From positions 13,977 through 77,976 of the forward strand of contig JACQWB010000265.1 of assembly GCA_016209385.1 (NCBI GenBank): a stretch of DNA of 64,000 bases, in the 5' to 3' direction. The stretch is from Candidatus Rokuibacteriota bacterium. Lineage in GTDB: Bacteria > Methylomirabilota > Methylomirabilia > Rokubacteriales > CSP1-6. Of the stretch, positions 1-64,000 are shown one piece after another (positions within the stretch are counted from its first letter, which is position 1; the number at the start of each line of letters is the position of its first letter). A model generated the notes under the pieces. That model was given only the letters and a program-made list of their open reading frames with translations. It was not told the origin of the DNA and did no database searches. The position numbers were made by a program, and so were the translations under genes.

Positions 1-111
1 GTCCGTCCGATCCCTCAAGAGACTGCCGGTGCTGACCTCTTCCCCTGGGCCCCGGGAGAGATCACGACTTCTCTCGCCCGCTGCCCTGCCGGGGCCTTCC
101 ACATCACCGGG

Positions 112-3100
112 ATGCGCCTCGAGCGTCTAAGCACCAACCGTTGGTGGGGCGACCTCACGGGCTACCGGGAGGACCTCAAGAGCCCGTTCACATTGCAAGG
201 GTTCCGCATCGCGGAAGGCTGGCCCGCGACGGTGACGCTCCCGCCTTACCTCGCCGATCTCGAAGATGGCTGGCGGACCCTGATCGTCGCCGCCGTGGCG
301 GAGATCGCCGAGTCTGTGTTTGCTGACCCCGAGACCTCGAGCAAGAACGTCATCTATGTCTCGGTCTCAGTTCCTGACCACATCCCCGTCGTCACCAAGG
401 TTGGCGGAGACCGCATCACGCCGGGCGACACCTTCGTCGGGATCTACGTCCATCACGCCAAGCGCTACCGCTTCGCCGCGCGGTTCGGCGAGGGGAAGAC
501 CGTGCTGGACCTGGGATGCGGAGTCGGCTACGGGAGCCGGATGCTGGCCCAAACGGCCCGGCAGGTCGTGGGGATCGAAATCTCCGCGGAGGCTGTGACG
601 TACGCCTCGCACGCGTACCACGGTCCCCGGCTTTCGTTCGGCGTCGGTGATGCGCGACAGCTCCCCTTCCCTGACGGCACGTTCGACCTCGTGGTCTGCT
701 TTGAGATGATCGAGCAAATCCGCGAGCAGCAGCAGATGCTGAAGGAGATCGCGCGGGTCCTGCGCCCCGGAGGGCAGCTGATTATCAGCACTCCCAACAA
801 GCTCATCTACGAGCGCTTTCCGGACCCAGACCACTTCCACTGCGGGCTCCTCGAACGGCGAGAATTTGAGCACCTCCTCCGCGCGGAGTTCAGCCAGGTC
901 CAGCTCTGGGCCCAGCCCAGGTTCCGGGATCTCGCTGAGATCACACTCGAGTTCGAAATCGAAAGAGATGTTCACGACGGCCAGGAGATGTTTATCGCCG
1001 TCGCCACTGGATCCCGGCGGGTGGCGGCCTTCTCAGCCAGGCGTGGCATCCCCGAGGGTCAGACGCCGCGGCGGCTCAAGGTTGTCGTGGCCACCGCGGG
1101 TAATCCGATCGCGACCTCCAGCTACTACGAGCGAGCCCTCCGCCGGCACCACGATGTCCGGACGTGGGGCCCGACCATGGACGACGGGACGCTGGGCCAG
1201 TGGCAGGCCGTGGCCGACCAGCACGCTCTCAAGGCCGCCGGCAGCGCGGAAGAGAAGATCGCGCTGCTGCGAGGGCTGATCCGCCCGGCCGATCACCCAT
1301 GCCCCAAGGGGACGCCCGACGTGAGAGAGCTGCTCCGGACCCTTCCGGCCGGGTGGCGCCCGGATCTCTTCCTCTGGATCGACAACGGCCCTGACTTCCT
1401 GCCGCTCGGGCTGGAGGCGCTGGATTGCCCCACAGCCTGCCTCATGGGCGACAGTCACACCCAGCTCGACTGGCGCCTCCGGTACGCGCAGCTCTTCCAG
1501 CACGCCTTCGTGATGTTCAACCGCCAGCACATCCCGGCCTTCCAGGCGGCCGGGTGCGCCAGCGTGCACTGGCTGCCTGCAGCGTGCGATCCCCGCGTCC
1601 ACCGGCGATTCGCCGTGGAGAAGGCCTTCGACGTCGTCTTCGTCGGCCAGACGCTCAGGCAGTGGCACCCTGACCGCGTCCGCCTGCTGGAGCGCCTCGC
1701 CGCGGCAGGTCTGAGCGTCCACGTGGCGACGAAGATCCTCGAGGAGATGGCGCTGGCGTTCGCCCGCGGGCGGCTCGTCTTCAACCGGAGCCTCGCCGGC
1801 GACCTCAACATGCGCGTCTTCGAGGCCCTCGCCACCGGGAGCCTCCTCCTCACCGACAGCCTCGCCCCCGAGTCAGGGCTCGAGGAGCTCCTGCGGGACC
1901 GCGAGCACCTGGTGCTCTACGACGAGGACAACCTGGAAGCGTTAGCCCGCTACTACCTCGACCACGCCGACGAGCGGGAGGCCATCGCCGCGCGGGGCCG
2001 GCTCGAGGTCCTGCGCCAGCACACGTACGCCCACCGCGTCGCCTCGCTCCTCGCGGCGATCCTGGGCGAGGACGCCGAGCCCTCTCCCGCCGCGGCGTCG
2101 GATCTCACGCAGGCCGCGGGTCCTGTCGCCCCCTCCCCACGCCTTCGGCGTCGGGGGCCCAGCCCCACGCTCCTCGCCACCCCCGCCCCACCCGCTTCGC
2201 GGGTACCCGGGGACCCCCGGCTCGTCGCGTGGGGCGCCCCGCTCGCCGCACCACCCGCGGCCCGCGAGGCCGAGCCGGTTAGCCCCGGCGGAGACGCGGC
2301 CCAGCTCGCCGCCTACCACAGCCAGCCTCGTCCCGAGGTCGCCGCGCTGGTGCCGCCGAGTGCCCACCGGATCCTGGATGTGGGCTGCGCCGGCGGAGCG
2401 CTCGGGCGCCTGCTGAAGGACCGGGGCGGCGTGGAGGTCGTGGGAATCGAGGCCAGCGCCGACGTCGCCCGGGTGGCCGCCGGCCACCTGGACCAGGTCT
2501 TCTGTCTCGACCTCGACGACATCCAGAGCCTCCCCTTCCCCGATGGGTGGTTCGACTGCATCGTCTGCGCCGACGTGCTCGAGCACCTGAAAGATCCCGA
2601 GCTGACGCTCGGCGTCCTGCTCCGCTACCTCTCCGCCGAGGGGCGGCTGGTCGCGAGCATCCCGAACGTCCGCCACAGTTCGGTCCTCCTCCCGCTCCTG
2701 GTGGACGGTCGCTGGCGCTATCAGCCGGAGGGGATCCTGGATCGCACCCACCTCAGGTTCTTCACGCTGGCCGAGATCCTGGAGCTGCTGCGAACGGTGG
2801 GCTTGGAGGCGGATTCCCTGAACGCGGTGACCACGCCCCTGCCCGAGGCGTGTAAGGTCCTCCGGGAGGCCGTCGAGCGCCTGGGTGGCGACCCCGCGAG
2901 GTTCGACCAGGAGGCACACGTCGTCCAGTACCTGGTCACGGCCCATCCCGCTGCTCGCCCCAAACCACGCGCGCCTCAGAGCGTGACGACGGCAACGCCC
3001 GCGGCGAGCGTCATCATCCCGGTCTGGAACCGGGCCGAGTACACTCAGGCCTGCCTGGAGGCGCTCGCGCGGACCGCCACGTTCGAGCTGGCCGAGGTCA

Positions 3101-5157
3101 TCGTCGTGGACAACGGGTCCACCGACGAGACCTCCCGGCTCCTGGCCGACTGGGCCGATCGGGTGCGGGTCATCACGAACCGAGAAAACCTCGGTTTCGC
3201 CCGAGCCTCAAACCAGGGCGCGCGGGCAGCGCGCGGGGAGCTCCTCGTCTTCCTGAACAACGACACGGTCCCTCAGCCCGGCTGGCTGGAGGCGCTGGTG
3301 AAGGAGGCCCAGGATCCCACCATCGGGATCGTCGGCGCTCGCCTCCTCTACCCGGGGAGGGAGACCGTGCAGCACGCCGGCATCGTCCTCGGCCCGGACG
3401 GGATCCCGGACCACATCTGGCGCGGGGTTCCTGCCGACGACCCGCGGGTCTCCGAGTCGAGGGATCTCGACATGGTGACCGGCGCCTGCCTCCTCATCCG
3501 GAAGAGCCTCTTCGAGCGCCTGGGCGGCCTCGACGAAGGCTACCGGAACGGCTGCGAGGACGTGGATCTCTGCCTGGCCGCCCGCCGCCAGGGCTACCGG
3601 GTCCGCTACTGCGCTGACGCGATGGTCGAGCACCACGAAGGCATGACCGAGGGGCGCTTCGCCCACGTGCGGGAGAACCTCCAGCGGCTCTTCGCCAAGT
3701 GGGGGCCCACGCTCGAGAGCCTCCCGCGCTATTCAGAAGACGTTCTTCGCCCCGGTCCTTCCCCGGCGCCGGTCACCGCGATCTGGGAGGGAAGCTTCTT
3801 CTGCCACCACAGCCTGGCCGCGGTCAACCGTGAGATCTGCCGCGAGCTGCTGGGCCGCGGCTTGGACCTGGGGCTGGCCAACTACGAGCCTCCCGAGTTC
3901 GACCCCCGCCAGGAGCCGGGGTTGGCGGCTCTGGCAGAGCGTCTCGACCATCGCCCGGCAGGAGCCCGGATCCGCGTACGCCATCGTTTCCCTCCTGATT
4001 TCTCCCGGCCTGCCGAGGAGACGCTCGTGCTCATCCAGCCGTGGGAGTTCGGCGCCGCGCCGGTTGACTGGGTGGAGGGAATTCGGCGGAACGTGGACGA
4101 GCTGTGGGTGCCCTCCCAGTATGTTAAAGATTGTTTCGTCTCGAGCGGCGTCGCCGGCGAGAGCGTCGTGGTGATCCCCAACGGCTTCGACCCGGCCATC
4201 TTCCATCCCGACGCTCCCGCAATGAACCTCCCCACGGCCAAGCGGTTCAAATTCCTCTTCGTGGGCGGGAGTATCTCGCGGAAAGGGATCGATGTGCTGC
4301 TCGCGGCTTACCTCGAGGAGTTCAGCGCGGCCGACGACGTCTGCCTCATCATCAAAGACCAGGCCTACTACCGCCACAGGCTCGACACCGCCCTGGGCGA
4401 CCTCACGCGACGCGCCGACGCGCCCGAGGTCCTCTACTTCTACGATGATGTCCTTCCGCAGCAGATGGCCGGCTACTACCGGGCGGCAGACTGTCTGGTC
4501 CATCCGTTCCGCGGCGAGGGTTTCGGAATGCCGATCCTCGAGGCGATGGCATCCGGCCTGCCGGTCCTGGTCACCGACTACGGTCCGGTCCGGGAGTTCT
4601 GCCCGGAGGATGCCGCCTGGTTCATCCCCTGCCGGACCATCGCCTTCCCGGAGCCGCGCGTTGATCACCTGAAGACGGTCGGCCATCCGGTCTGGGCAGA
4701 GCCTGATCGGACCGCGCTCCGAGCGTTGATGCGGCATGTCTCCGAGCACCCTGAGGAGTGCAGGGCGCGAGGCCGGCGGGCTGCCGAGGCTGCCCACCGC
4801 CGCTTCACCTGGGCCCACGTCGCCGACCGATACGCCGAGAGGCTGACAGCTCTGGCCAGCAGCGATACAGCCGCCGAGCGCGGAATCGGGCCCCTGCTCG
4901 CCAGGGGAATCCACCTCCTCCAGTCCGACAGGCTCAAAGAGGCCGCAGGCGTCTTCCTGGAGGCCGCCCGCCGCGAGCCCCAGAACCTGGAGGCGCTGGT
5001 CGGTGTGGCTCACTGCGCCCTGGCCCTGGGCGAGACCGAGCTGGCGCGCGGGTTCCTCAAACACATCCTGGCCGTGGACCCCGAGCACGAGGGGGCCAGG
5101 GCGAGCCTGGCCGCTCTCGACGTCGCCGAAGCACCTGAGGAGGTGCCGGCACGATGA
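112..5157 (+). CDS. Six-domain glycan-modification megaprotein (1681 aa), ordered N to C: class I SAM methyltransferase, CgeB-like GT-B domain, Pro/Ala-rich linker, second SAM methyltransferase, GT2 glycosyltransferase, GT4 (group 1) glycosyltransferase, TPR. The reading frame is open to window base 1, so the gene may be truncated at its 5' end.
   Basis: SAM-binding motifs VLDLGCGVGYGSRMLA (aa ~133) and ILDVGCAGGALGRLL (aa ~755). GT2 block SVIIPVWNRAEYTQACLEAL...VVDNGSTDET. GT1/GT4 C-terminal motif EGFGMPILEAMASGLPVLVTD. CgeB-like block WRPDLFLWIDNGPDF...AGCASVHWLPAACDP, shared with the ORFs at 8881 and 23556. TPR-like helical C-terminus. No stop in frame between base 1 and the ATG at 112, and no obvious SD. 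Confidence 0.8.
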   Translation: MRLERLSTNRWWGDLTGYREDLKSPFTLQGFRIAEGWPATVTLPPYLADLEDGWRTLIVAAVAEIAESVFADPETSSKNVIYVSVSVPDHIPVVTKVGGDRITPGDTFVGIYVHHAKRYRFAARFGEGKTVLDLGCGVGYGSRMLAQTARQVVGIEISAEAVTYASHAYHGPRLSFGVGDARQLPFPDGTFDLVVCFEMIEQIREQQQMLKEIARVLRPGGQLIISTPNKLIYERFPDPDHFHCGLLERREFEHLLRAEFSQVQLWAQPRFRDLAEITLEFEIERDVHDGQEMFIAVATGSRRVAAFSARRGIPEGQTPRRLKVVVATAGNPIATSSYYERALRRHHDVRTWGPTMDDGTLGQWQAVADQHALKAAGSAEEKIALLRGLIRPADHPCPKGTPDVRELLRTLPAGWRPDLFLWIDNGPDFLPLGLEALDCPTACLMGDSHTQLDWRLRYAQLFQHAFVMFNRQHIPAFQAAGCASVHWLPAACDPRVHRRFAVEKAFDVVFVGQTLRQWHPDRVRLLERLAAAGLSVHVATKILEEMALAFARGRLVFNRSLAGDLNMRVFEALATGSLLLTDSLAPESGLEELLRDREHLVLYDEDNLEALARYYLDHADEREAIAARGRLEVLRQHTYAHRVASLLAAILGEDAEPSPAAASDLTQAAGPVAPSPRLRRRGPSPTLLATPAPPASRVPGDPRLVAWGAPLAAPPAAREAEPVSPGGDAAQLAAYHSQPRPEVAALVPPSAHRILDVGCAGGALGRLLKDRGGVEVVGIEASADVARVAAGHLDQVFCLDLDDIQSLPFPDGWFDCIVCADVLEHLKDPELTLGVLLRYLSAEGRLVASIPNVRHSSVLLPLLVDGRWRYQPEGILDRTHLRFFTLAEILELLRTVGLEADSLNAVTTPLPEACKVLREAVERLGGDPARFDQEAHVVQYLVTAHPAARPKPRAPQSVTTATPAASVIIPVWNRAEYTQACLEALARTATFELAEVIVVDNGSTDETSRLLADWADRVRVITNRENLGFARASNQGARAARGELLVFLNNDTVPQPGWLEALVKEAQDPTIGIVGARLLYPGRETVQHAGIVLGPDGIPDHIWRGVPADDPRVSESRDLDMVTGACLLIRKSLFERLGGLDEGYRNGCEDVDLCLAARRQGYRVRYCADAMVEHHEGMTEGRFAHVRENLQRLFAKWGPTLESLPRYSEDVLRPGPSPAPVTAIWEGSFFCHHSLAAVNREICRELLGRGLDLGLANYEPPEFDPRQEPGLAALAERLDHRPAGARIRVRHRFPPDFSRPAEETLVLIQPWEFGAAPVDWVEGIRRNVDELWVPSQYVKDCFVSSGVAGESVVVIPNGFDPAIFHPDAPAMNLPTAKRFKFLFVGGSISRKGIDVLLAAYLEEFSAADDVCLIIKDQAYYRHRLDTALGDLTRRADAPEVLYFYDDVLPQQMAGYYRAADCLVHPFRGEGFGMPILEAMASGLPVLVTDYGPVREFCPEDAAWFIPCRTIAFPEPRVDHLKTVGHPVWAEPDRTALRALMRHVSEHPEECRARGRRAAEAAHRRFTWAHVADRYAERLTALASSDTAAERGIGPLLARGIHLLQSDRLKEAAGVFLEAARREPQNLEALVGVAHCALALGETELARGFLKHILAVDPEHEGARASLAALDVAEAPEEVPAR

Positions 5158-6362
5158 CCCCATCGGGCCAGCGCCTTTCCCTCTGCATGATCGTGCGCGA
5201 CGAGGAGCAGCGCCTCGCCGGGTGCCTGGCCGCTGCCCGGCCGCAGGTGGACGAGATCGTCGTGGTGGACACGGGCTCCACCGACCGGAGCGCCGAGGTC
5301 GCGTTGGGCTTCGGAGCCAAGGTGGCTCACTGGGCGTGGCGCGACGACTTCGCCGCCGCCCGGAATGAATCCCTCCGTCACGCCACCGGAGACTGGATCC
5401 TCGTCCTCGACGCCGACGAGCGGATCATCGCCGAGGAGTTCACCCAGCTCCATCCGCTCATGGAGCAGCCCGACGTCATCGGCATCGATCTCTGGCTCCG
5501 CTCCGAACTCCCTCCGGGCCAGCCGGCACCCTCGCTGGCGGCGCCGTACTGCCGGCTGTTTCGGAGCCTGCCGGGGGTCCGTTTCACGGGCAGGATCCAC
5601 GAGCAGGTGGCGCCCTCGCTTCGCGCCCTGGGCGGCAGAATCGTTCGCTCACAGGTCGAGATCCTCCATCTGGGTTACGCCGTCCCGGATGACGCCAAGC
5701 TCGCCCGCAACCTCCGCCTCCTCGCCCTGGAGCTGGAGGAGCGCCCGGACAATGCCTTCGTCCTCTTCAACCTCGGGCTGACGCTTGGAGCTCAGGCCCG
5801 GTGGCCCGAGGCGACGGAGGCGCTCCAACGCGCGCTCGCGACCCGGTCGGATCCGCTGGACCCACAGCTCCGGGCCCTGGCCTGGGCCAAGCTCGCCGAG
5901 GCCGCCCTCGCGCAGAGTCGCTGGAGCGATGCGCTGAACGCAAGCCGCCACGCCCAGGAGGGAAACGGCAAGCTGAGCCTCGCGCGCTTCGCCGAGGCCC
6001 GTGCCCGCTTCGAGCTGGGCCATACCAGGGGCGCCGAGGAGATCTTCGCGACCCTGCTCCAGGCCGCTCCGGACGCGCTCGGGATGACGCTCCACCGGCA
6101 CCTGGTGGCTCAGGCCCTCGGGATTGTCCGGCTTCGCCAGGGCGACTTCGCGGGCGCGGCCGACGCCCTCGCGCTCGCGGCGACCGACCGCGAGGATGGC
6201 GAGACGTGCTTCCTTCTGGGGAACGCCTACCTCGGTCTCCGCCGGCTCAATGCCGCCGCCCATTGGTACCGCCGGGCACAGGGCGCCGGGTACCGAGACC
6301 CGAAGCTCGACAAGCGCCTCGGCCTCTGCGAGACGGTCCTCCGAGAGCTGGAGCTGCGCTGA
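5154..6362 (+). CDS. GT2 glycosyltransferase with C-terminal TPR repeats
   Basis: LSLCMIVRDEE...[15 protein letters not shown]...[31 protein letters not shown] is a GT2 core. The C-terminal half is helical TPR-like (LGNAYLGLRRLNAAAHWYRRA). ATGA overlap with the upstream stop. Confidence 0.8.
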   Translation: MTPSGQRLSLCMIVRDEEQRLAGCLAAARPQVDEIVVVDTGSTDRSAEVALGFGAKVAHWAWRDDFAAARNESLRHATGDWILVLDADERIIAEEFTQLHPLMEQPDVIGIDLWLRSELPPGQPAPSLAAPYCRLFRSLPGVRFTGRIHEQVAPSLRALGGRIVRSQVEILHLGYAVPDDAKLARNLRLLALELEERPDNAFVLFNLGLTLGAQARWPEATEALQRALATRSDPLDPQLRALAWAKLAEAALAQSRWSDALNASRHAQEGNGKLSLARFAEARARFELGHTRGAEEIFATLLQAAPDALGMTLHRHLVAQALGIVRLRQGDFAGAADALALAATDREDGETCFLLGNAYLGLRRLNAAAHWYRRAQGAGYRDPKLDKRLGLCETVLRELELR

Positions 6363-6370
6363 GAACCGCG

Positions 6371-8125
6371 ATGGCCGACCCCACAGTCTCCCTCTGCATG
6401 ATCGTCAAGAACGAGGCCGCGGCGCTCCCCCGCTGTCTTGGGAGCGTCGCCGGCTGGGTGGACGAGATCGTGATCGTCGACACGGGCTCGACGGATCGGA
6501 CCCCTGAGATCGCGGTCGGCTTCGGCGCCAGGGTGGTGCACTGGGCCTGGCGGGATGACTTCGCCGCGGCGCGGAACGAATCCCTCCGCCACGCGACCGG
6601 CGACTGGATCCTCGTCCTCGACGCGGACGAGGCGCTCGCCGAGGGCTGCGCGCCCCGGCTGCGCGAGCTGATCCGGAACCCCGAAGCGGTGGCGTACCTG
6701 GTCAAGATTGTCTGCCCTCGCCAGGGCGATGGCGGGCTCGTCCGCCTCAACTGGTTCCCCCGGCTCTTCCGCAATCTCCCAGGGGTGGCCTTCGAGGGCG
6801 TCATCCACGAGCAGGTCATCGGAAGCCTGGCGGGCCGCGGCAGGATCGACTACTCGGACATCATCGTGGAGCACGCGGGGTACACGCTCGCGCCGGCAGA
6901 GCTCAGCGCCAAGGGGGAGCGGAACCTTCGTCTCCTCGAGCGCCAGCTCAACGATGACCCCACCTACGCCCCGGGATGGTTCCAGCTCGCCGAGACCTAC
7001 ATGCTCCTCGGGCGAGTGGACGAGGCCATCGACGCCTACCGACGCGCGCTACGCCTGCTGGAAGTCTCCTCCCTGACGCTCTCACCCCGCGTCGTGGCTC
7101 TGGCCCTCCAGAACCTCGGTGCCGCACACCTGGCACGCGGCGATACCGAGAAGGGAATCGACCATCTCCGCGAAGCCCTCCTGCTCGACCCCGACCTGCC
7201 CCCTGCCCACGTCCACCTGGGCCTCGCTGCGCTGAGGCGCGACGACCCGGGGGAGGCGGAGAAACACTTCGCTCGCGCGCTCGAAATCGCCGACCGCCTG
7301 AATCGCGAGCAGGATCCGGGCCGCGAGTACGAGATCTCGCCGTGGTTGATCCATTACCTTCGCGCCTGCGCGTTGGGGCAGCAGGGCAAGACCGACGCGG
7401 TCCGAGACGGTCTGCTGGCGGCTCTGCGACTCAACCCGGACCACGCGGAGAGCCTGTGGCTGCTTGCGCTGGCCTGCTCGGCCCTCAAAGAGTGGCCGCA
7501 GGCGCTCGAGGCGCTCGAGGCCCTGTCACGGCAGGGGCGGGATGACCTGCCGTACCACCTTCAGCGGGTCCAGGTGCTCCAGGCCCTCGAGCGCCACGAC
7601 GAAGCCGCCGCCGCCGCGCTGAGAGCCCTGGAGCGCGGTGCGGCCTCACGAGAGGCCCTCACGCTTGCCGCTCAGGCCCTGTGCCGGGACGGGCGCTGGA
7701 GCGAGGCAGCCGACGCGTACGAGAAGCTCGCCCGGCTCGTCCCTGACAACCCCCTGCCGCTGCTGGCGCTGGCCCACTGCCGGGAGGCAATGGGCGACCG
7801 GCCCGGTGCGTTCGCCGCGTATGAGCGCGCCGCCGCGATCGCTCCCGACGCCCCGCCCGTGCTCTTCGCGCTCGGGTCCTCGTGCCTGCGCGCGGGCCAG
7901 CTCGACGAAGCCGTGGCCTGCCTCGAGGAGGCGGCCGCCCGGGGCCCTGACCGGCCCGAGTACCTGGTGAACCTGACCCTCGCTCACCTGAAGCGGGGCG
8001 ACATGACACGCGCCCGCGAGGTCCTCGCCGAGCTGAGCGCCCGCGGGAGGGACCTGCCCCAGGCTGCCGAGCTCGACCGCCTCCTCCACCGCGTCGAGTC
8101 CGCCATAGAGGAGTCCTGCCCATGA
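6371..8125 (+). CDS. GT2 glycosyltransferase with long C-terminal TPR domain (paralog of 5154..6362). The six-frame ORF 5801..8125 has a spurious N-terminal extension; the start is taken at the ATG at 6371.
   Basis: [44 protein letters not shown]...[31 protein letters not shown] is near-identical in motif order to the preceding gene. About 380 aa of TPR-like repeats follow. The start lies 9 nt after the upstream stop. Confidence 0.75.
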
Positions 8126-8877
8126 ACCGCGTGATCCACGGCACAGTCACCGTCGGCCCGGGCGTCTCGTTGGGCTGGAACGTCATCCTGCTGCAGGGGG
8201 TCGAGCTGGGCGAAGGCGTCACGATCGGCCACCACACCATCATCTACCCGGGAACCCGCATCGGCGCCCGCACCGTCATCGGCGACCACTGCGTCATCGG
8301 GCGCCGGCCCGTCACGAGCCCGGCGAGCCCACGGCACGCGAAGCAGCTCCCGCCCCTGGAGATCGGGACGGGATGCGTAATCGGAGCCTCGTGCGTGCTG
8401 GTCGCGGGATCCCGGATCGGGGACGGGGTCTTCATCGGCGATCTGGCGTCGATCGACGAACGCTGCCAGGTCAGCGACCACGTCAGCATCGGCCCGAGGG
8501 TCATGGTCGAGCCCGAGAGCTTCATCGGCGAGGCCACCGAGATCCAGGCCGGCTCCCACATCGCCGGCACCACGGTGATCGAGGACCATGTGCTTCTCGG
8601 CGCCCAGGTCACCACGGTCAACGACAACCGGATGGCCAGGGGCGGTGGACAGCGGGGGCCACGGATCCGATCGGGTGTCCGGATCGGCGCCAACGCGACG
8701 ATCCTCGGCGGCCTGACGGTCGGCGAGGACGCGGTGGTGGGCGCCGGCGCCGTCGTGCTCCGCGACGTGCCGAACTACATGGTAGCCGTCGGCGTCCCGG
8801 CCCGCGTCGTCAAAGATGTCGGCGCCGAGCAGCTGCCGACCTCGCCCGGACTTGCGATCACGATCGGCGCTCAGTGA
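8122..8877 (+). CDS. Left-handed beta-helix (hexapeptide-repeat) acetyl/acyltransferase (NeuD/PglD/WbpD-like sugar N- or O-acetyltransferase)
   Basis: Repeated [LIV]GxxxxI hexapeptide units ([55 protein letters not shown]). ATGA overlap with the upstream gene. Confidence 0.8.
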
Positions 8878-8880
8878 GAG

Positions 8881-11019
8881 GTGGCTCCCGTGTCGCCCAT
8901 GACCATCCTCACCTTTAACTGGAGCGAGCCGTTCCTCCACCTGCTGGCGAAGACCGGCCACCAGCTCGTCGTCTGCGACTGGATGCGGCCGTGGAATCCC
9001 GCCCACCGGCCGGTCGCGGCAAACATCCGCCGAGTCTCGTCGGAAGCCGACGCCCGCCAGCTCCTGGCCGACGGGCGTGTGGACTACGGGCTCGCCCTCA
9101 GGGTAGACGATCTCCTCTGGCTTGGCGAAGAGCGGACCCCGACCTTCTTTGTTGCGCGCCATCCGCTCCGCGACCAGGTGGTCGATGGGACTGCCTGGGC
9201 CGCAGGCCGTATCCGCGACCTGGTGGCGACACGTCTGGGAACGCACGGGCGGTTCGTCACAACATCCCCGCTGGTCCACCAGAGCTGGGGATTGGACGGC
9301 CCGGTGATCCCACCCGGGCTCGACCTTGCGGACTACGGCGGCTACACCGGGCACGTCCCGAGCGTGCTGAGCGTCGGTGACCCGGACGACGAGCGGGACT
9401 CGATGCCCGGCCTCGAGTTCCTCAACTCGGTGCTGTCCAACTTCTACTGGACCGTCATCCGCGTGACCCGGTTCCTCCACCACCGTGATGGAGAAGTCTG
9501 GGAGGACCTCAAGGCCGATTACCGCCGCCACCGGCTCTTTGCGTTCGCGCCCCTCGATCCCGACGCGGACGGCTACGGCCTGCCGCTGCTCGAGGCGATG
9601 GCCACAGGAATGCCCGTGGTCACGACGCCGCACCCCACCTCTCCCGTTCGCGAGGGTATCGACGGGTTCGTGGGTGAGGATCAGGAGAGCTTCGCGCGCT
9701 GGACAACCAGGCTTCTGTCGGATCCCGCCCTCGCGCACCGGCTGGGGGAGCAAGCGCGCCGGCGCGTGGCTGAGCTGTTCCCGCTCCAGGCGTTTTGTGA
9801 GCAGTGGGAGCAGGCTCTCTCGCACTGTGGTGGGGACGCCCGCGTCAAGCGTCTGCACCCCGCGGTAGACGCCTTACCGGATCAAGGCAGGACCCCCGCG
9901 ATGTCCGAGACCCGGAGGCGAGTCGTCCACCTCCGCCGCAGGCCCGAACGCCTGAAGATCCTGGTGAGCGTCGGAAACCATCCGACGCTCCCATCGGCGT
10001 ACTACGCGCGCGCGCTTCGCACGCGTCACGACGTGCTGACCTCCGGCCCGCCCCTCGATGACGAGCGGCTGGCCTCGACCCGGCAGGACCTGGAGCTGCG
10101 CAACCCGTTCAGATCGAAGGAGTCCGTCGGCGAAGCGATGGAGCTCCTCCGGCGTCTCAGACGCGCGCCCGACATCCCCATCCTGGAAAAGCACCCCCCG
10201 ATCACGGATCTCCTCGACCGGCTCCCCCGGAACTGGCGGCCGGACCTCTTCATCTGGTTCGACGACGACGTCCGCGACTTCATGCCGCAGGGGGTGGAAC
10301 GCCTCGACTGCCCCACCGCCTGCGTCATCAGCGATTTCCACATCGAGGGCCGCTTCAGGCTCGACCGCGCGCGCGCGTTCGATCACGTGTTCGTCATGTA
10401 CGACCGTCGGCACGTCCGCTACTTCGCGGAGGCCGGCTGCCGGAGCGTGCACTGGCTCCCGACCGCGTGCGATCCGGCGATCCACCGCGGCTTCGACGTC
10501 GAGAAGGCCTTCGATATCGTCTTCATCGGCCAGACCCGGCCCTCGAACAACCCCGACCGCTTCCGCCTACTGACCCGGCTCATGCGCGGTGGGTTCGACG
10601 TATTCGTGACAACCAAGTACCTGGAGGACGCGACGCTCGCCTTCTCCCGCGCGCGGATCGTCTTCAACTGCAGCCTGGTCGGCGGGCTGATCCAGCGGGT
10701 GTTCGAAGCCTGCGCCTCCGGGAGCCTCCTGCTTACCAATCGACTGGCGCCGGAAACCGGGCTCGACGAGCTGCTGCAGGACCGCGTCCACCTGGTCTGC
10801 TACGACGACCACAACTTAGACGCGCTCGCGCAGTACTACCTCGAGCATCCCGACGAGCGCGAGGCAATCGCCCGCGAAGGTCAGCGCGAGGTCCTGGCGC
10901 GCCACACGTACGCCCACCGCGTCGAGAGCCTCTTGACGGCGGTCTTCCGCCCGGCGGCGACCGTCTTACCCCCGGTGCCGACCCGTGGCGCTGTGCTCGT
11001 CCCCGTGAACGCCCCCTGA
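8881..11019 (+). CDS. CgeB-like (DUF3880 + group-1 GT-B) glycosyltransferase, 712 aa
   Basis: C-terminal 350 aa is collinear with aa 320-660 of the megaprotein (NWRPDLFIWFDDDVRDF...CPTACVISDFH...AGCRSVHWLPTACDP...RARIVFNCSLVGGLIQRVFEACASGSLLLTN...LDALAQYYLEHPDEREAIAREGQREV). The N-terminal half contains a GT-B-like E-A-M-A motif (LPLLEAMATGMPVVTTP). GTG start at 8881; an alternative ATG lies at 8899. Confidence 0.7.
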   Translation: MAPVSPMTILTFNWSEPFLHLLAKTGHQLVVCDWMRPWNPAHRPVAANIRRVSSEADARQLLADGRVDYGLALRVDDLLWLGEERTPTFFVARHPLRDQVVDGTAWAAGRIRDLVATRLGTHGRFVTTSPLVHQSWGLDGPVIPPGLDLADYGGYTGHVPSVLSVGDPDDERDSMPGLEFLNSVLSNFYWTVIRVTRFLHHRDGEVWEDLKADYRRHRLFAFAPLDPDADGYGLPLLEAMATGMPVVTTPHPTSPVREGIDGFVGEDQESFARWTTRLLSDPALAHRLGEQARRRVAELFPLQAFCEQWEQALSHCGGDARVKRLHPAVDALPDQGRTPAMSETRRRVVHLRRRPERLKILVSVGNHPTLPSAYYARALRTRHDVLTSGPPLDDERLASTRQDLELRNPFRSKESVGEAMELLRRLRRAPDIPILEKHPPITDLLDRLPRNWRPDLFIWFDDDVRDFMPQGVERLDCPTACVISDFHIEGRFRLDRARAFDHVFVMYDRRHVRYFAEAGCRSVHWLPTACDPAIHRGFDVEKAFDIVFIGQTRPSNNPDRFRLLTRLMRGGFDVFVTTKYLEDATLAFSRARIVFNCSLVGGLIQRVFEACASGSLLLTNRLAPETGLDELLQDRVHLVCYDDHNLDALAQYYLEHPDEREAIAREGQREVLARHTYAHRVESLLTAVFRPAATVLPPVPTRGAVLVPVNAP

Positions 11020-11046
11020 CCGCAAGGGCCGCGGAGAGTCACTGCC

Positions 11047-12372
11047 ATGAGCCCCCCTGTCGATGTGGTCATAATCACCTTCAACAGGATCGACCTCACC
11101 AAGCGCACGATCGAGTGCTACCGGGGCCACGTGCGCCACCCGTACCGGCTCATCTGCGTGGACAACGGCTCCACGGACGGCACGCCCGATTACTTGCGAT
11201 CGGTCGCGGACTTCGTGATCGCCAACTCAGCCAACACGGGGCCCAGCCGGGCACGAAACCTGGGCTACGCGGTCACTACCTCGGAATACGTCCTCTTCAG
11301 CGACAACGACATCGAGTTCGAGGCCGACGTGATCACGCGTCTCGTGACGGCCATGGAGCACGAACCGCGCCTTGGCCTCGTGGCACCTCTGCTGCAGCAC
11401 TATCTCGAAGAGACGGGCAACTTCCCTACGGGAGCCAGCCTCGCCGAGATGACGGCCGTGGCGGCCGCCCGGGCCCCCGCCTCGCTTCAGGACATTCCCC
11501 TCCTGATGTCCACGGTCGTCCTCGCGCGCCGGTCGATGATCGAAGAAATCGGCCCGTGGGACACCGGCTACGGCCTGTACGGCCACGAAGACTCCGACTA
11601 CACGCTGCGGGCGCGCGCGCGAGGTTGGCGCGCCGCCATGGCCCCGGACTGCTATGTCCATCATTCGGGCGCAGGGATCCCCGCCTTGCCGAACCGAGAG
11701 GCCATCGCGGAGCAAAGCCGCCAGGTCCTGCTCCGGCGCTGGGGAATAAAGGGCGCCAACGTGACTGGCATCGTGGACCCGTCCTCTTTCCCCACGCACA
11801 CGCGGTCCGCGCCGTCCCAACTTCGCGATCATCTGAAACTGATCGAGCGATACGCCGCGACGTGCCGGCTCCCCGCCGACTGGCCGGTCATCACCGAGCG
11901 TTTCCTAGCCGTGATGCCGAAGATCGGTCAGGATGTTCTGGTCGTCGGCTGCGGCAGCGGCGAGGCCGTGAAGCAGCTTCGCCATCGATACCGACGCCAC
12001 GCTATCGGCCTCGTCCCAACGCTCAGGCCCGACGACGTGTACGGAGTGCAACAGGGCCACGGCTACGAGCTGCCGTTCGACGACGGGAGCTTGGACGCCG
12101 TGATCGCGCGGCATAGCCTCGAACACAGCCCGATGCCGCTCGTGGATCTCCTGGAGACCCGGCGCGTGCTGAGGCAGAACGGGCTGGCGATTCTGTCGCT
12201 GCCAGCTCCCTCCGACGGCACCCAGCCGTCCCTCCTTCCCCTGGCACTCACCGAGGCTGAGTGGCGACGCTTGTTTGCAATCGCCGGGCTGGCCCTGCTG
12301 CACGCAGACACCGAGCGCGGAGGCGAAGGCCCCGTGCACCGGTACATTCTGCAAAAGGCCGGCGATCCGTAG
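11047..12372 (+). CDS. Bifunctional GT2 glycosyltransferase / class I SAM methyltransferase
   Basis: N-terminal VDVVIITFNRIDLTKRTIECY...CVDNGSTDGT (GT2). C-terminal VLVVGCGSGEAVKQL...LPFDDGSLDAVIARHSLEH (type-11 methyltransferase). Confidence 0.75.
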   Translation: MSPPVDVVIITFNRIDLTKRTIECYRGHVRHPYRLICVDNGSTDGTPDYLRSVADFVIANSANTGPSRARNLGYAVTTSEYVLFSDNDIEFEADVITRLVTAMEHEPRLGLVAPLLQHYLEETGNFPTGASLAEMTAVAAARAPASLQDIPLLMSTVVLARRSMIEEIGPWDTGYGLYGHEDSDYTLRARARGWRAAMAPDCYVHHSGAGIPALPNREAIAEQSRQVLLRRWGIKGANVTGIVDPSSFPTHTRSAPSQLRDHLKLIERYAATCRLPADWPVITERFLAVMPKIGQDVLVVGCGSGEAVKQLRHRYRRHAIGLVPTLRPDDVYGVQQGHGYELPFDDGSLDAVIARHSLEHSPMPLVDLLETRRVLRQNGLAILSLPAPSDGTQPSLLPLALTEAEWRRLFAIAGLALLHADTERGGEGPVHRYILQKAGDP

Positions 12373-12388
12373 GCGGAGGAGCCTGCCC

Positions 12389-13237
12389 ATGCGGCCCGGA
12401 CCCCAAACGACCCTCGCCCCGGAGACGCGGACCGACCCCGCTCCCGCCCTCTCCGCCCGCGCGATCCGCCGGATCGTGCTGGAGCAGGCGAAGCGCGCTA
12501 ACGTGGGACACATCGGCTCTGCGCTTTGTGTCGCCGACATCCTGGCCGCGCTGTACGGAAGCATCCTTCGGATGGCCCACCCGGCCGATCCCAAGCGGGA
12601 CTGCTTCATCCTCTCGAAAGGCCACGCCGCCCTCGCCCTCTACGCGGCCCTCTTCCTGAAAGGGTGGCTCAGCCGCGAGGCGCTCGACACCTATTGCGCG
12701 GACGCGAGCCTCCTGGGGGTACACCCTGACCACGCGCTGCCGGGCGTCGATTTCTCGACGGGCTCGCTCGGTCACGGGCTTCCGATGGGCGCAGGAGTAG
12801 CGCTGGGGGCGCGCCTCCAGCGCTCATCCCGGCGCATCTTCGTCCTGGTAAGCGACGCGGAGTGCAACGAGGGCTCGCTCTGGGAGGCGGTGATGTTCGC
12901 GGCGCACCACCGGCTCGCCAACCTGGTCGCCATCGTGGACCTGAACGGGCAGCAGGCGCTCGGCCGCACCGACGCGATCCTGGCGCTCCCCGGCCTGGAG
13001 GGCCGCTGGCAGGCGTTCGGCTGGGACGCGCACGTCGTCGACGGCCACGACGGGGCCGCAATCGAGCGGACCATCGCCGGGCTCGACACGCGGTCGGGCC
13101 CGCCCCACGTCTTGATCGCGCGCACGGTCTTCGGCAAGGGCGTCTCCTTCATGGAACGGCGCCTCGAGTGGCACTACCTGCCGATGTCGGAGGCGCAGTA
13201 CCGGCAGGCGCTGGCGGAGGTCTGCGGAAACCGATGA
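12389..13237 (+). CDS. Transketolase, N-terminal (ThDP-binding) subunit of a split transketolase
   Basis: GHIGSALCVADILAALYG...LSKGHAALALYAALFLKG...GSLGHGLPMGAGVAL...LVSDAECNEGSLWEA, which is the transketolase pyrophosphate-binding domain. GGAGGA SD lies 9 nt upstream of the ATG. The track ORF 12275..13237 is extended 5'. Confidence 0.8.
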   Translation: MRPGPQTTLAPETRTDPAPALSARAIRRIVLEQAKRANVGHIGSALCVADILAALYGSILRMAHPADPKRDCFILSKGHAALALYAALFLKGWLSREALDTYCADASLLGVHPDHALPGVDFSTGSLGHGLPMGAGVALGARLQRSSRRIFVLVSDAECNEGSLWEAVMFAAHHRLANLVAIVDLNGQQALGRTDAILALPGLEGRWQAFGWDAHVVDGHDGAAIERTIAGLDTRSGPPHVLIARTVFGKGVSFMERRLEWHYLPMSEAQYRQALAEVCGNR

Positions 13238-14163
13238 GGGGCGCGTTCGCGACCGCGCTCATCGAGCTGGCCGCGGCGGATCCGCGGATCCTGCTGCTGA
13301 CCGGCGACCTCGGCTTCATGGTGCTCGAGCCGTTCGCCGAGCGGTTCCCCGAGCGCTTCTTCAACGCGGGCGTCGCCGAACAGAACATGATCGGGCTCGC
13401 CACAGGCCTGGCCAGGAGCGGGTTCATCCCGTTCGTCTATTCGATCGCGACGTTCGCCTCGATGCGCCCGTACGAGTTCATCCGGAACGGGCCGATCCTG
13501 CACCGCCTGCCCGTGCGCATCGTGGGCGTGGGCGCCGGGTTCGAATACGGCCACGCGGGCCCGAGCCACCACGGGCTGGAGGACATCGGCATCATGCGCG
13601 TCCAGCCCGGGCTCACGCTCATCGCTCCGGCGGATCACCGGCAGACGCGCACGGCGCTCCAGAAGACCTGGGACCTGCCGGGCCCGATCTACCTGAGCCT
13701 GGGCAAGGACGACCGGACCATCGTGCCCGGCCTCGACGGTCGCTTCGAGCTGGGCCGGGCCGACCTGGTCCACGACGGCACCGATGTCCTCATGCTCGCC
13801 ACCGGCGCCATCGCGAGCGAGGCCGTCGCCGCCGCGGACGCGCTCGCCCGACACGGGGTCGCGTGCGCCGTGATGGTCGTCGCCAGCCTCAACCCGGCTC
13901 CCACTGACGACCTGCTCGGCGTCCTCGAGCGCTTTTCCGTGGCGCTCACGGTCGAGGCCCACTACGTCGTCGGGGGCCTGGGCTCGCTCGTGTCGGAGAC
14001 GATCGCCGAGCACGGCCTCCGTTGCCGGCTCGTGCGTTGCGGGGCCCGGACGGCCCCGGACGGGCGGTCGGGAAGCAACGCGGCCCTCTCGCGTGCCCAC
14101 GGGCTCTCGCGCGACGCGCTCGTCCGGACCGTGCTCGCCGCGCTGGCCACGGTGACGGTGTAG
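13234..14163 (+). CDS. Transketolase, C-terminal (pyrimidine-binding/C-terminal) subunit
   Basis: MRGAFATALIELAAADPRILLLTGDLGF...FFNAGVAEQNMIGLATGLA...HHGLEDIGIMRVQPGLTLIAPAD. ATGA overlap with the N-terminal subunit. The track ORF 12862..14163 carries a spurious N-terminal extension. Confidence 0.8.
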   Translation: MRGAFATALIELAAADPRILLLTGDLGFMVLEPFAERFPERFFNAGVAEQNMIGLATGLARSGFIPFVYSIATFASMRPYEFIRNGPILHRLPVRIVGVGAGFEYGHAGPSHHGLEDIGIMRVQPGLTLIAPADHRQTRTALQKTWDLPGPIYLSLGKDDRTIVPGLDGRFELGRADLVHDGTDVLMLATGAIASEAVAAADALARHGVACAVMVVASLNPAPTDDLLGVLERFSVALTVEAHYVVGGLGSLVSETIAEHGLRCRLVRCGARTAPDGRSGSNAALSRAHGLSRDALVRTVLAALATVTV

Positions 14164-14165
14164 CG

Positions 14166-15350
14166 ATGGCGCGCCGAGAGGAGGGGCGGTGGGCCCGGCA
14201 CGACGGCGAGTGGCGCGACCCCGCGCAGATCGTCGCCCTCTGGGGCGACGCCGGCGCGCGCGATCCGGGTCTGCTCAGCTACCGGGCCCGGGGAAGCTGG
14301 TGGGAGACGCTCGCGGCGCTGGACGTGACCCTGCTGGTCACGCGGGAGTACGAGCACCTGGTCGTCGCGCTGACCGTCGCCGACGGGGCGCCGCGCGTCT
14401 CCTACCTGCAGGTCCCCCACCCCTCGGGCCTCGCCGTGGACCCGGCCAGCGGCTCGGTCTACCTCGCGAGCACGCGTAACCCGAACGTCGTGTACGAGCT
14501 GGCGCCCGCCGCCGGCCGGCTCGCGCGTCTGGATGTCCGGGCCGACCCGCCGCCCGGCTGCCCGCTCGTTCCGGTCCGGGCGCGCTTCCTGCCCGGCTGC
14601 CTCTACCTCCACGACCTGGCGATGATCGACGGCGCGCTTCACGCGACAGCGGTCGGCCAGAACGCCGTCATCCGCCTGCACGACGACGGCCGGTACGCGC
14701 GCATGTGGTGGCCCCGCTGCATCGAAGCGGCGTCCGGGCCGGTCTTCGGCGGCAACCACCTCCAGCTCAACTCGATCGCCGCGGGCCCGGACCTCGCAAG
14801 CTCGTACTTCTCCGCCTCGGCGGACCGACTCTCCGAGCGCCGGCCGGGTCACAGGAACTTTCCGGTGGACGGGCGAGGCGTCATCTTTTCCGGCGCCACG
14901 CGCGAAGTCGTGGCGCGGGGGCTGACACGGCCCCACTCGGCGCGCCTGGCGAACGGCCGCCTCTGGGTTAACAACAGCGGCTACGGAGAGCTGGGGACGA
15001 TCGAGGACGGCCGCTTCGTCCCGATCCTCAGGCTCCCGGGATGGACGCGCGGGCTCGCGTTTTCGGGATCCGTCGCGTTCGTCGGCACGTCGCGGGTGCT
15101 CCCGCGCTTCCGGCGCTACGCGCCCGGTCTGGACCTGGAGACGAGCCTCTGCGGCGTCCACGCGGTGGACACGGCGTCGGGGCGCGTCCTGGGGAGCCTC
15201 TTCTGGCCGGCGGGGAACCAGATCTTCGCGATCGACTGCGCGCCGACCAAGCTGACCTCCGGTTTCCCGTTCCGGGGCGGACGGCCGCGCTCGCGCCGTC
15301 AGGAACGAGCGCTCTTTTACGCCTTCGCGACCCGCTTCGAGGAGGGTTGA
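14166..15350 (+). CDS. Conserved hypothetical protein (resembles the TIGR03032/DUF4915 uncharacterised family; assigned from memory)
   Basis: The ATG follows the transketolase stop directly. Conserved-looking blocks YLHDLAMIDGALHATAVGQNAVIRL, GGNHLQLNSIAAG, LWVNNSGYGELG. No catalytic motif recognised. The family name is recalled from memory, not searched. Confidence 0.55.
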   Translation: MARREEGRWARHDGEWRDPAQIVALWGDAGARDPGLLSYRARGSWWETLAALDVTLLVTREYEHLVVALTVADGAPRVSYLQVPHPSGLAVDPASGSVYLASTRNPNVVYELAPAAGRLARLDVRADPPPGCPLVPVRARFLPGCLYLHDLAMIDGALHATAVGQNAVIRLHDDGRYARMWWPRCIEAASGPVFGGNHLQLNSIAAGPDLASSYFSASADRLSERRPGHRNFPVDGRGVIFSGATREVVARGLTRPHSARLANGRLWVNNSGYGELGTIEDGRFVPILRLPGWTRGLAFSGSVAFVGTSRVLPRFRRYAPGLDLETSLCGVHAVDTASGRVLGSLFWPAGNQIFAIDCAPTKLTSGFPFRGGRPRSRRQERALFYAFATRFEEG

Positions 15351-15354
15351 CCCG

Positions 15355-16278
15355 GTGACGTCCGACTTCCGGCTCCTCATGATCAGCGCGATGTACGAGA
15401 ACGGGGGCAACGCAACCCACCGGTTCCTCGACGGCCATCCGCAGCTCTTCGTCTATCCGTTCGAATCGCAGCTTGGCACCCGGCTCGTCGGTGACCACCT
15501 GGCTTCCCTCTTCCCCGTGAAGTACCGCTGGCCCGTCTTCGCCCTCCACGCGACGCCCCGCGAGGACTACGAGACCATTATCGATGAGGAGTGCCGCGTC
15601 CGGGCCCGCACCCCCCACGTGAGCAAGTTCCGCCACGTGGCGTTCGACTTCTCCGACGAAGATCGGCGGGCGATCTACGAGCGGTACGTGGGCGAGACCG
15701 GACGGTCGCGCGCCGCCAACGTGGCCGCGTTTTTCCGGGCCACCTTCCACGCGTGGCGGAACCACGCCCGGACCGGCGCGGAGGTGGCGTACGTCGGGTA
15801 CAGCCCCATCGTCGTCGTGGACGCCGACAGGATCCTGGCCGATTTTCCGCAGGCCCACGTGCTTCACGTCGTGCGCAATCCGTGGTCCGCCTACGCCGAC
15901 ACGAAGCGGCGCCCGGTCCCCCTCCCCCTGCCCCAGTACATGCTCGCCTGGACGGTGAGCCAGTACCATGCGCTGATCTTCAGCGAGCGCTTCCCCGGGC
16001 AGGTCCACATCGTCCGGGCCGAAGACATCATGGCCGGCCCCCTCGCCACCCTGGGCACGCTCTGCGACCGCCTGGGGCTCGAGCGCGCAGAGGCCCTCAG
16101 ACGGCCGAGCTGGAACAGCCAACCACTCGAGGAGGTCTACCCGTGGGGGACCCTCCGCGCGGTCACGCCCGAGGCCAACCTGGCCACCGCCCGGGAGCTT
16201 TCGGAGGAGGAGCGCGCGGATATCCGGTCCTTCGCCTGGCAGTACCTCGACGCCTTCGACTACAAGCGGTTCCTCTAG
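15355..16278 (+). CDS. Sulfotransferase-family protein
   Basis: LLMISAMYENGGNATHRFL resembles a 5'-PSB-like loop, and HVLHVVRNPWSAYAD resembles the 3'-PB RNPxD motif. GTG start with a GAGGAGGG SD upstream; an alternative ATG lies at 15379. Confidence 0.65.
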   Translation: MTSDFRLLMISAMYENGGNATHRFLDGHPQLFVYPFESQLGTRLVGDHLASLFPVKYRWPVFALHATPREDYETIIDEECRVRARTPHVSKFRHVAFDFSDEDRRAIYERYVGETGRSRAANVAAFFRATFHAWRNHARTGAEVAYVGYSPIVVVDADRILADFPQAHVLHVVRNPWSAYADTKRRPVPLPLPQYMLAWTVSQYHALIFSERFPGQVHIVRAEDIMAGPLATLGTLCDRLGLERAEALRRPSWNSQPLEEVYPWGTLRAVTPEANLATARELSEEERADIRSFAWQYLDAFDYKRFL

Positions 16279-16344
16279 CAGGGTACTGAAAAACTCGACT
16301 CGAATGCGCCAATCATCCACCCGCACACGGCCGAAGCGCTCCGA

Positions 16345-16363
16345 GCGCGGGCTAGGCCCGCGC
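16345..16363 (+). terminator. Perfect 8-bp GC stem with a 3-nt loop in the sulfotransferase-epimerase intergenic region
   Basis: GCGCGGGC-tag-GCCCGCGC. A second imperfect hairpin GGAAGGGGG-acgaa-GCCCCCCTCC lies at about 16383..16407, just before the epimerase SD. Confidence 0.3.
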
Positions 16364-16417
16364 AACCTCTGGGGGAGGTTCGGAAGGGGGACGAAGCCCC
16401 CCTCCGAGGATGTCTAG

Positions 16418-17455
16418 ATGGCGAAGCGCGTCCTGATCACCGGGGCGGCCGGGTTTGTCGGCGCAAACCTGAGCCGGCGACTCCTCCGCGACGGGCACGA
16501 CCTCCACCTCCTGGTCAGCCGTCGCACCCCGGCTTGGCGGATCGACCCGATCCGGAGCGAGGTCCGGGTGTACGACGTGGATCTCAGGGACGGTGAGACC
16601 GTTGCGCGCGTGGTCCGCGCCATCCGGCCCGAGTGGGTCTTCCACCTGGCCGCCTACGGCGCCTATCCCTCGCAGACGGCCCTTCACCGGATGGTCCAGA
16701 CTAATATCGTCGGCACGATTAACCTGGTGGAGGCGTACCTCAGGACCGGGTGGGAGGCATTCGTCAACACCGGCTCGTCGTCTGAGTACGGCTTCAAGGA
16801 CCACGCGGCGTCAGAGCGGGAGCTGCTCGAGCCGAACAGCCACTACGCGGTGACCAAGGCCTCCGCGACACTCTTCTGCCGCTATACAGCTCGTAGTCGC
16901 GGCGTCCACCTGCCGACACTCCGCCTCTACTCGGTCTACGGGCCGTTTGAAGAGCCGGGGCGGCTCATACCGACGCTGGCCCTTGACGGGCTGGAGGGAA
17001 AGCTGCCGCCGCTGGTGAGCCCCGATGTCGCCCGCGACTATGTCTGCGTCGAAGACGTCACGGACGCCTACCTCCTGGCCGCTGCACGGACCGCCCAGGA
17101 ACCTGGCGCCATCTACAACGTGGGAACCGGCGTTCAGACTCCCCTGCGGGAGGTCGTTGCGCTTGCGCGCCGGGTCCTGGGGATCCCGGTCGAGCCCGCG
17201 TGGGGGTCGATGCCGCCCCGGCAGTGGGACACCCCGGTCTGGGTCTCGGACGCCCGAAGGATCCGGGATGACCTGGGCTGGCGCCCCCGCTACACGCTCG
17301 AGGCCGGCTTCCGCCTCACGGTGAAGTGGTTCCAGGATAACCGCCACCTGCACCGCCTCTACCGGGCGGGCCAGTGCCGCTCGGCCGAAGCCTCACATGG
17401 CCGCGGGGAAGTCTGGGTCAGCTTTTCAGGCCGGGCTGCCGAACACTTCCCCTAG
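16418..17455 (+). CDS. NAD-dependent NDP-sugar epimerase/dehydratase (extended SDR). The C-terminal ~20 aa are encoded by repeat copy A and may be read-through.
   Basis: MAKRVLITGAAGFVGANLSRRL is a Rossmann GxxGxxG motif. YxxxK active site (YAVTKAS). SD 9 nt upstream. Confidence 0.8.
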   Translation: MAKRVLITGAAGFVGANLSRRLLRDGHDLHLLVSRRTPAWRIDPIRSEVRVYDVDLRDGETVARVVRAIRPEWVFHLAAYGAYPSQTALHRMVQTNIVGTINLVEAYLRTGWEAFVNTGSSSEYGFKDHAASERELLEPNSHYAVTKASATLFCRYTARSRGVHLPTLRLYSVYGPFEEPGRLIPTLALDGLEGKLPPLVSPDVARDYVCVEDVTDAYLLAAARTAQEPGAIYNVGTGVQTPLREVVALARRVLGIPVEPAWGSMPPRQWDTPVWVSDARRIRDDLGWRPRYTLEAGFRLTVKWFQDNRHLHRLYRAGQCRSAEASHGRGEVWVSFSGRAAEHFP

Positions 17456-17482
17456 CGAACGCCGGGGCCTCCGGCGAAGGGA
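17415..17482. repeat. Direct repeat copy A (~68 bp). It is about 80% identical to copy B at 18021..18088 and contains TCAGCTTT-N12-GCCGAACA.
   Basis: gggtcagcttttcaggccgggctgccgaacacttcccctagcgaacgccggggcctccggcgaaggga, compared with copy B gggtcagctttccagctctgcctgccgaacactccccatgcgaacgcgcgtggcctccgccgaagggg. Confidence 0.7.
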
Positions 17483-17508
17483 CCGGGCGCAATCTTCTCC
17501 GCAGTCGG

Positions 17509-17931
17509 TTATCCACGGATTCTCTCCTCCAGCTCCTGGATGCGGGCCTGGAGGGCCGCAACCTGGCGCTTCAGCTCTTCCAGGCTCCGCTCGAGGATTT
17601 CCCGCCGGCCTCGCTCATCGACCAGCAGAGTCTCGATCCGCCGGAGGGCCTGGAGGATCGCCTGATATTCTTGCTCCAGTCGTTCGAGGCGGCGGTAGAT
17701 CTCGTCGAAATGCCCCAGGATGTCTCGGAGCTGCTGCTCGATGGTGTCGAACCGCGCTTCGAAGCGCTGCTCCATGGACACAAACCGGCGGTCCATCTCG
17801 ATGAACCTGCGGTCCATCTCAACGAACCGGCCGTCGATCTGGGCAAAGCGGTCGTCAATCTCGCCAAACCGGCGACCGAGGAACTCAACGAGCTGCTGGT
17901 AGTCGCTATTGGGCATTGGGGGAGGTGCCAC
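17509..17931 (-). CDS. Small charged coiled-coil protein with internal 7-aa (21-bp) tandem repeats, of unknown function, lying between the glycan island and the flagellin gene
   Basis: Clean helical, charged sequence ...IDDRFAQIDGRFVEMDRRFIEMDRRFVSMEQRFEARFDTIEQQL...LEELKRQVAALQARIQELEERIRG. The plus-strand ORF over the same DNA translates to Cys/Arg/Pro-rich junk. Start uncertain: GTG at 17931 or ATG at 17916. Confidence 0.5.
   Translation of the reverse strand: MAPPPMPNSDYQQLVEFLGRRFGEIDDRFAQIDGRFVEMDRRFIEMDRRFVSMEQRFEARFDTIEQQLRDILGHFDEIYRRLERLEQEYQAILQALRRIETLLVDERGRREILERSLEELKRQVAALQARIQELEERIRG
17785..17880. repeat. Four to five 21-bp tandem repeats (GCGGTCCATCTCGATGAACCT-like) inside the coiled-coil CDS
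   Basis: Top strand reads gcggtccatctcgatgaacct / gcggtccatctcaacgaaccg / gccgtcgatctgggcaaagcg / gtcgtcaatctcgccaaaccg. These encode the DxRFxEM heptads. Confidence 0.7.
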
Positions 17932-18020
17932 CCGCGGAAACCCGCACCCCTCACTTCTACCCCAGACTCGCCCGCCTGTTCAAGTGTCTCGAAAAAGATG
18001 CACGAGGGTTGTCTCAGGCG

Positions 18021-18088
18021 GGGTCAGCTTTCCAGCTCTGCCTGCCGAACACTCCCCATGCGAACGCGCGTGGCCTCCGCCGAAGGGG
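18021..18088. repeat. Direct repeat copy B, about 130 bp upstream of the flagellin ATG
   Basis: See copy A. The two copies are 606 bp apart and flank the coiled-coil gene. Confidence 0.7.
18024..18051 (+). promoter_or_regulatory. Candidate sigma-28 (FliA)-like promoter for the flagellin gene, inside repeat copy B
   Basis: TCAGCTTT-N12-GCCGAACA, compared with the enteric class-3 consensus TAAAGTTT-N11-GCCGATAA. The -10 half matches 6/8. The identical motif is present in copy A at 17418..17445. Confidence 0.3.
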
Positions 18089-18158
18089 GGTGAGCTGGTG
18101 AGCTGAGACGGGGGCTGCGACACGAGACGAGTCAGCAGAGCGAAATTGCAAACTCTCT

Positions 18159-18192
18159 GGGCACGGATGCCCAGAAGCCGGGCATGCCCGGC
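18159..18192 (+). promoter_or_regulatory. Two adjacent GC hairpins in the flagellin 5' UTR, sharing a GGGCA/TGCCC core
   Basis: GGGCA-cgga-TGCCC at 18159..18172, and the perfect 16-bp palindrome GCCGGGCATGCCCGGC at 18177..18192. These are followed by the AAGGAGGA SD at 18201 and the ATG at 18219. Confidence 0.5.
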
Positions 18193-18218
18193 GAACAACC
18201 AAGGAGGAGAGCTTATCC

Positions 18219-19049
18219 ATGCCAGCTACCGGTGATCTGACACGGATTCGGACCAACCTCGCCGCCCTCAACGCCCTCGAAGCCCTCAGGCAGATCAACT
18301 CGCGCCTGGGCGTCGCCCAGTTGAGGCTCTCGACCGGGAGGCGGATCAACTCCGCGGCCGACGACCCCTCCGGGTTGACCTTGTCTAACAAGCTGGATGT
18401 CCAGGCCCGACGGATGGGCCAGGCCATCAGCAACATCGGCGACGCCGAGAACGTCCTGAACATCGCCGAGGGCGGGCTCCAGAACCTCCAGTCGCTCCTG
18501 AACGAGATGAGCGAAAAGGTCCTGCAGGCGGCCAACGACACCCAGGGCACCAACGAGCGGGCGTCCATCTTCCAGCAGCTCCAGCAGCTCGGGGAAGAGG
18601 TCGACTCGGTCGCCCGGCAGACCCAGTTTAACAACGTGGTCCTCCTGACCAACCAGACCATGACCTTCCAGAGCGGCCCGGACGGCGCCGACATCACCGT
18701 CTTTAGGATCTCAAGCGCCTTCACTTCCGCTGCCCTGTCGGTGAACAACCTGACGGTGGCGAGCCAGACCCTGGCCAGCACCTCGCTGGGCTCGGTCACC
18801 GCGGCTCTCAACTCGGTGTCCACCGTGCTCCAGCAGCTCGGTGCGTCGCTCCAGCGCATGCGCATCAAGGCCGACAACCTCTCGATCGGCAAGCTCAACG
18901 TTATCGCGGCTCAGAGCCGGATCATGGACGCCGACCTGGCGGCCGAGCAGCTTGAATCCTCCAAGCTGCAGATCCTCCAGCAGACGGCCACCGCCATGCT
19001 GGCCGCGGCCAACAACGGGCCAGCGTCGATCCTGGCCCTGTTCCAGTAA
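18219..19049 (+). CDS. fliC: Flagellin, a short 276-aa form containing only the D0/D1 domains
   Basis: N-terminal LTRIRTNLAALNALEALRQINSRLGVAQLRLSTGRRINSAADDPSGLTLSNKL and C-terminal LESSKLQILQQTATAMLAAANNGPASILALFQ are the canonical flagellin N and C helices. Strong SD. Confidence 0.9.
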   Translation: MPATGDLTRIRTNLAALNALEALRQINSRLGVAQLRLSTGRRINSAADDPSGLTLSNKLDVQARRMGQAISNIGDAENVLNIAEGGLQNLQSLLNEMSEKVLQAANDTQGTNERASIFQQLQQLGEEVDSVARQTQFNNVVLLTNQTMTFQSGPDGADITVFRISSAFTSAALSVNNLTVASQTLASTSLGSVTAALNSVSTVLQQLGASLQRMRIKADNLSIGKLNVIAAQSRIMDADLAAEQLESSKLQILQQTATAMLAAANNGPASILALFQ

Positions 19050-19057
19050 GCAAGAAG

Positions 19058-19104
19058 CGCTCGGGGAGCGCGGGAGGTCAGGGCAACCGGCCTCCCCGCT
19101 CTCC
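19058..19104 (+). terminator. GC-rich stem-loop after the flagellin stop. It lacks a clear U-tract, so it may be an intrinsic terminator or attenuator.
   Basis: cgctcggggagcgcgggagg-tcagggcaaccgg-cctccccgctc forms an imperfect 11-12 bp stem. Confidence 0.3.
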
Positions 19105-19141
19105 TGAGCGGGACCAATGAGACAAGGAGGCAAGCGCGAAG

Positions 19142-19465
19142 ATGCCCGCTACTGCTGAAAGCTACGCACGGACGGCATACCTCGAAACCCACACGCGGGG
19201 AATGTCTCCCCAGCAGGTGCTGCTCCAGCTCTACGATATCGCCATCGCCGGCTGCGTGGCCCGGGACATGCGCCGGGCCAGCGCCGCGCTGGTGGAGCTG
19301 ATCGCCGCCCTCGACTTCAGCTATGAGGAGATCGCCCGCGGCCTCTACCGGCTCTACGAGTACGCGCTCCGGGAAGTCAAGGCGGAGCGTTACGAAACTC
19401 CGATCAACATCCTCCGTGAGCTCCGGGACACCTGGGAGCAGGCCTTCGCCGCGATGCCTGGATAG
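19142..19465 (+). CDS. fliS: Flagellar export chaperone FliS
   Basis: 107 aa. LLQLYDIAIAGCV...LIAALDFSYEEIARGLYRLYEYALREV is typical of FliS. AAGGAGG SD. Confidence 0.8.
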   Translation: MPATAESYARTAYLETHTRGMSPQQVLLQLYDIAIAGCVARDMRRASAALVELIAALDFSYEEIARGLYRLYEYALREVKAERYETPINILRELRDTWEQAFAAMPG

Positions 19466-19468
19466 TCC

Positions 19469-20911
19469 ATGGCCGATATCACCGCGATCGGGACCCTCGC
19501 CACGCCGGCTCAGCTGGCCGAGCTGGCCAGGCGGCTCCTGGCGAGGGACCGCGTGCCGCTCCAGGCGCTCCAGGATCGGCAGAGCCTGCTCAACAAGCGC
19601 TCATCGGTCCTGGGGACGCTCCGGGGCAAGCTCTCCCTGCTCAAGGGCGCCCTGGATCAGTTTCTCCAGCCGGGGACCCTCTCCCCCTTCGCGGCCAAGA
19701 GCGCTACCTCGAGCGACACGGCGCTCCTGGGCGCGGCCGCGTCCACGAGCGCGAGCGCGGGAAGCCACACCGTCGTCGTGAACCAGCTCGCGAAGCGAAG
19801 CACGTTCGCGTCGGCGGTCTACACGGACAGCGGCACCGCGATCTCCGGGGCGGGCACCGGGACGTTCAACTTCACGCTGACGATCAACGGCACTGCGTAC
19901 ACGGCCTCGGTCACCGTCAATGCGGGGGACACGGATCGGACGGTTCTCAGTAACGTGGCAACGGCCATCACCAACGCCGTATCCGGGAAAGCCACGGCCG
20001 TCGTGGTGGCTACCGAGAGCGGGAAGTCGCGGCTGTCGCTGGCCAGCACAGAGACGGGGACCGCCAACAATATCGCCTTCACCGACACCGACGGCCTCCT
20101 GGGCCGGCTCGGCCTGACCAACGCGACCGCGGCCACCGACACGGACGGGGGGTACATCTACAAAGACCTCGGCAACCACGAGCTGGACGCCAAGGTCACG
20201 CTCAACGGCCTCACCTACTACCGGGAGTCCAACACGATCTCGGACCTGATCGCGGGGCTCACCTTCACCCTGAAGGCGGCCGATGCCTCGAAAACCGTGA
20301 CGGTCAACGTGGAGCCCGATGCCGACGGCATCCTCGCGAAGATCAAGGACTTCATCACGAAGTACAACGACGTCCTCGACTTCCTCGCCGCGAACAGCGC
20401 GGTGGACACCAAAGCGGGCACGCGCGGGGTTCTGTCGCTGGACCCGGTGGTGTCGGGATTCCGGAGCCAGCTCCGATCGCTGGCGGCGACCGTGGTCGGC
20501 TCGGCGGCGAGCGGCGACCCGAACAGCCTGCCTGCCCTGGGCATTCTGGCCGGCGCCGACGGCAAGCTCTCGATCTCCAACGAGACGACCCTCAAGGACA
20601 CGATCAAGTCCGACCCCACGGCGGTCTCGACGGTCTTCGCGGCGACCTCTGACGGTGTGGCCACCAAGATCGAGGACTTCATCGACGACTACACGGGCGC
20701 CGGCGGCCGCATCAGCGCCACCCAGACCCAGCTCTCGACCCGGATCAGGGGGCTCGACACTCAGATCGCGCGGATGAAGGCAGCGCTGGAGAAAAAACAG
20801 CTCGCGCTCCAGCAGCAGCTCGCCCGTGACCAGTCGGTGCTCGTCGCCCTGAACCGGCAGCTCGCCCAGGTCCAGAAGTTCTTCACCACGCTGTCGGGGA
20901 CGACGACATAG
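19469..20911 (+). CDS. fliD: Flagellar filament cap protein FliD (HAP2)
   Basis: N-terminal helices with SLLNKRSSVLGTLRGKLSLLKGALDQF. C-terminal TQTQLSTRIRGLDTQIARMKAALEKKQLALQQQLARDQSVLVALNRQLAQVQ coiled coil. Confidence 0.85.
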   Translation: MADITAIGTLATPAQLAELARRLLARDRVPLQALQDRQSLLNKRSSVLGTLRGKLSLLKGALDQFLQPGTLSPFAAKSATSSDTALLGAAASTSASAGSHTVVVNQLAKRSTFASAVYTDSGTAISGAGTGTFNFTLTINGTAYTASVTVNAGDTDRTVLSNVATAITNAVSGKATAVVVATESGKSRLSLASTETGTANNIAFTDTDGLLGRLGLTNATAATDTDGGYIYKDLGNHELDAKVTLNGLTYYRESNTISDLIAGLTFTLKAADASKTVTVNVEPDADGILAKIKDFITKYNDVLDFLAANSAVDTKAGTRGVLSLDPVVSGFRSQLRSLAATVVGSAASGDPNSLPALGILAGADGKLSISNETTLKDTIKSDPTAVSTVFAATSDGVATKIEDFIDDYTGAGGRISATQTQLSTRIRGLDTQIARMKAALEKKQLALQQQLARDQSVLVALNRQLAQVQKFFTTLSGTTT

Positions 20912-20927
20912 GAAGGGGGGGACAACG

Positions 20928-21206
20928 ATGGTGGACGCGGTGCGGCCGATCCCGTCGGCGCGAGGAGGCCTCCCCGGTCTGCTCTCCCGGCCCTCGGGGA
21001 GCGGAGGGCCGAGGCCTGAGCCCGACAGGGTCCGGCCAACCTCAACCCGGGTGGCGTTTTCCCCGCGGGAGAACGGGGACATTCTTGTTCGGGTGCTCGA
21101 CGGAGCCACAGGCGAGCTGATCCGGCAGATTCCGCCGGAGGCGGAGCTGAAGCTGGCTGCCGCCGTCACCGCTCTCGCCCGACGCTTCCTGGGTCTGGAT
21201 GGCTGA
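20928..21206 (+). CDS. flaG: FlaG-family flagellar protein
   Basis: 92 aa. The C-terminal block ILVRVLDGATGELIRQIPPEAELKLAAAV matches the FlaG signature (VxVxDxxTGEVIRQIP). Confidence 0.7.
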   Translation: MVDAVRPIPSARGGLPGLLSRPSGSGGPRPEPDRVRPTSTRVAFSPRENGDILVRVLDGATGELIRQIPPEAELKLAAAVTALARRFLGLDG

Positions 21207-21546
21207 CGACCCGCTCGCCCTGGCCAACGCCCTGCAGGCGCTCACCGAAGCGCTGGTGCAGAGCCTGGAGGACGACGCGGGGGATCCCGCGTCCATCGTC
21301 GAGCGTCGGGCGGCTTTGCTGGGCGCTGCTTTCGAAGGACAACCCCTCGACGGGGACCGACGCGCTCAACTCCAGGCTGTTCGGGCCGCGGTTGAAGCGC
21401 TGGAACGATCCGCGCGTAGCACCCTCAGCCAGCGCATCGCCCAGACCAAGGCGGCCCTGATCGCCGTGGAGGCCGGCTGGACAGCGACCCGTACCTATCT
21501 CGAAGAGCGCGCGCTGCCGCCGCTCCTCCTGGATCGGCAAGAGTGA
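21199..21546 (+). CDS. Small all-helical hypothetical protein. It sits where a FliT/FlgN-like chaperone would be expected.
   Basis: 115 aa, helical and acidic. It overlaps the flaG stop by 8 nt and its stop overlaps the downstream GTG. Confidence 0.4.
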   Translation: MADDPLALANALQALTEALVQSLEDDAGDPASIVERRAALLGAAFEGQPLDGDRRAQLQAVRAAVEALERSARSTLSQRIAQTKAALIAVEAGWTATRTYLEERALPPLLLDRQE

Positions 21547-23525
21547 GGCTGGCCACGGCCATGAGCGACGAGGCGCGGACCGACCGCCAATCGGGAGGCC
21601 CGGTCGAGCGACTGGCTCGCCTGGCCCAATCCATCGGCGAGAGTCGCGCGACGACGTCCGCCCTCAGGGCCGTCGCCCGTGCCGCGGCTGACCTTTTCGG
21701 CTTCTCCCGCGTGTGGATCTGGCGAGTCGACCATCGCCACGGTCGCCTGTTGACCCTCGCCGCCATGGACGGCGGCGAGCGGACAGAAGAAATCCTGCTC
21801 CAGTCCGGGCTGCTCAGGACCGTGTGTGAGGACCGCGTGCCGCGCCTTCGGGTGGACGTGAGCGAGGAAAAGCTCGGGGCAAAGCTCGATCTTCCCGGGA
21901 CGGCTGGGATGGCGGGTGCCCTGCTCCCTCTCCTCTCCGGTGGGGAGCTGGAGGGTCTCCTCCTGGGAGTCTGGGAGGGCGGAGGGCCCGGCTGCCTGTC
22001 AAGCCTCCCTGCGCTCCTCACCCTGGCTGCCGAGGCTGGGCTCCTGGTTCGGCTGGACCGGCTCGTCCGGGAGCAGGAGCAGCTCGGGGCACAATACGCC
22101 GCGCTGGCGGACCAGCTCCACGCCGGGGTCGCCGTCATCACGCGGCAACACGACTTCCTCTACACCAACGCTCGCTTCTGGCAGCTCCTTGGCCTCCCCC
22201 CCGAACACGTACAACGGCTCAGCGTGGAGGAGTTGATCCCGGACCCGACCGGACAAGCTCAGGTCCGGGAGTTCCTCCATCAGGCGTGGGCCCAGCCGCG
22301 CGAGAGCACGTTAAGAGGGCTCAGCCTTCGACGGGCGACCGGGCCCGCGGCGACGGTCACCCTCAGCGCTCAGCGGCTCCCGCTCGGAGCCAGCGTGGCC
22401 CTCCAGCTCGTCGTGGCTCAGGCTGCTGATCAACCGCGCGAGGAGCTGGCGGCCGGCGACCCCCTCCGGGCCTTCGGGCTCTACCTGGCCGGCCTGGCCA
22501 ACGATCTCAAGGGGCCCCTGACCGCTTACCTGGGACACTTGAAGCTCCTGGGAGACCGTAAGGACCTGCCGACCGATCTCCGGGAAGCCTTCCATCTCTA
22601 CCGCGAGGTCACGGCCGAGGTTCTCGCGCGAATCTCCCGCACCATGGAATGGGGGAGACGGTTCCCGGTCAAGGAGCCGGTGGACCTTCGGGCCGTGGTG
22701 CAGGACGCCGTGGCCACCATCGAGGGGGGCGATCTCCCCGACACAGTCCAGCTCATCGTGGAGGCCGAGCCCGTCTGGCCGGTCAACGGCATGGCCGACC
22801 AGCTCCAGGTGGCGATCGAGGCGCTGCTCCGGAACGCGTGCGAGGCGCTTGTGGACCGGGGCGGGACGATTCGGGTGAGCTGCACGATGCGGGGCGACAC
22901 GGTGTCGGTCGCGGTCTCGGACTCGGGCGAGGGAATTCCCGAATCGATCCTCCCCTATATCTTCGACCCGTTCTCGTCAACCAAGGGCGCCGGCGAGGGG
23001 CGCGGGCTGGGTCTGGCCATTGTGAAGGAGATTGCCGCCCGCCACGGCGGGAGGGTCGAGGCCCGTTCCGAGCCCGGCCGGGGGACCACGGTCAGCCTCG
23101 CGTTCCCGCGACTGGCCCAGGCAAAAGCCGACGCCGGAAGCCCGGCGAACCGGCAGACCGTCTTGCTCGTGGATGACGATGCGGGGATCCGGGAGAGCTA
23201 CCGGCTCATGCTGGAGGCGGCTCGGTATCGTGTGGCGACGGCCATGGACGCCGACGACGCGCTCCGACAGATCGCCGTGGAGGCACCGGATATCCTCCTC
23301 ATCGACGTCCAGATGCCAGGCCGGGACGGCGTGGCTCTCGTCGAGGCGCTGAGGAAGTGGCATCCGGAATACCTGGGGCGAACCGTGCTCCACACGGCCT
23401 ATGCCCACGAGGCCAGGGTGCGGGACACGGCACGGCGGTGCGGGGTCATGCTGCTCGAGAAGCCCTGCGATCCGGAGATTCTGTTCAAGACGCTCGCCCG
23501 CCTCGGGCGTCGTGACCACGCCTGA
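21543..23525 (+). CDS. Hybrid sensor histidine kinase, with domains GAF, PAS, HisKA, HATPase_c and a C-terminal receiver
   Basis: GAF-like LRAVARAAADLFGFSRVWIWRV. Phosphorylated-His box LANDLKGPLTAYLGHLKLL. ATPase G-boxes DSGEGIPESILPYIFDPFSSTKGAGEGRGLGLAIV. Receiver LLVDDDAGIRESY...DILLIDVQMPGRDG. Start GTG at 21543 or ATG at 21561. Confidence 0.8.
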   Translation: MRLATAMSDEARTDRQSGGPVERLARLAQSIGESRATTSALRAVARAAADLFGFSRVWIWRVDHRHGRLLTLAAMDGGERTEEILLQSGLLRTVCEDRVPRLRVDVSEEKLGAKLDLPGTAGMAGALLPLLSGGELEGLLLGVWEGGGPGCLSSLPALLTLAAEAGLLVRLDRLVREQEQLGAQYAALADQLHAGVAVITRQHDFLYTNARFWQLLGLPPEHVQRLSVEELIPDPTGQAQVREFLHQAWAQPRESTLRGLSLRRATGPAATVTLSAQRLPLGASVALQLVVAQAADQPREELAAGDPLRAFGLYLAGLANDLKGPLTAYLGHLKLLGDRKDLPTDLREAFHLYREVTAEVLARISRTMEWGRRFPVKEPVDLRAVVQDAVATIEGGDLPDTVQLIVEAEPVWPVNGMADQLQVAIEALLRNACEALVDRGGTIRVSCTMRGDTVSVAVSDSGEGIPESILPYIFDPFSSTKGAGEGRGLGLAIVKEIAARHGGRVEARSEPGRGTTVSLAFPRLAQAKADAGSPANRQTVLLVDDDAGIRESYRLMLEAARYRVATAMDADDALRQIAVEAPDILLIDVQMPGRDGVALVEALRKWHPEYLGRTVLHTAYAHEARVRDTARRCGVMLLEKPCDPEILFKTLARLGRRDHA

Positions 23526-23555
23526 CGCGCGGCCGACGAGCCGCCCCATGGATCC

Positions 23556-25418
23556 GTGCGACCTGTGAGCCGCTCCCTGATCCGGCGGCTCCTGTTTGGC
23601 CCGCTCTACGTCGCCACCAACAACCACCCTGACGCGTACGGCGCTCACAGCGCCCTGCTGACAGCGCTCCGGTCCCTCGATACGCTGACATTCGGCGGGC
23701 CGGGCGCGGACATCCCGTACGGTCCGAGCCGGGAGCCGCTCGAGGCGCTGTTCGCCCGTCTGCCTGCGGGGTGGACGCCGGACGCGCTCCTCTGGTGGGC
23801 GCTCGAGTACACTGTGGTCCCGCCGGACCTCTGTCGCGCTCCGATGCCGTCCATCGCGCTCCTCAACGACTGGAACTTCAACCTCTGGGGGACGGCCGGC
23901 GTCCTCGGCATGTTCGATCTCGTGCTCACGGATCGTCCGGGTGCCCGGATCCTGCCGGGCCTCGGCTACGACCACATCGAGGCGTGGCGCGCCCACAGCT
24001 TCGACCCGACCTTCCACCGGCGCCTCGCCGGGATCCCCCGCGACATCGACATCCTGTTCGTCGGGAATCTCAACGGCGAGATCTATCGAGAGCGCTGCCG
24101 CTACGTCGCCCGCCTGGCCAGCCTGGCCGATCAGTATCGGGTCGCGATCGCCGGCGGCGTCCACGGCGAGCCCTACGTCCGCCTGCTCAACCGGGCCCGC
24201 ATCGTGCTCAACCACGGCTACCGGCACGAGCTGAACATGCGGGCCTACGAAGCCGCGGCCTGCGGCGCGCTGCTCCTCCAGGAACGCGGCAACGAGCTGG
24301 AGGAGATTTTCTCGGACGGCGTGCACGCGGTCTTCTACGGGGAGGACGACTTGGAGGAACTGCTCGATTACTACCTCGAGCACGAGGCCGCGCGGGCGGC
24401 CGTGGCGGAGCGCGGCTGCGCCCGCATCCAGGGCGAGACCGCCGCCGACCACCTCGCGACCCTCCTCGACCGGGTCGCGCGTCTGCGGGGTCGCCCGAGG
24501 GCGGCGCGTCAGTTCGGGACCCTCCCCGCCGAGGAGCGCGCCTGGCGGATCGGCCTCAAGGCGTTTCACAGCGCGGACCCTCACGGCGAGGTGCTCGCAA
24601 CCCGGATGCTGGCGACGATCCGGGGGCGGGAGGCGCTGAGTCGCGTGAGCGGGACACTCGCGAGCATCTTCGGAATGGGGGCGGCCAGCAACCCGGCCCG
24701 GAGCGACCTGGCGAGCGCGGCCCGCCAGTGGGCAGCCCGCGCCCTGGCCCTGGACCCCGAGGATCCGATCCACCGCACGCGCGTGGCCGAGCTGGCGCTC
24801 GCCGACGGGGACCGCGCCGCGGCGATCGAGCATTTCCGCGCGGCGACGCACCTCCCCCTGCGCGCGATCTCGCTCCCCTACCCGTATCCGACGGACCGCT
24901 TCCGCGTCGAATGGGACCATGCGGTAGCCGACGCCCCCCGCGAGTTTCGCGCAACGCTTCAGCGCCTGGTCCGGGCCCGGGCCCTCCACCGCCTCGCCGA
25001 CGTCCTCACGGGCGACGGGAAGACGGTCGAGGCGATCGCCCGGCTCGAGCTTTCGAGCGCGCTCGCCCCCCACCTCTGCGGGAACACGCTGGCGCTGGCC
25101 CGTCTCCACGCCCGCACCGGGGATCTGGAGGCCGCCACCGAGCGGTACGCGGAGTACCTGAGCGAGTGCCCGCTCGACCTCATGGCCCGGCAGGAACTTG
25201 GCGACGCGCTGGTCTCGCTGAATGCCCCTCAGGCTGAGGCGTTCCTTGAGGAAACGCTCCGGCTGCTGAGGGCGATGGAGTCGTTCGAGCCGAGTGGCGT
25301 CGGCCATGCCGTGGGGCAGGCCCGTCACGAGGCGAGGCCCGAATTAATCTTGGAGGGAGAAAGCGACCTCGCGGCCATTCCGGTCAGCGAGGCCGGTTTG
25401 CTGGCCGCCACGCCCTAG
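23556..25418 (+). CDS. CgeB-like (DUF3880/GT-B) domain protein with C-terminal TPR repeats, a candidate protein glycosyltransferase
   Basis: Aa ~70-330 are collinear with the CgeB-like blocks of the ORFs at 112 and 8881 (PAGWTPDALLWW..., RARIVLNHGYRHELNMRAYEAAACGALLLQERG...LEELLDYYLEHEAARAAVAERG). The C-terminal 250 aa are TPR-like. GTG start. Confidence 0.7.
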   Translation: MRPVSRSLIRRLLFGPLYVATNNHPDAYGAHSALLTALRSLDTLTFGGPGADIPYGPSREPLEALFARLPAGWTPDALLWWALEYTVVPPDLCRAPMPSIALLNDWNFNLWGTAGVLGMFDLVLTDRPGARILPGLGYDHIEAWRAHSFDPTFHRRLAGIPRDIDILFVGNLNGEIYRERCRYVARLASLADQYRVAIAGGVHGEPYVRLLNRARIVLNHGYRHELNMRAYEAAACGALLLQERGNELEEIFSDGVHAVFYGEDDLEELLDYYLEHEAARAAVAERGCARIQGETAADHLATLLDRVARLRGRPRAARQFGTLPAEERAWRIGLKAFHSADPHGEVLATRMLATIRGREALSRVSGTLASIFGMGAASNPARSDLASAARQWAARALALDPEDPIHRTRVAELALADGDRAAAIEHFRAATHLPLRAISLPYPYPTDRFRVEWDHAVADAPREFRATLQRLVRARALHRLADVLTGDGKTVEAIARLELSSALAPHLCGNTLALARLHARTGDLEAATERYAEYLSECPLDLMARQELGDALVSLNAPQAEAFLEETLRLLRAMESFEPSGVGHAVGQARHEARPELILEGESDLAAIPVSEAGLLAATP

Positions 25419-25438
25419 CCGGGCCGCGGCGAGGCGGG

Positions 25439-25999
25439 TTAGCCGAGAATCGTCTCTACCGTCAGGCTGACGTCGCGGAAGGCTTCCAGGGAGATCGTTT
25501 CGCCGCGCGGGATCCGCCGGAAGTTTCGGTAGCCATCCGGCGTCGGGTCTCTATACTCTTCGACAGTTTCGGTTGAAAGGTCAACGAGCCACGCGTTGGG
25601 AATCCCCGCGCGAGCATACAGGGGAATCTTCACGGTTCGGTCAAACTCCACTGAGGTGTCCGCCACTTCGACCACAAGCCACACGTCCTCCGGTCCCGGG
25701 TGCGCCTGGGCATAGAAGTCAGGCCGGGGTCGAAGCAGGGCGAGGTCGGGCTGGGGTTCAGAGTGGAGACCAAGACCCAGAGGGCTTTGGACGGACACCG
25801 TGATCCGTTGACCGAGAAGCGAGTTGAACAGGTGACCCAGACGCCGTACGCACGCGGCATGGCGGGCGCCGATAGGGGTCATCTCAATTATCTCCCCTTC
25901 GATGAGCTCCACGCGATCATCTTCGGAGAAGACACCCGCCTGGCCCATCCGATGGTACTCCTCGACACTGAACCGGCGCCTGAGAAGCTGAACGTCCAT
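25439..25999 (-). CDS. Uma2-family (DUF820) putative restriction-endonuclease-like protein
   Basis: MDVQLLRRRFSVEEYHRMGQAGVF...RVELIEGEIIEM...PDLAL...VWLVVEV is the Uma2 signature. ATG at 25999 carries a purine-rich RBS; an alternative ATG lies at 26023. The track ORF is extended to 26095. Confidence 0.7.
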   Translation of the reverse strand: MDVQLLRRRFSVEEYHRMGQAGVFSEDDRVELIEGEIIEMTPIGARHAACVRRLGHLFNSLLGQRITVSVQSPLGLGLHSEPQPDLALLRPRPDFYAQAHPGPEDVWLVVEVADTSVEFDRTVKIPLYARAGIPNAWLVDLSTETVEEYRDPTPDGYRNFRRIPRGETISLEAFRDVSLTVETILG

Positions 26000-26091
26000 C
26001 GCCTTTTTCCTTGCTCCGACCATATGACGGAAAGAGAGGGTCGTCAAGTGTATCGGATCTGCTGCGCTCCAAGTTCTGTGGCTGACAGCAA

Positions 26092-26592
26092 TCATCCACC
26101 TTGTGGGCGGGCTAGGCGCTGGCGGACCAGCGCGGGGAGGTAGCCCGGGTCGGCAGCCGCGTCGGCTTTCGACACGAACTCGACGCCGGCGTGCCGGAGC
26201 TCCGGAGCCGGCGGCGCGTCACCCGTCACCACCATCACCGGCACGTCCCGGAGTCCCGACTCCTTGGCCATGGCTCCGATCAGATCCATTCCCGACCGGA
26301 GCGATCCCCCTTCCGGAACGCGGAGCCAGAGGTCCACGATCACGAGGGCGGGCCGGAGACGTCGGATCCCCTCGAGCCCGTCGTCGGCGGTGTCGCTCGA
26401 GGCGGTGCGGAAGCCCCCGCGCTGGAGAAAGAGCTGGAAGCAGCGGGCCAGCTCGGGATCGTCATCGATCACCAAGACCAACGGCGCGCCGTCCGGACCC
26501 TGTGGATCCCAGGGTCCCTGAGTCAGTTGCGACCCCTCACCATCGCGGTCCCTCACCCGTCGCGTGTCGCCCGGTCGTGAACCCGTCCTCAA
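26092..26592 (-). CDS. Single-domain response-regulator receiver (CheY-like), paralog of 28417..28872
   Basis: PLVLVIDDDPELARCFQLFLQRGGFRTASS...PALVIVDLWLR...VPVMVVTGD is the receiver fold, with an acidic pocket DDD and a phospho-acceptor D in IVDL. Confidence 0.65.
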   Translation of the reverse strand: MRTGSRPGDTRRVRDRDGEGSQLTQGPWDPQGPDGAPLVLVIDDDPELARCFQLFLQRGGFRTASSDTADDGLEGIRRLRPALVIVDLWLRVPEGGSLRSGMDLIGAMAKESGLRDVPVMVVTGDAPPAPELRHAGVEFVSKADAAADPGYLPALVRQRLARPQGG

Positions 26593-26648
26593 GTCTTGCC
26601 GATACCCGGCTCGCCCCGGCGCCCGAGTTCGGCCCTTCCATGGTCATT

Positions 26649-26677
26649 ATGCCCCGGCGAAGGGCATGAGATACAAT
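26649..26677 (+). promoter_or_regulatory. Candidate promoter/operator for the MNT-HEPN pair: palindrome ATGCCC-N7-GGGCAT, then a TACAAT -10-like hexamer
   Basis: atgccccggcgaagggcat at 26649..26667, and tacaat at 26672..26677, 14 nt before the ATG at 26691. Confidence 0.3.
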
Positions 26678-26690
26678 GCGGGGCAGCGCA

Positions 26691-27185
26691 ATGAGCCTTC
26701 TGCAAAGGTACGAGGATCTGCTGGAGCAGCTCTTGGTGGAAGTCACGGCCACCTACGGGCCCAGGCTGGTCGCGTGCGCCGTGTTCGGCTCCGTGGGGCG
26801 CGGCACGCCACGCGGCGACTCGGACATTGACCTCCTCCTCGTGGTGCGGGGCCTGCCGCGGGGCCGGCTCAAACGCGTGGAGGAGTTCCTGGTGGTCGAG
26901 AGCCGCCTCGATCCGGCGCTGAAGCCCGCGGAGCCCGGAGGCGCCCCGATTGGGCTCTCGCCCGTCTTCAAAACCCCCGAGGAGGTGGAAGCCGGCAGCC
27001 CACTGTTTCTCGACATGGTCGAGGACGCGAGGATCCTGTACGACCCCGAGGGCTTCTTGGCCGCGCATCTGGACCTGCTCCGTATCCGGCTTCGCGAGCT
27101 TGGCGCCCGACGGGTCCGCTCGGGGAACGCCTGGTACTGGGACCTCAAGCCGGACCTCAAGCCCGGCGAGGTGTTTACGCTGTGA
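26691..27185 (+). CDS. MNT-type minimal nucleotidyltransferase (antitoxin-like partner of HEPN)
   Basis: FGSVGRGTPRGDSDIDLLLVV is the GS-x9-DxD polymerase-beta nucleotidyltransferase motif. Start at the second in-frame ATG (26691; track 26676). Confidence 0.7.
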   Translation: MSLLQRYEDLLEQLLVEVTATYGPRLVACAVFGSVGRGTPRGDSDIDLLLVVRGLPRGRLKRVEEFLVVESRLDPALKPAEPGGAPIGLSPVFKTPEEVEAGSPLFLDMVEDARILYDPEGFLAAHLDLLRIRLRELGARRVRSGNAWYWDLKPDLKPGEVFTL

Positions 27186-27592
27186 CGAACCAGAGCCTCG
27201 CCCGGAGCTACCTGGTCAAAGCCCAGAAGCGACTCAAAGCCCTCGCGGTCCTTCGGGACGAGGGGGCGTACTCGGACGTCATCCGCGAGGCCCAGGAGCT
27301 GGTTGAGCTGGCCCTGAAGGGAATGCTTCGGGCGGCGGGCATCGAGCCGCCGAAGTTTCACGACGTCGGAGGACTGCTCCTCGAGCACGCGCGGAAGTTC
27401 TCCCAGGCGGCGCGTGAGCAGCTGCCCCGAACGCGCGTATCAGGATGCGGCGTGGGTGGTCACCCTCGCCAGCGAGGTGATCGAACCGAGGCAAGTCGGG
27501 ACTTGACAGCTCTGTTCCTGTCCCCTCCTGCCTACCGCGAGGGCCAGGTGGCCAGCCAGCGAACCCTAGGAAACCTTGGATGCACCGCCTGA
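27182..27592 (+). CDS. HEPN-domain protein (toxin-like partner of MNT). The C-terminal third may be frameshifted.
   Basis: ATGA overlap with the MNT gene. The helical N-terminal 85 aa (ARSYLVKAQKRLKALAVLRDEGAYSDVIREAQELVELALKGMLRAAGIEPPKFHDVGGLLLEH) are HEPN-like. The tail after REQLP is Gly/Arg-rich and overlaps the convergent PIN gene by 61 nt. Confidence 0.55.
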   Translation: MTNQSLARSYLVKAQKRLKALAVLRDEGAYSDVIREAQELVELALKGMLRAAGIEPPKFHDVGGLLLEHARKFSQAAREQLPRTRVSGCGVGGHPRQRGDRTEASRDLTALFLSPPAYREGQVASQRTLGNLGCTA

Positions 27593-27975
27593 TAGAACGG
27601 TTCATCCGCAGTAACCAAGTCCGCGTCCGTCGCAACGCTGAGGGCAAGGAAGAGCGCATCGTAGATGCTCTGCTGGTGCTCCAGGCCCAGGCGGTACGCC
27701 ATGGCAAGAAGGGGTAGACTCGGGACGATTTCGAACGGGATGGAGGCGAATGCCGAGAGAACGGCGGCTCCGTCCTCTGGATCAAGCCCCTCAAACATCA
27801 CGCGCTTCCAGACCACATTGGCGAACTCCGGATAGACGAGGTCTGGCCCCAGGGGGTGGTAGATGCCTGTCTGGAAGAGTTGACGGAGCCGGAGCGCTTG
27901 GTCCGAATAGGGTTCATCGAAGAACCACTTCACCGCCACGCTCGTGTCAACCGCCACACGTTGGACCGTGCTCAT
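27532..27975 (-). CDS. vapC: PIN-domain toxin VapC
   Basis: VAVDTSVAVKWFFDE carries the first acidic D of the PIN fold, with conserved D/E further on. 4-nt overlap with the upstream antitoxin. Confidence 0.75.
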   Translation of the reverse strand: MSTVQRVAVDTSVAVKWFFDEPYSDQALRLRQLFQTGIYHPLGPDLVYPEFANVVWKRVMFEGLDPEDGAAVLSAFASIPFEIVPSLPLLAMAYRLGLEHQQSIYDALFLALSVATDADLVTADEPFYQAVHPRFPRVRWLATWPSR

Positions 27976-28214
27976 CGCTGTCGGTCTTCCCGGAGGAGGG
28001 GAGCGCTGTCCTTAAACGTGCCGTACCCGGCTCGCAGTCGTTCCCTGAGGGTATCGACCATTTCCCACGCTGCCTGTGGGCCTTCGGGCCTTCCGAGAAC
28101 CTGTTCGAGGATCACCGCCGCTTCCTGGGTCACCGAGCGCCGGTTTCGCCTAGCACGCTTCTTTAGCCTTTGGTAGATCACTGCCGGAAGTGTCCGAATA
28201 TAAAGGGTCGCCAT
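27972..28214 (-). CDS. vapB: RHH (FitA/VapB-like) antitoxin
   Basis: MATLYIRTLPAVIYQRLKKRARRNRRSVTQEAAVILEQ matches the FitA-type plasmid-stability antitoxin N-terminus. GGAGGGG SD. Confidence 0.7.
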   Translation of the reverse strand: MATLYIRTLPAVIYQRLKKRARRNRRSVTQEAAVILEQVLGRPEGPQAAWEMVDTLRERLRAGYGTFKDSAPLLREDRQR

Positions 28215-28300
28215 GGAACCCCTCCAGAAATGTTCTCAAGTTCCATCATTTTGTGATCATTTTACCACATAATGCTAACACATTATATATTTGGGGCAAC
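28215..28300 (-). promoter_or_regulatory. AT-rich promoter/operator region of vapBC (the only AT-rich stretch in the window)
   Basis: ccatcattttgtgatcattttaccacataatgctaacacattatatatttgg. Direct repeats ATCATTTT x2 around a TGATCA palindrome. TAAAAT/TATAAT-like hexamers on the minus strand. Confidence 0.45.
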
Positions 28301-28416
28301 AGAGGACGAGCCCTGTGGGAAGCCGTGGGCGCGGGACGGGAGCTGGGCGACCTCCTGGTAGAGCGGGGCGCGCCGGAGGCCGAGCCGCTACTCCCGGAGA
28401 CGTTACGCCTGCTCCG

Positions 28417-28872
28417 TCACCCGCCAGCCTCGGCCCGCCGATCAGCCGGCGGCGACGCCAGTCGGCGTCGGACCAGATCGGGGAGGCGTGTTGGGTCGGC
28501 CGCGGCGGCGGCCTTCGCGACGAACTGAACCGCGCGGTCCCCGAACTGGTCGGGCTCCGGGACGTCGCCCGTCATGACGATCACGCGCAGGTCTCGGAGC
28601 GCTGGGTCCTCGCCGAGCGCCCGGATCAGGTCGGCCCCGGACTGGAGCGCCGCTCCCTCCCGGCTGCGGAGCCACAGGTCCACGATCGCGAGCGCCGGCC
28701 TGAGCGTCCGGATCCCGTCGAGGCCATCCGAGGCGGTCTCGGCGGACGCGGTCCGGAAGCCGCCCCGCTGGAGGAAGAGCTGGAAGCAGCGGGCCAGGTC
28801 CGCATCGTCCTCGACTAGGAAGACGAGCGGGGCACTCTCCGGGCCCTGGGCGATCCAGCGCGTCTGACTCAC
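28417..28872 (-). CDS. Single-domain response-regulator receiver (CheY-like), paralog of 26092..26592, translationally coupled to the lasso-cluster nucleotidyltransferase
   Basis: PLVFLVEDDADLARCFQLFLQRGGFRTASAETASDGLDGIRTLRPALAIVDLWLR. GTG start with a GGAGG SD 7 nt upstream, 13 nt after the stop of the upstream gene. The track ORF is extended to 28941. Confidence 0.65.
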   Translation of the reverse strand: MSQTRWIAQGPESAPLVFLVEDDADLARCFQLFLQRGGFRTASAETASDGLDGIRTLRPALAIVDLWLRSREGAALQSGADLIRALGEDPALRDLRVIVMTGDVPEPDQFGDRAVQFVAKAAAAADPTRLPDLVRRRLASPPADRRAEAGG

Positions 28873-28885
28873 GCGGCGACCTCCG

Positions 28886-30076
28886 TCAGCCGGGGTCTCC
28901 GGCCGCGCGGCGCCCGGGCGGGAGCAGCAGCGTCGTGGCACCCTTCGCGGCCTCCCGACCGAAGCCGCACACGCGGCGGGCGTACGCTGCGCCGAGCTGC
29001 CGTCTGCGGGTGAGCCCGTACTGCAGCAGCATGAATTCGGGCGACGGCGCGAGCAGGGCGAGCGCGTAACGGAGCTTCGCGCGGAGCCCCTTGAGGGCGA
29101 ACAGCATGCCCAGGCTCTCCACCCCGTCCACGCGCGACCCCTGGGCCAGCAGGCGAAGCAGCCGGCCCTCGAGCGATCGCGGACGTTCCAGCCTCAACCG
29201 ATCGAGGAGCGGATCCGGCATCGGCGTGGCAAAGAGTGCCCTCACCGTTCCCAGGACGCGCCCGAGAAGAAACTCGAGCCGCGTCTGGTGAGCGAGCGAC
29301 AGAAACCACGACCAGTCAACGAGGGCCGCCTCCCTGCGCAGGAGCTGATCGATCTCATAATACCAGAGCAGCGGGGCGGTCCCGTCCCGATGGGTCAGGT
29401 GAAGACAGAGGTGGAAGAGCAGCTCGTCCGCGGGGAGCACCCGGGTCTGGAGGCCGACAACCTGCCCTCCCAGGCACCGCGCCAAGAGCTGGTCCGTCTC
29501 CAGCCGGTCCACGAATGGCGGGTAGGTCAGCGTCCAGTGGGGCTCGACGATGATCCAGCCGTGACGGTCTTTGAAGAACTTGAGGGTGTAGGAGAAGGCC
29601 CGGGCGAAGCCCGGCCGGCGGTCCATCTCCGCAAATCCCAGGCTTCGGAGAAGCCCGCCCACGTCCGCCAGGTCCGCCTTCCTCACGAGGAGATCGATGT
29701 CCCCCATGGGGCGGGCCGTGATGTCGCCGTAGAGCCGCTCCGCCAGGGCCAGGCCCCGCAGCGGCGCGCACGCCAGCTTGCGCTCGTCGAAGGCCCTGAG
29801 GATGCTCGCCAGCTCGTCAGCCAGGATCAGGTTCCGGGCGGCAGAGCCGGCGGCCTGCGCTTCGAGCCGCTCCGCGAGCCCAGCCGGAAGCTGCCCGCCG
29901 ATCTCGGATCCCCTGAGCCGACGGTGGAGGAGCGGGGTGAATCCGTGCGTGGCTGCGTCGCTGACGATCGCTTCCCAGTCTGCCGGGGTCGGTGCGGGGA
30001 GCGTCGCGGGATCAGCGCCGCGAAGCAGTCCCATCAGGAAGGGGTGGACCATCAAGGCAGCCTCCGAAGCCCTCAT
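28886..30076 (-). CDS. PF14907-type nucleotidyltransferase-family protein, of the kind that often accompanies lasso-peptide clusters
   Basis: GDIDLLVRKADLADVGGLLRSLGF is a nucleotidyltransferase hG[GS]/DxD-like motif. 396 aa. 4-nt overlap with the upstream ABC gene. Confidence 0.65.
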   Translation of the reverse strand: MRASEAALMVHPFLMGLLRGADPATLPAPTPADWEAIVSDAATHGFTPLLHRRLRGSEIGGQLPAGLAERLEAQAAGSAARNLILADELASILRAFDERKLACAPLRGLALAERLYGDITARPMGDIDLLVRKADLADVGGLLRSLGFAEMDRRPGFARAFSYTLKFFKDRHGWIIVEPHWTLTYPPFVDRLETDQLLARCLGGQVVGLQTRVLPADELLFHLCLHLTHRDGTAPLLWYYEIDQLLRREAALVDWSWFLSLAHQTRLEFLLGRVLGTVRALFATPMPDPLLDRLRLERPRSLEGRLLRLLAQGSRVDGVESLGMLFALKGLRAKLRYALALLAPSPEFMLLQYGLTRRRQLGAAYARRVCGFGREAAKGATTLLLPPGRRAAGDPG

Positions 30077-31917
30077 CGCCGAACCTGCCCGGCGCCAGGG
30101 ACGCGCGACCGCTGGGGCCCGCAGTCTTCCCCGTGTTCACGCTCGGCGCCTTGCGCCTGCCACAGGGCGCGAAACCGCCCGCGCTCCCGCGCGATCAGAA
30201 TCCCCCAGGTTCCTGACTCCGCGAGGCGCCCGTCCTCGATCACGTAGATGATGTCGGCCTCCCGTACCGCGGAGAGCCGGTGGCTGATGACCACCAGTGT
30301 CAGCCTGCCGCGAAGGTTCCCCATCGCCTGTCGGATGCGTCGCTCGTTCTCAGAGTCCAGCGCGCTGACCGCTTCGTCCAGGATCAGGAGGCACGGCTTC
30401 CGGAGCAGCGCCCGGGCCAGGGCCAGACGCTGCCGTTCGCCCCCCGAGAGGAGCACGCCCCGATCGCCGACCATCGTGTCCAGTCCCTTCGGCAGTCTCG
30501 CCACGAACTCCTCGGCCGCTGCCAGGCTCAACGCCTCCCGGACCTCATCATCCGTCGCGCCTGGCGCCGCCCAGAGCAGGTTAGCGCGGACCGTGTCGTG
30601 GAAGAGAAAGGTCTCCTGGGTGACATAACCGATGCGGTCCCGCCAGGCTCCCACCCGCTCGGGAGTCAGCGGCACGCCGTCAACCAGCACGCGCCCGTCA
30701 TCGGGCGTGACCAGCCCGATGATCAGGTCGGCGATCGTGCTCTTGCCGCTCCCGGACGGGCCCACGATCGCGGTCGTCCGGCCGGCAGGAATACTCAGCT
30801 CGAGCTCGCGAATGACCGGGAGGCCGTCGTAGGCGAAGGAGACCCGATCCAGCCTGATGGCTGAGTTCAGCTCGACCGACTCGGCTCTGCGGGACCGGGG
30901 TTCCACCGCAGCCTCGCAGCGCCGCTGCATCTCCACGATCGACGCGAACGCCGGCAGCAGATTCACGAAGCTCTGATAGCTCTGCTGCACGCTGGCGAAC
31001 TTGGGCATCAGCCGTCCGAAGAGGAAGAGGAACAGGAGCAGCTCGGCGGCCGACAGGGCGAGCAGCTCGAGGGCCACGTACAGGATCGCGCTCAGGAGGC
31101 CCACCGAGCCGACCTCGAACCAGTACCTGACGTCAGCCTGGTTGCGGACGGCCCGCAGGTACATGTCCCGCACCCGCGCGCTGAGCCGCGCAAACAGCTC
31201 GGCGTGACGCTCCTCGGCCCCATAGCTCTTCGCGATCTTCATGCCGCCGAGATGCTCCGTCACGGCCGCGTACAAGTGGTTCGTCGCCTCGGAGAGCCCC
31301 TCGCCCGCCACGTGGGCCACCCGAGTCCGGCCCCTGAGCCCGACCATCAGCGCGACACCGCTGGCACAGATGACCGCTGTCATCATAAGCGAGAGCCTCA
31401 TCGCGAACCCGACATAGACAAGGACGACCACGGCGCTCGCCACCGAATGCAGCAGGCAGTGCGTCGCCCCGCCGACCCGTTCCACCTCGGCGGTCAGGAC
31501 ATGGGTGAAGTCCGCCGAGCGGCTCCGCGAAAAGAAGGGCCAGCTCGTATTAGCGATCGCCCGATAGAGCCGTGTCCGCAACGACGCCACAAACCCGTGC
31601 TCCACGCCGAGGCTGACGGTCGTCTGCCAGCGGGCCAGGAGCCCGTACAGGTTGACGATCAGCGCATAGGCGCCGAGCACGGCCACCAGGGTCGGGCCCA
31701 CGCCGGCCGCCGCAAAGATCGAGGAGACGAAGCGGGCGATCGCGCTCACGCCGCCCTGCTGAACATCCAGGCCGACGAGCTGGAGCAGCGGCACGAGCAT
31801 GAGGACCCCGATCCCTTCGGTCAGCCCCAGGCCGAGCATCAACCCGAGGGCCAGCGCGACCTTCCATCGCATCACGCCGACCAGGGTTGCCAGGTAGGAG
31901 CGGAAAGACTGGCGCAT
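30073..31917 (-). CDS. Fused TMD-NBD ABC exporter (lasso-peptide D protein, McjD-like)
   Basis: Walker A GPSGSGKST. ABC signature LSGGERQRLALARALL. Walker B LLILDEAVSALD. Six-helix N-terminal TMD. Confidence 0.85.
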   Translation of the reverse strand: MRQSFRSYLATLVGVMRWKVALALGLMLGLGLTEGIGVLMLVPLLQLVGLDVQQGGVSAIARFVSSIFAAAGVGPTLVAVLGAYALIVNLYGLLARWQTTVSLGVEHGFVASLRTRLYRAIANTSWPFFSRSRSADFTHVLTAEVERVGGATHCLLHSVASAVVVLVYVGFAMRLSLMMTAVICASGVALMVGLRGRTRVAHVAGEGLSEATNHLYAAVTEHLGGMKIAKSYGAEERHAELFARLSARVRDMYLRAVRNQADVRYWFEVGSVGLLSAILYVALELLALSAAELLLFLFLFGRLMPKFASVQQSYQSFVNLLPAFASIVEMQRRCEAAVEPRSRRAESVELNSAIRLDRVSFAYDGLPVIRELELSIPAGRTTAIVGPSGSGKSTIADLIIGLVTPDDGRVLVDGVPLTPERVGAWRDRIGYVTQETFLFHDTVRANLLWAAPGATDDEVREALSLAAAEEFVARLPKGLDTMVGDRGVLLSGGERQRLALARALLRKPCLLILDEAVSALDSENERRIRQAMGNLRGRLTLVVISHRLSAVREADIIYVIEDGRLAESGTWGILIARERGRFRALWQAQGAEREHGEDCGPQRSRVPGAGQVRR

Positions 31918-31918
31918 G

Positions 31919-32881
31919 TCAGAAGCGGCGGAGGTCCGACTCGAGCGCCGCGCGGACGGCCGGCAGCCGCGCGAGATCTCGCGGGAAGGCGAGGAGCCTG
32001 ACGGGAATCCGGGCGACGAGCCGCGCCGTCAGGTCGAACTGACGTGCGAGCCGTTCCGGTTCAACAATCACGGCGTTGAAGGTGTTCTTCAGCAGCGCGA
32101 GAAAGGCCTGGCGCGGAGCGAGCGGCCGGATCGTCACCCTTGCGCGTCGCGTATTCTGCGCCGGCGGCGTCAACACGTAGATCGCCTTCAGGGGCGCGGC
32201 GCCCAGCCAGGACATCTTCCACGCGAGCCGGATAACGAGTTTGGGCGTGAGGGGATTCATCGGGGTGCCCACGACCCCATCGCCGAACACGCGTTTGGCA
32301 ACCTCGGGAAAGAGCTTGATCCGTGGCGGGCCAGGCCACGCCCGGAAGCTGTGGCCGTTTTCTTCCACCACCAGGAGGTCGTCGGTCAGCAACGAATGCC
32401 CGGCCTGGAGAAAGGCCGCCCCAAGGCTCGACTTCCCGTAGCCGCAGTCGCCGACGAAGGCCACGGCCTTCCCGTCGACGACCACGACAGTCGCGTGGAG
32501 GGAATCGATGCCCTGCTTCAGGAGGGCGAACGAGAGGACCTGACCCAGCAGGTAGGTCTGAAACGCCTCGACGCTCCCGCCGTCGAGCGACCGGCCGGCG
32601 ATTCTACGCCCATCGGCCGAGATCACGAACTCGAACAGGCCCGACCATCGCAAATAACACGAGCCGTCGTCGAGCGACGCGTACCTGAACCAGGAAACGT
32701 CGTTCCGCTCGCCGCCGATCGTGCGATGGACTCGAGGGAAGAGCGATGCCGGTGCGCGGACCACCTCGGCGTCCACGCGGCCGCACCCGGCTACGCGACG
32801 ACACGGGAGCGGGATCACGCTCCGGACACTTAGCCCGTACGCCTGGTAGGCATACCGGCGTCTGGATCTCGACCGTGGCAC
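31919..32881 (-). CDS. HPr-kinase/phosphorylase-related kinase, a lasso-peptide tailoring kinase candidate
   Basis: P-loop VGDCGYGKSSLGAAFLQAGHSLLTDD matches the HprK C-terminal-domain Walker A. GTG start with an AGGAGG SD 5 nt upstream, immediately after the precursor ORF stop. Confidence 0.7.
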   Translation of the reverse strand: MPRSRSRRRYAYQAYGLSVRSVIPLPCRRVAGCGRVDAEVVRAPASLFPRVHRTIGGERNDVSWFRYASLDDGSCYLRWSGLFEFVISADGRRIAGRSLDGGSVEAFQTYLLGQVLSFALLKQGIDSLHATVVVVDGKAVAFVGDCGYGKSSLGAAFLQAGHSLLTDDLLVVEENGHSFRAWPGPPRIKLFPEVAKRVFGDGVVGTPMNPLTPKLVIRLAWKMSWLGAAPLKAIYVLTPPAQNTRRARVTIRPLAPRQAFLALLKNTFNAVIVEPERLARQFDLTARLVARIPVRLLAFPRDLARLPAVRAALESDLRRF

Positions 32882-32894
32882 CCCGGCCTCCTGA

Positions 32895-33044
32895 TTAACC
32901 TGTACCGGCCCTCGTCTTCGGGCCGGCCACGTTCGCCTCGCTCCTGTTCTTGGCCCCGCCCCTCGTGAGCGTTCGCAAGTCGCCGTAGCAGCGGAGTCGG
33001 GGCGGGGTGTACGGCTTTTTGGCCGGGCGGTTTAGCTTATTCAT
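32895..33044 (-). CDS. Candidate lasso-peptide precursor (A peptide), 49 aa, absent from the six-frame track
   Basis: Translation: MNKLNRPAKKPYTPPRLRCYGDLRTLTRGGAKNRSEANVAGPKTRAGTG*. The leader contains Y-T-P-P-R-L-R-C-Y-G (YxxPxLxxxG) and Thr at -2 (LTR|G). The core starts with Gly and has Glu8 as ring acceptor. GGGGGAG SD 8 nt upstream. It lies in the 164-bp gap between the cyclase and kinase genes. Confidence 0.6.
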   Translation of the reverse strand: MNKLNRPAKKPYTPPRLRCYGDLRTLTRGGAKNRSEANVAGPKTRAGTG

Positions 33045-33045
33045 C

Positions 33046-34923
33046 TCAACATCTCCCCCAGAATTTCTCGAGCCAGCGGTCCACGCTCACCAAGAACCAC
33101 ACCTCCCATCGAAGCTCCCTCTCCCCCCGGAGATAGCGGGTCACCAGCTCGTGCGCTCGCTCCAGGTCCACGTAGCGCCCCATCCGTCCCGAGCGATCCT
33201 CGAGCGGGGCGGGCGGATCACGGCGACAGAGAGCGGTCAGGTTTCGATCCATCGGATCGGTCCAGTCTCCCTTCCCCTGTCTCGACCGGATCGTGTCAGG
33301 CACGATCCCCTGCATCGATCGTCGCAAGATCCATTTTCGCTCGCCATCGCGCGTCCTCCGCTCCCAGGGGATCGAGAGGACGAACTCCACGAGCCGACTG
33401 TCCAGGAACGGATATCTGAGCTCCATGCCCCACCGGGCCACAGCCCGTTCGTCCACCTCGACCTTCAGGACATAGTAGGCCCCGGTCACGGAGACGTGTG
33501 TGTCAGCCTGGACGCAGGACGGGAACGGCAGCCGAACGCGCGGCTCGCGGATGCGCTCCCGCAGCCCGACCTCGCGGGCCAGGTGCGGGCGGATCCAGCT
33601 CGGTGGGGCGCGGCGGGCCGCCCGCTTGCCCCAGTACTTGAGCCGGGACGGGAGAAGGCTGGCGAGCGCCAGCTGGGCAAACTCCCACGGCTGGCCGCCG
33701 TACCAGCGGGCCAGCTCGCCGGTCTCGCGGATGAACCGTCCGGGCTTCAGCGTGCGCAGCAGATCGGCCAGGTAACCGATCTCGTCCAGGAGCTGGTCTC
33801 CACCGTCACCCGACAGGAGTACCCGGCACCCCCAGGCGTCAACCGACTCCAGCGAGGCGAGGCCGCTCTGGCGGTTCGCCGCGACGATCGGGCTCTCGAC
33901 CGACCAGAGGAGATCGTCAAGCCGGTAGAGCGGGTCGTCGTCCGACGCGTGGATCTCGTGCACCTTGACACCCGAGGCCCGGCCCACCGCCCGGACGTAC
34001 CGCCGCTCGTCAGAATCCGGGTGATCTGAAAAGAGCGTGAAGGCGTCCAGCGAGGGGGAGACCGCCCCGCCGTCGGCGAAGACCCGCGCGGCGGTACAGA
34101 CGATCGCCGACGAGTCCAGACCGCCGCTCACGAAGGCGCCGATCGGGAAGTCGCTGCGCGTGCGACACCTCACAGCCTCCGTGAAAAGGGAGCGGAAGTG
34201 CTCGGCGTATTCCTCGTCGCGGGCGTACCGGGTCTCCCGTGGCGGATCGACGGCCCAGTAACGCTCGATCCAAAGGCGTCCCTCCTCGAGCACGAGGAGG
34301 TGGCCGGGCGGGAGCCGATGGATTCCGCGGAAGAAGGTCCGCGCGTGATCCCCCTCCCGGAACTCCCTGAGCAAAAAGGCCAGGATCATCTCGTCGTCAG
34401 GTTCCGGCATCCGGTCAAGAACGGCGAGAATGGGCTTCGTCTCCGAGCTGATCAGCAGGGTGACGCCGTCCCACGTGTAGTGAAGCGGTTTGAGCCCGAG
34501 CCGGTCTCTCGCACAGAGAAGCCTCCCCCTTCGGCCATCCCAGAGCGCGAACGCAAACTCCCCGATGATTCTTCCCAGGGCGCCCGCTCCCCACTGCCTG
34601 TACGCCTCCAGCGTCAGCTCAGGATCGGTCTGACCCGAAAGCGGACGTCGCTCCGCCTTCAGGGCTGCGATCAGTTCCTCCCGGTTGTCGAGCCGGCCAT
34701 CCCAGACCAGCCGGCACGTGCCCTGGGAGTCAACCACTGGCTGCTCCTCGTGGAGAGACTCCGGGGTCGTGTAGAGGAGCCGATGAGCCAGCCCGACTGG
34801 CCCGCTCACCCACCGGCCCTCGCCATCGGGGCCCCGATGGGCCATGGCCCCCGACATCCGCTCCAGGAGACTCGGATCCACGGCCAGTCCGTAAGCGTGA
34901 CAGATCCCCACAAGCCCGCTCAT
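33046..34923 (-). CDS. Asparagine-synthetase-like lasso cyclase (C protein), copy 2
   Basis: Class-II amidotransferase and AsnB synthetase domains (SGGLDSS PP-loop). The N-terminus is MSGLVGICH: the nucleophilic Cys2 of true AsnB (compare MCGIAG at 48164) is replaced by Ser, as expected for lasso cyclases. Confidence 0.8.
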   Translation of the reverse strand: MSGLVGICHAYGLAVDPSLLERMSGAMAHRGPDGEGRWVSGPVGLAHRLLYTTPESLHEEQPVVDSQGTCRLVWDGRLDNREELIAALKAERRPLSGQTDPELTLEAYRQWGAGALGRIIGEFAFALWDGRRGRLLCARDRLGLKPLHYTWDGVTLLISSETKPILAVLDRMPEPDDEMILAFLLREFREGDHARTFFRGIHRLPPGHLLVLEEGRLWIERYWAVDPPRETRYARDEEYAEHFRSLFTEAVRCRTRSDFPIGAFVSGGLDSSAIVCTAARVFADGGAVSPSLDAFTLFSDHPDSDERRYVRAVGRASGVKVHEIHASDDDPLYRLDDLLWSVESPIVAANRQSGLASLESVDAWGCRVLLSGDGGDQLLDEIGYLADLLRTLKPGRFIRETGELARWYGGQPWEFAQLALASLLPSRLKYWGKRAARRAPPSWIRPHLAREVGLRERIREPRVRLPFPSCVQADTHVSVTGAYYVLKVEVDERAVARWGMELRYPFLDSRLVEFVLSIPWERRTRDGERKWILRRSMQGIVPDTIRSRQGKGDWTDPMDRNLTALCRRDPPAPLEDRSGRMGRYVDLERAHELVTRYLRGERELRWEVWFLVSVDRWLEKFWGRC

Positions 34924-36815
34924 GACTTACCTCTTCGTTCTGAGTTCCACTCGGGAAACCACTGCCGGAGCCACACCTCCAGCCTTGCGAAATTCCACAA
35001 GAGGTTCCGATGTCGCCCCTGCGTCCACACGTAGCGCTCCCGGAGCCGTTCGGCTTCCCGGCGGCTGACGTAGCGAAAGACCCGCCCGTCGGAACCGAAC
35101 AGGTCGCGCTCCAGCCGCTTCGCCTCCAGCTCAGTGGGCAGCCGGCCATTCATCACTGGGACGAACTGCGCGACCTCTTCGCGTTGCCTCACCGGCGCGA
35201 TGGCCGCCAGCGCGCGCTGGACGAACTGCTTTCGATAGCCGGGTGCCAGCGTCACGGCCGACGGCACGGCGAGGAAGAATTCCACCAGCCGTCGGTCCAG
35301 GTACGGGTGGCGGCACTCCAGCGAGAAGGCTGAGACCATCCCGTCCATCTGGTTCAGCGCGAGCGCCATCGCCGGTCGCGTGAGCGCGCGGTAGGTGGTT
35401 TCCTGGCACAGCGTCGGGAATCTCCGCCGCTCCCTCGGCATCGTCCACCGGTCCAGCCCGACCCGCGTGGCAAACTCGGCGTCGATCCAGCGGGGGAGCT
35501 GGCGCTTCACCCCAGCCCTGAAGAGCCGGCGGAGTCCAGGCGGAAATTGATCCCAGACGAGCGCCAGGACGGTCCGCCCGGAGCCAGTTCCGCCGTAGGC
35601 CGTCGAGCTGAGCCGGGCATGCCGGACCAGCGTTCCGAGCTGGAGCGAATGGAGAAGGTCCGCAAGATACCCCGCCTCGGCACGCTGGCTCAACTCGTCC
35701 GCTCCAAACCCTGTCAGCAGGACCCGGCAGCCCCGCGCCGCCGCCGGCCCGACGAGCGCCGGAATCGTGAGGGCAGGATCGTGGTGAGGGGTCTCGGCGC
35801 AGTCGAGGAAGAGCTCGAACAACGTGATCGGCCCGTCCGCTCCCTCAGGACGAACGAAGTGGACCTCGGTGCCGTATCTCCTGGCCAGGTGCTGGATCGC
35901 GTCCCACTCCTCCTGCAGGAACCCTTCGGCCAGCAGGGTGAACGCCGCCAGTTCGGGAACGCCCACATCCGCCAGCCGGAGCGTCTCTGCCGTCGCAGTG
36001 ACTAACGTCGAGTCGATTCCTCCGCTGAGCAGCAGTCCCACCGGCGAGCAGCTCCGGAGACGGCAGCGCACCGCCTCGCGGAAGAGCGCTGCGAACGCCT
36101 CGAGATAGTCCTCTTCCTTCGCGTACCGGGCCTGACGCGACGGATCCACGTCCCAGTAGCGCTCGATCGAGAGACCTGAGTCTGCCAGGCGAAGGACGTG
36201 GCCCGGTCTCAACTGCTTGATCCCCTCAAAGAAGGTCGCCTCGGGGTCGCGAAAGCCCATCAGGAGGTAATCGGCGATCATCGCCTCGTTTGGCCGCCTG
36301 GCGATCGCCGGATCGGCGAACAGCGCCTTCACCTCCGAGCCAAAGAGGAGCCGCTGGCCGGCCCAGTGGTAGTAGAAGGGTTTGACCCCGATCGGGTCTC
36401 GCGCGCACACGAGCTCCCGCCGTCTGCCGTCCCAGAGCGCGAACGCGAACTCGCCGACGATCCGCCTCACGCAGCCCGCGCCCCACTGCCCGTAGGCCTC
36501 CAGAACCAGCTCAGGATCGGTCAATCCTTCCTGATCGTGTCGGTCGATCTTCAGCGCCGCGATCAGCTCCTCACGGTTGTCGACCCGCCCATCCCAGGCG
36601 AGCTGGCAGGTCCCGTGAGCGTCCGCCAGCGGCTGCTTCTCGTGGAGCGACTCCGGGGTGGTGTGGAGCATCCGATGGCCCAGCCCGACCGGCCCTGCCA
36701 CCCACTGGCCCTCGCCGTCCGGGCCGCGATGCGCGAGGATGTCGGTCATGCGCTGGAGGAGCGCCGGGTCGGCCGGGCGCCCACCGCTGTGACAGATTCC
36801 GGCAATCGCGCTCAT
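34920..36815 (-). CDS. Asparagine-synthetase-like lasso cyclase (C protein), copy 1
   Basis: MSAIAGICH N-terminus (Cys2 replaced by Ser). SGGIDST PP-loop. 631 aa. ATGA overlap with copy 2. Confidence 0.8.
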   Translation of the reverse strand: MSAIAGICHSGGRPADPALLQRMTDILAHRGPDGEGQWVAGPVGLGHRMLHTTPESLHEKQPLADAHGTCQLAWDGRVDNREELIAALKIDRHDQEGLTDPELVLEAYGQWGAGCVRRIVGEFAFALWDGRRRELVCARDPIGVKPFYYHWAGQRLLFGSEVKALFADPAIARRPNEAMIADYLLMGFRDPEATFFEGIKQLRPGHVLRLADSGLSIERYWDVDPSRQARYAKEEDYLEAFAALFREAVRCRLRSCSPVGLLLSGGIDSTLVTATAETLRLADVGVPELAAFTLLAEGFLQEEWDAIQHLARRYGTEVHFVRPEGADGPITLFELFLDCAETPHHDPALTIPALVGPAAARGCRVLLTGFGADELSQRAEAGYLADLLHSLQLGTLVRHARLSSTAYGGTGSGRTVLALVWDQFPPGLRRLFRAGVKRQLPRWIDAEFATRVGLDRWTMPRERRRFPTLCQETTYRALTRPAMALALNQMDGMVSAFSLECRHPYLDRRLVEFFLAVPSAVTLAPGYRKQFVQRALAAIAPVRQREEVAQFVPVMNGRLPTELEAKRLERDLFGSDGRVFRYVSRREAERLRERYVWTQGRHRNLLWNFARLEVWLRQWFPEWNSERRGKS

Positions 36816-36824
36816 CTCACTGGC

Positions 36825-37268
36825 TCACCGCGAATGGAACAGCGGCTCATATCGCCCGGCCTCCTGACCGCCGAGGATCGGCTCGCCGGCGTAATCGAGC
36901 CAGGCGTGTGCCCTGAGCTTCCCCTCCTCGCGCGACACGCCGATCCGCAAGGCTGTCGGGATGCCCCACCGCCCGAGGAGCCACGAGAGGACGAGCGCCT
37001 TTTTCAGGCAGGTGGGGTTGACCGGCGCGTACCGGCCGGCAACCTCCACGAGCCAGACCACGCGAGCCAGGGATGCGGGGCGGCCCGAGGCCGGGGTCGC
37101 ACCCGTCGTGCGGGAGAGCTTCCGGTGGAGCCCCAGCAGCCGCTTGAAGCTCAGGACTCTCAGCGCCAGCTCCACGAGGAGAAAGAGCCCCCAGGCCTCG
37201 GCGAGGATGGCCCGCTCGCCGGGAGGGAGCCGGAATAAATTCCGCAGCCGCTCACTCAACGATTTCAA
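36825..37268 (-). CDS. Lasso-peptide B2 protein (transglutaminase-like cysteine protease)
   Basis: CLKKALVLSWLLGRWGIPTALRIGV...LRAHAWL carries the conserved Cys...His catalytic pair of the McjB C-terminal domain. 147 aa. Confidence 0.75.
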   Translation of the reverse strand: MKSLSERLRNLFRLPPGERAILAEAWGLFLLVELALRVLSFKRLLGLHRKLSRTTGATPASGRPASLARVVWLVEVAGRYAPVNPTCLKKALVLSWLLGRWGIPTALRIGVSREEGKLRAHAWLDYAGEPILGGQEAGRYEPLFHSR

Positions 37269-37551
37269 CTAAGTCGTTCTCCCGCAGTCGCGTGATGAAC
37301 TGGAGCAGATCGTCCGTGCAGCGTGGCTCCGCGACCGCGTACTCCTCCAGGAGCGCGTCACGCACCGCGCGCAGCGAGGCGTGCTCCCGGACGAGTTGCC
37401 AGATCCGCGTACCGGCCGGATCCAGGCCGAAGTAGACGCCGGTCTCGAGATTGAGGATGACGATCTCGCCCCCCAGATCGTGAAAGACGACGTCGTCTCG
37501 GATCCGGACTCGAGATGCGAGCGACAGTTCTCTCGCCAGCGCGGCACTCAT
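37252..37551 (-). CDS. Lasso-peptide B1 protein (PqqD-like RRE leader-recognition domain)
   Basis: MSAALARELSLASRVRIRDDVVFHDLGGEIVILNLETGVYFGLDPAGTRIWQLV is a PqqD-family fold. 99 aa. The start codon overlaps the stop of the upstream WecA-like gene. The track shows this only as the tail of a longer ORF. Confidence 0.7.
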   Translation of the reverse strand: MSAALARELSLASRVRIRDDVVFHDLGGEIVILNLETGVYFGLDPAGTRIWQLVREHASLRAVRDALLEEYAVAEPRCTDDLLQFITRLRENDLVEIVE

Positions 37552-38702
37552 CACAATAGCCTCCCCTTTCGCTCCAGGATCGTGAGGATCAGGAAGATGC
37601 TGAGGGCCTGGCAGAGCAGCAGGAAGGCGGAGAGCGCGGACGCCATCAGGAGGACCGTCGCCCCCACGCTGAGGCAGATGCTCAGCGCGTAGATCAACAG
37701 CACCGCGTGCTCTCGCCGCCCCAAGAGGTGCTCCATGCGGTGGTGGAGGTGGTCCCGCCCCACGTACTCGATCCATCCCCGGACGCCCTTCACCTTCCCC
37801 GAGACCACGCGATCCACGGTGATGTAGATCATGTCGTAGATGAACACGCCAAAGATGAGAATCGGCGCGGCCAGGTCCACGATCGTGTTCTCGGCCCACT
37901 CTCCCATCACGGCCAGCGACGCCAGCACGAACCCCAGGAAATTGGCCCCGGCGTCTCCCAGGAAGATCGTGGCGCGATCGCCCGGACGGAAATTGTAGGG
38001 GAGGAACCCGAGGGTGCTCCCGAGCAGAGCCGCCGCGACCCATCCGAGGAACACCTGCTGGCTCTGGTAGGCGATGATCCCCAGGAAGAAGGCGGCGATG
38101 GCGGCCAGGCCGGGAGCCAGGCCGTCCATCCCGTCCAGGAAGTTCATGGCGTTGGTGAGCCCCACGATCCAGAGGATGGTCAGGAAGATATTCAGCGCCT
38201 GCCCCCAGAGGGCACGGGTCGGAAACAGCGTCAGCGAGATCCCCGAGGCGATGACGATCCCTGTCGCGAGCAGCATGATGGCCAGCTTGAAGACAGCAGG
38301 GAGCGGGCGGACGTCGTCGACGCGGCTGATACAGATCACCAGTGTCCCGCCGGTCAGCAACCCCCAGAGGGCCGGCGTCAGGATCGAGTTCGCCAGCAGG
38401 CTGATCAGGAAGGCGAGATAGATCGCGACCCCGCCCAGCAGCGGAATCGGCTCGCCGTGGAGCTTCCGCGAATCCGGCCGGTCAACGATCCCCATCGCCA
38501 GCGCGAAGGCTCGAACCGGCCTGACCAAGAGGAAGGAGAGGAGGAACGAGAACAGGACGATGTAGAGCCACCTCAACCCTTCCTGGAAGAAGAAGCTCTT
38601 CACCGGGAAAAGGAAGAGCAGGAGCAACACGACGACGCCCAGGAGATACAGGAGCTGCCCCGCCGGGAGGGAGATCGTCGAGACACGAATGGCGGATCTC
38701 AC
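37551..38702 (-). CDS. WecA/MraY-family (GT4 polyprenyl-phosphate HexNAc-1-phosphate) initiating transferase
   Basis: Ten or more TM helices. Cytoplasmic loop motifs DDVxxL-like (ISRVDDVRPL) and NxxNxxDGxDGL (NAMNFLDGMDGLA). Confidence 0.8.
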   Translation of the reverse strand: MRSAIRVSTISLPAGQLLYLLGVVVLLLLFLFPVKSFFFQEGLRWLYIVLFSFLLSFLLVRPVRAFALAMGIVDRPDSRKLHGEPIPLLGGVAIYLAFLISLLANSILTPALWGLLTGGTLVICISRVDDVRPLPAVFKLAIMLLATGIVIASGISLTLFPTRALWGQALNIFLTILWIVGLTNAMNFLDGMDGLAPGLAAIAAFFLGIIAYQSQQVFLGWVAAALLGSTLGFLPYNFRPGDRATIFLGDAGANFLGFVLASLAVMGEWAENTIVDLAAPILIFGVFIYDMIYITVDRVVSGKVKGVRGWIEYVGRDHLHHRMEHLLGRREHAVLLIYALSICLSVGATVLLMASALSAFLLLCQALSIFLILTILERKGRLL

Positions 38703-39766
38703 CGGAAGCTCTCGAGCGCGGCTGCCACGACGCGCTCGATCTCCGCGTCCGTGAGGGAGGGATAGAGGGGAAGGGAGACAGCCTTCTCCCAGGCTTCTTC
38801 AGCGCCGGGAAATCCTCCCAGGCCGAGATACCAGTGAAGCGGTCGAAACACCGGTTGCCGCGCCTCCACGCCGCAGGTCTGAAGCCGGGCGAGGTAGTGG
38901 TCCGCGTCCCATGGCCCCTTGACCACGTAGCGGTAGTAGATCCGCGCTCGATCCTGAGGCGCGGCGGGAGGCTTCAGGTTCAGCGCGTGAAGCTGCTCGG
39001 CATAGAAGGACGCGATCGCCTCCCGCCGCTTGAGGAACTCGGGCAGCCGCTCGAGCTGAGCGAGCCCCAGGGCGGCCTGAAGGTCGGTCAGCTTGTAGTT
39101 GAAGCGCGGTCGGTCAGCGTCCTTTTGGTCGTACGCTCTGAGATCCCGCGCCATCGCCAAGATCCGCTCGTCGTTCGAGAGGAGCATCCCGCCTTCCCCG
39201 GTGGTGATGACCTTTGTGGCATAGAAGGAGAAGACCGAGGCTTCCCCGATACTTCCCACCGGCTCTCCCCGGTAGAACGCCCCCAGAGCATGCGCCGCCG
39301 CCTCGATGACGGGGAGCCCCAACGCCTTCAGCTCATCGAGGTCGGCGGGCAGGCCGAAGGAGTGGACCACGATCAGCGCCTTGGCCCTGGCCGAGCGCGC
39401 CTTGCGCGCCGCCGCCGGGTCTATGTTGAAGCTCTCGGGATCCGAGTCGACGAGGCGCGGGGCCGCCCGGACAGCTCTGACAGCGTGGAGCAGGGCCGAG
39501 CACGCGTAGGTTGGAAGGAGGACCTCGTCCCCGTCGCCGATGTTCAGCGCGAGCAGCGCGAGGTGAAGGGCTGCCGTCCCCGAGCTGCAGGCCACCGCGC
39601 CGCGAACCCCGACCAGCCGCGCCACCTCCCGCTCGAACGCGGCGACGCGGGCCCCCTGAGCGATGGAGCCGGACCTGACCACCTGGGCGAGGGCGTGAGC
39701 CTCGGCCTCGCCCAATGTGGGCCGCGAGTGAGAGATGGGAGCCCGTGTTGGCACGTCAGTCACCAT
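38699..39766 (-). CDS. DegT/DnrJ/EryC1/StrS-family PLP-dependent sugar aminotransferase
   Basis: AGAKPVFVD-like blocks ...GDEVLLPTYACSALLHAV..., SFYATKVITTGEGGMLLSND (PLP-lysine region), LRAYDQ. The ATG at 39766 gives a 355-aa product. The track ORF has a 100-aa Pro/Arg-rich false extension. Confidence 0.8.
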   Translation of the reverse strand: MVTDVPTRAPISHSRPTLGEAEAHALAQVVRSGSIAQGARVAAFEREVARLVGVRGAVACSSGTAALHLALLALNIGDGDEVLLPTYACSALLHAVRAVRAAPRLVDSDPESFNIDPAAARKARSARAKALIVVHSFGLPADLDELKALGLPVIEAAAHALGAFYRGEPVGSIGEASVFSFYATKVITTGEGGMLLSNDERILAMARDLRAYDQKDADRPRFNYKLTDLQAALGLAQLERLPEFLKRREAIASFYAEQLHALNLKPPAAPQDRARIYYRYVVKGPWDADHYLARLQTCGVEARQPVFRPLHWYLGLGGFPGAEEAWEKAVSLPLYPSLTDAEIERVVAAALESFR

Positions 39767-40373
39767 TGAGGAAGAGGCGCAAGGGCACGAAGCCCTCCGC
39801 GTTGCGGACCCTCCCCTGGATCCCGCGGAAGTGGGCGGCCGCCCGGGCCAGATCCAGGATGATGAGGCCCTCGACGCCCGTCTTCGCGACCTGGGAGGCA
39901 TGGGCGCCCAGGGCCGCCAGCTTCTGCTCCAGCACAGCGTCGATATCGACGAAGACCGAGGGGGTGAAGTTGGCCGTGGTCGGGCCTTCGTAGAGCAGGA
40001 CGTTGCGCGCATACCGGGAGGCCGTGACGACCGAGGTGGAGAGGTGCCGGTGGTCCTGATGGGTATCGTCACCGAAGTGCGCGAAGATCAGGTCCGGCTT
40101 GACGCGGTGAAGGAACCCCTCCACCTTCTGGATGAGGTCGCGATCCAGGGCGACCTCGGTGTCCGCGTAGCCGCCCCAGAAGATCTCCTGAGCTCCGAGC
40201 AGCTTCGCGGCCGCCTCCTGCTCCCGCCGTCGCTCCATCGCGTCCCCTCCCTGTGCGCCGTCCGTGAGGACCAGGAGGTGGACATCATGACCCTTCAGCG
40301 CGTACTTGATGAGAGCCCCACCGCAGCCGAACTCGATGTCATCCGGATGGGCACCGATCGCGAGGATGTTCAA
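39756..40373 (-). CDS. PIG-L/LmbE-family N-acetylglucosaminyl deacetylase
   Basis: NILAIGAHPDDIEFGCGGALIKY is the PIG-L HPDDE motif. A TTG start at 40373 is preferred, with an AAGGGAGGGGAG SD 6 nt upstream. A start at the upstream in-frame ATG (40490) would overlap the WbqC gene by about 120 nt. The track ORF is extended further, to 40565. Confidence 0.6.
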   Translation of the reverse strand: MNILAIGAHPDDIEFGCGGALIKYALKGHDVHLLVLTDGAQGGDAMERRREQEAAAKLLGAQEIFWGGYADTEVALDRDLIQKVEGFLHRVKPDLIFAHFGDDTHQDHRHLSTSVVTASRYARNVLLYEGPTTANFTPSVFVDIDAVLEQKLAALGAHASQVAKTGVEGLIILDLARAAAHFRGIQGRVRNAEGFVPLRLFLNGD

Positions 40374-41065
40374 CCGACTCCCCTCCCTTGCCTGAGAACA
40401 GAAAGACTCTGCGAACCGCAGTTGAACAACAGGTCCACGACAGAAAGGTTCGGCTCGAAGGGCCCGAATCGCTGGGGATACGCCGGACATCGAAAGTCCT
40501 GGAAGGCGAGCCGGATCCCCGCGTCGGCGAAGCGCTGGCGGTCCAGGTAGTCCAGCCCCCCGCATCCGGAGAGATAGGTGTCCCCCCCGAGAGCCTGACA
40601 GATCGCGATCAGCCGCTCGGTCTTCCCCTCCGCTTCACGAAGCGCCAGGGAAGAAGCCGGGACCAGCTTCGTCTGGATCCCGAGCGCGTCGACCAGATAC
40701 CCGAGGGTCTCGAGGGCCAGATCGATGAGCTGCGCCCACTGCCGGGAATAGACCTCCTCGAAGAACGCCCGGTGGGTTTCGAAGAACGGGGCGGCTGCGT
40801 AATTCAGGACCAGCGCCTGGAGGTGCTTCCGCGACCAGCGTGCGCGGTTGTTCACCCCGACCTCGGAAATCGCCTGGGGGAAGCGATGAAGGACGGGCAC
40901 GGTGAGCCACTGCCAGCCGGCGGCTGTCTTGATCCGGTTCCGGTTCTGCCACTCGTTCTTCTTGAACTGGACATGGTCGAGGAGCACGAAGCAGTCGGCT
41001 CGATCCATCTTGTCGAAGTAGCCCAGCCAGGGCAGGTACTGGGGCTGGTGCACCGCCACCTTCAT
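40370..41065 (-). CDS. WbqC-family protein (O-antigen-cluster protein of unknown function)
   Basis: MKVAVHQPQYLPWLGYFDKMDRADCFVLLDHVQFKKNEWQNRNRI is the characteristic WbqC N-terminus. Confidence 0.7.
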   Translation of the reverse strand: MKVAVHQPQYLPWLGYFDKMDRADCFVLLDHVQFKKNEWQNRNRIKTAAGWQWLTVPVLHRFPQAISEVGVNNRARWSRKHLQALVLNYAAAPFFETHRAFFEEVYSRQWAQLIDLALETLGYLVDALGIQTKLVPASSLALREAEGKTERLIAICQALGGDTYLSGCGGLDYLDRQRFADAGIRLAFQDFRCPAYPQRFGPFEPNLSVVDLLFNCGSQSLSVLRQGRGVG

Positions 41066-42528
41066 GCGCGCCTCCGGACGAAAATCGGATTGGAGAGGAG
41101 CCGGTGGGGTTTCTTGATGTCGATCCTGAAGAACTCGCGGCTCCCCGGCGCGGGCGGGGTCGCCTGCACGACCGTCTGGAACGGGGTCCTGCTCTCGAGG
41201 ACCGAGAGCACTCGGCCGGAGCGGATCAGCCTCAGGGTGAAGGGCACCTCCCGCCCGTCGCTGGCGGCGATCCGGAGGCTGACCAGCACGGGCCCTCGCC
41301 CGTGGGCTTCCAGCTCCCCTCCCATCGGCGTCCGCACGCGGCCGTCCTGGCCAACGGAGAAGTCCTCGAGCACGAGCGAGTACTCGGGCACCGGCGTGAC
41401 GGCGTAGTGCCGCCCCGCCCTGAGGGCCGAGAGGACACCCTCCCGAGAGCGTTCACGAACCAGGAAGATCGTCAGGACGTCGCCGAGCTGCTTCGCGGGG
41501 CCGTGGTAGCCCAGCTCGCCGATTCCCCAGGCTGGTCGAGTCCGGCGTCCCTGAGCGTACTCCAGGAGGAGCCGGTCCCAGTGCCGCCCTGGCTCTGTGA
41601 AGGTCACGTGGTCACCGTAGAGAGCCCCGAATCCCGTGTACCCGTGGCTCTGGAGCAGCGCCTCCGGGTACGGGTCGGTCCGGACCACCACCTGCCCCAG
41701 CCGGCCCATGTCGATGCGCTCGAAGTCCCGCGCCTCGGGAAAGGACCAGAGGACGGCCCCGCCCCGGGATTCGGCGTATTCGATCACACGCTGGTACGGC
41801 CCGATCCCCAGGCTCCCCTGGTACGCGTTGAGCTCCGAACCGGCGAAGGCCTCGAGCACGAGGAGCACGCCGAGCCCGATGGCCGACCATCCAGCCAGGC
41901 GGTACCGCGCCGGGACTTTGAGGGTGAAACGGGTCAGCCTGATCTCTCGGGCTCGCCGCGCTGTCAGCAAGCGAAGCCCGCAGCCGATCACCCCGACGGC
42001 CAAGGACAGCTTGAACACGCCCGCCCACCCGAACCCTGAAGCGCTCCCGTTTCCAATGGCCGGGATCTGCTCGTGGCTTTCGGCGCTGGAAAGGCCGACC
42101 ACCAGGAGGTTCTTCTGGACATCCCACAGGGTGAGATCTCCGCGCAGCGGGGAGCCGGTCCAGTAGTAGTGGGGGATGACTTCGACGCCGGGGATCAGGA
42201 TCACGTCGGGAAACCTCGCCTGGGCCGCCTCGACAGAGCGGAGCCACTGCCCGTTCCCAAGCCCCAGGACGGAAGGCCTTTCCACGACCTTCTTGACGAG
42301 GCCCCGGAAAGGAAAGAGGCCGTACTCGAACCGGAGGACGAAGTTCTCGGACAAGATCACGGCCCCGATCCCTTCCCGTCGCGCCGCTTCAACGACCTCA
42401 TCCAGGGAGCGGGAGCCGGTGGAGGCGGTCGTGTGAACATGGACCACGCCCTTCACCTGAAGGAGTGCGGTCTCGGCTTCCCCTGCCAGGAAGACGACCC
42501 CAAGGCCGGCGAGGATGAGCGCCTTCAT
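41062..42528 (-). CDS. PHP-domain protein with signal peptide and internal TM helices, a possible CpsB-type phosphoesterase
   Basis: VVHVHTTASTGSRSLDEVVEAARREGIGAVILSENF is the PHP HxH metal-binding start. Hydrophobic segments lie near aa 150-230. Confidence 0.5.
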   Translation of the reverse strand: MKALILAGLGVVFLAGEAETALLQVKGVVHVHTTASTGSRSLDEVVEAARREGIGAVILSENFVLRFEYGLFPFRGLVKKVVERPSVLGLGNGQWLRSVEAAQARFPDVILIPGVEVIPHYYWTGSPLRGDLTLWDVQKNLLVVGLSSAESHEQIPAIGNGSASGFGWAGVFKLSLAVGVIGCGLRLLTARRAREIRLTRFTLKVPARYRLAGWSAIGLGVLLVLEAFAGSELNAYQGSLGIGPYQRVIEYAESRGGAVLWSFPEARDFERIDMGRLGQVVVRTDPYPEALLQSHGYTGFGALYGDHVTFTEPGRHWDRLLLEYAQGRRTRPAWGIGELGYHGPAKQLGDVLTIFLVRERSREGVLSALRAGRHYAVTPVPEYSLVLEDFSVGQDGRVRTPMGGELEAHGRGPVLVSLRIAASDGREVPFTLRLIRSGRVLSVLESRTPFQTVVQATPPAPGSREFFRIDIKKPHRLLSNPIFVRRRA

Positions 42529-43742
42529 CGCGTCGGCTCCGCGCGGTCAAGCAGCCCGCGGTAGAGGTCCTCGATCCTCTCAAGCATGACCCCGACGCTA
42601 TAGCCGGCCGCCCGCTTACTGCCCGCGCTGGCGAGCCTCAGCCTGAGCGCCGGATCGAGAAGGAGGACCTCGATGCCCCTGACCAGGGCCGCTGCGCTGC
42701 CGGCTTCGACAAGTAGCCCTGCCTCGCCGTCCCCCAGGATGTCAGGGATCCCGCCGGTCCGCGACGCGACAATGGGCAGGCCGGCCGCCATGGCCTCCAC
42801 CAATGCCCTGCCCATCCCCTCGTTGAGTGACGGGAGGACGAAGAGGTCGAAGGCATGCAGGAGGACGGAGGGGTCATCCCGCCAACCCAGGAAGAGCACC
42901 CGATCCGCCACGCCCCAGCGTTGGGCGAGACTGCGGAGGGCAGCAGTCAGCTCTCCGTCACCCACGAGGGCCAGGGAGAGCGCTGGGAACCGCGGGGCGA
43001 GTCGTACAAACGCCTCAAGCAGGTGGATATGTCCCTTGACAGGCTCGAGTCGTCCGACAGACCCGATCAGGAATGCGTCATCGGGAACCCCGAGGGAGGC
43101 GCGGATCCCTGAACGCCGGGAGCGGAGCGATTCGGTGCCGAACCGTTCGATGTCGACCCCGCTGGGGATGCTGACGAACTGTCCGGGCTTCCCGATCTTC
43201 AGCGCCAGATGATCCCGGATCTCCTGCTCCGTCAGCCCGATGATCCGATCGGTGAAGGTTGCGGCCCAGCGCTCCAGGAGGATGAAGAGTCTGGTCAGCA
43301 TCCTTCCGGCGTAACCCGTAAAGACGTGGCCGTGCGGGGTGTGAACGAGATGGGGAACCCCGGCCAGCCGCGCCGCGACCCTCCCCAGGATTCCGGCCTT
43401 CGACGAATGGGTGTGGACGATGTCGAACCTCCCCCGCCGGATGAGCCGGCAGATCTTCACGAGTGCCACTAGGTCCTTCAGGGGCGAGATATGGCGCACC
43501 AGCTCGCCGACTTCTGTCATCTCCACCTTTCCCCGAAGCTCCCGGGCCTCGGGCGGCAACTCCCGTGTCGCGCCGTAGATCAGGCTCGACCGGAAGGGCG
43601 ACGAGAGGCCAGCCACGGTCAGGAGCGTGTTCGTGGTCGAGCCTCCCGGGTCCAGGCGGGTGATGAGGTGGAGAACCCGCACCACGGGGGTTCCCAGCCT
43701 CCCCGCCCGGTCCTCGAGGCCCCTTTCCAGTGTCTCCAGCAT
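42525..43742 (-). CDS. GT4 (group 1) glycosyltransferase
   Basis: VRVLHLITRLDPGGSTTNTL...EGMGRALVEAMAAGLPIVASRTGGIPDIL. The start is uncertain; the track ORF extends to 43877. Confidence 0.7.
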   Translation of the reverse strand: MLETLERGLEDRAGRLGTPVVRVLHLITRLDPGGSTTNTLLTVAGLSSPFRSSLIYGATRELPPEARELRGKVEMTEVGELVRHISPLKDLVALVKICRLIRRGRFDIVHTHSSKAGILGRVAARLAGVPHLVHTPHGHVFTGYAGRMLTRLFILLERWAATFTDRIIGLTEQEIRDHLALKIGKPGQFVSIPSGVDIERFGTESLRSRRSGIRASLGVPDDAFLIGSVGRLEPVKGHIHLLEAFVRLAPRFPALSLALVGDGELTAALRSLAQRWGVADRVLFLGWRDDPSVLLHAFDLFVLPSLNEGMGRALVEAMAAGLPIVASRTGGIPDILGDGEAGLLVEAGSAAALVRGIEVLLLDPALRLRLASAGSKRAAGYSVGVMLERIEDLYRGLLDRAEPTR

Positions 43743-43951
43743 CGAGAGATCCTCGGAGGGGGGCTCCGCCCCCCTTCCGAACCTCCCCCAGAGGTTGCGC
43801 GGGCCAAGCCCGCGCTCGGAGCGCTTCGGCCGTGTCCAGGTGGACGATTGGAGCATTCGAGTGGAGCTTTCCAGCACCCTGCTCTAGTCCCTCTGGCTAT
43901 CGCCGGGCTGCCCGTATCGGGGCGCGTAGCAGCCGAGCGTCGTGATAGGGA

Positions 43952-45172
43952 TCACGCCCCGCACCTGGTCTTCTCCTCGACGCGATCGATCAGGTCGAGA
44001 AGCTCTTGTTCCAGCCGGTCGATGATCCGATCCCAGCCGAAGCAGGCTGAGGCGTAGATCCGGCAGCGCTTCCGCAGGGCCTCATAGCGCTGGGGATCAG
44101 CCCGGAACTGTCGGAGGTGGCCTCGAATTCCCTGGGCGATGGCCTCAGGGCGGGTTCCCCCGAACACCAGATCGGGCTCGAGCCCTCCGAGGACTTCGGG
44201 GATCGCCCCCACCGGGGTCCCCAGGACCGGCGTCCCACAGGCGAGGGCCTCCACCGCCACCAGGCCGAATCCTTCCAGCTCCTTCGATGGGAGGACGAAG
44301 AAGTCCGCCGCCTGGTAGAGCAACGGGAGCCGCTCTTCGGGCACGTACCCCTCGAACCGGACGGCCCGCTCCAGACCCAACCGGTGGGCGAGGTCCCTGA
44401 GAGCGCCTTCGATCGGACCCTCGCCCCCAACGATCAGGATGACATCGTCCAGGGTCTTGACGACGCTCTGCATCGCCTGCAGGAGATGATCAAGCCCCAT
44501 CCGCGGTTCCAGGTTCCGGATCGTGAGGAGCACGGGGCTCCGGAGAGGCAGCCCGAGCATTTCCTTCACCGCGAGCCGGTCGTGGACGGGCCTGAACTGA
44601 TCGAGGTCAACGCCGCCTGGCACGATGGCCGCCCGGCCGTTGAGCCCGCGATGCTCCGCCTCGAGCCGACCCGCCATGAAGCGGCTCAGCACGAAAATCC
44701 GGCGGCAGGCCTTTAACACGAACCGCTCGACGCTCCGCCGGAGGAGCCTCCCGCCCGCATGAAGATTCAAGTATGAGCTGCGGGATTTCCCATCGGGAAC
44801 CCGAGCCGCGTACTCCTCGCCCCACGGCGAGAGGAACACACACGCCTTCGGGAGGTGGCGGCTTCCCGGCGCCAGGAGTACGCCGAGGCCGGAAAGGGGC
44901 TGGTGGAAGATGAGGACATCGAAGCGGACGTGGCGGGCGAGGATCCGAAAGAGGCGGAAGGACCCCAAGCAGGAGCGAAGTGATCGCCGGTAGCGGTAGA
45001 CCCGCACCCCTCCGATCTCTTCGACGGCGTTTCCCCGGCCGTCACGGGTTCCGGCGATGAGGTACACGCTGTGACCCCGTTTGGCCAGGCCCTGGCAATG
45101 GCCAGCGAGCAGTCGCTCCGCGCCGCTTCTCCCTGTCATCAGGTCAACGTCCGAGACCACCAGGACATTCAC
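43952..45172 (-). CDS. GT4 (group 1) glycosyltransferase
   Basis: MNVLVVSDVDLMTGRSGAERLLAGHCQGLAKRGHSVYLIAG...EGFGLVAVEALACGTPVLGTPVGAIPEVL. Confidence 0.8.
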   Translation of the reverse strand: MNVLVVSDVDLMTGRSGAERLLAGHCQGLAKRGHSVYLIAGTRDGRGNAVEEIGGVRVYRYRRSLRSCLGSFRLFRILARHVRFDVLIFHQPLSGLGVLLAPGSRHLPKACVFLSPWGEEYAARVPDGKSRSSYLNLHAGGRLLRRSVERFVLKACRRIFVLSRFMAGRLEAEHRGLNGRAAIVPGGVDLDQFRPVHDRLAVKEMLGLPLRSPVLLTIRNLEPRMGLDHLLQAMQSVVKTLDDVILIVGGEGPIEGALRDLAHRLGLERAVRFEGYVPEERLPLLYQAADFFVLPSKELEGFGLVAVEALACGTPVLGTPVGAIPEVLGGLEPDLVFGGTRPEAIAQGIRGHLRQFRADPQRYEALRKRCRIYASACFGWDRIIDRLEQELLDLIDRVEEKTRCGA

Positions 45173-46299
45173 CGGGCTTCCTTCTCCAAAAGCGTGGTGT
45201 AGAATGCTTCGACCTCGTCGACCATCCGCTCGACGGTGAACCGATCCTCAATCAGTTTCCGGCCCGCCCCTCCTAGCCGACGTGCCAGCTCGGGATCCTT
45301 CACGAGCGAGACGATCGCGTCGGCCAGGGCGACGGGATCCCGAGGGCGCACGAGGAGCCCGGCGCCCCCGTGCTGGACGACCTCGGCGACGCCGTCGATC
45401 CTGGTCGCCACAACGGGCCGGGCCATGGCCAGAGCCTCGAGCAGGACCCGCGGGAGTCCCTCGAGGATCGAGGGGAGCGCGAAGACATCCATCAGGGACA
45501 GGAGGTGGGGGACGTCCTCCCGAAACCCGGCGAAGCGACACGCGTGAAGGCCCAGCTCGCGGCTCAACCCTTCCAGGCTCCGCCGGAACGGCCCGTCCCC
45601 CACGATCAGGACCTGGACGTTGGGAATCGACCTCTGCGCCAGCGACGCGGCCTGGAGAAAGACGTGCTGGGCCTTCTGGTAGACCAGCCTGCCGATGGTC
45701 CCCACCACCGGCGCTCCGGGCTCCAGTGCCAGCTCTCGCCTCAACCCGAATCCGTTCTGGCCCTCCGGGCTGAAGGCCTCAAGCTCGACACCGCTGTAGA
45801 TCCTCCTCACCTTCGCCTCGGGGATCCGGTGGCCCTCGACCAGGGTCTTTCGCACCGCGTCGGAAACGGCGATGAAGCCATCGGTGAGCCGCTCTGTCAG
45901 CCGGATCACCCTTCGATAGAGCGCGCGCTTCAGCGCGGACACCTCGTAGCCGTCGACGAACATGGCCACCGTGGAGACGACCAGAGGTCTGCCGGCCAGC
46001 CTGGCAGCGATACGGGCAGCGAAGTCGGCGCGGGCGCCCATGCTGTGGACCAGGTCAACCTGCTCGTGCCGCATGATGGCGGAGAGACGGAGGATCCGCA
46101 TGAGGCTCAGCTGCCGGCGGAAGTCCAGGGGCCGGATCGGAACCGCCATGGATTGGAGCCGCCTCCCCAGCAGACCGCCGGGGGCGCAGGCGAAGCGGAT
46201 CTCGTAGCGGTCGCGCAATGCCTCCGCGAGCTGGGCAAAGCCTCGCTCGCCGCCCCCAAACTCCAGGTTGTCGATGACGTAGAGGATCTTCGCCTTCAT
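45169..46299 (-). CDS. GT4 (group 1) glycosyltransferase
   Basis: MKAKILYVIDNLEFGGGERGF...EGLPRVLLEALAMARPVVATRIDGVAEVV. Start at the second Met. Confidence 0.75.
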   Translation of the reverse strand: MKAKILYVIDNLEFGGGERGFAQLAEALRDRYEIRFACAPGGLLGRRLQSMAVPIRPLDFRRQLSLMRILRLSAIMRHEQVDLVHSMGARADFAARIAARLAGRPLVVSTVAMFVDGYEVSALKRALYRRVIRLTERLTDGFIAVSDAVRKTLVEGHRIPEAKVRRIYSGVELEAFSPEGQNGFGLRRELALEPGAPVVGTIGRLVYQKAQHVFLQAASLAQRSIPNVQVLIVGDGPFRRSLEGLSRELGLHACRFAGFREDVPHLLSLMDVFALPSILEGLPRVLLEALAMARPVVATRIDGVAEVVQHGGAGLLVRPRDPVALADAIVSLVKDPELARRLGGAGRKLIEDRFTVERMVDEVEAFYTTLLEKEAR

Positions 46300-48164
46300 C
46301 TCCGCGTCCGGTGCCACAGTTCCAGGACCAAGAGCTTCCAGAGAAGCGGCGACCAGTCGGCGCGCCGCTGCCGGTGAGCGTCCAGAAGCGCCTCCACGAA
46401 CGGCGCCCGGAGATAGCCGCGGCCCCGCGCCGTCCCATCCAGGAGAAGGTCGGCGGCCATCTCCCTCAGGTCTTCACGGAGCCAGCGCGCCACCGGAGGG
46501 TCGAACCCCCGCTTCGGAAGGCTCAGGAGATCCGCCGGCAGGATCCCGCTGAGGGCTTTTTTCAAGATGAACTTGCGCCTGAGCCCGCGGAGCTTGAAGG
46601 AGCCGGGGATCCCGAAGGCGAATTCGACGAAGCGATGATCGAGAAACGGCGAGCGCGCCTCCAGGCCGTGGGCCATGGTGGCCATGTCCATCTTGTAGAG
46701 GAGGTCGTCAGGGAGGAAGCCGCTCGCGTCGGCAGCGAGCATCCGGTTCACCCTGTCCTCGATCGGGATGGCTCGGTAGCGCTCGGCCAGCAGGTCGGGC
46801 GGATTCCCGATGGCGGCCCTGAAGTCGGCCGTGTAGAGCTTCGCCCGCGCGGTCTCCTCGAGGGTGCCCGAGAGGACGGCGTAGCGCTCGGGGTGCGACA
46901 ACGACGCTGACCGACAGATCGCCTGGAGGCTCGTGAGCCGCCGGGTCTCCGGGGCCAGGCGTCGGAGGAACGAGATGCTCCGATCCAGAAGGCCGTCGTG
47001 AAACGGCCGCGGCAGAACCCCGAGCCAGCCCGCCGCCCGGTTCTGCCAGTACTTTCCGTAACCGGCGAACGTCTCGTCTCCGCCATCGCCGTTCAGAGCC
47101 ACGGTCACGTGCTCCCGCGCGAAGCGGGCCAGATACCACGTGGGGATGATCGACGGGTCTCCGAACGGCTCGTCCAGGTGGCAGACCAGCCGCGGCAGAA
47201 GACCGACGGCGTCGGGCTTGACGACCAGCTCGTGATGGGCTGTCCCGAAGGCCCGCGCCACGCGCCGCGCCCGTTCCAGGTCGTCGCCGTCGCCCTCGAA
47301 GCCCACCGCGAACGTCCTGACAGGCGCGGGGGAGACCTCCGCCATCAGGGCCACCACGGCGCTCGAGTCGATCCCACCGCTCAGGAAGGCTCCGACGGGC
47401 ACATCGCTCGCCATCCTCAGCCGGACCGCCTCCTGCAGGCGCTGGACCAGCTCCTGGCAGAGCGCCTGCTCGTCGCCATCCTGGCCCGCCGAGGCTCCGA
47501 CCTGCCAGTACGGCTTGATCCTCAGCATGTCTCCGCTCAGCAGCAAGAGGTGGGCCGGGGGGAGCTTTCGGATGGATCGGAAGATCGTCAGGGGATGCGG
47601 GATGTAGCGGTAGGAGAGGTAGTAGTGGAGGGCGAGCGGATCTACCTCCTGCGCCATCCCATCGGCGAGGATCGCCTTCATCTCGGAGGCAAACCGGAAG
47701 GTTCGGCCGTCGAAGGCGTAGAAGAGGGGCTTTTTCCCGAGCCGGTCGCGGGCGAGGAGCAGCCGGCGCCGTCGTCTGTCCCAGAGCGCGAAGGCGAACA
47801 TCCCGCGAAGCCGCTCGACCGCTCCGGGGCCCTCCTCCTCGTAGAGGTGGACGAGGATCTCGGTGTCGGTCCGAGACCGGAACCGGTGCCCCTTCGTTTC
47901 CAGCTCGGCTCTGAGCTCGGGGAAGTTGTAGATCTCCCCGTTAAAGACGACCCAGATGCTGCCGTCCTCGTTCGCGAGGGGCTGCTGCCCCGCCGGCGAG
48001 AGGTCGAGAATGGCGAGCCGGCGGGCGGCGAGACCGAGCCCGCCGTCGAGGAGGACGGACTGATCATCGGGGCCGCGGTGGGCCAGGAGGCGCGCCATGC
48101 GCTCGAGCGCCTCCGGCTCGACCGGCTCGCCGCCGAGATTCAGCTTGCCGGCGATCCCGCACAT
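46296..48164 (-). CDS. asnB: Asparagine synthetase B (glutamine-hydrolysing) / WbpS-like polysaccharide amidotransferase
   Basis: MCGIAG N-terminal nucleophile. GAFLSGGIDSS PP-loop. Start at Met10 of the track ORF. Confidence 0.85.
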   Translation of the reverse strand: MCGIAGKLNLGGEPVEPEALERMARLLAHRGPDDQSVLLDGGLGLAARRLAILDLSPAGQQPLANEDGSIWVVFNGEIYNFPELRAELETKGHRFRSRTDTEILVHLYEEEGPGAVERLRGMFAFALWDRRRRRLLLARDRLGKKPLFYAFDGRTFRFASEMKAILADGMAQEVDPLALHYYLSYRYIPHPLTIFRSIRKLPPAHLLLLSGDMLRIKPYWQVGASAGQDGDEQALCQELVQRLQEAVRLRMASDVPVGAFLSGGIDSSAVVALMAEVSPAPVRTFAVGFEGDGDDLERARRVARAFGTAHHELVVKPDAVGLLPRLVCHLDEPFGDPSIIPTWYLARFAREHVTVALNGDGGDETFAGYGKYWQNRAAGWLGVLPRPFHDGLLDRSISFLRRLAPETRRLTSLQAICRSASLSHPERYAVLSGTLEETARAKLYTADFRAAIGNPPDLLAERYRAIPIEDRVNRMLAADASGFLPDDLLYKMDMATMAHGLEARSPFLDHRFVEFAFGIPGSFKLRGLRRKFILKKALSGILPADLLSLPKRGFDPPVARWLREDLREMAADLLLDGTARGRGYLRAPFVEALLDAHRQRRADWSPLLWKLLVLELWHRTRR

Positions 48165-49648
48165 AGCTTCGACCTGCTGATGAGACTCCACGCCTCGAGA
48201 TCCTCGGCCTCAAGCCCCATGCGCCTGAGGAGGAACGGATAGAGGAGCCAGATCCCTCCCGCCGCGACGAGCCGCGGCACAGGTTTCTCGCCGACGAGAG
48301 GCGCGAGAACTAGCTGCAACGCCGCGACCACCAGGGCGACTAGGATGGGCTTGACGATGGCTCGGGTATAGGGCTGGAGCCCGGTGAACCGCCACGCCAT
48401 CCAGACGTTGGCGAGGTTGCTCGACGCAATGGTCAGGCCGGTGGCGACGGCCGCGCCGAAGAGCCCGAACAGGGGGATCAGGGAGGCATTCAGCGCCAGG
48501 CCTAGCGCCCCGACCGCCAGTGACGAGTACAGCACTGCGTCAGATCTCCCAGCCATGAGGACCAGGTCCCCGGCCGACCCGGTGCCCGTCATGACCAGCG
48601 TCGCCACCGAGAGGATGAGAAGCGCGGGGGCCGCCTCCACGAAGCCCTGGCCGAAGAGCGCCAGGAGCGACTCGGCGTTCGTGACGGTGTAAAGGAAGAG
48701 CGGCACAGAGAGGATGAGCACCCAGCGCGTAGAGCGCTGGTAGAGCCGCCCCACCTCGGCGAGATCGCCCTGGCCGTCTAGCGCATAGATCTTCGGCGCG
48801 AACACGGCGCCGACCGCCGTCAGGAACATCGCGCCCAGGCCCGCCAGCCGGCCTACCGCGCCGTAGAGGCCTACCTCCGCTGTGCTCAGGTAGTAGCCGA
48901 GGAGGAGCGTGTCCGCCCACTGGAGGGCGAACCCCACCAGGTTGCTGACGAACAACGGGAGCGAAAAGGCCATGAGCGCGCCGAAACGGAACTCGAGGGA
49001 GGCACGGGAGAAGAGAGGGAAGGCGAACGAGAGCCAGATGATACCCACCAGCGCCGTCGTGACTGCGGCCAGGAGGTGCGAGGCGGCAGCCGCGACGAGG
49101 TGCCAGCCGAGCAGGCCCAGGCCCGCGAAAACCGCGATGCGCAGCAGTGGGTCGAGCAGGTACTGGATCACGGAGAGTGCGGCGGGCCGCCTCAGCGCCT
49201 GAAGAGTGCTCACCGAGAGCGTTGCCAGCGTGGTGAACGGAAGCGCGAGCGCAAATACGGGGAGCAGCCACGCGAGGTCGGACGCTTTAAACCAGGCGGC
49301 TGCTGAGGGTGTGAGCGCGAGAAGGCCTACACCCGCGAGGAGGCTTCCCCCCAGCCCGACCAGGCTCCCGCCCACAAACGTCCCCCTGACGCGCCCCAGG
49401 TCGCCCCGCCCCTCGGCCGTCGCCGATTCGCGGAGGACCCACCACCGGAGCCCCAGGTCTGCCAGAAGCGACGCAAACGTGAAGAGCGCTAGACCAAGGA
49501 GGAAGGCTCCGTACCCGACGGGGCCGAGGACGCGGCCGAGGAGGAGATGGTAGAAGAAGCTCAGGGCTCTCCCCACCAGCTGCCCGGCGAAGACGACCCC
49601 GGCTCCGATCAGGAGCTGAACGCTTTCCGGCGCACGTCCCGCGGTCAT
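48140..49648 (-). CDS. Wzx-like MOP-family oligosaccharide flippase
   Basis: 12-14 TM helices. Start at Met17, which abuts the stop of the upstream GT2 gene. Confidence 0.75.
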   Translation of the reverse strand: MTAGRAPESVQLLIGAGVVFAGQLVGRALSFFYHLLLGRVLGPVGYGAFLLGLALFTFASLLADLGLRWWVLRESATAEGRGDLGRVRGTFVGGSLVGLGGSLLAGVGLLALTPSAAAWFKASDLAWLLPVFALALPFTTLATLSVSTLQALRRPAALSVIQYLLDPLLRIAVFAGLGLLGWHLVAAAASHLLAAVTTALVGIIWLSFAFPLFSRASLEFRFGALMAFSLPLFVSNLVGFALQWADTLLLGYYLSTAEVGLYGAVGRLAGLGAMFLTAVGAVFAPKIYALDGQGDLAEVGRLYQRSTRWVLILSVPLFLYTVTNAESLLALFGQGFVEAAPALLILSVATLVMTGTGSAGDLVLMAGRSDAVLYSSLAVGALGLALNASLIPLFGLFGAAVATGLTIASSNLANVWMAWRFTGLQPYTRAIVKPILVALVVAALQLVLAPLVGEKPVPRLVAAGGIWLLYPFLLRRMGLEAEDLEAWSLISRSKLCAGSPAS

Positions 49649-50544
49649 GATCGGCCTTCCCGGCGCCCGCCATTCGGCCGCAGCGTCTGGAGCCATAGGA
49701 CATAGGCGCGCCAGAAGCTCCGGCAGTTCCTGATCGCGTGGCCGAATTCAGCGCGCGCGCGCCTCGGCTCGCACTTCGCGAGGAGGTGGAGCCCGTGGTG
49801 GTAATGGGCTGACGCGCGATATCGCCTGACCAGGCTCGCGTGCTGGGGAAATCGCACTGCCAGCTCCGCGGCCACGATGAGCCGATCCAGGACCATCCGC
49901 CCGTCCTGCCAGGCGTTCCGCGAGTGGTACCGAAGGCTGGCGAGGGGGAGGGGGAGGTAGCTGAACCGAAACTCGGCAGCAAGACGGACGAGTAACTCAT
50001 AATCATCGCAGCCGTACAGCCGCTCGTCGAATCCGCCGACCTTTTTGAAGCACTCGTGGCGGATCATTGTCGTCATGATCGGAACCGCGACCCCGTGGCG
50101 CAGGAAGCGCTCCAGCAGCCATCCCTCCGGCTGCGGCCCGTCGAAGCGTCGGCCGATGATCCTGCCAGTTGCGTCGATGTGCTCGGCGTTGGTGTAGACC
50201 GCCCCGACCTGCGGGTCGTGGCTTAGCCGGGATACCTGAAGGGCGAGCTTGTCCGGATGCCAGAGGTCGTCCTGGTCGAGAATGCAGATGGCCTCCCCCT
50301 TCGCCTCCATCAACCCGCGGTTCCGCGCGCCGGGAATCCCCCGGTTCGGCTGCTCGACGTACCGGAGGCGCGGATCATTGAACGAGCGCACGATCTCGCC
50401 GGAGCGATCCGCGGAGCCGTCGTTGATCACGATCAGCTCGTGCTCGGTGTGGGATTGGGCGAGGACACTTCGGATCGTCTCGGCGATCCAGCGCTCGCCG
50501 TTGTAACAGGTCAGAATCACGCTCACCAACGCCGGGTCGGCCAT
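49645..50544 (-). CDS. GT2 glycosyltransferase
   Basis: VSVILTCYNGERWIAETIRSVLAQSHTEHELIVINDGSADRS. DxD in ILDQDDLWHPDK. Confidence 0.75.
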   Translation of the reverse strand: MADPALVSVILTCYNGERWIAETIRSVLAQSHTEHELIVINDGSADRSGEIVRSFNDPRLRYVEQPNRGIPGARNRGLMEAKGEAICILDQDDLWHPDKLALQVSRLSHDPQVGAVYTNAEHIDATGRIIGRRFDGPQPEGWLLERFLRHGVAVPIMTTMIRHECFKKVGGFDERLYGCDDYELLVRLAAEFRFSYLPLPLASLRYHSRNAWQDGRMVLDRLIVAAELAVRFPQHASLVRRYRASAHYHHGLHLLAKCEPRRARAEFGHAIRNCRSFWRAYVLWLQTLRPNGGRREGRS

Positions 50545-50549
50545 ATGCC

Positions 50550-51242
50550 TCACTCGTCCGGCTCGAGGCTGAAAACGAAGTGCACCGCGAAGAGCCCTGG
50601 CCACGCGCGAGCCACCCGCTCGGCCGCCAGCGTCATCAGCGCGGCGACCCTTCCGGGGCGGGCCCGCTGGCGCGCAGCCACACGGTTTCCCAGGGGCACG
50701 TCCCAGGCGATGCGTTCCGTGACCACGCGGTACCCACCGGCATGGCAGAGCGCCAGCGCTGATTCGTACGAAAAGAAGCGCAGGTGGGTCTCGTCCATGA
50801 GCCCAGTCGGTTCGTACCTAAACTCGCCGCGAACCAGGCGCAATCGCATCCGCCACGTCAGGAAATTCGGGATCGAGGCATACACGCGGCCACAGCGGCC
50901 CAGCTTCCCGCGGAGGGCCCGGAGGAGGCGCTCCGGCTCGCGCAGATGCTCGAGAATGTCCGAGCAGACGATCGCGGCGAATCCGTCAGGCAGTATCGCG
51001 ACAATGTCCGGATCCTCCAGGTCGCCGACGATGACGTCGTCGCACACCTCTTTGGCCAGGGCGGCAAGGGCGGGATCGCGCTCGACGCCGACGACGTAGC
51101 AGCCGTTGGTCTTGAGCAGGGCAGCGATGCGGCCGCCAGCGCACCCCACGTCGAGGACGCGCACGCCGGCTGGAACGGCCCGCGCAATCATGACCTGCGG
51201 CCGCTTGAAGTCGTTTGGGGCGATCGGCTCCACGTACTTCAC
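50550..51242 (-). CDS. Class I SAM-dependent methyltransferase
   Basis: VLDVGCAGGRIAALLKTNGCYVVGVERD...CSDILEHLREP. Confidence 0.75.
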   Translation of the reverse strand: MKYVEPIAPNDFKRPQVMIARAVPAGVRVLDVGCAGGRIAALLKTNGCYVVGVERDPALAALAKEVCDDVIVGDLEDPDIVAILPDGFAAIVCSDILEHLREPERLLRALRGKLGRCGRVYASIPNFLTWRMRLRLVRGEFRYEPTGLMDETHLRFFSYESALALCHAGGYRVVTERIAWDVPLGNRVAARQRARPGRVAALMTLAAERVARAWPGLFAVHFVFSLEPDE

Positions 51243-51248
51243 GCTCGT

Positions 51249-52484
51249 CTATCCTCCGATGGGGGCAGCCTGATGCGGGACCGCGGGCCGAGCCGCCTCG
51301 ACAAGCTCGCGGCAGACCTCTTCGACCCGGGCGAGCACAACATCGCTGGCGTACAGGCGCATGGCCCGTTCGCGCGCCGCTTGCCCCGTTCCCGTGGCCA
51401 GCCGCGGGGCGTCGAGGAGCCGGACCATGCTCTGGGCCAGCTCCTGCGTGTCGCCCGGACGGACGAGGAAGCCGGCGTTCCCGATCGCCTCGGGGACGCC
51501 GCCGATCCAGCTCGCGATCACGGGGAGGGCCGAGGCCATCGCCTCCAGCACCACATACGGGAGGCCCTCGATCCTCAGGCTGGGAAAGAGGAACGCATCA
51601 GCCGCCTGGTAGTACGTCGGCATTCGGGTCGGAGCGACCGCACCGACGAAGCGGACCCGCTCGTTCGCCCCCAACGCACGGGCCTGCTGCACCAGCGCGG
51701 GACGGTAGGGCCCATCCCCGACGATCAGGAGGAACGGATGACGAGCCTTTGAACAGCATTGGGCGAACGCTTCAAGGCCGACCTGCAGCCCCTTCTGCTT
51801 CGTCAATACCGACGCCATCAGGAAGACGAAGGCGTCCGACGGCATCTCGTGGGCGCTGCGCACCTCGCGCCGCAGTGAGGGATCGGGCCTGAACCGATCG
51901 ACGTCCACCCACGGGGGGAGCAGCCGGAGGGCTTCTTCGGGGACCCGGTACCAGCGCCGGATGAGCCCCATGACTCGCCGGTTGACAACGCCGAGCCTTC
52001 GGGCTCGCACGACAAGGGGACGCTCGCGGGCCAGCGCATAGTAGGTCAGCTCCGGAATTTTTATCGCGGGATACTTGAGGGCGCCCGTCGCTCCCTGGAT
52101 CTGCCTGAACTCGCTCACCAGGTGGTCCAGGGTGAAGCCATGGAGGATCGGCAAGTGGGGCACGTGTCGGAGATATCCGTCCGACGCGCCGGCAAGGTCT
52201 TCGCTGACGACCAGATCAAAGGGCTGCTCGGCTTCGAGCCGTTCGAGGGCAACCGCGCTTTCCCGCCACCAGGAGCGGCTGTAGACACCGCTCCGCGTCC
52301 CGGGGAGGAAGTGGATCTCGACGCCATCCCGGCAGACGACCGCGGGCTGCCCGGGCAGCGAGGTGGTCACGACCACGACCTCGTGGGCGCGCTCGCAAAG
52401 GCCACGCGCAAGCTCCTCGGCGTGGACCTGGAGCCCACCCAGGCCATGGGCCAGCGTCTGTTTCGTCAGGAGGGCGATCCGCAT
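51249..52484 (-). CDS. GT4 (group 1) glycosyltransferase
   Basis: MRIALLTKQTLAHGLGGLQVHAEELARGL...EGLPYVVLEAMASALPVIASWIGGVPEAI. Confidence 0.8.
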   Translation of the reverse strand: MRIALLTKQTLAHGLGGLQVHAEELARGLCERAHEVVVVTTSLPGQPAVVCRDGVEIHFLPGTRSGVYSRSWWRESAVALERLEAEQPFDLVVSEDLAGASDGYLRHVPHLPILHGFTLDHLVSEFRQIQGATGALKYPAIKIPELTYYALARERPLVVRARRLGVVNRRVMGLIRRWYRVPEEALRLLPPWVDVDRFRPDPSLRREVRSAHEMPSDAFVFLMASVLTKQKGLQVGLEAFAQCCSKARHPFLLIVGDGPYRPALVQQARALGANERVRFVGAVAPTRMPTYYQAADAFLFPSLRIEGLPYVVLEAMASALPVIASWIGGVPEAIGNAGFLVRPGDTQELAQSMVRLLDAPRLATGTGQAARERAMRLYASDVVLARVEEVCRELVEAARPAVPHQAAPIGG

Positions 52485-53350
52485 AGGGTGTAGTTCCGCT
52501 CGCGCCTGTTCCCCGGTTCGGCAAGCACGTGGGCGATGGAGACGTTCGGAGGCTCGTCCAGATACCGTGGCCGGTACCCGCTCCGCCTGAGCGTGGAGAG
52601 CGTGAGCTGGTTTTCCGAGGGATCGCCATCGAGCTCAACGACGACGAGCGGGCGGTCCTCGGCGAGAACCCGTCGCATGCCGGCCAGCACCGCCGCCTCC
52701 GCACCCTCCACGTCGATCTTGACGAACCCGACACGGGTCCCGGTCGCCTCCAGGTAGGCGTCGAGCGCGGTGGCCGGTACCTCGATGCCGTCTCCGGGGC
52801 CGTGAACGATGGAGGCGCTCCCCGTGAGCAGATGCTCGCGGCGCCGGTAGAGACGAAGCGTGCCCGTCCGGTCCGTGACCGCCATCTGCTCCAGGGTCAC
52901 ATTGGCGTACTGGTTGAGACGCACGTTCTCCCGCAGGATCACGAAATTCTCGGGGAGCGGCTCGAAGGCGATGACCCGACCCTGGGCGCCCACGAGCTTT
53001 GCCAGGAGCAGCGTGAAGTAGCCCACGTTGGCCCCGACATCCACCGCCAGCCACCCGGGACGGATAACGGCCTGTACCGCCTGGACCACCTCGCGCTCGT
53101 AGGTGCCGAAGGCGTAGCTCGCCTGCATCCGCCAGTTCACGCGCATCCGGTGCCCTTCGAGAGGGCGGGCGAGCGGGACGACGGTGAGCTGCACGGGCGC
53201 GACGAGGTCGAGGAGGCGACGCACGGCTGGCCTGAGGGGCGAGTGCCACAGCCTCTCCCGCCAGGACGCCGGCAGCTTGTCCGCCATTCGAATCAGACGA
53301 TCAATCGGCGCCATGCCAGTGTCCCGAAGCCTTTCCAGACCGCGCGCCAA
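52466..53350 (-). CDS. FkbM-family methyltransferase
   Basis: AVDVGANVGYFTLLLAKLVGAQGRVIAFEPLPENF...FVKIDVEGAEAAVLAGM is the FkbM signature. Confidence 0.75.
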   Translation of the reverse strand: MARGLERLRDTGMAPIDRLIRMADKLPASWRERLWHSPLRPAVRRLLDLVAPVQLTVVPLARPLEGHRMRVNWRMQASYAFGTYEREVVQAVQAVIRPGWLAVDVGANVGYFTLLLAKLVGAQGRVIAFEPLPENFVILRENVRLNQYANVTLEQMAVTDRTGTLRLYRRREHLLTGSASIVHGPGDGIEVPATALDAYLEATGTRVGFVKIDVEGAEAAVLAGMRRVLAEDRPLVVVELDGDPSENQLTLSTLRRSGYRPRYLDEPPNVSIAHVLAEPGNRRERNYTLCGSPS

Positions 53351-54119
53351 GCCGCCAGGCCCGCCTGAGGTAGAGGGCCAGCACTGCGCCCAGGTCGAGA
53401 GCGCTCACGGCGAAGCTCACCAGCAGAAACGCCTCCGCCTGGCCGGCGAGGACGGCCAGGAGCAGGACGACGTCGTGCCCCTGGAGATCCGTGAGGTTGT
53501 AGTAGAGGCGGTAGTACCAGCGGCCCGCGTGCCCTGTCGCGTGCCGTGCGCGCTTGTCCTCCTCCCACACCTCCCCGAAACAGAGGTGGAAGCTCTGGCG
53601 AATCTGAGGGACCAGCAACTTCAGGATCGTGGTCGCGGCCCCGACTGCCAGAATGAATTCCCCTTGGCCCGACCCGGCCGCCCGCGCGAGGCCGATGCCG
53701 AGGGCAAAGTAGGGAAGGACGAAGGCGGGGGCCGCCAGGCCGTCGAGGAAGCGACCCAACGCGTTCGACGTCCCCCGGAGCCGGGCCAGGGCGCCGTCCA
53801 CGCAGTCAAGGAGGCTGAAGAGGACGAGGAGGATGGACCCGGTCAGCAAGCCCGCGAACGACCCGTGAACCAGCAGGAGGAGGCTTGCCAGCGAAACCAG
53901 ATAGGACAGCAGTGTCAGCTCGTTCGCTGTGACCCGGGCGGGGAGGAGCCAGCACACGAAGAGCGAGGCGGGCCGATAGATGTAGGCAATCGACGGGTAA
54001 GTTCGGTCCCAGCGGCGCTTCTCGTCCGAGTAACTGGCCAGAATCGTCTCCCATCGGCTTCTCGCCTTCATCGCCACTCGCTCCCGCGGCGCGGGCAAAT
54101 GAATGACCGTCAGCGGCAT
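53301..54119 (-). CDS. CDP-alcohol phosphatidyltransferase-family membrane protein
   Basis: DCVDGALARLRGTSNALGRFLDGLAAPAF matches D-G-x2-A-R-x8-G-x3-D-x3-D. Multiple TM helices. Confidence 0.7.
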   Translation of the reverse strand: MPLTVIHLPAPRERVAMKARSRWETILASYSDEKRRWDRTYPSIAYIYRPASLFVCWLLPARVTANELTLLSYLVSLASLLLLVHGSFAGLLTGSILLVLFSLLDCVDGALARLRGTSNALGRFLDGLAAPAFVLPYFALGIGLARAAGSGQGEFILAVGAATTILKLLVPQIRQSFHLCFGEVWEEDKRARHATGHAGRWYYRLYYNLTDLQGHDVVLLLAVLAGQAEAFLLVSFAVSALDLGAVLALYLRRAWRLGARSGKASGHWHGAD

Positions 54120-55858
54120 GGTGCGTCCAACGAGGTATGGGGGTCCCGTGCCGGAACTGGCGGTGCCGAGGCGCGCGTTTCCTGGCGGTGCGAGGGATGG
54201 GCTGCGCCGTACTCATTTGCCCATGCCCGGCAGGTCCGCCGGTCGGCGCGGCGCTGGAGCAGCAGGAGCACCAAAAAGTACGGGAGCCCCGCGACAGCCA
54301 GAAGCCAGGCAAACCCGACCGGTATTCCGACGAGGCAGGCGAACACCAGGACCAGGGCGATGCTGGACATGCCGGCCACACGCCAGAGGCAGAGCGGAAG
54401 GGCCTGGAGCTCCCAGTACCTCCGCCGCCCGCTCAGGTCCACGGGGCCCAGCTCCACGAGCCGTGCCCGCCAGGGGTTCAGCCAGGTGAGCGCTTGGTGC
54501 ATGAGCCCGAGGCGAACCGCGTAGTAGCGGAACAAGAGCCCGATCAGGCGACCGCGCCAGCCTCGCCCGTGCTCGCCCGCTGACGCGACGATCCGCTCCC
54601 GACCCTCGCGGATCCCGCCACCGGCTCCCCGTTCCGCCACGCTCCGGTAGTCCTCGCTGTAGAAGTACTGGGAGGCCGTCAGGAGAAGGGCCGCCGCGAA
54701 GCTGACGGCGAGGAGTACCAGCCTGGCCGGCAAACCGAGGTCGCTCCGCCAGACCGCGAGACCAAGCGCAACGGAAACCAGGAGGAAGGTCAGGTCGTCA
54801 GACGTGTGATCCAAGACTTCTCCCCGGAGACTCGCGAGGCCTTTTGTGCGGGCAAGCTGGCCGTCGGCACAGTCCACGACGATGGCCAGCTGGAGAAGCA
54901 GGGCCCCCATGATGAGCGCGGGCCACCCCGCGAGGCTCAACAGGGTCGCCGCGGCCAGGCCGAGCAGGCAGGACACGGCGGTCAACTGGTTGGGGGTCAC
55001 CGTGGTCGGCCCGAGCCAGCGGACGATCCGATCAGCCGCCGGCCGGTTCAGGAAGCGGTCCGTGACGTCCTCGACCCGTTCCGGATATGGCCAACGCCCG
55101 CGCTCGACCACCGCCGCCGCGTGGACCACGAAGGGATCGACGAGGGGAGCCAGAAACGGGACCGCGCTCGCCCCCTGGGTGAGGCGGAGGGCCAGGCGGT
55201 AGCCGCCGAGCTTGGTCAGGACTTTGAACCCGACTGCAACCATCCGCTGGAGAGGGGTCAGCGCTGCCAGTGGCCTCAGGTTCAGGTGGAGCTGGACGGG
55301 AACCGCGCGTGCCTCGGGAAAGACCCGTCGGACATGATCGAGGAACGCGCCCGGCGTCTGGAAGTCATGGCCTGGCCAGTACCACCCCGACCGCCCGGCG
55401 GGCACAATCCTGCTAGTGACCAGGATGGTGGGCTGCCGCCCGTTCGCGCCGTCCACGATCCGCCTCAGCACACGCTGGCTATCCTCGGGCGCCAGCCAGT
55501 AGATCGCATCGAGCCAGCAGATCAGCTCGAAGCGCGTGAACCAGTCCGAGGGCAACTCCCGCACGTCGCCGGCCTGGAACGAGACGGTCGGGAGCTTCAG
55601 CCGCGCCCGCTCGATCACCCGGCTTGACAAATCAAGGCCGGTGACCTTTTCGGCGACCCGGCAGAGTCGGGCGGCGAAATCTCCCTCCCCGCAAGCCAGA
55701 TCCACCGCTGTCCTGACGGGCTCGCGCGGCAGGAGGCGCTCGAGTTCGGCGTACCGGACCCGCTTCTCCGGTATCGTCCGGGCGCCCCAGGGGTCCTCCT
55801 GCCTCCGGTAGAGGGCGTCCAGAGCTTCCTGTGTGCTGGGGAGGGGATCGGCGGTCAT
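54110..55858 (-). CDS. Fusion of a class I SAM methyltransferase (N-terminus) with a CDP-alcohol phosphatidyltransferase (C-terminus)
   Basis: N-terminal VDLACGEGDFAARLCR...ICWLDAIYWL. C-terminal DCADGQLARTKGLASLRGEVLDHTSDDL. Start at the ATG giving MTADPLPST; the track ORF is extended to 55957. Confidence 0.7.
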   Translation of the reverse strand: MTADPLPSTQEALDALYRRQEDPWGARTIPEKRVRYAELERLLPREPVRTAVDLACGEGDFAARLCRVAEKVTGLDLSSRVIERARLKLPTVSFQAGDVRELPSDWFTRFELICWLDAIYWLAPEDSQRVLRRIVDGANGRQPTILVTSRIVPAGRSGWYWPGHDFQTPGAFLDHVRRVFPEARAVPVQLHLNLRPLAALTPLQRMVAVGFKVLTKLGGYRLALRLTQGASAVPFLAPLVDPFVVHAAAVVERGRWPYPERVEDVTDRFLNRPAADRIVRWLGPTTVTPNQLTAVSCLLGLAAATLLSLAGWPALIMGALLLQLAIVVDCADGQLARTKGLASLRGEVLDHTSDDLTFLLVSVALGLAVWRSDLGLPARLVLLAVSFAAALLLTASQYFYSEDYRSVAERGAGGGIREGRERIVASAGEHGRGWRGRLIGLLFRYYAVRLGLMHQALTWLNPWRARLVELGPVDLSGRRRYWELQALPLCLWRVAGMSSIALVLVFACLVGIPVGFAWLLAVAGLPYFLVLLLLQRRADRRTCRAWANEYGAAHPSHRQETRASAPPVPARDPHTSLDAPCR

Positions 55859-57033
55859 CGCCTCCCCCAGTTCCGGATCGCCTCCAGGAAGAGCCCCTCC
55901 ATTCGCTCGGCCACATGGGCCCACGAGTAGCGGGCTTCCACGAAGCGCCGGCCCCATGTTCCGAGCGCGTACCGCTTGGCCTGGTCCGCCAGAAGCTCCG
56001 ACACCGCATCGGCCAGGGCATGGGGATCGTCCGGTGGAACCGCCATGGCCGCCCGGCTCTCCCGAATCAGCTCGGCGAGGTCAGGGAGGTCGCTGGCCAC
56101 CACCGGCCGCGCGCAGGCCCAGTAGTCGAAGAGCTTCAACGGCGAGGTGGGCCCGCGGCGCGCGACCATCGGGGCCAGGGCCACGTCCATGGCATTGATG
56201 CAGAGGGGCACCTGCCGGTAAGGCACCTGCCCGGTGAAGCGAAACGCCGCGCTCAGCCCCTTCGCCCGCACCATGCCTTCCCAGGCCGGGCGCATCTCGC
56301 CATCGCCCACGAGGAGGAAGAGCGCGCGGGGGCAGCGCTCCAGGATGGAGGGCGCGGCTTCGATCAGGGTCTGGAGACCCTGGTAGCCGAAAAACGTTCC
56401 CGCGAACCCCACCGTCGGACGGTCAGGCTCGAGACCGATCCGCTCGCGGGCCAGCGCGGGAGGGACGGGTCGCATCTGCTCCAGGTTCGCGCCGTTCGGC
56501 AGGACCCTGATCTTTTCCGCCGGGAGCCCGTACCGGTTCCTCAGGACACGGCCGAGCTCCTCGGAGACGGCCGCGACGAAGTCCGCTCTGGGGAGGATTG
56601 ACCGGTAGAACGCCCTGGCCCATGCCGCCCTGACCCGGTGGCCGCCGAGCTCCGCGTGATGCGCGGAATCGCCGTTCAGCTCGAAGATGAGCGGGCGCCG
56701 GAGGAGCCGGGCGAGGAGCAACGGAGCGGGCGAGAGACCGCCGGTGACGTAAATGAGATCCGGGCGGGCCGCGCGCGCGGTCCAGAGTGCGCTCACGAGG
56801 AAGAGAAGCTGGACGAGGAGCGGCCGAAGCCCGGGCAGATCGAGGAACGGAAGCCGCACCACCTCAGCGCTGGTCTCCTCCGGTGTCCGCGTAAGCCTCG
56901 GGCAGAAGACGATGACCCGGTGCCCCCGCCGCCCCAGAGCTTCTGCCTTTTCCCAGGTCGCCCGAAAGCCGCCCATGTCGCACCGGACGCGCCGATCGTA
57001 CTGATAGGAGAGCCAGAAGATCGTGAGCCTCAT
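55855..57033 (-). CDS. GT4 (group 1) glycosyltransferase
   Basis: MRLTIFWLSYQYD...GHRVIVFCP...a C-terminal GT-B motif. ATGA overlap with the upstream gene. Confidence 0.8.
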   Translation of the reverse strand: MRLTIFWLSYQYDRRVRCDMGGFRATWEKAEALGRRGHRVIVFCPRLTRTPEETSAEVVRLPFLDLPGLRPLLVQLLFLVSALWTARAARPDLIYVTGGLSPAPLLLARLLRRPLIFELNGDSAHHAELGGHRVRAAWARAFYRSILPRADFVAAVSEELGRVLRNRYGLPAEKIRVLPNGANLEQMRPVPPALARERIGLEPDRPTVGFAGTFFGYQGLQTLIEAAPSILERCPRALFLLVGDGEMRPAWEGMVRAKGLSAAFRFTGQVPYRQVPLCINAMDVALAPMVARRGPTSPLKLFDYWACARPVVASDLPDLAELIRESRAAMAVPPDDPHALADAVSELLADQAKRYALGTWGRRFVEARYSWAHVAERMEGLFLEAIRNWGRR

Positions 57034-58433
57034 CGGACCTGTCTCCGGACCTCTGGCCTCGACGCCGGCGCGGGAGGCAGACGCTCCACCTCCGGGATCA
57101 TCACGACCATCCCGGCCAGAAACCAGAACGGCTCCATGATCCGCACGATGATGAACGTGTTCGCGCCGATGGAGTGAGCAACCAGGGCGACGAGACCGGC
57201 CAGGAAGCCCAGGGCCACGCCCTTGAACAGCGGGTCCCGGGTCGTCTTGAGGATGGAGCGGGTCTGGCGGAGCAGGCTGAACTGAAGCCAGAGGAAGGCT
57301 GACAGCCCGACGAGGCCGGTCTCCACGAGGACCCGGGGATACTGGGCGTCGATGAAGCGGTAGCCGGTGACGCCGTAGCCGAACAGGGGATGGGCGGTCC
57401 AGTCCTCGAAGAACGCCTGGCGCCAGTCCCTCAGCCGGGCCGACGTGGAGGTGTCGAGGCGGACCTCGCCGAGCTGGACCTGCTCCGAGTGGAACGGCTG
57501 GGTGATGGTGTAGAGGACGCGGTCGACCACCGCCTTCGGGGTCACGACCGGCAACAGCGCCAGCGCGAGCGCGAAGAGCGCGGCCAGGAAGCGCTTTCGC
57601 TCGCTCCAGGCAAACAGCGCGCCGGCCAATGCGATCAGGGCGAGATAGGAGGCCCGCGAGAGGGTGAAGAGCAGCGGGAGGAGGATCAGGGCAGCCGAGC
57701 CGGCGAGCAGGACCTTCCTCCGGAGAGAGTCGCTCGTGAGGTAGAGCCCCGCGACGACAGCGAGCATCAGGACTAGATATCCGCCGAACGTGTTCGGCTC
57801 GCCCCTCGATCCCTCGAAGGGCGCGGAGACCCGGCCGCCCGACGGGATCTGGAGGATGCCGATCAGGGCTGACACGGCGGCCGTGGACAGGAGGGCGACG
57901 AGAAAGCGCTCGTACTGTCTCCGCTCGCGGAGGTTGTTGACCACCATGAAATAGATCACGACGTACTGGACGTACTTCAGGACGAAGAGGGCGCCCGCCA
58001 GGATCTTCACCTGCCCCAGGATCATCCCCAGGCCTGTCGCGAAGAAGGCGGCGAACGTGTACGCGGCGATCTGCCGGTTGAGCGGCGTCCTGAAGAGGAG
58101 GCCGAGCTCCTTGTACAGCGCCGTCTTCCCGAGCCAGGCCAGGCCGACGACGGCGAGGAGGAGGTCGTCCAGGCGAAAGGTGAGGCCCCGTCCCAGCCCC
58201 GCCTCCGCGCCGAGCTCGCCCAGGATCACCTCCGGGCCGAGCAGCATGGAGAAGATCAGGAGATAGAGGGCCAGCTCGTTGCTGGCGGCGGCGATGATCA
58301 GGACCGCGAGGCTGAGCCCGACCCCCAAAGCGGCGGGCACGGACAGCTTGGCCAGGACAGCGCTCATCAGGACGGCGAGGGAGACGGCGGCGAGCAGCGA
58401 CCCCGCCGTTGCGGTCTCCGCCTGCATCCGCAT
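57030..58433 (-). CDS. O-antigen ligase/polymerase-family (Wzy/WaaL-like) membrane protein
   Basis: Ten or more TM helices, with a large periplasmic loop near aa 300-360. It sits between the BY-kinase and a GT4, as in EPS loci. Confidence 0.65.
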   Translation of the reverse strand: MRMQAETATAGSLLAAVSLAVLMSAVLAKLSVPAALGVGLSLAVLIIAAASNELALYLLIFSMLLGPEVILGELGAEAGLGRGLTFRLDDLLLAVVGLAWLGKTALYKELGLLFRTPLNRQIAAYTFAAFFATGLGMILGQVKILAGALFVLKYVQYVVIYFMVVNNLRERRQYERFLVALLSTAAVSALIGILQIPSGGRVSAPFEGSRGEPNTFGGYLVLMLAVVAGLYLTSDSLRRKVLLAGSAALILLPLLFTLSRASYLALIALAGALFAWSERKRFLAALFALALALLPVVTPKAVVDRVLYTITQPFHSEQVQLGEVRLDTSTSARLRDWRQAFFEDWTAHPLFGYGVTGYRFIDAQYPRVLVETGLVGLSAFLWLQFSLLRQTRSILKTTRDPLFKGVALGFLAGLVALVAHSIGANTFIIVRIMEPFWFLAGMVVMIPEVERLPPAPASRPEVRRQVR

Positions 58434-58434
58434 G

Positions 58435-61131
58435 TCAGCGCCCCGAGGCTCGGCTAACGACCCGGAATCCCTCGACCTCCCCGTCCAGGATCAGATCCCA
58501 CCCGAACACCTCGGCTTCTCCACGAGTGTGAAACGCGCCGACCAGGACCCGCCACCAGCGGTCATCGCCCAAGGTCCGCACCTCGCTGACGGCCGCCCGC
58601 AGGCCCTCAGCCCGGTATCGGGCGACGTGCCGGTCGGCGTTTGCCCTTGTCCGGAAGACGCCAACCTGGACTGCGTAGGTGGGTCGCTCTGGCCCCTTGG
58701 GCCTCTCGGGGTCATCGGATCTGCGGAGGTCCGGGGATGGCTCGGCCTGAGCCGGGACCTCCACGCGTGCGCGCGCGACGGGCACCGGAGGGGCGGTACC
58801 CGGGCTGGCCGAGTCCGCCAGCTCCCTCGAGTCGGGAAAGAGGTCGAACTCGCCGGCCCACCAGGCCCAAACCCCCGCCGTAAGGGCCAGGAGAAACAGC
58901 GGCGCCAGCACCACCGCTCCCACGACACTCTTGCGGTGCGAGGCCAAAAGACTCGCCCAGCCCGTGGCAGGGGCGGGTCGCCGGCTCCTATCGCCGTACC
59001 GGTAGCGGTAGTAGGCCATCTCGGCATAGTCCGGGCTGACCTCCGCCCTCACCCCGGTCAGGCACACGCCGACGATGCGAGCCCGCGCCGCCTGCAGCAG
59101 GGTCTTCGCCCGTCTGAGGGCGGCTCGGGCGGCGCTTCCGACGCGAACGACAACGAGCGTCCCGTCGACGCGCGAGCCGAGGATCGCGGGATCAGCGACC
59201 GGCAGGACCGGCGCACAGTCGAGCACGACGTAGTCGTACCGCTGGCGGACCTCGTCCAGGAGGTTTGTCACTCCTTCGGTGCTCAAGAACTCCGTGGGGT
59301 TCGGGGGCTGGCGGCCGCTCGGGAGCAGGAAGAGGTTGTCGATGCCCCGCCGGTCGACGAGGCCCTCCACGCCCGCAACCCCGAGGACGAAGTCGGGGAA
59401 GCCCCGGATCGCCTCCTCGAGCCGGGCGTTGCCGACCAGCACCTCCGTCAGCCCGGGGTCCTTCGGGATCCCGAAGGCGTGGTGGAGGAACGGGTTCCGA
59501 AGATCGGCCTCCACGAGGAGGGTCCGTTTGCCGAGTTGGCTCAGGGCGATCGCCAGGTTGATAGCGACCGTGGTCTTGCCCTCCATCTGGGTCGAGCTCG
59601 TCACCATGATGGTTTTGGAGCCGCCCTCGAGCCCCGAAAAGAGGAGGTTGGTCCGAAGGCCCCGGAAGGCCTCGGCGATCCGGGATGCCGGAAGGAAGAG
59701 GCTGATCAAGAACCCGTAGCGTTCCTCGGTCGCCTTGTCGAGGACCACCGCCTCACCCTTTTCCTCGGACAGCGCCGCCCGGACGTCGAGATGGGGGATC
59801 ACGCCGAGCACGGACGTCTCCAGGAGCGACTCCACCTCGTCGATGGCGCCGATCGAAGTGTCGAGCGTCTCGACGACGAAGGCGAGAACGAACCCGACGA
59901 CGATGCCAATGACGAGCCCGACGGCGGCTTTCGGCACCGCCTGCGGTGCGTTGATCGGGCGAAGCGGCCCCACCGCCGGCCTGACGAGGCTCACCTCCCC
60001 GACCTGCTCCTTCTCTTTGATCAGGGTCTCCTGATGCTTCTCCTTCAGGAGCGAAAAGATGCGCTCGCTGACCTTCACCTCCCGCTCCATCCGGGCGATC
60101 TCGAGGGCCGCCTCGGGAATGGTGGCCTGCTGCTGCTTCAGGCGGCCGATGCTCCGCCCCAGCTCGTCCGCCCGGGCCTGCAACGCCTGGACCCTGCCGG
60201 TCAAGGCTTCCCGCAGCTTCTCACGGACATTGGCGATCCGGGCGTCGAGCTGTTTCACCTGGGGATGGGCGGGGAGGAAGGAGAGCAGCAGGTTTTCCCG
60301 CTCGAGCGTGAGGTCGGACAGGGACGCGTAGAGCTTGGCCTGGGCCGGGTCGGCGGCGTCGGGCGAGAGCTCCGTCGGGCGCGCCGGCGACTTCCCGTCT
60401 CCGAGCAGCCTGACCTGCGCCTCCGTTTCGCCCACGGCCCGCCTGACCCTCGCGTAGTCCACCTCGAGGCCAGCGAGGCGGTTCAGGATCCCTTTGGTCT
60501 CTTCCGGCAGCAGGAGGATCGCGTTGGCCTCCTGATACGCTTTCAGCCCGTCCTCGGACTGCCGGAGCTTTGCGCCGACCCCCTCGAGCTGCTTCTCGAT
60601 GAACTCCCGCGCCTCCCGGACCTGCCGGTTGCGCGTCGCGTAGTTGTCCTCGCGGAACGCCTCGGCCAGGCTGTTGGCGATCCGCACCGCGTCGTCGGGA
60701 TCGGGGGCGGTCGCGCTGATCTCGATGAGGTTGGTGGCCTCGACCCGTTTCACCTCCACCTGGTCCTGGAGGTCCTGGAGCACCTGGAGATAGGCGGGCG
60801 TCGCCTGGATCCGTTCCGCAGTGGCGTCCCCAGGGATGAGCCCCAGTTTCTTGGCGGCCGCGCTCATGACCGGGAAGCCCTTGATCAGGGCGGCCTGGGT
60901 GCCCAGGTTCCCATCCGGGTTGTACGCGACGAGCTCCTGGAGGAGCCCGGTGACGCTGAGAGCCCGCTCCACCCGCACGACCGCCGTCGCTCGATAGAGG
61001 GGCGTGGGGGCCTGGAGGAACGCCAGCGTGAAGGAGAAGACGCCGAAGAGGAGCGGGACGAGGATGACGATCCCCCGCCGGCGGCGGAGGATCCTGAAAT
61101 AATCTCTGAGGTTGATGTCGTACTGGGCCAT
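58435..61131 (-). CDS. Wzc-like polysaccharide co-polymerase / BY tyrosine autokinase with a C-terminal SPOR-like extension
   Basis: MAQYDINLRDYFRILRRRRGIVIL is a typical Wzc N-terminus, followed by a long periplasmic coiled coil. Walker A SSTQMEGKTTVAINLAIALSQ. Walker A' VEADLRNP. Walker B VVLDCAPVLPVAD. The final ~80 aa (PTYAVQVGVFRTRANADRHVARYRAEGLRAAVSEV...WWRVLVGAF) are SPOR-like. Confidence 0.8.
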   Translation of the reverse strand: MAQYDINLRDYFRILRRRRGIVILVPLLFGVFSFTLAFLQAPTPLYRATAVVRVERALSVTGLLQELVAYNPDGNLGTQAALIKGFPVMSAAAKKLGLIPGDATAERIQATPAYLQVLQDLQDQVEVKRVEATNLIEISATAPDPDDAVRIANSLAEAFREDNYATRNRQVREAREFIEKQLEGVGAKLRQSEDGLKAYQEANAILLLPEETKGILNRLAGLEVDYARVRRAVGETEAQVRLLGDGKSPARPTELSPDAADPAQAKLYASLSDLTLERENLLLSFLPAHPQVKQLDARIANVREKLREALTGRVQALQARADELGRSIGRLKQQQATIPEAALEIARMEREVKVSERIFSLLKEKHQETLIKEKEQVGEVSLVRPAVGPLRPINAPQAVPKAAVGLVIGIVVGFVLAFVVETLDTSIGAIDEVESLLETSVLGVIPHLDVRAALSEEKGEAVVLDKATEERYGFLISLFLPASRIAEAFRGLRTNLLFSGLEGGSKTIMVTSSTQMEGKTTVAINLAIALSQLGKRTLLVEADLRNPFLHHAFGIPKDPGLTEVLVGNARLEEAIRGFPDFVLGVAGVEGLVDRRGIDNLFLLPSGRQPPNPTEFLSTEGVTNLLDEVRQRYDYVVLDCAPVLPVADPAILGSRVDGTLVVVRVGSAARAALRRAKTLLQAARARIVGVCLTGVRAEVSPDYAEMAYYRYRYGDRSRRPAPATGWASLLASHRKSVVGAVVLAPLFLLALTAGVWAWWAGEFDLFPDSRELADSASPGTAPPVPVARARVEVPAQAEPSPDLRRSDDPERPKGPERPTYAVQVGVFRTRANADRHVARYRAEGLRAAVSEVRTLGDDRWWRVLVGAFHTRGEAEVFGWDLILDGEVEGFRVVSRASGR

Positions 61132-61138
61132 GCGCCCC

Positions 61139-62200
61139 TCAGCGGGCCACGGTCCCCAGCAGCTGGATCTGCAAGGGAATCGACAGGGGAAGGGCGAGGA
61201 ACTCGAGCGTGGGCCGGAGCTTGGCGAGGAACGCGTTCCAGTTCCCGATGGGGCTCCGCGGCAGCAGGACGAGATCGTTCGCCTGAAGCGGGATGTCCTG
61301 GCTCTGGTCTCCCTGTTCGATCACCTGGCGGAAATCGACCTCCACGACACGAGGGTTGTTCAGGCTCCCGCGTACGATGCGGGCGCTCCTCAGGACCGCG
61401 ACCGCCGTCGGCCCGCCCGCCTGAGCCAGGGCCTGCGAGAGGCGCATGTCCGGCATCAGCGGAAAGGCCCCGGGGGTCTTGACCTCGCCAAGGACAAAGA
61501 CCTTCTTCTCGTCCGCCGGACCGCGGGGTGGGATGAACACCACGTCTCCCGCGTCGAGGACGAAGTCGCGGATGGCGTGGCCGTCGGAGAGGAGGTGGAA
61601 GAGGTTGACGGCGAGCGAGCCGCCGTCCTGGCGGAGCACGCGTACCCGCTCCAGGTTCGCGTTGGGCGCGGGGCCGCCGGCTTCGGCCAGGAGATCCAGG
61701 AGGGTGGTTCGCCCCTTCAGGGGGAACGATCCGGCCTTCCCGCCCACAGCCCCGAGCACAGCGCCGCGCTTGCTGTTGTATTCCCTGACGAGCACCTCAA
61801 CGCTCAGCTGCCTGTAAAATGGGCTCAGGATCCGGCGGATCTCCTCGGCAGCCTGGTCCGTTGTCCGCCCGCCCACCTTCGCCTCGAGGAAGGCGACGCT
61901 CACCATCCCGTTCGCCTTCACCGCGGCCGTCTGCCGTTCCTGGGCCAGCCCCCGCGTCAGCAGGATCTCCACGAGGTCACCGGGCCCGATCTTGTATTGA
62001 GGGACCCCGTTGAGGGTCACGAAGGTCTGATTCTCCGTCACGGGCTGGGGGAGCGGCGACGCTGCCTGGGCCTCGGCCGCGGCCGGCAGCGGGACGGTCA
62101 GGGCGTCCGTGGCCCGGGGAGGCGGAGGGAGCTGAGCCGCACAGGCCGAGCCCAGCAGGAGCAGCACCGCGAGCAGGCACACGTTCCGACACGCGTTCAC
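61139..62200 (-). CDS. Wza/GumB-like outer-membrane polysaccharide export protein
   Basis: Signal peptide ending LLLGSAC, a possible lipobox. Poly_export block YKIGPGDLVEILL and an SLBB-like repeat. Confidence 0.8.
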   Translation of the reverse strand: MNACRNVCLLAVLLLLGSACAAQLPPPPRATDALTVPLPAAAEAQAASPLPQPVTENQTFVTLNGVPQYKIGPGDLVEILLTRGLAQERQTAAVKANGMVSVAFLEAKVGGRTTDQAAEEIRRILSPFYRQLSVEVLVREYNSKRGAVLGAVGGKAGSFPLKGRTTLLDLLAEAGGPAPNANLERVRVLRQDGGSLAVNLFHLLSDGHAIRDFVLDAGDVVFIPPRGPADEKKVFVLGEVKTPGAFPLMPDMRLSQALAQAGGPTAVAVLRSARIVRGSLNNPRVVEVDFRQVIEQGDQSQDIPLQANDLVLLPRSPIGNWNAFLAKLRPTLEFLALPLSIPLQIQLLGTVAR

Positions 62201-63294
62201 GGGAGGGCCTCCTCAGCGACGGAGTCCTCGATCTGGTGGAGGGGGCTCTGGCGGAGGTCGACCACCACGGGCTCCTCGAGCCAGCTCCCTCGGCGGACCA
62301 CGAGGGCCACGACCGGACGGAGCGGGACATCCTTGTTCGTCCTCACGACGCGCGCGATCTCCCCTGTGTTCAGGCGGACCAGGCTCCCCACCGGGAACAT
62401 GGACAGCGACCGGATCAACGCCTTGAGGATCCGGTCGGGGAGAGTTGCCCGCTCGCGCTGGAGGATCTCCCCGAGGCCCTCCAGGGGCCCGCGGAAGGGC
62501 CGACGATGGACCAGGCTCGCGTAGAGCCCCGCCAGGCGGATGATCGCGGCGTACTCGTCCATCCGGTCTTCGGAGTGGCGCGGGCGTTCCGCCTTCTGGT
62601 AGAGCTTCTCGACGACCTCGGCCAGCCAGGCGTACTGGGGCCCGAGCTGCCTCAGCCGCTTCGCGCCGTCGCGGCGGTGGGTCTCGACGAGGGCCCGTTC
62701 GGCCGCGGCCAAGGGCTCCCGCATCCCCACCACTTCCCGCGGCGTCCAGGCCGTCCCGATGTCCGCGAGCAATGCGGCCAGGCCCAGCTTGTACAGCTCC
62801 TCCGGAGCGTAGCCCAGCTCGAGCCCCATCTTGAGCGACAGGATGCAGACGTTGACCGCCTCCCGCGCCGGGCTCCGCGACAGGCCGCCTGCGGCGAAGA
62901 ACGGGACCAGTAGGGCATCACCGGTCTCCAGGTTCTGGAGCAGGCTCTCCACCGTCTTTCCAGCGCCGGCGATGGGAAAGTCGGCAGCGTTCCTGGCCGT
63001 CTCCAGGAGATCTTCCACGGTCTCCACCGCGGCCTGGAGCACCCGGCTGGCGGCCTCAAAATCCTCCAGCCGGGGACTGCCTCGGTCGGGCTTCGGCAGG
63101 CTTGAGGGCTGATCAGGCACCGGGCCGGAATCCGCGCACGGGGCCGGGGGCGGCCCGCGGTCTGGCGGCGGAGACGCCGGCTCCAGCCGCCGGCGGAGCA
63201 GGTCGCTGAGCCTGCGGGAGCCCGTACTGACCTCGCGCGGAGGCCCGCCGGGCTGCTGCCCGCCGCGCCGGACGATGTCGCTCAGCCTCGCCAT
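62197..63294 (-). CDS. HD-GYP-like domain protein with a degenerate HD motif, a probable c-di-GMP-related regulator
   Basis: VNVCILSLKMGLELGYAPEELYKLGLAALLADIGT aligns with the HD-GYP block HxxxVAxL...LLHDIGK, but has N/A in place of H and D. The N-terminal 80 aa are Pro-rich. Confidence 0.45.
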   Translation of the reverse strand: MARLSDIVRRGGQQPGGPPREVSTGSRRLSDLLRRRLEPASPPPDRGPPPAPCADSGPVPDQPSSLPKPDRGSPRLEDFEAASRVLQAAVETVEDLLETARNAADFPIAGAGKTVESLLQNLETGDALLVPFFAAGGLSRSPAREAVNVCILSLKMGLELGYAPEELYKLGLAALLADIGTAWTPREVVGMREPLAAAERALVETHRRDGAKRLRQLGPQYAWLAEVVEKLYQKAERPRHSEDRMDEYAAIIRLAGLYASLVHRRPFRGPLEGLGEILQRERATLPDRILKALIRSLSMFPVGSLVRLNTGEIARVVRTNKDVPLRPVVALVVRRGSWLEEPVVVDLRQSPLHQIEDSVAEEALP

Positions 63295-63305
63295 CTCCCC
63301 ATCAC

Positions 63306-64000
63306 CTACACAAAGGCCAGGGCCGCCTCCACCACGGAGGCGTCCACCGCTTCGGCTCGTCGCTTCCAGCCGTCGTAGAGGCAGAGGTCGCAGAGGTTGT
63401 TGATGCTGCGCGGGATACCGCCCGTCTCGCGGTAGACCAGGTCCATGGCCTGGTCCGTGAAGATCGGCGCCGTCGCCCCGGCTTTCTTCAAGCGAAACGT
63501 GATATAGAAGGCGGTCTCCTCCGGGTTGAGAAAGCTCAGGTTGAGGCGGAAGGCAATCCGCTGGTTCAGCGAGGGCAACCTGGCGAGCCGCGTCCGCAGT
63601 TCGGGCAGCCCGAGCAGGATCAGCGAGAGGAGGTAGCGGTCGTTGAGCTGAAAATTCAGGAGCATCCGCAGGTCTTCGAAGACCGCTTCATCCGCGATCG
63701 TCTGCGCCTCGTCGACGATGAGGACCGTCGCAGCTCCCCGCTCGGCGTTGGCCAGGAGGTGATCAGCGAGCGCGCGGAGGAGGACGGATCGGTGGGGGCT
63801 GGGACGGGAGAGGCCAAGCTGCAGGGCGATCTCATGGAGCAGATCCCGCCCCGCCAGGGCGGGGTTGATGACGAGCCCGACGTCGTACTTGCTCGCGTCG
63901 AGTTGCGAGAGGAAGACACGGCCCAAGGTGCTCTTGCCGCACCCGACCTCGCCGGTGAGCAGCGCGGCACCCTTGCCGTGGTCGACGACATACGGGAGCC
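63306..64000 (-). CDS. ExeA/GspA-like AAA ATPase (the kind associated with exosortase/PEP-CTERM EPS loci). The N-terminus lies beyond the window end.
   Basis: Walker A LLTGEVGCGKSTLGRV. Walker B TVLIVDEAQT. The frame is open to base 64000. The track M at 63926 is an alternative-start artefact. Confidence 0.7.
   Translation of the reverse strand, partial: LPYVVDHGKGAALLTGEVGCGKSTLGRVFLSQLDASKYDVGLVINPALAGRDLLHEIALQLGLSRPSPHRSVLLRALADHLLANAERGAATVLIVDEAQTIADEAVFEDLRMLLNFQLNDRYLLSLILLGLPELRTRLARLPSLNQRIAFRLNLSFLNPEETAFYITFRLKKAGATAPIFTDQAMDLVYRETGGIPRSINNLCDLCLYDGWKRRAEAVDASVVEAALAFV

Follow-up and report, generated by a model that had tools for sequence, protein, structure and literature searches.

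So far, a handful of Firmicutes and Proteobacteria have supplied all characterised lasso peptides whose clusters combine a kinase with a nucleotidyltransferase, and PMC13381572 states explicitly that the biological role of these peptides is unknown. The paeninodin cluster of Paenibacillus dendritiformis (padeA-C-B1-B2-D-K) and related clusters of Bacillota have a split B1/B2, an Asn-synthetase-like cyclase, an ABC exporter and an HprK-like kinase that acts on the precursor, and many members also carry a nucleotidyltransferase gene (PMC8498205). Paeninodin itself is phosphorylated on its C-terminal Ser. In Bacilli, clusters of this kind are often embedded in capsular-polysaccharide loci (PMC13381572). 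Pseudomycoidin, from the psm cluster of Bacillus pseudomycoides, carries a hexose on the phosphate, which is added to the phospho-Ser by the PF14907-type nucleotidyltransferase PsmN; this function has been demonstrated in vivo only (PMC8498205). In the Bsf cluster of Bradymonas sediminis, a homologous system that is hard to express, a B1-stimulated kinase modifies a non-C-terminal residue, Ser3, inside a Gly1-Asp8 ring (PMC10368454). Linear polyphosphorylated peptides (LPP) of Bacillota form a further related group.

Here we describe a locus of this kind in a metagenome-assembled genome (MAG) of Candidatus Rokubacteria (Methylomirabilota), an uncultured soil bacterium. The window, i.e. the whole stretch of 64,000 nucleotides analysed, contains nine minus-strand ORFs at exactly the coordinates given in an earlier note on this DNA (Table 1). 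Very likely they represent a complete and probably functional class-II lasso cluster of the paeninodin type (phosphorylated and glycosylated) at the tail of a ~35-kb Wzx/Wzy-type exopolysaccharide operon. The earlier note had read the locus as a complete split-B cluster, equipped with an exporter, an HprK-like kinase and a PF14907 nucleotidyltransferase, that closes a polysaccharide operon at its 3' end. Both the content and the position were borne out, the former by HMM matches (including all three of the B1, B2 and cyclase assignments), by the precursor anatomy and by more than 80 related loci.

Table 1. Genes of the lasso cluster and its immediate neighbours (positions in the window)
Gene and assignment	Coordinates	Strand	Profile matches
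GT4, WecA/MraY-family polyprenyl-phosphate HexNAc-1-phosphate transferase	37551..38702	-	PF00953 118.9 bits; TIGR02380 ECA_wecA 119 bits, below cut-off
B1, PqqD-like RiPP recognition element, predicted leader binding	37252..37551	-	PF05402 62.9 bits (cut-off 23.4)
B2, transglutaminase-like Cys leader peptidase	36825..37268	-	NF033537 lasso_biosyn_B2 90.4 bits (cut-off 33); PF13471 78.7 bits
C1 ("C-up"), divergent cyclase paralogue	34920..36815	-	PF00733 132.8 bits + GATase_7; NF033535 458 bits
C2 ("C-down"), predicted catalytic lasso cyclase	33046..34923	-	PF00733 197.3 bits + GATase_7; NF033535 455 bits
A, 49-aa precursor	32895..33044	-	NF033521 lasso_leader_L3 18 bits (cut-off 19)
K, HprK-related P-loop peptide kinase	31919..32881	-	PF07475 25.9 bits (cut-off 33.3); TIGR04352 HprK_rel_A 38.5 bits
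D, ABC half-transporter, probable peptide exporter	30073..31917	-	ABC_membrane + ABC_tran
N, PF14907 nucleotidyltransferase-fold enzyme	28886..30076	-	PF14907 166.7 bits
Stand-alone CheY-like receiver	28417..28872	-	PF00072 33.3 bits (cut-off 30.2)

The locus shares with paeninodin and its relatives the split B1/B2, the cyclase type, the exporter and the kinase, but differs in its gene order (B1-B2-C1-C2-A-K-D-N), in having two cyclases, in its Gram-negative-type uncultured phylum and in a core that ends in Gly and has an internal Thr16 as conserved hydroxyl. With psm it has the kinase and the PF14907-type N in common, whereas pseudomycoidin has a C-terminal Ser acceptor, a single cyclase and a Firmicute host. 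It resembles Bsf in the kinase motif and its spacing, the YxxPxL leader and the N gene. Unlike Bsf, which has Ile at leader position -2 and a single cyclase, it retains Thr(-2), and its ring (predicted Gly1-Glu8) contains no conserved hydroxyl. An HprK-like kinase, an NTP transferase, an RRE, an MsbA-like exporter and capsule loci are also found with LPP, but those clusters have no cyclase or B2 and encode a SipW-like signal peptidase, whereas here the lasso machinery is full.

The genes are tightly packed. Base 37551 is common to the TGA stop codon of GT4 and the ATG of B1 (GGAGG upstream), so that the sequence itself shows the stop/start overlap proposed before. The overlap between C1 and C2 is 4 nt, a single base separates the C2 stop codon from the ATG of the precursor, and the kinase GTG follows the precursor stop after 13 nt (AGGAGG before the GTG). 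No terminator was predicted between the lasso genes; one weak terminator-like match (37207-37188) lies inside B2, and the four matches overall are fewer than in shuffled sequences (mean 6.8). B1, B2 and the receiver, with the starts used here, are identical to GenBank entries MBI4611282.1, MBI4611281.1 and MBI4611275.1, and the second is already named "lasso peptide biosynthesis B2 protein". B1 also matches NF033536 (lasso_PqqD_Bac) at 62.9 bits, under the cut-off of 80. Cys87, His121 and Asp125 are the candidate triad of B2, placed by motif only.

The precursor gene, which is absent from the GenBank annotation, is preceded by the Shine-Dalgarno sequence GGGGGAGA. Its product divides into a leader of residues 1-28, MNKLNRPAKKPYTPPRLRCYGDLRTLTR, and a core of residues 29-49, GGAKNRSEANVAGPKTRAGTG. 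Leader residues Y12, P15, L17 and T27 lie exactly at -17, -14, -12 and -2 relative to Gly29, as in the lasso leader motif Tyr-17, Pro-14, Leu-12, Thr-2 (defined in PMC10368454). The core starts with GGAKNRSE, which gives a small first residue, Gly1, and a predicted ring acid, Glu8, inside the range 7-9 expected for a macrolactam, and it ends in AGTG. No second ORF with such features was found across the window. Homologous precursors were present in 75 of 85 related loci. Among 81 unique related cores, Asp or Glu occupies position 7-9 in 67, and [ST][KR] follows the ring acid in 51, mostly 6-9 residues away; among the others, many have [KR]-T at the C-terminus. The 49-aa ORF thus reads as a canonical lasso precursor with a predicted Gly1-Glu8 ring, and the earlier view of it held up in leader spacing, in the core Glu8 and in its conservation beside homologous clusters.

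The kinase K carries His129, Gly144, Gly147, Gly149, Lys150, Ser151, Asp167 and Asp168, all invariant in our alignment A1. Their spacing is identical to that of H148-G163-G166-G168-K169-S170-D186-D187, the catalytic motif of BsfK that was probed by mutagenesis (PMC10368454), and the motif is intact. The PF07475 match suggested by the earlier note was found, but below its cut-off (Table 1), and it covers only profile positions 8-59 of 171. TIGR00679 scored 25.5 bits against a cut-off of 240, and HprK structures in the PDB matched with E-values of ~4e-4 over roughly 50 residues. We therefore reject K as a bona fide HPr kinase/phosphorylase, given the partial domain coverage and the scores below both cut-offs. 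Membership in the NCBIfam "HPr-rel-A system" was likewise rejected: TIGR04352, the best kinase model for K, has a cut-off of 200, and B1 matches TIGR04353 weakly (20.6 against 35), both far under the thresholds, which leaves a distant relative. K and the cyclases all score too low for the curated cut-off of the named model nearest to them.

Since the core has no C-terminal Ser, the phosphorylation site must differ from that of paeninodin; a C-terminal Ser occurs in only 8 of the 81 related cores. That the site can vary is evident from Ser3 of BsfK's substrate (PMC10368454), which is absent from this core as well. Across the family, the hydroxyl residue with the strongest conservation is the tail Thr of K-T-[KR], here Thr16 within K-T-R. 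We predict from this conservation that Thr16 is the target of K, with Ser7 and Thr20 as alternative acceptors. Homologous kinases act on the linear precursor and are stimulated by B1 (PMC10368454; PMC8498205).

The translated sequence of N, whose assignment to PF14907 was confirmed (Table 1), shows a GDIDLL (DxD) motif. By analogy with PsmN, N is predicted to glycosylate the phosphate, and pseudomycoidin offers the best precedent for such a K-then-N chemistry. The lasso product would probably be both phosphorylated and sugar-decorated. Its predicted monoisotopic mass is 1980.02 Da, rising to 2059.99 Da with one phosphate and to 2222.04 Da with phosphate and hexose. The ABC protein D had been called McjD-like. 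The ABC_membrane and ABC_tran domains are present, but a specific relation to McjD was not supported: the best PDB matches were ABCB1, ABCB4, ABCB19, Sav1866 and MsbA, and McjD was not among the 60 matches listed of 308. D looks like a generic half-transporter of the MsbA/Sav1866/ABCB type, and its recurrent position near K and N is what suggests that it is probably the peptide exporter.

These assignments can be combined into a tentative order of events. B1 would bind the YxxPxL leader, and K, aided by B1, would phosphorylate the linear precursor at core Thr16. B2 would then cut after Thr(-2)-Arg(-1), and C2 would adenylate Glu8 and close the Gly1-Glu8 macrolactam round the tail, with Lys15, Arg17 and the modified Thr16 as plugs. 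C1 may serve as a non-catalytic partner or scaffold. Finally, N would add a sugar to the phosphate and D would export the peptide.

The cluster belongs, by the comparison of its genes, to a large, uncharacterised clade of paeninodin-like clusters with kinase and nucleotidyltransferase. Relatives of K are encoded by at least 220 genomes at species level (the kinase homologues found number over 1,500), and 80 of 80 retrieved genome loci come from MAGs of soil and groundwater phyla. The hosts of the clade are uncultured Methylomirabilota, Nitrospirota, Acidobacteriota and Gemmatimonadota. Of 50 fully flanked loci, all 50 link K to a lasso cyclase, 43 link it to B1 and 35 to N; 18 have a D homologue no more than 6 kb from K. 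Relatives keep the order B1-B2-C-A-K-N. The position of the precursor between cyclase and kinase, which the earlier note counted as a peculiarity, was confirmed but is the commonest order among the closer relatives, most of which have the precursor directly upstream of the kinase; distant Terriglobia-type loci are arranged as K-B2-B1-C-A. The exceptionality claimed for the locus was therefore overstated, since three of the four differences named (two cyclases, precursor position, polysaccharide linkage, terminal receiver) are traits of the clade. It is rather a well-preserved example of a large, untouched clade in which the precursor is strongly conserved, phosphorylation is predicted at a different site and a physical link to exopolysaccharide operons recurs.

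What is unusual in this known type of cluster is an extra, apparently crippled copy of the ring-closing enzyme. C1 and C2 are 43% identical, and both find their best NCBIfam match in the lasso cyclase model NF033535, below its cut-off of 525. Both keep the PP-loop SGGxDS, and in both the glutaminase residues are gone (Cys1 to Ser, Asn74 to Asp, Glu76 to Arg). C2 retains the PP-loop, the conserved Arg and the equivalent of E. coli AsnB Lys449 (GKGDW), as do all single-cyclase relatives, and its closest relative is the sole cyclase of cluster L008. We predict that C2 is the copy that catalyses cyclisation, by forming the isopeptide bond between Gly1 and Glu8. C1 falls into a separate clade, C-up, made of the first cyclase genes of eight dual-cyclase loci; the C-up and C-down clades derive from one old duplication. 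In 8 of 8 C-up members the Lys449 equivalent is absent and Gln replaces an otherwise invariant Arg, and these hallmarks recur in the 15 best library representatives. The Glu348-equivalent position is hydrophobic, again in 8 of 8. AsnB Lys449 contacts the acyl-AMP intermediate (PMC4659947), and its absence suggests that C1 is probably a non-catalytic or accessory paralogue. The duplication reported earlier is real but not unique, as tandem cyclases recur in some 10 relatives; the literature searched yielded no lasso cluster with two cyclases. The conserved, Lys-less second cyclase offers a tractable entry into how lasso cyclases fold their substrate.

With its ATP-binding PP-loop intact, C1 might still be catalytic. 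As a second active enzyme it could introduce a second isopeptide or other amide bond, for example between the invariant Lys before the tail Thr and the C-terminal carboxylate, or amidate the C-terminus, and the product would be bicyclic or otherwise doubly processed. The protein is full length and maintained in many lineages, and Asn-synthetase-like enzymes elsewhere in RiPP pathways amidate or nitrilate C-termini (PMC13060819). Moreover, the residue before the tail Thr/Ser is Lys in 10 of 10 dual-cyclase loci and His in the single-cyclase relative L008. However, the loss of the acyl-adenylate-contacting Lys, the hydrophobic residue at the Glu348 position and the missing glutaminase residues all speak against such an activity, and no second conserved acidic residue was found in the dual-cyclase cores; we regard it as unlikely. 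We give hardly any credence to the idea that what we see is a decaying or non-functional remnant, with the duplicated cyclase turning into a pseudogene. C1 does lack a residue that every other cyclase conserves, and several models stay under their curated cut-offs, but all nine ORFs are intact, with a third-position GC of 0.83-0.88, Shine-Dalgarno sequences and coupled junctions. The C-up clade shows ~50% identity across MAGs assigned to different phyla and has its own invariant residues, a sign of purifying selection.

GT4, translationally coupled to B1, closes the polysaccharide operon and counts as context rather than lasso machinery. The earlier note took this linkage to be distinctive. 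The linkage is real, but raw counts place polysaccharide homologues within 10 kb in 29 of 84 related loci (a Wzz/tyrosine-kinase gene in 14), and the same association has been reported for Bacilli (PMC13381572). Co-expression with the polysaccharide genes points to a function connected with making capsule or biofilm, and less to a free-standing antibiotic. It is possible, although we tend to doubt it, that this is an ordinary antimicrobial or signalling cluster whose neighbourhood is an accident or inherited synteny of no functional meaning. The cluster brings an exporter of its own, glycan genes are plentiful in the window as a whole (a separate island lies at 112-17455), and in 55 of the 84 loci no polysaccharide homologue was found within 10 kb at the thresholds used. 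The latter include the dual-cyclase relatives L007, L014, L028 and L048, and polysaccharide-locus neighbours are confined, within the dual-cyclase subclade, to the window and L008. On the other hand, the GT4-to-B1 junction recurs as an ATGA overlap in L005, L006 and L011 and as close spacing in the Verrucomicrobiota locus L038 (at most ~33 nt, the start being uncertain), despite identities to the window of only about 30-35% (L005) and 57-70% (L038). The rare Wzz/tyrosine kinase and AAA_22 + HD_5 markers also flank the cluster, upstream or downstream, in several arrangements, and the report from Bacilli is independent. Part of the association, in L005-type loci, may nevertheless be inherited synteny.

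The capsule association of Bacilli is thereby extended to distant phyla, and a role in biofilm or capsule becomes a testable hypothesis. A more far-reaching version, which we consider quite improbable, would make the phospho-lasso peptide a dedicated component of the polysaccharide pathway. The Thr16 phosphate, extended by N, could be an acceptor, cap or anchor for the glycan of the upstream operon, in chemical analogy to the polyprenyl phosphate on which the WecA-like enzyme acts whose gene overlaps B1; or the peptide could control capsule or biofilm assembly. In both cases the Lys-less C1 would be a pseudo-enzyme chaperone holding the pre-lasso fold. If true, this would provide a physiological function for paeninodin-type lasso peptides that is conserved from Bacilli to Methylomirabilota.

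Of the proteins of the window that were scanned, none was an exosortase. The best NCBIfam matches of the polysaccharide operon are families of XrtA/PEP-CTERM-type loci (pepcterm ATPase, chain-length determinant, tyrosine kinase, amidotransferase), all below cut-off, e.g. TIGR03015 with 140.8 against 324.5, TIGR03108 with 585 against 817 and TIGR03018 with 137.6 against 230.7.

At the other end, the terminal receiver described in the earlier note has a genuine PF00072 domain. Its GTG lies 13 nt after the N stop codon and is preceded by GGAGG, and it is probably co-transcribed with the cluster. Yet no homologue (E<1e-6) was found next to any of the 84 related loci, so the receiver is probably not part of the lasso system. 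A paralogue with 59% identity is encoded at 26092-26592.

The cluster proposed in the earlier note, a complete lasso-peptide system of the paeninodin type, was read correctly and well observed. We could retrieve its nine consecutive minus-strand ORFs in the ORF listing, and profile searches against Pfam and NCBIfam supported all of its gene assignments (see table). The junctions are as tight as had been claimed. Inspection of the sequence showed that base 37551 is common to the TGA of GT4, the WecA-like gene 5' of B1, and the ATG of B1. The two cyclase genes, C1 upstream and C2 downstream, overlap by 4 nt, the precursor ATG follows the C2 stop with a single base in between, and 13 nt lie both between the precursor and the kinase gene K and between the nucleotidyltransferase gene N and the receiver. 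A GGAGG-like Shine-Dalgarno sequence precedes each start. Third-position GC, scored for every ORF except B1 and the precursor (both under 100 aa), is 0.83-0.91 and marks these larger ORFs as real genes. A search for terminators and promoters within the lasso cluster gave nothing convincing; terminator-like matches were rarer than in shuffled sequence, and the only weak one falls inside B2. In GenBank, B2 is named "lasso peptide biosynthesis B2 protein", B1 "PqqD family protein" and both C1 and C2 "asparagine synthase", whereas the 49-aa precursor has no entry. K matches at 100% identity the hypothetical protein HY726_19995, encoded on an 89.7-kb contig of a Candidatus Rokubacteria MAG.

Positions of the features discussed, in the window and in related loci
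Sequence	Feature	Positions	Strand	Match or remark
Window	GT4	37551-38702	-	PF00953 WecA/MraY-family phosphoglycosyl transferase
Window	B1	37252-37551	-	PF05402 PqqD, 62.9 bits
Window	B2	36825-37268	-	PF13471, 78.7 bits; NF033537 lasso peptide biosynthesis B2, 90.4 bits (cut-off 33)
Window	C1	34920-36815	-	PF00733 + GATase_7; top NCBIfam match NF033535 lasso cyclase, 458 bits (cut-off 525)
Window	C2	33046-34923	-	PF00733 + GATase_7; NF033535, 455 bits
Window	Precursor (A)	32895-33044	-	NCBIfam lasso-leader model, 18 bits (cut-off 19)
Window	K	31919-32881	-	PF07475, 25.9 bits (sub-threshold); TIGR04352 HprK-related kinase A, 38.5 bits
Window	D (exporter)	30073-31917	-	ABC_membrane + ABC_tran
Window	N	28886-30076	-	PF14907, 166.7 bits
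Window	Receiver	28417-28872	-	PF00072, 33.3 bits
Window	Toxin-antitoxin island gene	27972-28214	-
Window	Toxin-antitoxin island gene	27532-27975	-
Window	Toxin-antitoxin island gene	27182-27592	+
Window	Toxin-antitoxin island gene	26676-27185	+
Window	Second receiver	26092-26592	-
Window	Uma2 endonuclease	25439-26095	-
Window	783-aa ORF	22977-25328	-	no Pfam match
Window	Hybrid histidine kinase	21543-23525	+	PAS-HATPase-receiver
Window	488-aa protein	41062-42528	-	no Pfam match; weak CehA/McbA metallohydrolase domain match
Window	Asn-synthetase homologue	46296-48164	-	top family XrtA/PEP-CTERM amidotransferase, 585 bits (below cut-off 817)
Window	HD_5 (HD-GYP-like)	62197-63294
Window	Second glycan island	112-17455	+
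Window	Second glycan island	18014-20911
Window	1681-aa fusion	112-5157		methyltransferase + GT1 + GT2 + TPR domains
Window	Sulfotransferase	15355-16278
Window	FliD	19469-20911
L001	PilZ	12413-12793
L002	PilZ	6451-6831
L005	PilZ	18439-19080
L008	N, methyltransferase fusion and stand-alone	6142-7710 and 9605-10789
L038	Tandem precursors	9611-9781 + 9796-9957
L044	Tandem precursors	9173-9373 + 9652-9891
L049	Tandem precursors	9161-9331 + 9638-9889

The precursor divides into leader and core as MNKLNRPAKKPYTPPRLRCYGDLRTLTR | GGAKNRSEANVAGPKTRAGTG. If the core starts at Gly29, the leader has Tyr at exactly -17, Pro at -14, Leu at -12 and Thr at -2. Leaders of lasso precursors that B1 binds are documented to have this same spacing (PMC10368454). 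Glu occupies core position 8, and therefore a Gly1-Glu8 ring with a tail of 13 residues is predicted. The computed mass of this product is 1980.02 Da, rising to 2059.99 Da with a phosphate and 2222.04 Da with a phosphate and a hexose. Because two cyclases could have implied a second precursor, we searched all six frames of the 64-kb window; the 49-aa ORF was the sole candidate to fit.

More than 1,531 homologues of the kinase were found in a metagenomic protein collection, the top non-self match being 67% identical, and a scan with one genome per species gave at least 220 genomes that encode a relative. The best 80 of these are MAGs throughout, from Methylomirabilota/Rokuibacteriota, Nitrospirota, Acidobacteriota, Gemmatimonadota, Desulfobacterota, Chloroflexota, Verrucomicrobiota, Binataceae and, once, Bacillota. 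Gene calls with Pfam annotation showed that the closer relatives have their genes arranged as B1-B2-C-A-K-N. We then compared the window proteins by BLAST with the six-frame ORFs of all loci. Redundant loci aside, 50 have 6 kb or more of sequence on either side of K; a cyclase lies within 6 kb of K in all 50, B1 in 43, B2 in 39, N in 35 and an ABC exporter in 18. Non-conservation of the precursor had been set beforehand as grounds for refuting the lasso reading; this refutation fails decisively, because 75 of the 85 related loci encode a precursor whose leader follows the consensus KKPYxxPxLxxYGDLRxLTx, the other ten being mostly truncated contigs. Terriglobia/Acidobacteriota loci have a distinct architecture, K-B2-B1-C-A with N divergently transcribed (L032, L034-L036, L050, L052, L056, L060, L063, L066, L070, L072, L074, L078, L080, L087). 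In some single-cyclase relatives we found two tandem precursors with different cores, while dual-cyclase loci have one each; precursor number therefore does not follow cyclase number.

The novelty claimed for the cluster was overstated. Its points of interest are a conserved second cyclase that lacks a Lys, a predicted internal Thr phosphorylation site in a very large uncharacterised clade, and the coupling to exopolysaccharide operons across phyla.

The duplicated cyclases are indeed present in the window (C1 and C2 share 43% identity) but not unique to it. Tandem cyclases also occur in L007, L014, L018, L019, L023, L028, L040, L048 and L058, and probably in L041, where the contig is truncated. 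In a neighbour-joining tree of 74 sequences, every first gene groups in one clade (C-up) and every second gene in its sister clade (C-down), which implies that a single old duplication would have been kept in MAGs assigned to several phyla. Cores of dual-cyclase loci have Gly1, Glu8 in place of Asp8, and a K-[T/S]-[K/R] tail. The outgroup of the tree was the Asn-synthetase homologue inside the polysaccharide operon, with its glutaminase Cys in MCGIAG. This protein is a true amidotransferase and keeps Cys1, Asn74 and Glu76, which are replaced by Ser, Asp and Arg in both C1 and C2.

The SGGxDS PP-loop is intact in C-up and C-down alike. A conserved Lys, however, is absent from C-up in 8/8 members (the fragmentary L041 sequence excluded), C1 having Val in its place, and is kept in all single-cyclase relatives (WKADF), all intact C-down proteins (GKGDW) and the polysaccharide Asn synthetase (PKRGF). 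Alignment to 1CT9 places it at Lys449 of E. coli AsnB, which is among the residues contacting the β-aspartyl-AMP intermediate (PMC4659947). In C-up, moreover, Gln replaces an Arg that is invariant elsewhere, and the position equivalent to AsnB Glu348 is hydrophobic. The latter position was rejected as a diagnostic residue and serves as supporting evidence only, as bona fide lasso cyclases carry His, Glu, Asp, Ala or Val there. An exhaustive search of 1.84 billion representative proteins gave twelve best scores of 760-399 bits, followed by scores of ~385 bits and below. Among the 150 best representatives, the combination of Gln and no Lys was found in 15, nearly all of them top-scoring and every one with its PP-loop intact. 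The closest relative of C2, in L008, is the sole cyclase of its locus and belongs to C-down. Our reading of these sequences is that C2 would be the catalytic cyclase and C1 probably its conserved non-adenylating partner. The literature searched contained no report of two-cyclase lasso clusters and nothing relevant on lasso peptides of Rokubacteria.

The kinase looks catalytically competent from its alignment with 18 homologues: His129, Gly144, Gly147, Gly149, Lys150, Ser151, Asp167 and Asp168 are invariant and spaced as in the catalytic motif of BsfK, the residues of which were shown by mutagenesis to be important (PMC10368454). Solved structures gave only weak matches, to the HprK P-loop. Phosphorylation takes place on a C-terminal Ser in the paeninodin, pseudomycoidin and Sphingobium systems (PMC8498205), and on Ser3 in the case of BsfK (PMC10368454). 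The paeninodin-type acceptor is absent from the window core, which ends in Gly; a C-terminal Ser occurs in only 8 of 81 related cores. Cores of the dual-cyclase subgroup share no conserved ring hydroxyl. What is conserved is a tail Thr/Ser flanked by basic residues: [ST][KR] follows the ring acid, mostly 6-9 residues off, in 51/81 cores. We predict Thr16, within PKTR, as the phosphate acceptor because it is the window counterpart of this tail hydroxyl, and an internal Thr phosphorylation site is predicted to be conserved across a very large uncharacterised clade. The cores without [ST][KR] come in their majority from the Terriglobia-type loci, many ending in ...[KR]-T-(H/x). The conserved core Thr of these loci, at or near the C-terminus, is intermediate in position between the C-terminal Ser of paeninodin and the internal Thr of the window's clade.

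N carries the DxD nucleotidyltransferase motif (GDIDLL in the translation) and belongs to the same family as PsmN of the pseudomycoidin cluster, which adds a hexose to the phospho-Ser (PMC8498205); no solved structure was found for N. In L008, a fusion of the PF14907 nucleotidyltransferase with a methyltransferase domain and a second, stand-alone N flank the ABC exporter, which hints at further tailoring by methylation within this clade. The description of D as specifically McjD-like found no support, as its best PDB matches are of the MsbA/Sav1866/ABCB type and McjD is absent from the 60 listed out of 308. Nor can the receiver be retained as a core component of the lasso system. It is tightly coupled to N, and by eye its translation fits an acidic pocket with a candidate acceptor Asp and conserved Thr and Lys; however, no homologue lies beside a relative in any related locus searched. 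We regard it as lineage-specific context.

Upstream of the lasso genes, on the same strand and almost without gaps, lies a Wzx/Wzy-type locus of ~26 kb. It encodes, in order, an AAA_22 ATPase, HD_5, a Wzz-GNVR-tyrosine kinase-SPOR protein and Wzy_C; five glycosyltransferases of the GT1/GT4 families plus one of GT2; two CDP-alcohol phosphatidyltransferases; methyltransferases; and the Wzx flippase, the true Asn synthetase, WbqC, PIG-L, a DegT aminotransferase and the WecA-like initiating enzyme. Its top NCBIfam matches are XrtA/PEP-CTERM-associated families, every one below cut-off. The proposed polysaccharide linkage is thus borne out in the window, but it recurs in relatives: 29/84 loci carry a polysaccharide homologue no more than 10 kb away and 14/84 a Wzz/tyrosine-kinase gene (raw counts). 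The order AAA_22-GT1-(488-aa protein)-WbqC-PIG-L-DegT-GT4 is found in L005/L006/L011 at 57-70% identity, with GT4 and B1 overlapping (ATGA). In L038 (Verrucomicrobiota), GT1-GT1-AsnS-GT4 abuts B1 at only ~30-35% identity, and in L003/L004, L009, L008 and L045 AAA_22/HD_5 genes, with or without Wzz-SPOR, lie on the other side of the cluster. The association is not new in kind: a 2026 paper (PMC13381572) places paeninodin-like lasso clusters of Bacilli, and related linear phosphopeptide clusters, inside capsular polysaccharide loci, reports that they are expressed together with an eps gene and gives their roles as unknown. The window extends this association to distant phyla. The 488-aa protein has a 62% identical counterpart at the same position in the L005 polysaccharide locus. 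PilZ-domain genes adjoin several related clusters, and HD_5 genes occur in the associated polysaccharide loci, which suggests that the neighbourhood is under c-di-GMP control.

A 59%-identical copy of the receiver lies 1.8 kb downstream of the first, past an island of two toxin-antitoxin pairs (MNT-like nucleotidyltransferase with HEPN; PIN VapC with a FitA-like RHH antitoxin). The two look like a duplication split by the toxin-antitoxin insertion. The second copy overlaps the Uma2 endonuclease gene by 4 nt. The two orphan receivers may have their partner in a hybrid histidine kinase encoded a few kb away; the gene for this kinase is overlapped by the 783-aa ORF, which may be spurious. Further on, a second glycan island is located on the opposite strand to the lasso genes, beside flagellar genes. 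Besides the 1681-aa fusion, it encodes a TPR-GT2 protein, a hexapeptide acyltransferase, a transketolase-like protein, DUF4915, a sulfotransferase and an epimerase. We rejected the sulfotransferase as a paeninodin-type tailoring enzyme, since it is 12 kb off, on the other strand and part of this separate glycan/flagellar island. The island as a whole resembles a flagellin-glycosylation island.

Follow-up and report, generated by a model that had tools for sequence, protein, structure and literature searches.

A probable lasso-peptide precursor gene, absent from the public annotation of a Candidatus Rokubacteria genome, and its apparent family of precursors beside a peptide kinase

The stretch of DNA analysed here, 64 kb in full length and referred to below as the window, carries a cluster of genes on its minus strand in the order B1, B2, C1, C2, A, K, D, N. 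These genes, together with the two codons of gene A on which much of the discussion turns, are located as follows:

37252-37551, minus strand: B1, PqqD-like leader-recognition protein, 99 aa (ATG at 37551; PqqD, E 9e-17; lasso_PqqD_Bac)
36825-37268, minus strand: B2, transglutaminase-like leader peptidase, 147 aa (Transglut_core3, E 4e-22; NF033537 lasso_biosyn_B2, 90 bits, cut-off 33)
34920-36815, minus strand: C1, second lasso cyclase paralogue, 631 aa (NF033535, 458 bits; SGGIDS PP-loop)
33046-34923, minus strand: C2, lasso cyclase, 625 aa (Asn-synthase fold; NF033535, 455 bits; SGGLDS PP-loop)
32895-33044, minus strand: A, putative lasso precursor gene, 49 codons plus stop
32937-32939, minus strand: GAG codon of core Glu8 in A, predicted isopeptide acceptor for the Gly1 amine
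32913-32915, minus strand: ACG codon of core Thr16 in A, within G-P-K-T-R, predicted phospho-acceptor
31919-32881, minus strand: K, HprK-like peptide kinase, 320 aa, GTG start (Hpr_kinase_C, E 8e-6; HprK_rel_A and ScmC matches)
30073-31917, minus strand: D, ABC exporter, 614 aa (ABC_membrane and ABC_tran)
28886-30076, minus strand: N, PsmN-type nucleotidyltransferase (NTP_transf_5), 396 aa (PF14907, E 9e-49; G-D-I-D metal motif at residues 125-128)

Judged by its gene content, this lasso-peptide cluster is complete and of class II; the MAG that holds it is from Candidatus Rokubacteria. N directly follows K in most of the related loci described below, and the homologue of D in one of them, L015, is 62% identical. 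An examination of the cluster's gene content found no protease besides B2. Genes on either side were considered as further members and rejected: the GT4/DegT genes upstream, candidates for a tailoring role, are part of a 15-kb polysaccharide cluster, and at 62-75% their conservation in L021, L023 and L040, three loci with a single cyclase, exceeds that of the lasso genes; the downstream response regulator has no counterpart in related loci.

The gap between C2 and the kinase gene is 164 nt long, as had been stated in the initial annotation of this DNA, and is occupied by the ORF of gene A. Retranslation of the minus strand recovers the 49-codon ORF that was described there, with the product MNKLNRPAKKPYTPPRLRCYGDLRTLTRGGAKNRSEANVAGPKTRAGTG followed by a stop codon. 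The ATG lies 1 nt past the TGA stop (33046-33048) of the upstream cyclase, and GGGGGAG is located 8 nt 5' of it. Past the TAA of gene A the sequence reads TC-AGGAGG-CCGG-GTG, which takes it to the kinase ORF start at 32881; an HprK-like kinase gene does directly follow a precursor whose core ends in Gly, although its SD does not strictly overlap the precursor stop, as had been claimed, and starts 2 nt past it. The product divides into a leader, MNKLNRPAKKPYTPPRLRCYGDLRTLTR (codons 1-28; 33044-32961), and a core, GGAKNRSEANVAGPKTRAGTG (codons 29-49; 32960-32898), and we find this previously proposed split into 28 and 21 aa sound. The leader carries the motif YxxPxLx3Gx5Tx from Y12 to R28 (YTPPRLRCYGDLRTLTR), with Thr at -2; this penultimate residue had been recognized correctly as Thr, but was numbered Thr26, and since the leader has 28 aa, it is Thr27. 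The predicted core begins with Gly1 and contains no Cys. The core has Glu8 as its one acidic residue, so a Gly1-Glu8 ring, which had also been proposed, is the only possible macrolactam. The predicted monoisotopic masses are 1998.04 Da for the linear core, 1980.02 for the lasso, 2059.99 with HPO3 added, and 2222.04 with HPO3 and a hexose.

Across all six reading frames of the 64-kb window, the strict motif Y..P.L...G.....T. has a single occurrence; first-order Markov simulations of the window (200 runs) give an expectation of 0.025. The six-frame motif scan found no second plausible lasso leader in the window, leaving a single precursor, and the window accordingly has no rival small ORF with a better leader motif. 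Matches to a relaxed form of the leader pattern at 51556(+) and 22958(+) were set aside as being without start, core or gene context. Many spurious ORFs overlap the GC-rich region around A.

The NCBI annotation of the MAG has no gene at the position of A, so the description of the ORF as uncalled holds for the public record as well; the kinase (MBI4611278) and the two cyclases (MBI4611279 and MBI4611280) have consecutive numbers, and the precursor was therefore not called. An identical 49-aa product is called in two Logan assemblies. When compared with NF033521 (lasso_leader_L3), A scores 18.0 bits (E 2e-3) over residues 12-30, where the cut-off is 19 bits, and the 1-bit shortfall is likely the reason that A was left uncalled. 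The same model, which confers the name "lasso RiPP family leader peptide-containing protein", matches 23 of 25 relatives at E values up to 0.1 (the best being 1.2e-5), and it also names close relatives in MAGs of Rokubacteria, Planctomycetes and Anaerolineae. It spans the leader only and is silent on the core motif described below. Many relatives have probably been missed by annotation in the same way.

A protein search with the 49-aa sequence of A returned five close homologues with 59-80% amino-acid identity, all of them in the same cyclase-precursor-kinase arrangement. A is under purifying selection, with a dN/dS of 0.07-0.44 against seven of nine close homologues, at dS values near or past saturation; for the other two, dS was too saturated for an estimate. 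Related loci were reached through K (3 genome and 80 metagenome loci), and 94 loci in total were scanned for leader-like small ORFs; since these loci were chosen via the kinase, the sample is no independent test of a link between the kinase and any precursor motif. A small ORF homologous to A was present just upstream of the kinase homologue in 76 of the 94 loci. These comprise 62 distinct kinase-adjacent precursor peptides, typically encoded 3-120 nt upstream of the kinase, and the small ORF is thus conserved in syntenic clusters, which had been named as a check on it. The adjacency is kept at this spacing across clades whose cyclases are only ~33% identical. Among the 18 remaining loci, the sequence ahead of the kinase match is shorter than 200 nt in 10; another 7, with 290-9,000 nt of upstream sequence, gave an empty scan for leader-like small ORFs, and in the last, L091, the precursor is at another place in the locus.

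A profile search with 25 of the kinase-adjacent precursor peptides retrieved 454 family members. Among the profile matches listed, four bear the NCBI name given by the leader model, two of them from Rokubacteria, one from Planctomycetes and one from Anaerolineae. Three loci were also looked up from the precursor, and in two of these the kinase is immediately downstream; the third, from Planctomycetes, has a cyclase and a precursor bearing the core motif, with no kinase in the 1.4 kb before the contig end. In 44 of the 62 kinase-adjacent precursors, the first D/E after the leader Gly is at index 14, which corresponds to core position 8, in keeping with the proposed ring. On the evidence of these sequences, A belongs to a large uncharacterized family of lasso precursors located beside a peptide kinase. 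Leader motif, synteny and conservation agree with the original reading of the ORF as the precursor of the cluster, and we put the probability that A is a genuine lasso precursor with a Gly1-Glu8 ring at roughly 0.85.

The oddest feature of the window locus is its tandem cyclases, which stand beside a single precursor gene in the window. C1 and C2 are full-length paralogues, 43% identical, and both start MS- instead of MC-, the N-terminus of C2 being MSG instead of MCG. The tandem pair is also found in a second Rokubacteria MAG (L011) and on a soil contig (L003). By neighbour joining, the clades of C1 and C2 come out as sisters and are separate from a large single-cyclase clade. L015, whose C2 is 71% identical and the closest to the window among complete genes, retains no more of C1 than 28 residues of its C-terminus, ahead of C2, and this remnant suggests that C1 was lost there. 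C1 and C2 are about equally conserved between the window and L011 (57 and 59%, respectively). Signs of degeneracy were sought in C1, and its PP-loop and G-x-D-[EQ] motif proved intact, for which reason C1 is probably functional; a further position, which we take to be the equivalent of Glu348 in AsnB numbering, varies by clade (F/V, D/E, H) and permits no inference. No report of paired lasso cyclases was found in the literature, with supplements and subscription papers lying outside the search.

The residues H129, G144, G147, G149-K150-S151 and D167-D168 of K are invariant across 24 homologues, and their spacing is identical to that of H148-G163-G166-G168-K169-S170-D186-D187 in BsfK, a motif that has been mutationally tested (PMC10368454). 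Sequence matches of K to HprK models are weak (Pfam E 8e-6; PDB 3tqf 2.8e-5 with the family profile), and an AlphaFold2 model (pLDDT 87.6) has its best matches in the HprK/P structures 3tqf and 1kkl, and in PEPCK fold relatives. As modelled, K shows an HprK/P fold with an intact catalytic motif, and the catalytic motifs of N, C1 and C2 are intact as well. Homologues of K number at least 1,531 (E values up to 1e-5), the majority of them in metagenomes of soil and groundwater. We also tried to read the acceptor site of K from its similarity to characterized lasso kinases, using catalytic-core segments from the supplement of PMC10368454, and this failed: the identities of 37-50% gave no discrimination, with SyanK and BaceK closest (50%) and BsfK at 37%. 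Because K is about equally similar to the kinases that act on a C-terminal Ser and to BsfK, homology does not predict its choice of site.

The initial annotation had considered a kinase beside a core ending in Gly to be a puzzle, on the ground that known lasso kinases phosphorylate a C-terminal Ser. PadeK, ThcoK, SyanK and PsmK do act on a strictly conserved C-terminal Ser (PMC8498205, PMC9266682, PMC6993621), and the six kinase-linked precursors in the compilation of Duan et al. all end in Ser. As a general rule, however, this view is outdated, since in Bradymonas sediminis BsfK phosphorylates an internal residue, Ser3, of BsfA, a precursor with a C-terminal Asp (PMC10368454). In the family described here, a C-terminal Ser is found in none of the 62 kinase-adjacent precursors, which end in G (18), A (17), V (11) or other residues, and in 5 of 121 distinct profile matches. 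With none of the 62 ending in Ser, and with the internal Ser3 of the BsfK system as a precedent, the absence of a terminal Ser is a family-wide trait and no anomaly of the window locus.

What the tails of these precursors do share is an [ST][KR] pair after the ring acid, present in 59 of the 62; when the post-ring residues were shuffled 2,000 times, the mean expectation was 19.7 and the maximum 31. Pro stands 2 residues before the pair in 43, giving P-x-[S/T]-[K/R] as the usual form, and the pair lies 4-11 residues past the ring acid. Beyond it the tail is variable and unconserved, 0-18 residues in length and mostly 1-7. The pair was found in all of the 121 distinct profile matches, although the motif is itself part of the search profile, and in the last 13 residues of 4 of 45 characterized lasso precursors. 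Three loci (L024, L025 and L029) have P-M-T-M-V, without a basic residue, and one (L061) has no P-x-[S/T]-[K/R] motif at all; the kinase is kept in each of them. Within the ring, Ser or Thr occurs at a frequency of no more than 11% at any position (8% at position 3), except for position 5 (42%).

In A, the motif residue is Thr16, which had been listed as a possible acceptor along with Thr20 and Ser7. Its conservation upholds Thr16, and the positions of the other two vary freely, the equivalents in the closest homologues being N/D/L for Ser7 and S/G/P for Thr20. As the only conserved hydroxyl in the core, Thr16 is the best acceptor candidate, and we judge the odds that it is the core phospho-acceptor of A to be slightly better than even. 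The [S/T][K/R] pair could instead owe its conservation to a role in folding, plugging or target binding. The puzzle of the kinase is largely settled by the 2023 precedent of BsfK together with the Thr/Ser conserved in the family.

Comparison with characterized systems places the window locus in an already known kind, that of lasso peptides tailored by a kinase and a nucleotidyltransferase. Phosphorylated lasso peptides of this general kind, paeninodin/ThcoA and SyanA/SyanK, were reportedly described by Zhu et al. in 2016. In those systems, which yield phosphorylated and polyphosphorylated products (PMC8498205, PMC9266682), an HprK-homologous kinase with the His-Lys-Asp-Asp set modifies the precursor before cleavage and cyclization, and the acceptor is a strictly conserved C-terminal Ser, which A lacks. 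The pseudomycoidin cluster of Bacillus pseudomycoides, psmCAKB1B2ND (PMC6993621), shares with the window cluster the split B1/B2, a cyclase, an HprK-like kinase with a DD metal site, the NTP_transf_5-type PsmN and an ABC exporter; its precursor also adjoins the kinase, and its kinase works on the linear precursor, as we propose for the window cluster. PsmN-dependent hexosylation of the phosphate was reported for pseudomycoidin (PMC6993621). In contrast to A, which ends in Gly, PsmA ends in the Ser that carries the phosphate and hexoses, and it differs further in its Ala1-Glu9 ring, its acidic tail and its Firmicute-type leader without YxxPxL; the window locus also has two cyclases, unlike the pseudomycoidin cluster. 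The paeninodin/pseudomycoidin type is thus matched in the kinase motif His...GxxGxGKS...DD and in the PsmN-like gene, but not in the C-terminal Ser.

The Bsf cluster (A, B1, B2, C, D, K, N; PMC10368454) has the same K and N genes as the window, and BsfA resembles A in that its leader contains YxxPxL, its ring is of the Gly1-acid8 type and its C-terminal residue is not Ser. BsfK requires the leader and is stimulated by B1 (PMC10368454). The spacing of the H/G/G/GKS/DD residues is identical in BsfK and K, whereas the identity of their catalytic cores is only 37%. The Bsf acceptor, Ser3, lies inside the ring; position 3 of A is Ala, and few members of the family have Ser or Thr there. The Bsf leader has Ile at -2, where A has Thr27. 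A therefore departs from the Bsf type in two features, having no Ser/Thr at core position 3 and no Ile/Val at -2. Literature searches with sequence strings of the family found no mention of it, and as supplements and subscription papers fell outside these searches, this is weak evidence of novelty.

From these comparisons a maturation pathway may be proposed. B1 would bind the leader via Y12-x-x-P15-x-L17, and K would phosphorylate the linear precursor, most likely at core Thr16; the PsmN-like N may then decorate the phosphate further, on the model of the hexoses that are added to phospho-Ser in dependence on PsmN. B2 would cleave after Arg28, guided by Thr27 at -2, and C2, with or without C1, would link the amine of Gly1 with the side chain of Glu8. 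The product would be an 8-residue ring threaded by a 13-residue tail, to be exported by the ABC transporter D. We infer the cleavage site, the ring, the acceptor, the order of steps, the decoration by N and the threaded topology. The tails of the 62 kinase-adjacent precursors are Gly-rich, and F, W or Y is found past the ring in only 4 of them; this leaves Lys15, Arg17 and any group on Thr16 as the sole bulky candidates for keeping the tail threaded, which fits the speculation on locking groups in the pseudomycoidin paper (PMC6993621). A more ambitious proposal, which we consider doubtful, is that the phosphate added by K (with N, and possibly bearing a sugar or a nucleotide) on the tail Ser/Thr of P-x-[S/T]-[K/R] forms, next to Lys/Arg, a plug that is built post-translationally and locks the Gly-rich tail sterically, and that in the Gly1/Glu8 subclade the two co-conserved cyclase paralogues cooperate, perhaps by forming a heteromer or by one serving as a specialized folding partner.

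Other readings of the locus differ in how much of this pathway they retain. The most radical takes A for a fortuitous open frame in GC-rich DNA, with the true precursor elsewhere or absent. The NCBI pipeline did not call A, the leader HMM falls 1 bit under its cut-off and numerous spurious ORFs overlap this region, all of which would be expected of a chance frame; against this, a motif expected so rarely in the window lies exactly in the cyclase-kinase gap, dN/dS is well under 1, the syntenic homologues comprise 62 distinct peptides and the profile search 454 matches, and the window holds no alternative leader. We regard this reading as effectively refuted, with a negligible probability. If A is accepted as a genuine lasso precursor, the kinase may still target a residue other than Thr16, namely Ser7, Thr20, leader Thr25, or a Ser/Thr made C-terminal by trimming of the tail, a variant that would restore the classical C-terminal-Ser logic. 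PadeK, ThcoK, SyanK and PsmK all require such a Ser, and a single residue follows [K/R] in 24 of 59 members, placing the Ser/Thr third from the C-terminus; BsfK also demonstrates that the choice of acceptor differs among lineages. On the other hand, Ser7 and Thr20 are unconserved in the closest homologues, and trimming would have to be carried out in a cluster without a protease besides B2, on a post-motif tail of 0-18 unconserved residues. We consider acceptors of this sort unlikely, though well short of negligible.

A third reading keeps the lasso and removes its modification: K and N would leave the peptide unmodified, acting in immunity, in regulation or on another substrate, and the motif would be a plug or target epitope of the unmodified lasso. 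The near absence of bulky tail residues other than Lys/Arg agrees with this, as K15 and R17 would be natural plug candidates, and so does the Planctomycetes locus that has the motif without an adjacent kinase. However, every characterized HprK-like kinase of lasso clusters phosphorylates the precursor, the catalytic residues of K are invariant, and the precursor and kinase genes have remained neighbours across clades with highly diverged cyclases, so that we think this reading less probable still than a different acceptor. A lasso precursor phosphorylated at Thr16 is the reading that we prefer.

These results indicate that a genuine gene is absent from the public annotation of a Rokubacteria MAG. 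The named members of its family come from MAGs of Rokubacteria/Methylomirabilales, Acidobacteriota, Anaerolineae and Planctomycetes, lineages of which little or nothing has been cultured. From the motif P-x-[S/T]-[K/R] one would predict that lasso peptides are phosphorylated with a third regiochemistry, inside the tail, in addition to the two that are known, at a C-terminal Ser and at Ser3 in the ring. The pseudomycoidin paper speculates that appended groups could lock the lasso fold (PMC6993621), and the family would be a natural test case for this proposal that phospho-glycosyl groups do so.

The window encodes one precursor and, in tandem, the lasso cyclase paralogues C1 and C2, which share 43% identity. 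The C1/C2 pair is kept in a second Rokubacteria MAG (L011) and in a soil contig (L003), and in the single-cyclase relative L015, C1 is reduced to a 28-aa C-terminal remnant ahead of C2.

Window 33046-36815, minus strand, C1 and C2 in tandem
L011 4088-7836, tandem cyclase pair
L003 10-3442, tandem cyclase pair
L015 2098-4055, C1 remnant and C2
L015 5373-6317 and 8875-10038, NTP_transf_5 homologues

The same cyclase motif reads TG[FV]GADE in C1, SG[DE]GGDQ in C2 and TGHW[GA]DQ in the single-cyclase clade. The two NTP_transf_5 homologues of L015, which have an ABC exporter between them, were 27% and 55% identical to the PsmN-type protein N of the window.

In the precursors of the related loci L044, L047, L018, L022 and L054, 2-6 additional residues separate the leader Thr from the KGG...D ring segment, and those of L044 and L047 contain ...LTMLIQPPAVKGGAKSDGG.... 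Relative to the canonical T(-2) rule, these longer-spaced precursors differ in cleavage site or in ring size.

Some family members (L097, L098) have a SAM-methyltransferase gene between cyclase and precursor, an additional tailoring variant, and the neighboring kinase bears the label PF27840 "ScmC". In a Planctomycetes MAG (JACQVV010000199.1; L094), a precursor that NCBI annotates and that has the P-x-T-R motif occurs with a cyclase, beside a gene of 2323 aa and one for a polysaccharide exporter. Neither B1, B2 nor a kinase was seen up to the contig end, and the cluster here is possibly fragmented or reduced.

L097 7047-7901, SAM-methyltransferase
L098 2354-3214, SAM-methyltransferase
L094 6063-8174, cyclase and precursor

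The window also contains a small toxin-antitoxin island, with a gene for a receiver-domain protein on either side.

25439-26095, Uma2 endonuclease gene, next to the island region
26092-26592, minus strand, receiver-domain protein
26676-27592, plus strand, MNT/HEPN pair
27532-28214, minus strand, FitA-like/PIN pair
28417-28941, minus strand, receiver-domain protein

The two receiver-domain proteins are 59% identical to each other, and the layout of their genes and the island suggests a duplication or insertion at that spot. No counterpart of the window's response regulator was found among the related lasso loci.

A polysaccharide-biosynthesis cluster adjoins the lasso cluster, with genes for a WecA-like GT4, DegT aminotransferase, PIG-L deacetylase, WbqC, a 488-aa ORF, GT1 and GT2 glycosyltransferases, and a flippase. 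It also includes an authentic asparagine synthase of the AsnB type, with MCGIAG at its N terminus.

37551-52484, minus strand, polysaccharide-biosynthesis neighborhood
41062-42528, minus strand, 488-aa ORF
46296-48191, minus strand, AsnB-type asparagine synthase

L095, from another Rokubacteria MAG, and the related locus L021 have this neighborhood beside their lasso clusters as well. The polysaccharide genes appear to mark a conserved genomic position and not to serve in tailoring.

Follow-up and report, generated by a model that had tools for sequence, protein, structure and literature searches.

Two adjacent cyclase paralogues, C1 and C2, define a small subfamily of kinase/nucleotidyltransferase-type lasso-peptide clusters with the gene order B1-B2-C1-C2-A-K-(D)-NT, and we hold with high confidence that they form an ancient, non-redundant pair. 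Sequence comparison identifies C2 as the ancestral-type cyclase and C1 as the remodelled, derived copy. The evidence consists of direct observations of gene anatomy, conservation, motif loss and one natural deletion of C1. As an overall reading we tentatively favour C2 as the lasso cyclase and C1 as a neofunctionalised paralogue whose role would be tied to a lysine in the tail of the precursor. Two paired cyclases, one with a remodelled active site, point to an extra step in lasso-peptide maturation.

A complete lasso cluster with two cyclase homologues

The window analysed here is a stretch of 64,000 nucleotides from a Candidatus Rokuibacteriota genome, and it contains a complete lasso cluster in the order B1-B2-C1-C2-A-kinase-ABC-nucleotidyltransferase, with the following genes:

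37252..37551, minus strand: B1, PqqD-like leader-binding (RRE) protein, 99 aa (PF05402, E = 2.6e-16; NF033536, 59.4 bits)
36825..37268, minus strand: B2, transglutaminase-like leader peptidase, 147 aa (PF13471, E = 4.2e-22)
34920..36815, minus strand: C1, derived cyclase paralogue, 631 aa (PF00733 match)
33046..34923, minus strand: C2, ancestral-type lasso cyclase, 625 aa (PF00733 match)
32895..33044, minus strand: A, precursor peptide, 49 aa (NF033521, E = 0.002, 18.0 bits, just under the cut-off of 19)
31919..32881, minus strand: K, HPr-kinase-like protein, 320 aa (PF07475, E = 8e-6, and TIGR04352, E = 6.9e-10; both matches weak and under the curated cut-offs)
30073..31917, minus strand: D, ABC exporter with fused permease and ATPase, 614 aa (PF00005, PF00664)
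28886..30076, minus strand: NT, PF14907 nucleotidyltransferase-like protein, 396 aa (E = 9.1e-49)

B1 and B2 supply the PqqD-like protein and transglutaminase-like Cys protease that a lasso cluster requires. B2 scores 90.4 bits with NF033537 (cut-off 33) and carries its Cys in TCLKK (36999-37013) and its His and Asp in AHAWLD (36894-36911). The first codons of B2 overlap the last ones of B1, and the ATG of B1 has one base in common with the TGA stop of an upstream WecA-like gene. The HPr-kinase-like and nucleotidyltransferase genes place the operon in the kinase type. The synteny B1-B2-C1-C2-A-K-NT is conserved across related loci, where K follows A in every family locus long enough to show it, NT keeps its position after K, and D is missing from the corresponding position in most.

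A first-pass annotation of this DNA had described two asparagine-synthetase homologues of 625 and 631 aa, coupled by an ATGA overlap, that lack the Cys2 glutaminase nucleophile and keep their PP-loops, and had taken both for lasso-cyclase homologues. The ORFs, their lengths and the ATGA in which the stop of C1 and the start of C2 overlap (...AAG TCA TGA / ATG AGC GGG) all read as described, and both genes indeed encode cyclase homologues and belong to a bona fide lasso cluster. Since both match PF00733 (E = 3e-38 for C1 and 7.5e-58 for C2) as well as the GATase_6/7 domains, they are true Asn-synthase homologues rather than chance ORFs of a 67% G+C genome. AlphaFold predicts an intact AsnB-like two-domain fold for C1 (pLDDT 91) and a complete AsnB-like model for C2 (pLDDT 92). 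The curated lasso-cyclase model NF033535 is the top-scoring family for both copies (458 and 455 bits, cut-off 525); as scores slightly under the cut-off are also obtained for single-copy cyclases and one C2 orthologue from clusters of this type (507, 515 and 503 bits), the shortfall is typical of the whole group. Both proteins pass the AsnB model TIGR01536 (272 and 306 bits, cut-off 267), which explains the public annotation of these proteins as asparagine synthetases.

The N-termini read MSAIAGICH in C1 and MSGLVGICH in C2, with Ser2 in place of the Cys nucleophile that characterizes AsnB. The absence of Cys2, presented earlier as a notable trait, is real; however, it is the family norm and not special to this pair, given that the matches listed begin with MS(G/A)I(A/V)G or a near variant and none has Cys at position 2. 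A third homologue (ORF 46296..48191) does keep Cys2, with MCGIAG from 48164 on, and is the genuine AsnB of the window, as had been noted.

This Cys-bearing homologue is located in an O-antigen/EPS-type polysaccharide cluster that directly adjoins the lasso operon. That proximity, together with the overlap of the B1 start and the WecA-like stop, would fit a role for C1 or C2 as a sugar amidotransferase of the polysaccharide cluster, outside the lasso pathway. We regard this as extremely improbable: the glutaminase Cys is absent from both copies, the polysaccharide cluster owns an AsnB that has it, and C1-C2 still lie between B2 and A where the neighbours differ, as in L161, L164 and L165, which have a gamma-glutamyltranspeptidase gene upstream. 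Membership of either copy in the polysaccharide cluster is thus disfavoured by synteny.

C1 and C2 form an ancient pair

A C2-type gene adjoins the C1-type gene in every one of ~30 loci with readable DNA downstream of C1, and the pair spans at least five phyla, being found in Rokubacteria/Methylomirabilota, Acidobacteria, Omnitrophota, Chloroflexota and Gemmatimonadota. Among genomes, 10 of 10 loci that carry a true C1-type gene have the adjacent C2-type gene, as do 11 of 11 metagenome loci in which the downstream DNA can be read; C2-type proteins led to nine further places, eight of which have the pair. The 4-nt C1-C2 overlap (ATGA/GTGA) is retained in at least 19 of 21 loci; translational coupling this close is at least as compatible with a stoichiometric C1-C2 complex as with two enzymes working independently. 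Among the retrieved loci outside the two-cyclase family, a second cyclase homologue occurs in a handful and an adjacent tandem pair only in L036 and L100, which bears out the earlier remark that two C proteins for one detectable precursor are unusual.

The pairwise alignment that the first-pass annotation had called for gives 43% identity between C1 and C2 overall, with N-terminal domains far more similar (46-60%) than the synthetase domains (~30%). The description "tandem duplicated" suggests a recent event, and needs correcting: with this identity and the co-inheritance of the copies in ~30 loci, the pair is ancient. C1-C2 identity within a genome equals that across genomes, indicating that there has been no concerted evolution, and the ortholog distances of the two proteins correlate at 0.92-0.97. 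At 17 positions C1 and C2 agree with each other and differ from the single-copy clade, so the two are sister paralogues. Both are under purifying selection, as judged from synthetase domains that are on average 0.48 (C1) and 0.56 (C2) identical between orthologs.

These data bear on the suggestion that the copies are redundant or that one is decaying, after a simple duplication of no functional consequence. Their equal domain architecture and length and the PP-loop in both would be compatible with it, yet we consider it very unlikely, because the pair is retained in ~30 loci of at least five phyla under purifying selection, each clade has its own invariant residues, and the sole loss seen (L162, described below) comes with wholesale change of the core. 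Decay of one copy into a pseudogene is likewise very unlikely, both ORFs being intact. Of the three options first put forward (a second amide, an inactive copy or redundancy), a second amide and a non-catalytic partner remain.

The C1 active site is remodelled

Twelve positions conserved in C2 and the single-copy cyclases have been lost in C1, including E489, R493, R523, R534 and K551 (C2 numbering), whereas C2 differs from C1 and the single-copy cyclases at only four, all conservative. C2 is thus the copy that retains the residues common to single-copy cyclases. The nucleotide-binding elements are kept in both proteins: the PP-loop is SGGIDST in C1 (residues 264-270; SGGIDS at 36009-36026) and SGGLDSS in C2 (residues 266-272; SGGLDS at 34111-34128), and the Mg-Asp of C1 lies in TGFGADE (35694-35714), with SGDGGDQ at 33793-33813 in C2. 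PP-loop and Mg-Asp are present in 24/24 C1-type and 19/19 C2-type sequences, and the C1-type loop has the invariant form SGG[IV]DS.

The two copies part in the region that closes over the substrate. C2 has a loop Lys in RSRQGKGDW (33262-33288) and the D-x-R motif in VDER (33442-33456), while C1 reads VRQREEVAQF (35163-35192), without the Lys, and QMDGM (35337-35351), without the Arg. Each of these residues is missing in 23 of 24 C1-type sequences; in C2-type sequences the Lys is found in 17/17 and the Arg in 17/18. In place of the lost charged residues, C1 has conserved acidic ones (R-x-x-E). The loop Lys of C2 lies next to the C2 residue that aligns with AsnB K449, and we take it to correspond to K449 and to K443 of beta-lactam synthetase, needed for adenylation and ring closure. 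Its absence favours an inactive or non-canonical C1. The Lys is present in 118 of 133 single-copy cyclases, and the other 15 are each the sole cyclase of their own cluster, so its loss is no proof of inactivity.

The precursor and a natural loss of C1

Peptide A has the leader MNKLNRPAKKPYTPPRLRCYGDLRTLTR, with Thr at -2, and the core GGAKNRSEANVAGPKTRAGTG (32898-32960). The junction, ...RTLTR/GGAKNRSE..., shows the features of a lasso precursor (Thr at -2, a small residue at 1, Asp/Glu at 7-9), here Thr -2, Gly 1 and Glu 8; the ring residues Gly1-Glu8 lie at 32937-32960 and a tail Lys-Thr-Arg at 32910-32918. The calculated monoisotopic mass of GGAKNRSEANVAGPKTRAGTG is 1980.02 Da with one dehydration and 1962.01 Da with two. 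As stated in the first-pass annotation, A is the single detectable precursor ORF, and the window holds no second leader-like one. Homologous precursors occupy the corresponding position in more than 20 loci.

We compared 24 distinct cores, which are very basic and lack aromatic residues throughout (0/24). Glu8 is present in all and Gly1 in 23. The tail Lys is likewise found in 24/24 and is never Arg, whereas three other basic core positions interchange freely (K:R = 34:29). It stands 7, 8 or 9 residues from the C-terminus (in 6, 15 and 3 cores), while the loop from Glu8 to the tail Lys ranges from 3 to 9 in length. The C-terminal residue is Gly in 14 cores, Ala in 7, Pro in 2 and Asp in 1, and the sole conserved hydroxyl is that of the Thr beside the tail Lys. 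The K-T-[R/K] tail motif could be the plain steric plug of an ordinary lasso, and a need to bind the target or to be recognised by the kinase could explain why tail length is constant; either would speak against a second amide.

In L162, ~1.77 kb of C1 has been deleted, leaving an in-frame 45-aa stub, with B1, B2, C2 (71% identical to C2 of the window) and K intact. The leader is conserved and the core has turned into GTLPLGDETGNPSLAPHTKGG, in which Gly1 and Glu8 are kept, the ring is not basic any more, the tail is shorter and the tail Lys has become His. L162 is a single lineage, and its cluster may be non-functional.

This locus also bears on a reversal of roles, in which C1, adapted to the core, would close the ring and C2 would perform an extra ATP-dependent step. 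The position of AsnB E348 is hydrophobic in C1, as in single-copy cyclases, and often Asp/Glu in C2, as in AsnB, and the two copies are equal on NF033535. However, the acidic residue varies among C2 proteins (L002, L004-L006 and L081 have V, I, A or H there), C2 keeps nearly all the positions conserved in single-copy cyclases, of which C1 has lost 12, and L162, which does without C1, retains intact B1, B2 and C2 along with a precursor whose Gly1 and Glu8 are in place. We therefore judge the reversal improbable.

Proposed roles of C1 and C2

C2 is probably the Gly1-Glu8 cyclase. B1 would bind the leader and B2 would cut after Thr(-2)-x; C2 would then adenylate the Glu8 side chain and join it to the Gly1 amine, giving an 8-residue macrolactam around the tail. 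C1, translationally coupled to C2 and remodelled in its substrate/closing-loop region, is proposed still to bind Mg-ATP, since its PP-loop and Mg-Asp are invariant. Its job may be linked to the peculiarities of the core, namely a poly-basic, aromatic-free peptide with a tail Lys 7-9 residues from a small C-terminal residue. The mechanism we prefer, with considerable reservation, is that C1 forms a second ATP-dependent amide bond, from the epsilon-amine of the tail Lys to the C-terminal carboxylate, which would be the mirror image of the lasso ring with an equal span of 7-9 residues.

C1 might instead be a non-catalytic pseudo-enzyme in a hetero-oligomer in which C2 does the chemistry, a possibility we rate as only slightly less likely than the second amide. 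Such a partner would bind, pre-fold or hold the basic, plug-poor core, or bridge to B1/B2, and would retain ATP binding for structural or allosteric reasons. The loss of the loop Lys, the D-x-R Arg and other conserved charged residues argues for it, as do the replacement acidic residues, which could grip a poly-basic peptide, the retained gene overlap and the greater similarity of the N-terminal domains. Against it, an invariant PP-loop and Mg-Asp would be unusual in a purely structural protein, sole cyclases without the loop Lys exist, C2 persists without C1 in L162, and the pseudo-enzyme does not explain why the tail Lys is never Arg.

Comparison with known systems

A literature search found no published precedent for the two-cyclase arrangement. 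Known kinase-associated lasso clusters include those of paeninodin (Paenibacillus dendritiformis) and pseudomycoidin (Bacillus pseudomycoides), the latter also with a nucleotidyltransferase, and the ~130 single-copy relatives retrieved are of this type. The present operon shares with them the split B1 (PqqD) and B2, an Asn-synthetase-like cyclase without Cys1, the HPr-kinase-like gene, the PF14907 nucleotidyltransferase and the ABC exporter. It differs in having two cyclase paralogues instead of one and in its order B1-B2-C1-C2-A, where the precursor gene follows both cyclase genes. Paeninodin is phosphorylated on the C-terminal Ser of its core; in contrast, none of the cores here ends in Ser (0/24).

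At the enzyme level, the C1 and C2 models have the two-domain fold of AsnB, beta-lactam synthetase, carbapenam synthetase and TsnB9 (1CT9, 1JGT, 1Q15, 7YLZ), and a PDB search yielded no chain whose description names a lasso cyclase. The PP-loop SGGxDS and Mg-binding Asp are common to C1, C2 and AsnB/beta-lactam-synthetase-type enzymes; the loop Lys and D-x-R Arg of that site are kept in C2 and lost in C1, and, unlike in AsnB-type enzymes, neither copy has the N-terminal Cys nucleophile.

A logical precedent for a cyclase with a neofunctionalised paralogue may be seen, by analogy, in microviridin, where two paralogous ATP-grasp ligases, MdnB and MdnC, encoded side by side, form different rings on one precursor. 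Microviridin belongs to another RiPP class, its ligases to the ATP-grasp and not the PP-loop/AsnB-like superfamily, and both ligases retain canonical active sites.

A chemical precedent is lariocidin B, a "class V" lasso peptide in which a second isopeptide bond runs from a Lys side chain to the C-terminal carboxylate (PMC11451635). The clostripain-like peptidase LrcF, which removes Gly18 and whose deletion abolishes LAR-B, is credited with that bond, and the lrc cluster has one cyclase, LrcC (PMC11451635). No such peptidase accompanies the present operon, in which a profile search found a peptidase-family match for B2 only and no clostripain-like gene. The bridging Lys of lariocidin lies in the ring (Lys2), whereas the invariant Lys here lies in the tail. 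Both have a basic, Gly-rich core and an 8-residue ring, which is predicted in our case, and the second amide of lariocidin B would, by analogy, be the very chemistry proposed here for C1.

A lasso operon with two cyclase homologues and one precursor

The paired asparagine-synthetase homologues, C1 and C2, lie within a tight operon on the minus strand of the window (G+C ~67–70%), which comprises the following features:

37252-37551, minus: B1, PqqD-like protein
36825-37268, minus: B2, transglutaminase-like leader peptidase, Cys and His/Asp motifs present
34920-36815, minus: C1, upstream cyclase homologue, 631 aa; Pfam Asn_synthase (E = 3e-38) and GATase_6/7
33046-34923, minus: C2, downstream cyclase homologue, 625 aa; Pfam Asn_synthase (E = 7.5e-58) and GATase_6/7
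32895-33044, minus: precursor A, 49 aa, starting one base past the C2 stop
31919-32881, minus: K, HPr-kinase-like protein
30073-31917, minus: ABC exporter
28886-30076, minus: PF14907 nucleotidyltransferase

As the first-pass annotation had reported, the four bases ATGA are common to the C1 stop and the C2 start, the N-termini (MSAIAGICH in C1 and MSGLVGICH in C2) are without the Cys2 nucleophile, the PP-loop is present in both copies (SGGIDST and SGGLDSS, respectively), and a third homologue (46296..48191) keeps Cys2, reading MCGIAG from 48164. The absence of Cys2, which had been singled out as a feature of the pair, is real but is the norm for the lasso-cyclase family and thus not special to it; position 2 was never Cys among the listed homologue starts, which read MS(G/A)... 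or a close variant. The best NCBIfam match of both C proteins is the lasso-cyclase model NF033535, with 458 and 455 bits against a cut-off of 525, a value that the single-copy cyclases of this cluster type narrowly miss (503–515 bits).

The precursor reads MNKLNRPAKKPYTPPRLRCYGDLRTLTR|GGAKNRSEANVAGPKTRAGTG (leader|core), and its predicted junction, with Thr at −2, Gly at 1 and Glu at 8, is of the textbook lasso type. Calculated monoisotopic masses of the core GGAKNRSEANVAGPKTRAGTG are 1998.04 Da (linear), 1980.02 Da (one lactam) and 1962.01 Da (two lactams), with an increment of +79.97 Da per phosphate. A leader-motif scan of the window and of each family locus found no precursor beyond one apiece, and a second precursor as the reason for the second cyclase was rejected on this count.

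Upstream, the operon is joined to the 3′ end of an O-antigen/EPS-type cluster (37549-49696, minus) that encodes a Wzx-like flippase, the Cys-bearing AsnB homologue, three GT4 glycosyltransferases, WbqC, a DegT aminotransferase, a 488-aa protein without family match and, as its last gene, a WecA-like initiating transferase, the TGA stop of which has one base in common with the B1 ATG. Because of its place inside this cluster, the “genuine AsnB” of the first-pass annotation is a polysaccharide-cluster amidotransferase homologue and not obviously a housekeeping enzyme. That C1 or C2 might themselves belong to the polysaccharide cluster was rejected on synteny. The small genes 3′ of the lasso operon (25439-27975, minus) resemble those of toxin-antitoxin systems or mobile elements; among them are genes for a PIN-domain protein (27532-27975) and a Uma2-family putative endonuclease (25439-26095). 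In several related loci (L161 2748-4358, L164 2529-4157 and L165 2691-4304) a divergent gamma-glutamyltranspeptidase gene, absent from the window, lies just upstream of B1 and adjoins AllH and multihaem cytochrome genes; it may be plain genome synteny and not a part of the cluster.

The pair is old and inherited as a unit

A protein search with C1 recovered three clades, namely C1-type, C2-type and single-copy cyclases from kinase-type lasso clusters (G3). C2 was adjacent in all C1 loci with readable downstream DNA, both when one genome per species was considered (10/10) and in metagenome contigs (11/11), and look-ups begun from C2-type proteins returned the adjacent C1–C2 pair in eight of nine cases. 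Genome loci with the pair were found in Rokuibacteriota/Methylomirabilota, Acidobacteria, Omnitrophota, Chloroflexota and Gemmatimonadota, with the synteny B1-B2-C1-C2-A-K-NT (NT being the nucleotidyltransferase) kept across the family and the 4-nt ATGA/GTGA overlap retained in at least 19 of 21 loci. The only locus where a large gap breaks the coupling is L002, from an Acidobacteria MAG, in which an IS200/RAYT-like tyrosine transposase gene (11878-12876) sits exactly between C1 and C2; this insertion is flanked by REP-like repeats (translation ETPRRGVS). C1-type proteins are nonetheless rare, with ~9–12 clusters at 50% identity clearly above the C2/single-copy level in a profile search of 1.84 billion representatives. 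A shorter C1-type subgroup of ~575–581 aa was also seen (P0066, P0068 and P0094; L007-L010, L083-L093), and in P0094 the NF033535 match starts at residue 91, leaving the N-terminal ~90 residues unmatched.

The tandem arrangement claimed by the first-pass annotation stands, but not in the sense of a recent duplication, as the two copies are 43% identical overall and split anciently. In the window, the identity between C1 and C2 falls from 60% over the N-terminal domain to ~31% over the synthetase domain. Across the family, C1–C2 identity within a genome (0.46 N-terminal, 0.29 C-terminal) is no higher than between genomes (0.45 and 0.29), so both recent duplication and gene conversion were rejected as general explanations. 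The window’s own lineage is the only one with raised N-domain identity (0.60, the highest of 18, where the family averages 46%), which may reflect local gene conversion there. The low identity and near-constant pairing, together with correlated C1 and C2 ortholog distances (0.92–0.97), show that the split is old and that the genes travel together, both under purifying selection.

C2 keeps the ancestral active site and C1 is remodelled

For the motif comparison, the cyclase homologues of all loci were aligned to one profile, with the single-copy cyclases of ~130 kinase-type clusters and NF033535 serving as the comparison set in place of McjC/PadeC.

Active-site motifs in the three cyclase clades
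PP-loop and Mg-Asp of G-x-D-E: C1-type 24/24; C2-type 19/19; single-copy mostly kept
Loop Lys of R-x-R-x-x-K: C1-type absent in 23/24; C2-type present in 17/17; single-copy present in 118/133
D-x-R Arg: C1-type absent in 23/24; C2-type present in 17/18; single-copy present in 110/136

In the C1-type loop a conserved R-x-x-E stands where the Lys would be. The loop Lys adjoins the AsnB K449 position in the alignment, and we take AsnB K449 and beta-LS K443 to be its counterparts. A column comparison of C1, C2 and G3 found 12 positions conserved in C2 and G3 and lost in C1, several of them charged residues (C2 positions 489 to 551), against only four changes, all conservative, on the C2 side; a further 17 positions are common to C1 and C2 against G3. 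These columns indicate that C1 and C2 are sister paralogues, with the ancestral state of the cyclase retained by C2 and the remodelling on the C1 side.

Loss of the loop Lys does not prove C1 inactive, since 15 of the 133 single-copy cyclases also lack it and each is the sole cyclase of its cluster. Some single-copy cyclases form a subclade with Gln for the loop Lys and GGNE for the Mg-binding GGDE (L015, L034, L061, L104, L108, L109, L111 and L112); lasso cyclases may be able to do without these residues, or else the clusters concerned operate in another way. Lasso-cyclase homologues also stand in independent tandem pairs in two other loci, one from a Melainabacteria MAG (L036 1895-5745, 46% identity, just one precursor found) and one from a metagenome contig (L100 308-4167, 50% identity). 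The loop Lys and PP-loop are present in both copies of each pair; cyclase duplication thus occurred more than once, with a different outcome.

The first-pass annotation had also allowed for full redundancy or a disabled copy. The ORFs are intact in all loci, and each paralogue has its own clade-specific invariant residues; a pseudogene was rejected on these grounds and on the confident full-length models, and redundancy, or some other explanation of the second cyclase, is very improbable at best. AlphaFold models, which bear on fold integrity only, have the complete AsnB-like two-domain fold (pLDDT 91 for C1 and 92 for C2). TsnB9, AsnB, human ASNS, beta-lactam synthetase and carbapenam synthetase are the closest solved structures, and no chain returned by the PDB search is described as a lasso cyclase.

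Precursor cores and a natural deletion of C1

All 24 distinct cores sampled from the C1–C2 family are strongly basic and free of aromatic residues, with Glu8 in 24/24 and Gly1 in 23/24. The tail carries a K-T-[R/K] motif (two variants, KIS and KGTT), the Lys of which is Lys in every core, while the other three basic positions (ring 4, ring 6 and tail Lys +2) exchange Lys and Arg freely (34 K, 29 R). The loop from Glu8 to this tail Lys varies from 3 to 9 residues. From the tail Lys to the C-terminus there are 7, 8 or 9 residues (in 6, 15 and 3 cores, respectively), a span that matches lasso rings in size. Ring positions 4 and 6 vary among K, R, Q and N, and three cores are without any ring Lys; a conserved ring Lys as cross-link partner (compare Lys2 of lariocidin B) was therefore rejected. 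Paeninodin-type kinases phosphorylate a C-terminal Ser; the 24 cores end in Gly, Ala, Pro or Asp and in no case in Ser.

One lineage has lost C1. The C2-type protein P0070 (71% identical to the window’s C2 and present on several contigs) belongs to a cluster, L162, with the order B1-B2-C2-A-K..., in which a 45-aa stub between B2 and C2 joins the first ~19 residues of C1 (MSAIAGIYNIDGRPADPDL) to the last ~25 (LLWSFVRLELWLRQWFPEW...), and BLASTN against a relative places an internal in-frame deletion of ~1.77 kb in C1. These changes in L162 were noted at 2700-2920 and 4784-4940. B1, B2, C2 and K are intact and the leader is almost unchanged, while the core has become GTLPLGDETGNPSLAPHTKGG: Gly1 and Glu8 are kept, the basic ring residues are gone, the tail Lys codon has changed from AAG to CAT (His), and an early stop shortens the tail. 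Further acquisitions of this locus are a nucleotidyltransferase-methyltransferase fusion and a second nucleotidyltransferase. As a single, putatively functional lineage, it points to C2 as a possible sole cyclase and to a role of C1 that may be tied to the basic core and tail Lys.

Possible roles of C1 and C2

With the anatomy and conservation of the two-cyclase cluster solid, we infer its chemistry as follows. The Gly1–Glu8 macrolactam is probably formed by C2, which holds the ancestral residues and stands alone in L162; a reversal of roles, with the remodelled C1 closing this ring, is improbable. For C1, we tentatively favour neofunctionalisation to an enzyme that uses ATP to form a second amide bond, a reading that draws on its invariant PP-loop and Mg-Asp and on the strict Lys-not-Arg rule at the tail position, and that fits the fixed tail spacing and the L162 correlation. 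The bond would link the epsilon-amine of the tail Lys with the carboxylate at the C-terminus, no other extra amine or carboxylate being conserved throughout; 7–9 residues apart, these two groups would mirror the lasso ring, and the conserved loop Glu of C1 could act as base for the Lys amine.

Somewhat less probably, C1 would have no catalytic role and would assist C2 by holding or pre-folding a peptide that is poly-basic and plug-poor. In favour of such a partner are the disappearance of conserved basic residues, the acidic residues in their place and the near-universal translational coupling, and the more mundane view in which K-T-[R/K] is just a normal steric plug is compatible with it; the invariant ATP-binding motifs of C1 and the Lys-only tail position speak against it.

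The second-amide reading has a specific form, itself rather unlikely, in which C1 would be a “reverse” lasso cyclase, activating the C-terminal alpha-carboxylate by adenylation and linking it to the tail Lys epsilon-amine. The resulting second macrolactam would equal the N-terminal ring in span, giving a two-ring lasso with its tail capped by its own ring, i.e., a permanently locked rotaxane; a tail Lys placed on the loop side of the first ring would, in addition, leave both rings mechanically interlocked.

Comparison with known systems

Lasso biosynthesis is taught as the work of one protease (B or B1/B2) and one cyclase (C). The present cluster belongs with the lasso peptides and is similar to the kinase/nucleotidyltransferase type, from which it differs by its conserved second cyclase paralogue, its gene order, its unusual core and the lack of a C-terminal Ser. 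In the literature searched, where coverage of subscription papers was incomplete and a prior mention is possible, neither a two-cyclase lasso cluster nor a cyclase-made second macrolactam was described. A phylogenetically scattered subfamily keeps a second, remodelled cyclase paralogue, and at least one lineage lost it along with core features. If C1 is catalytic, it would represent a tailoring activity of a new kind that arose from the cyclase, possibly with a new lasso topology; if not, it would be the first pseudo-cyclase partner and would bear on how cyclases pre-fold the peptide before closure. The two ATP-grasp ligases of microviridin offer a logical precedent for the second-amide reading of C1.

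Lariocidin B demonstrates that a Lys-to-C-terminus isopeptide occurs in a lasso peptide, although its second bond needs the clostripain-like LrcF and not a second cyclase (PMC11451635). Its route is protease-dependent, and a second lactam made by C1, if true, would be a new and distinct enzymatic way to doubly bridged lasso peptides. In composition, the basic, Gly-rich and aromatic-free cores of the family are like those of the ribosome-targeting lariocidin class, and by this analogy its products may be of interest as antibiotics.
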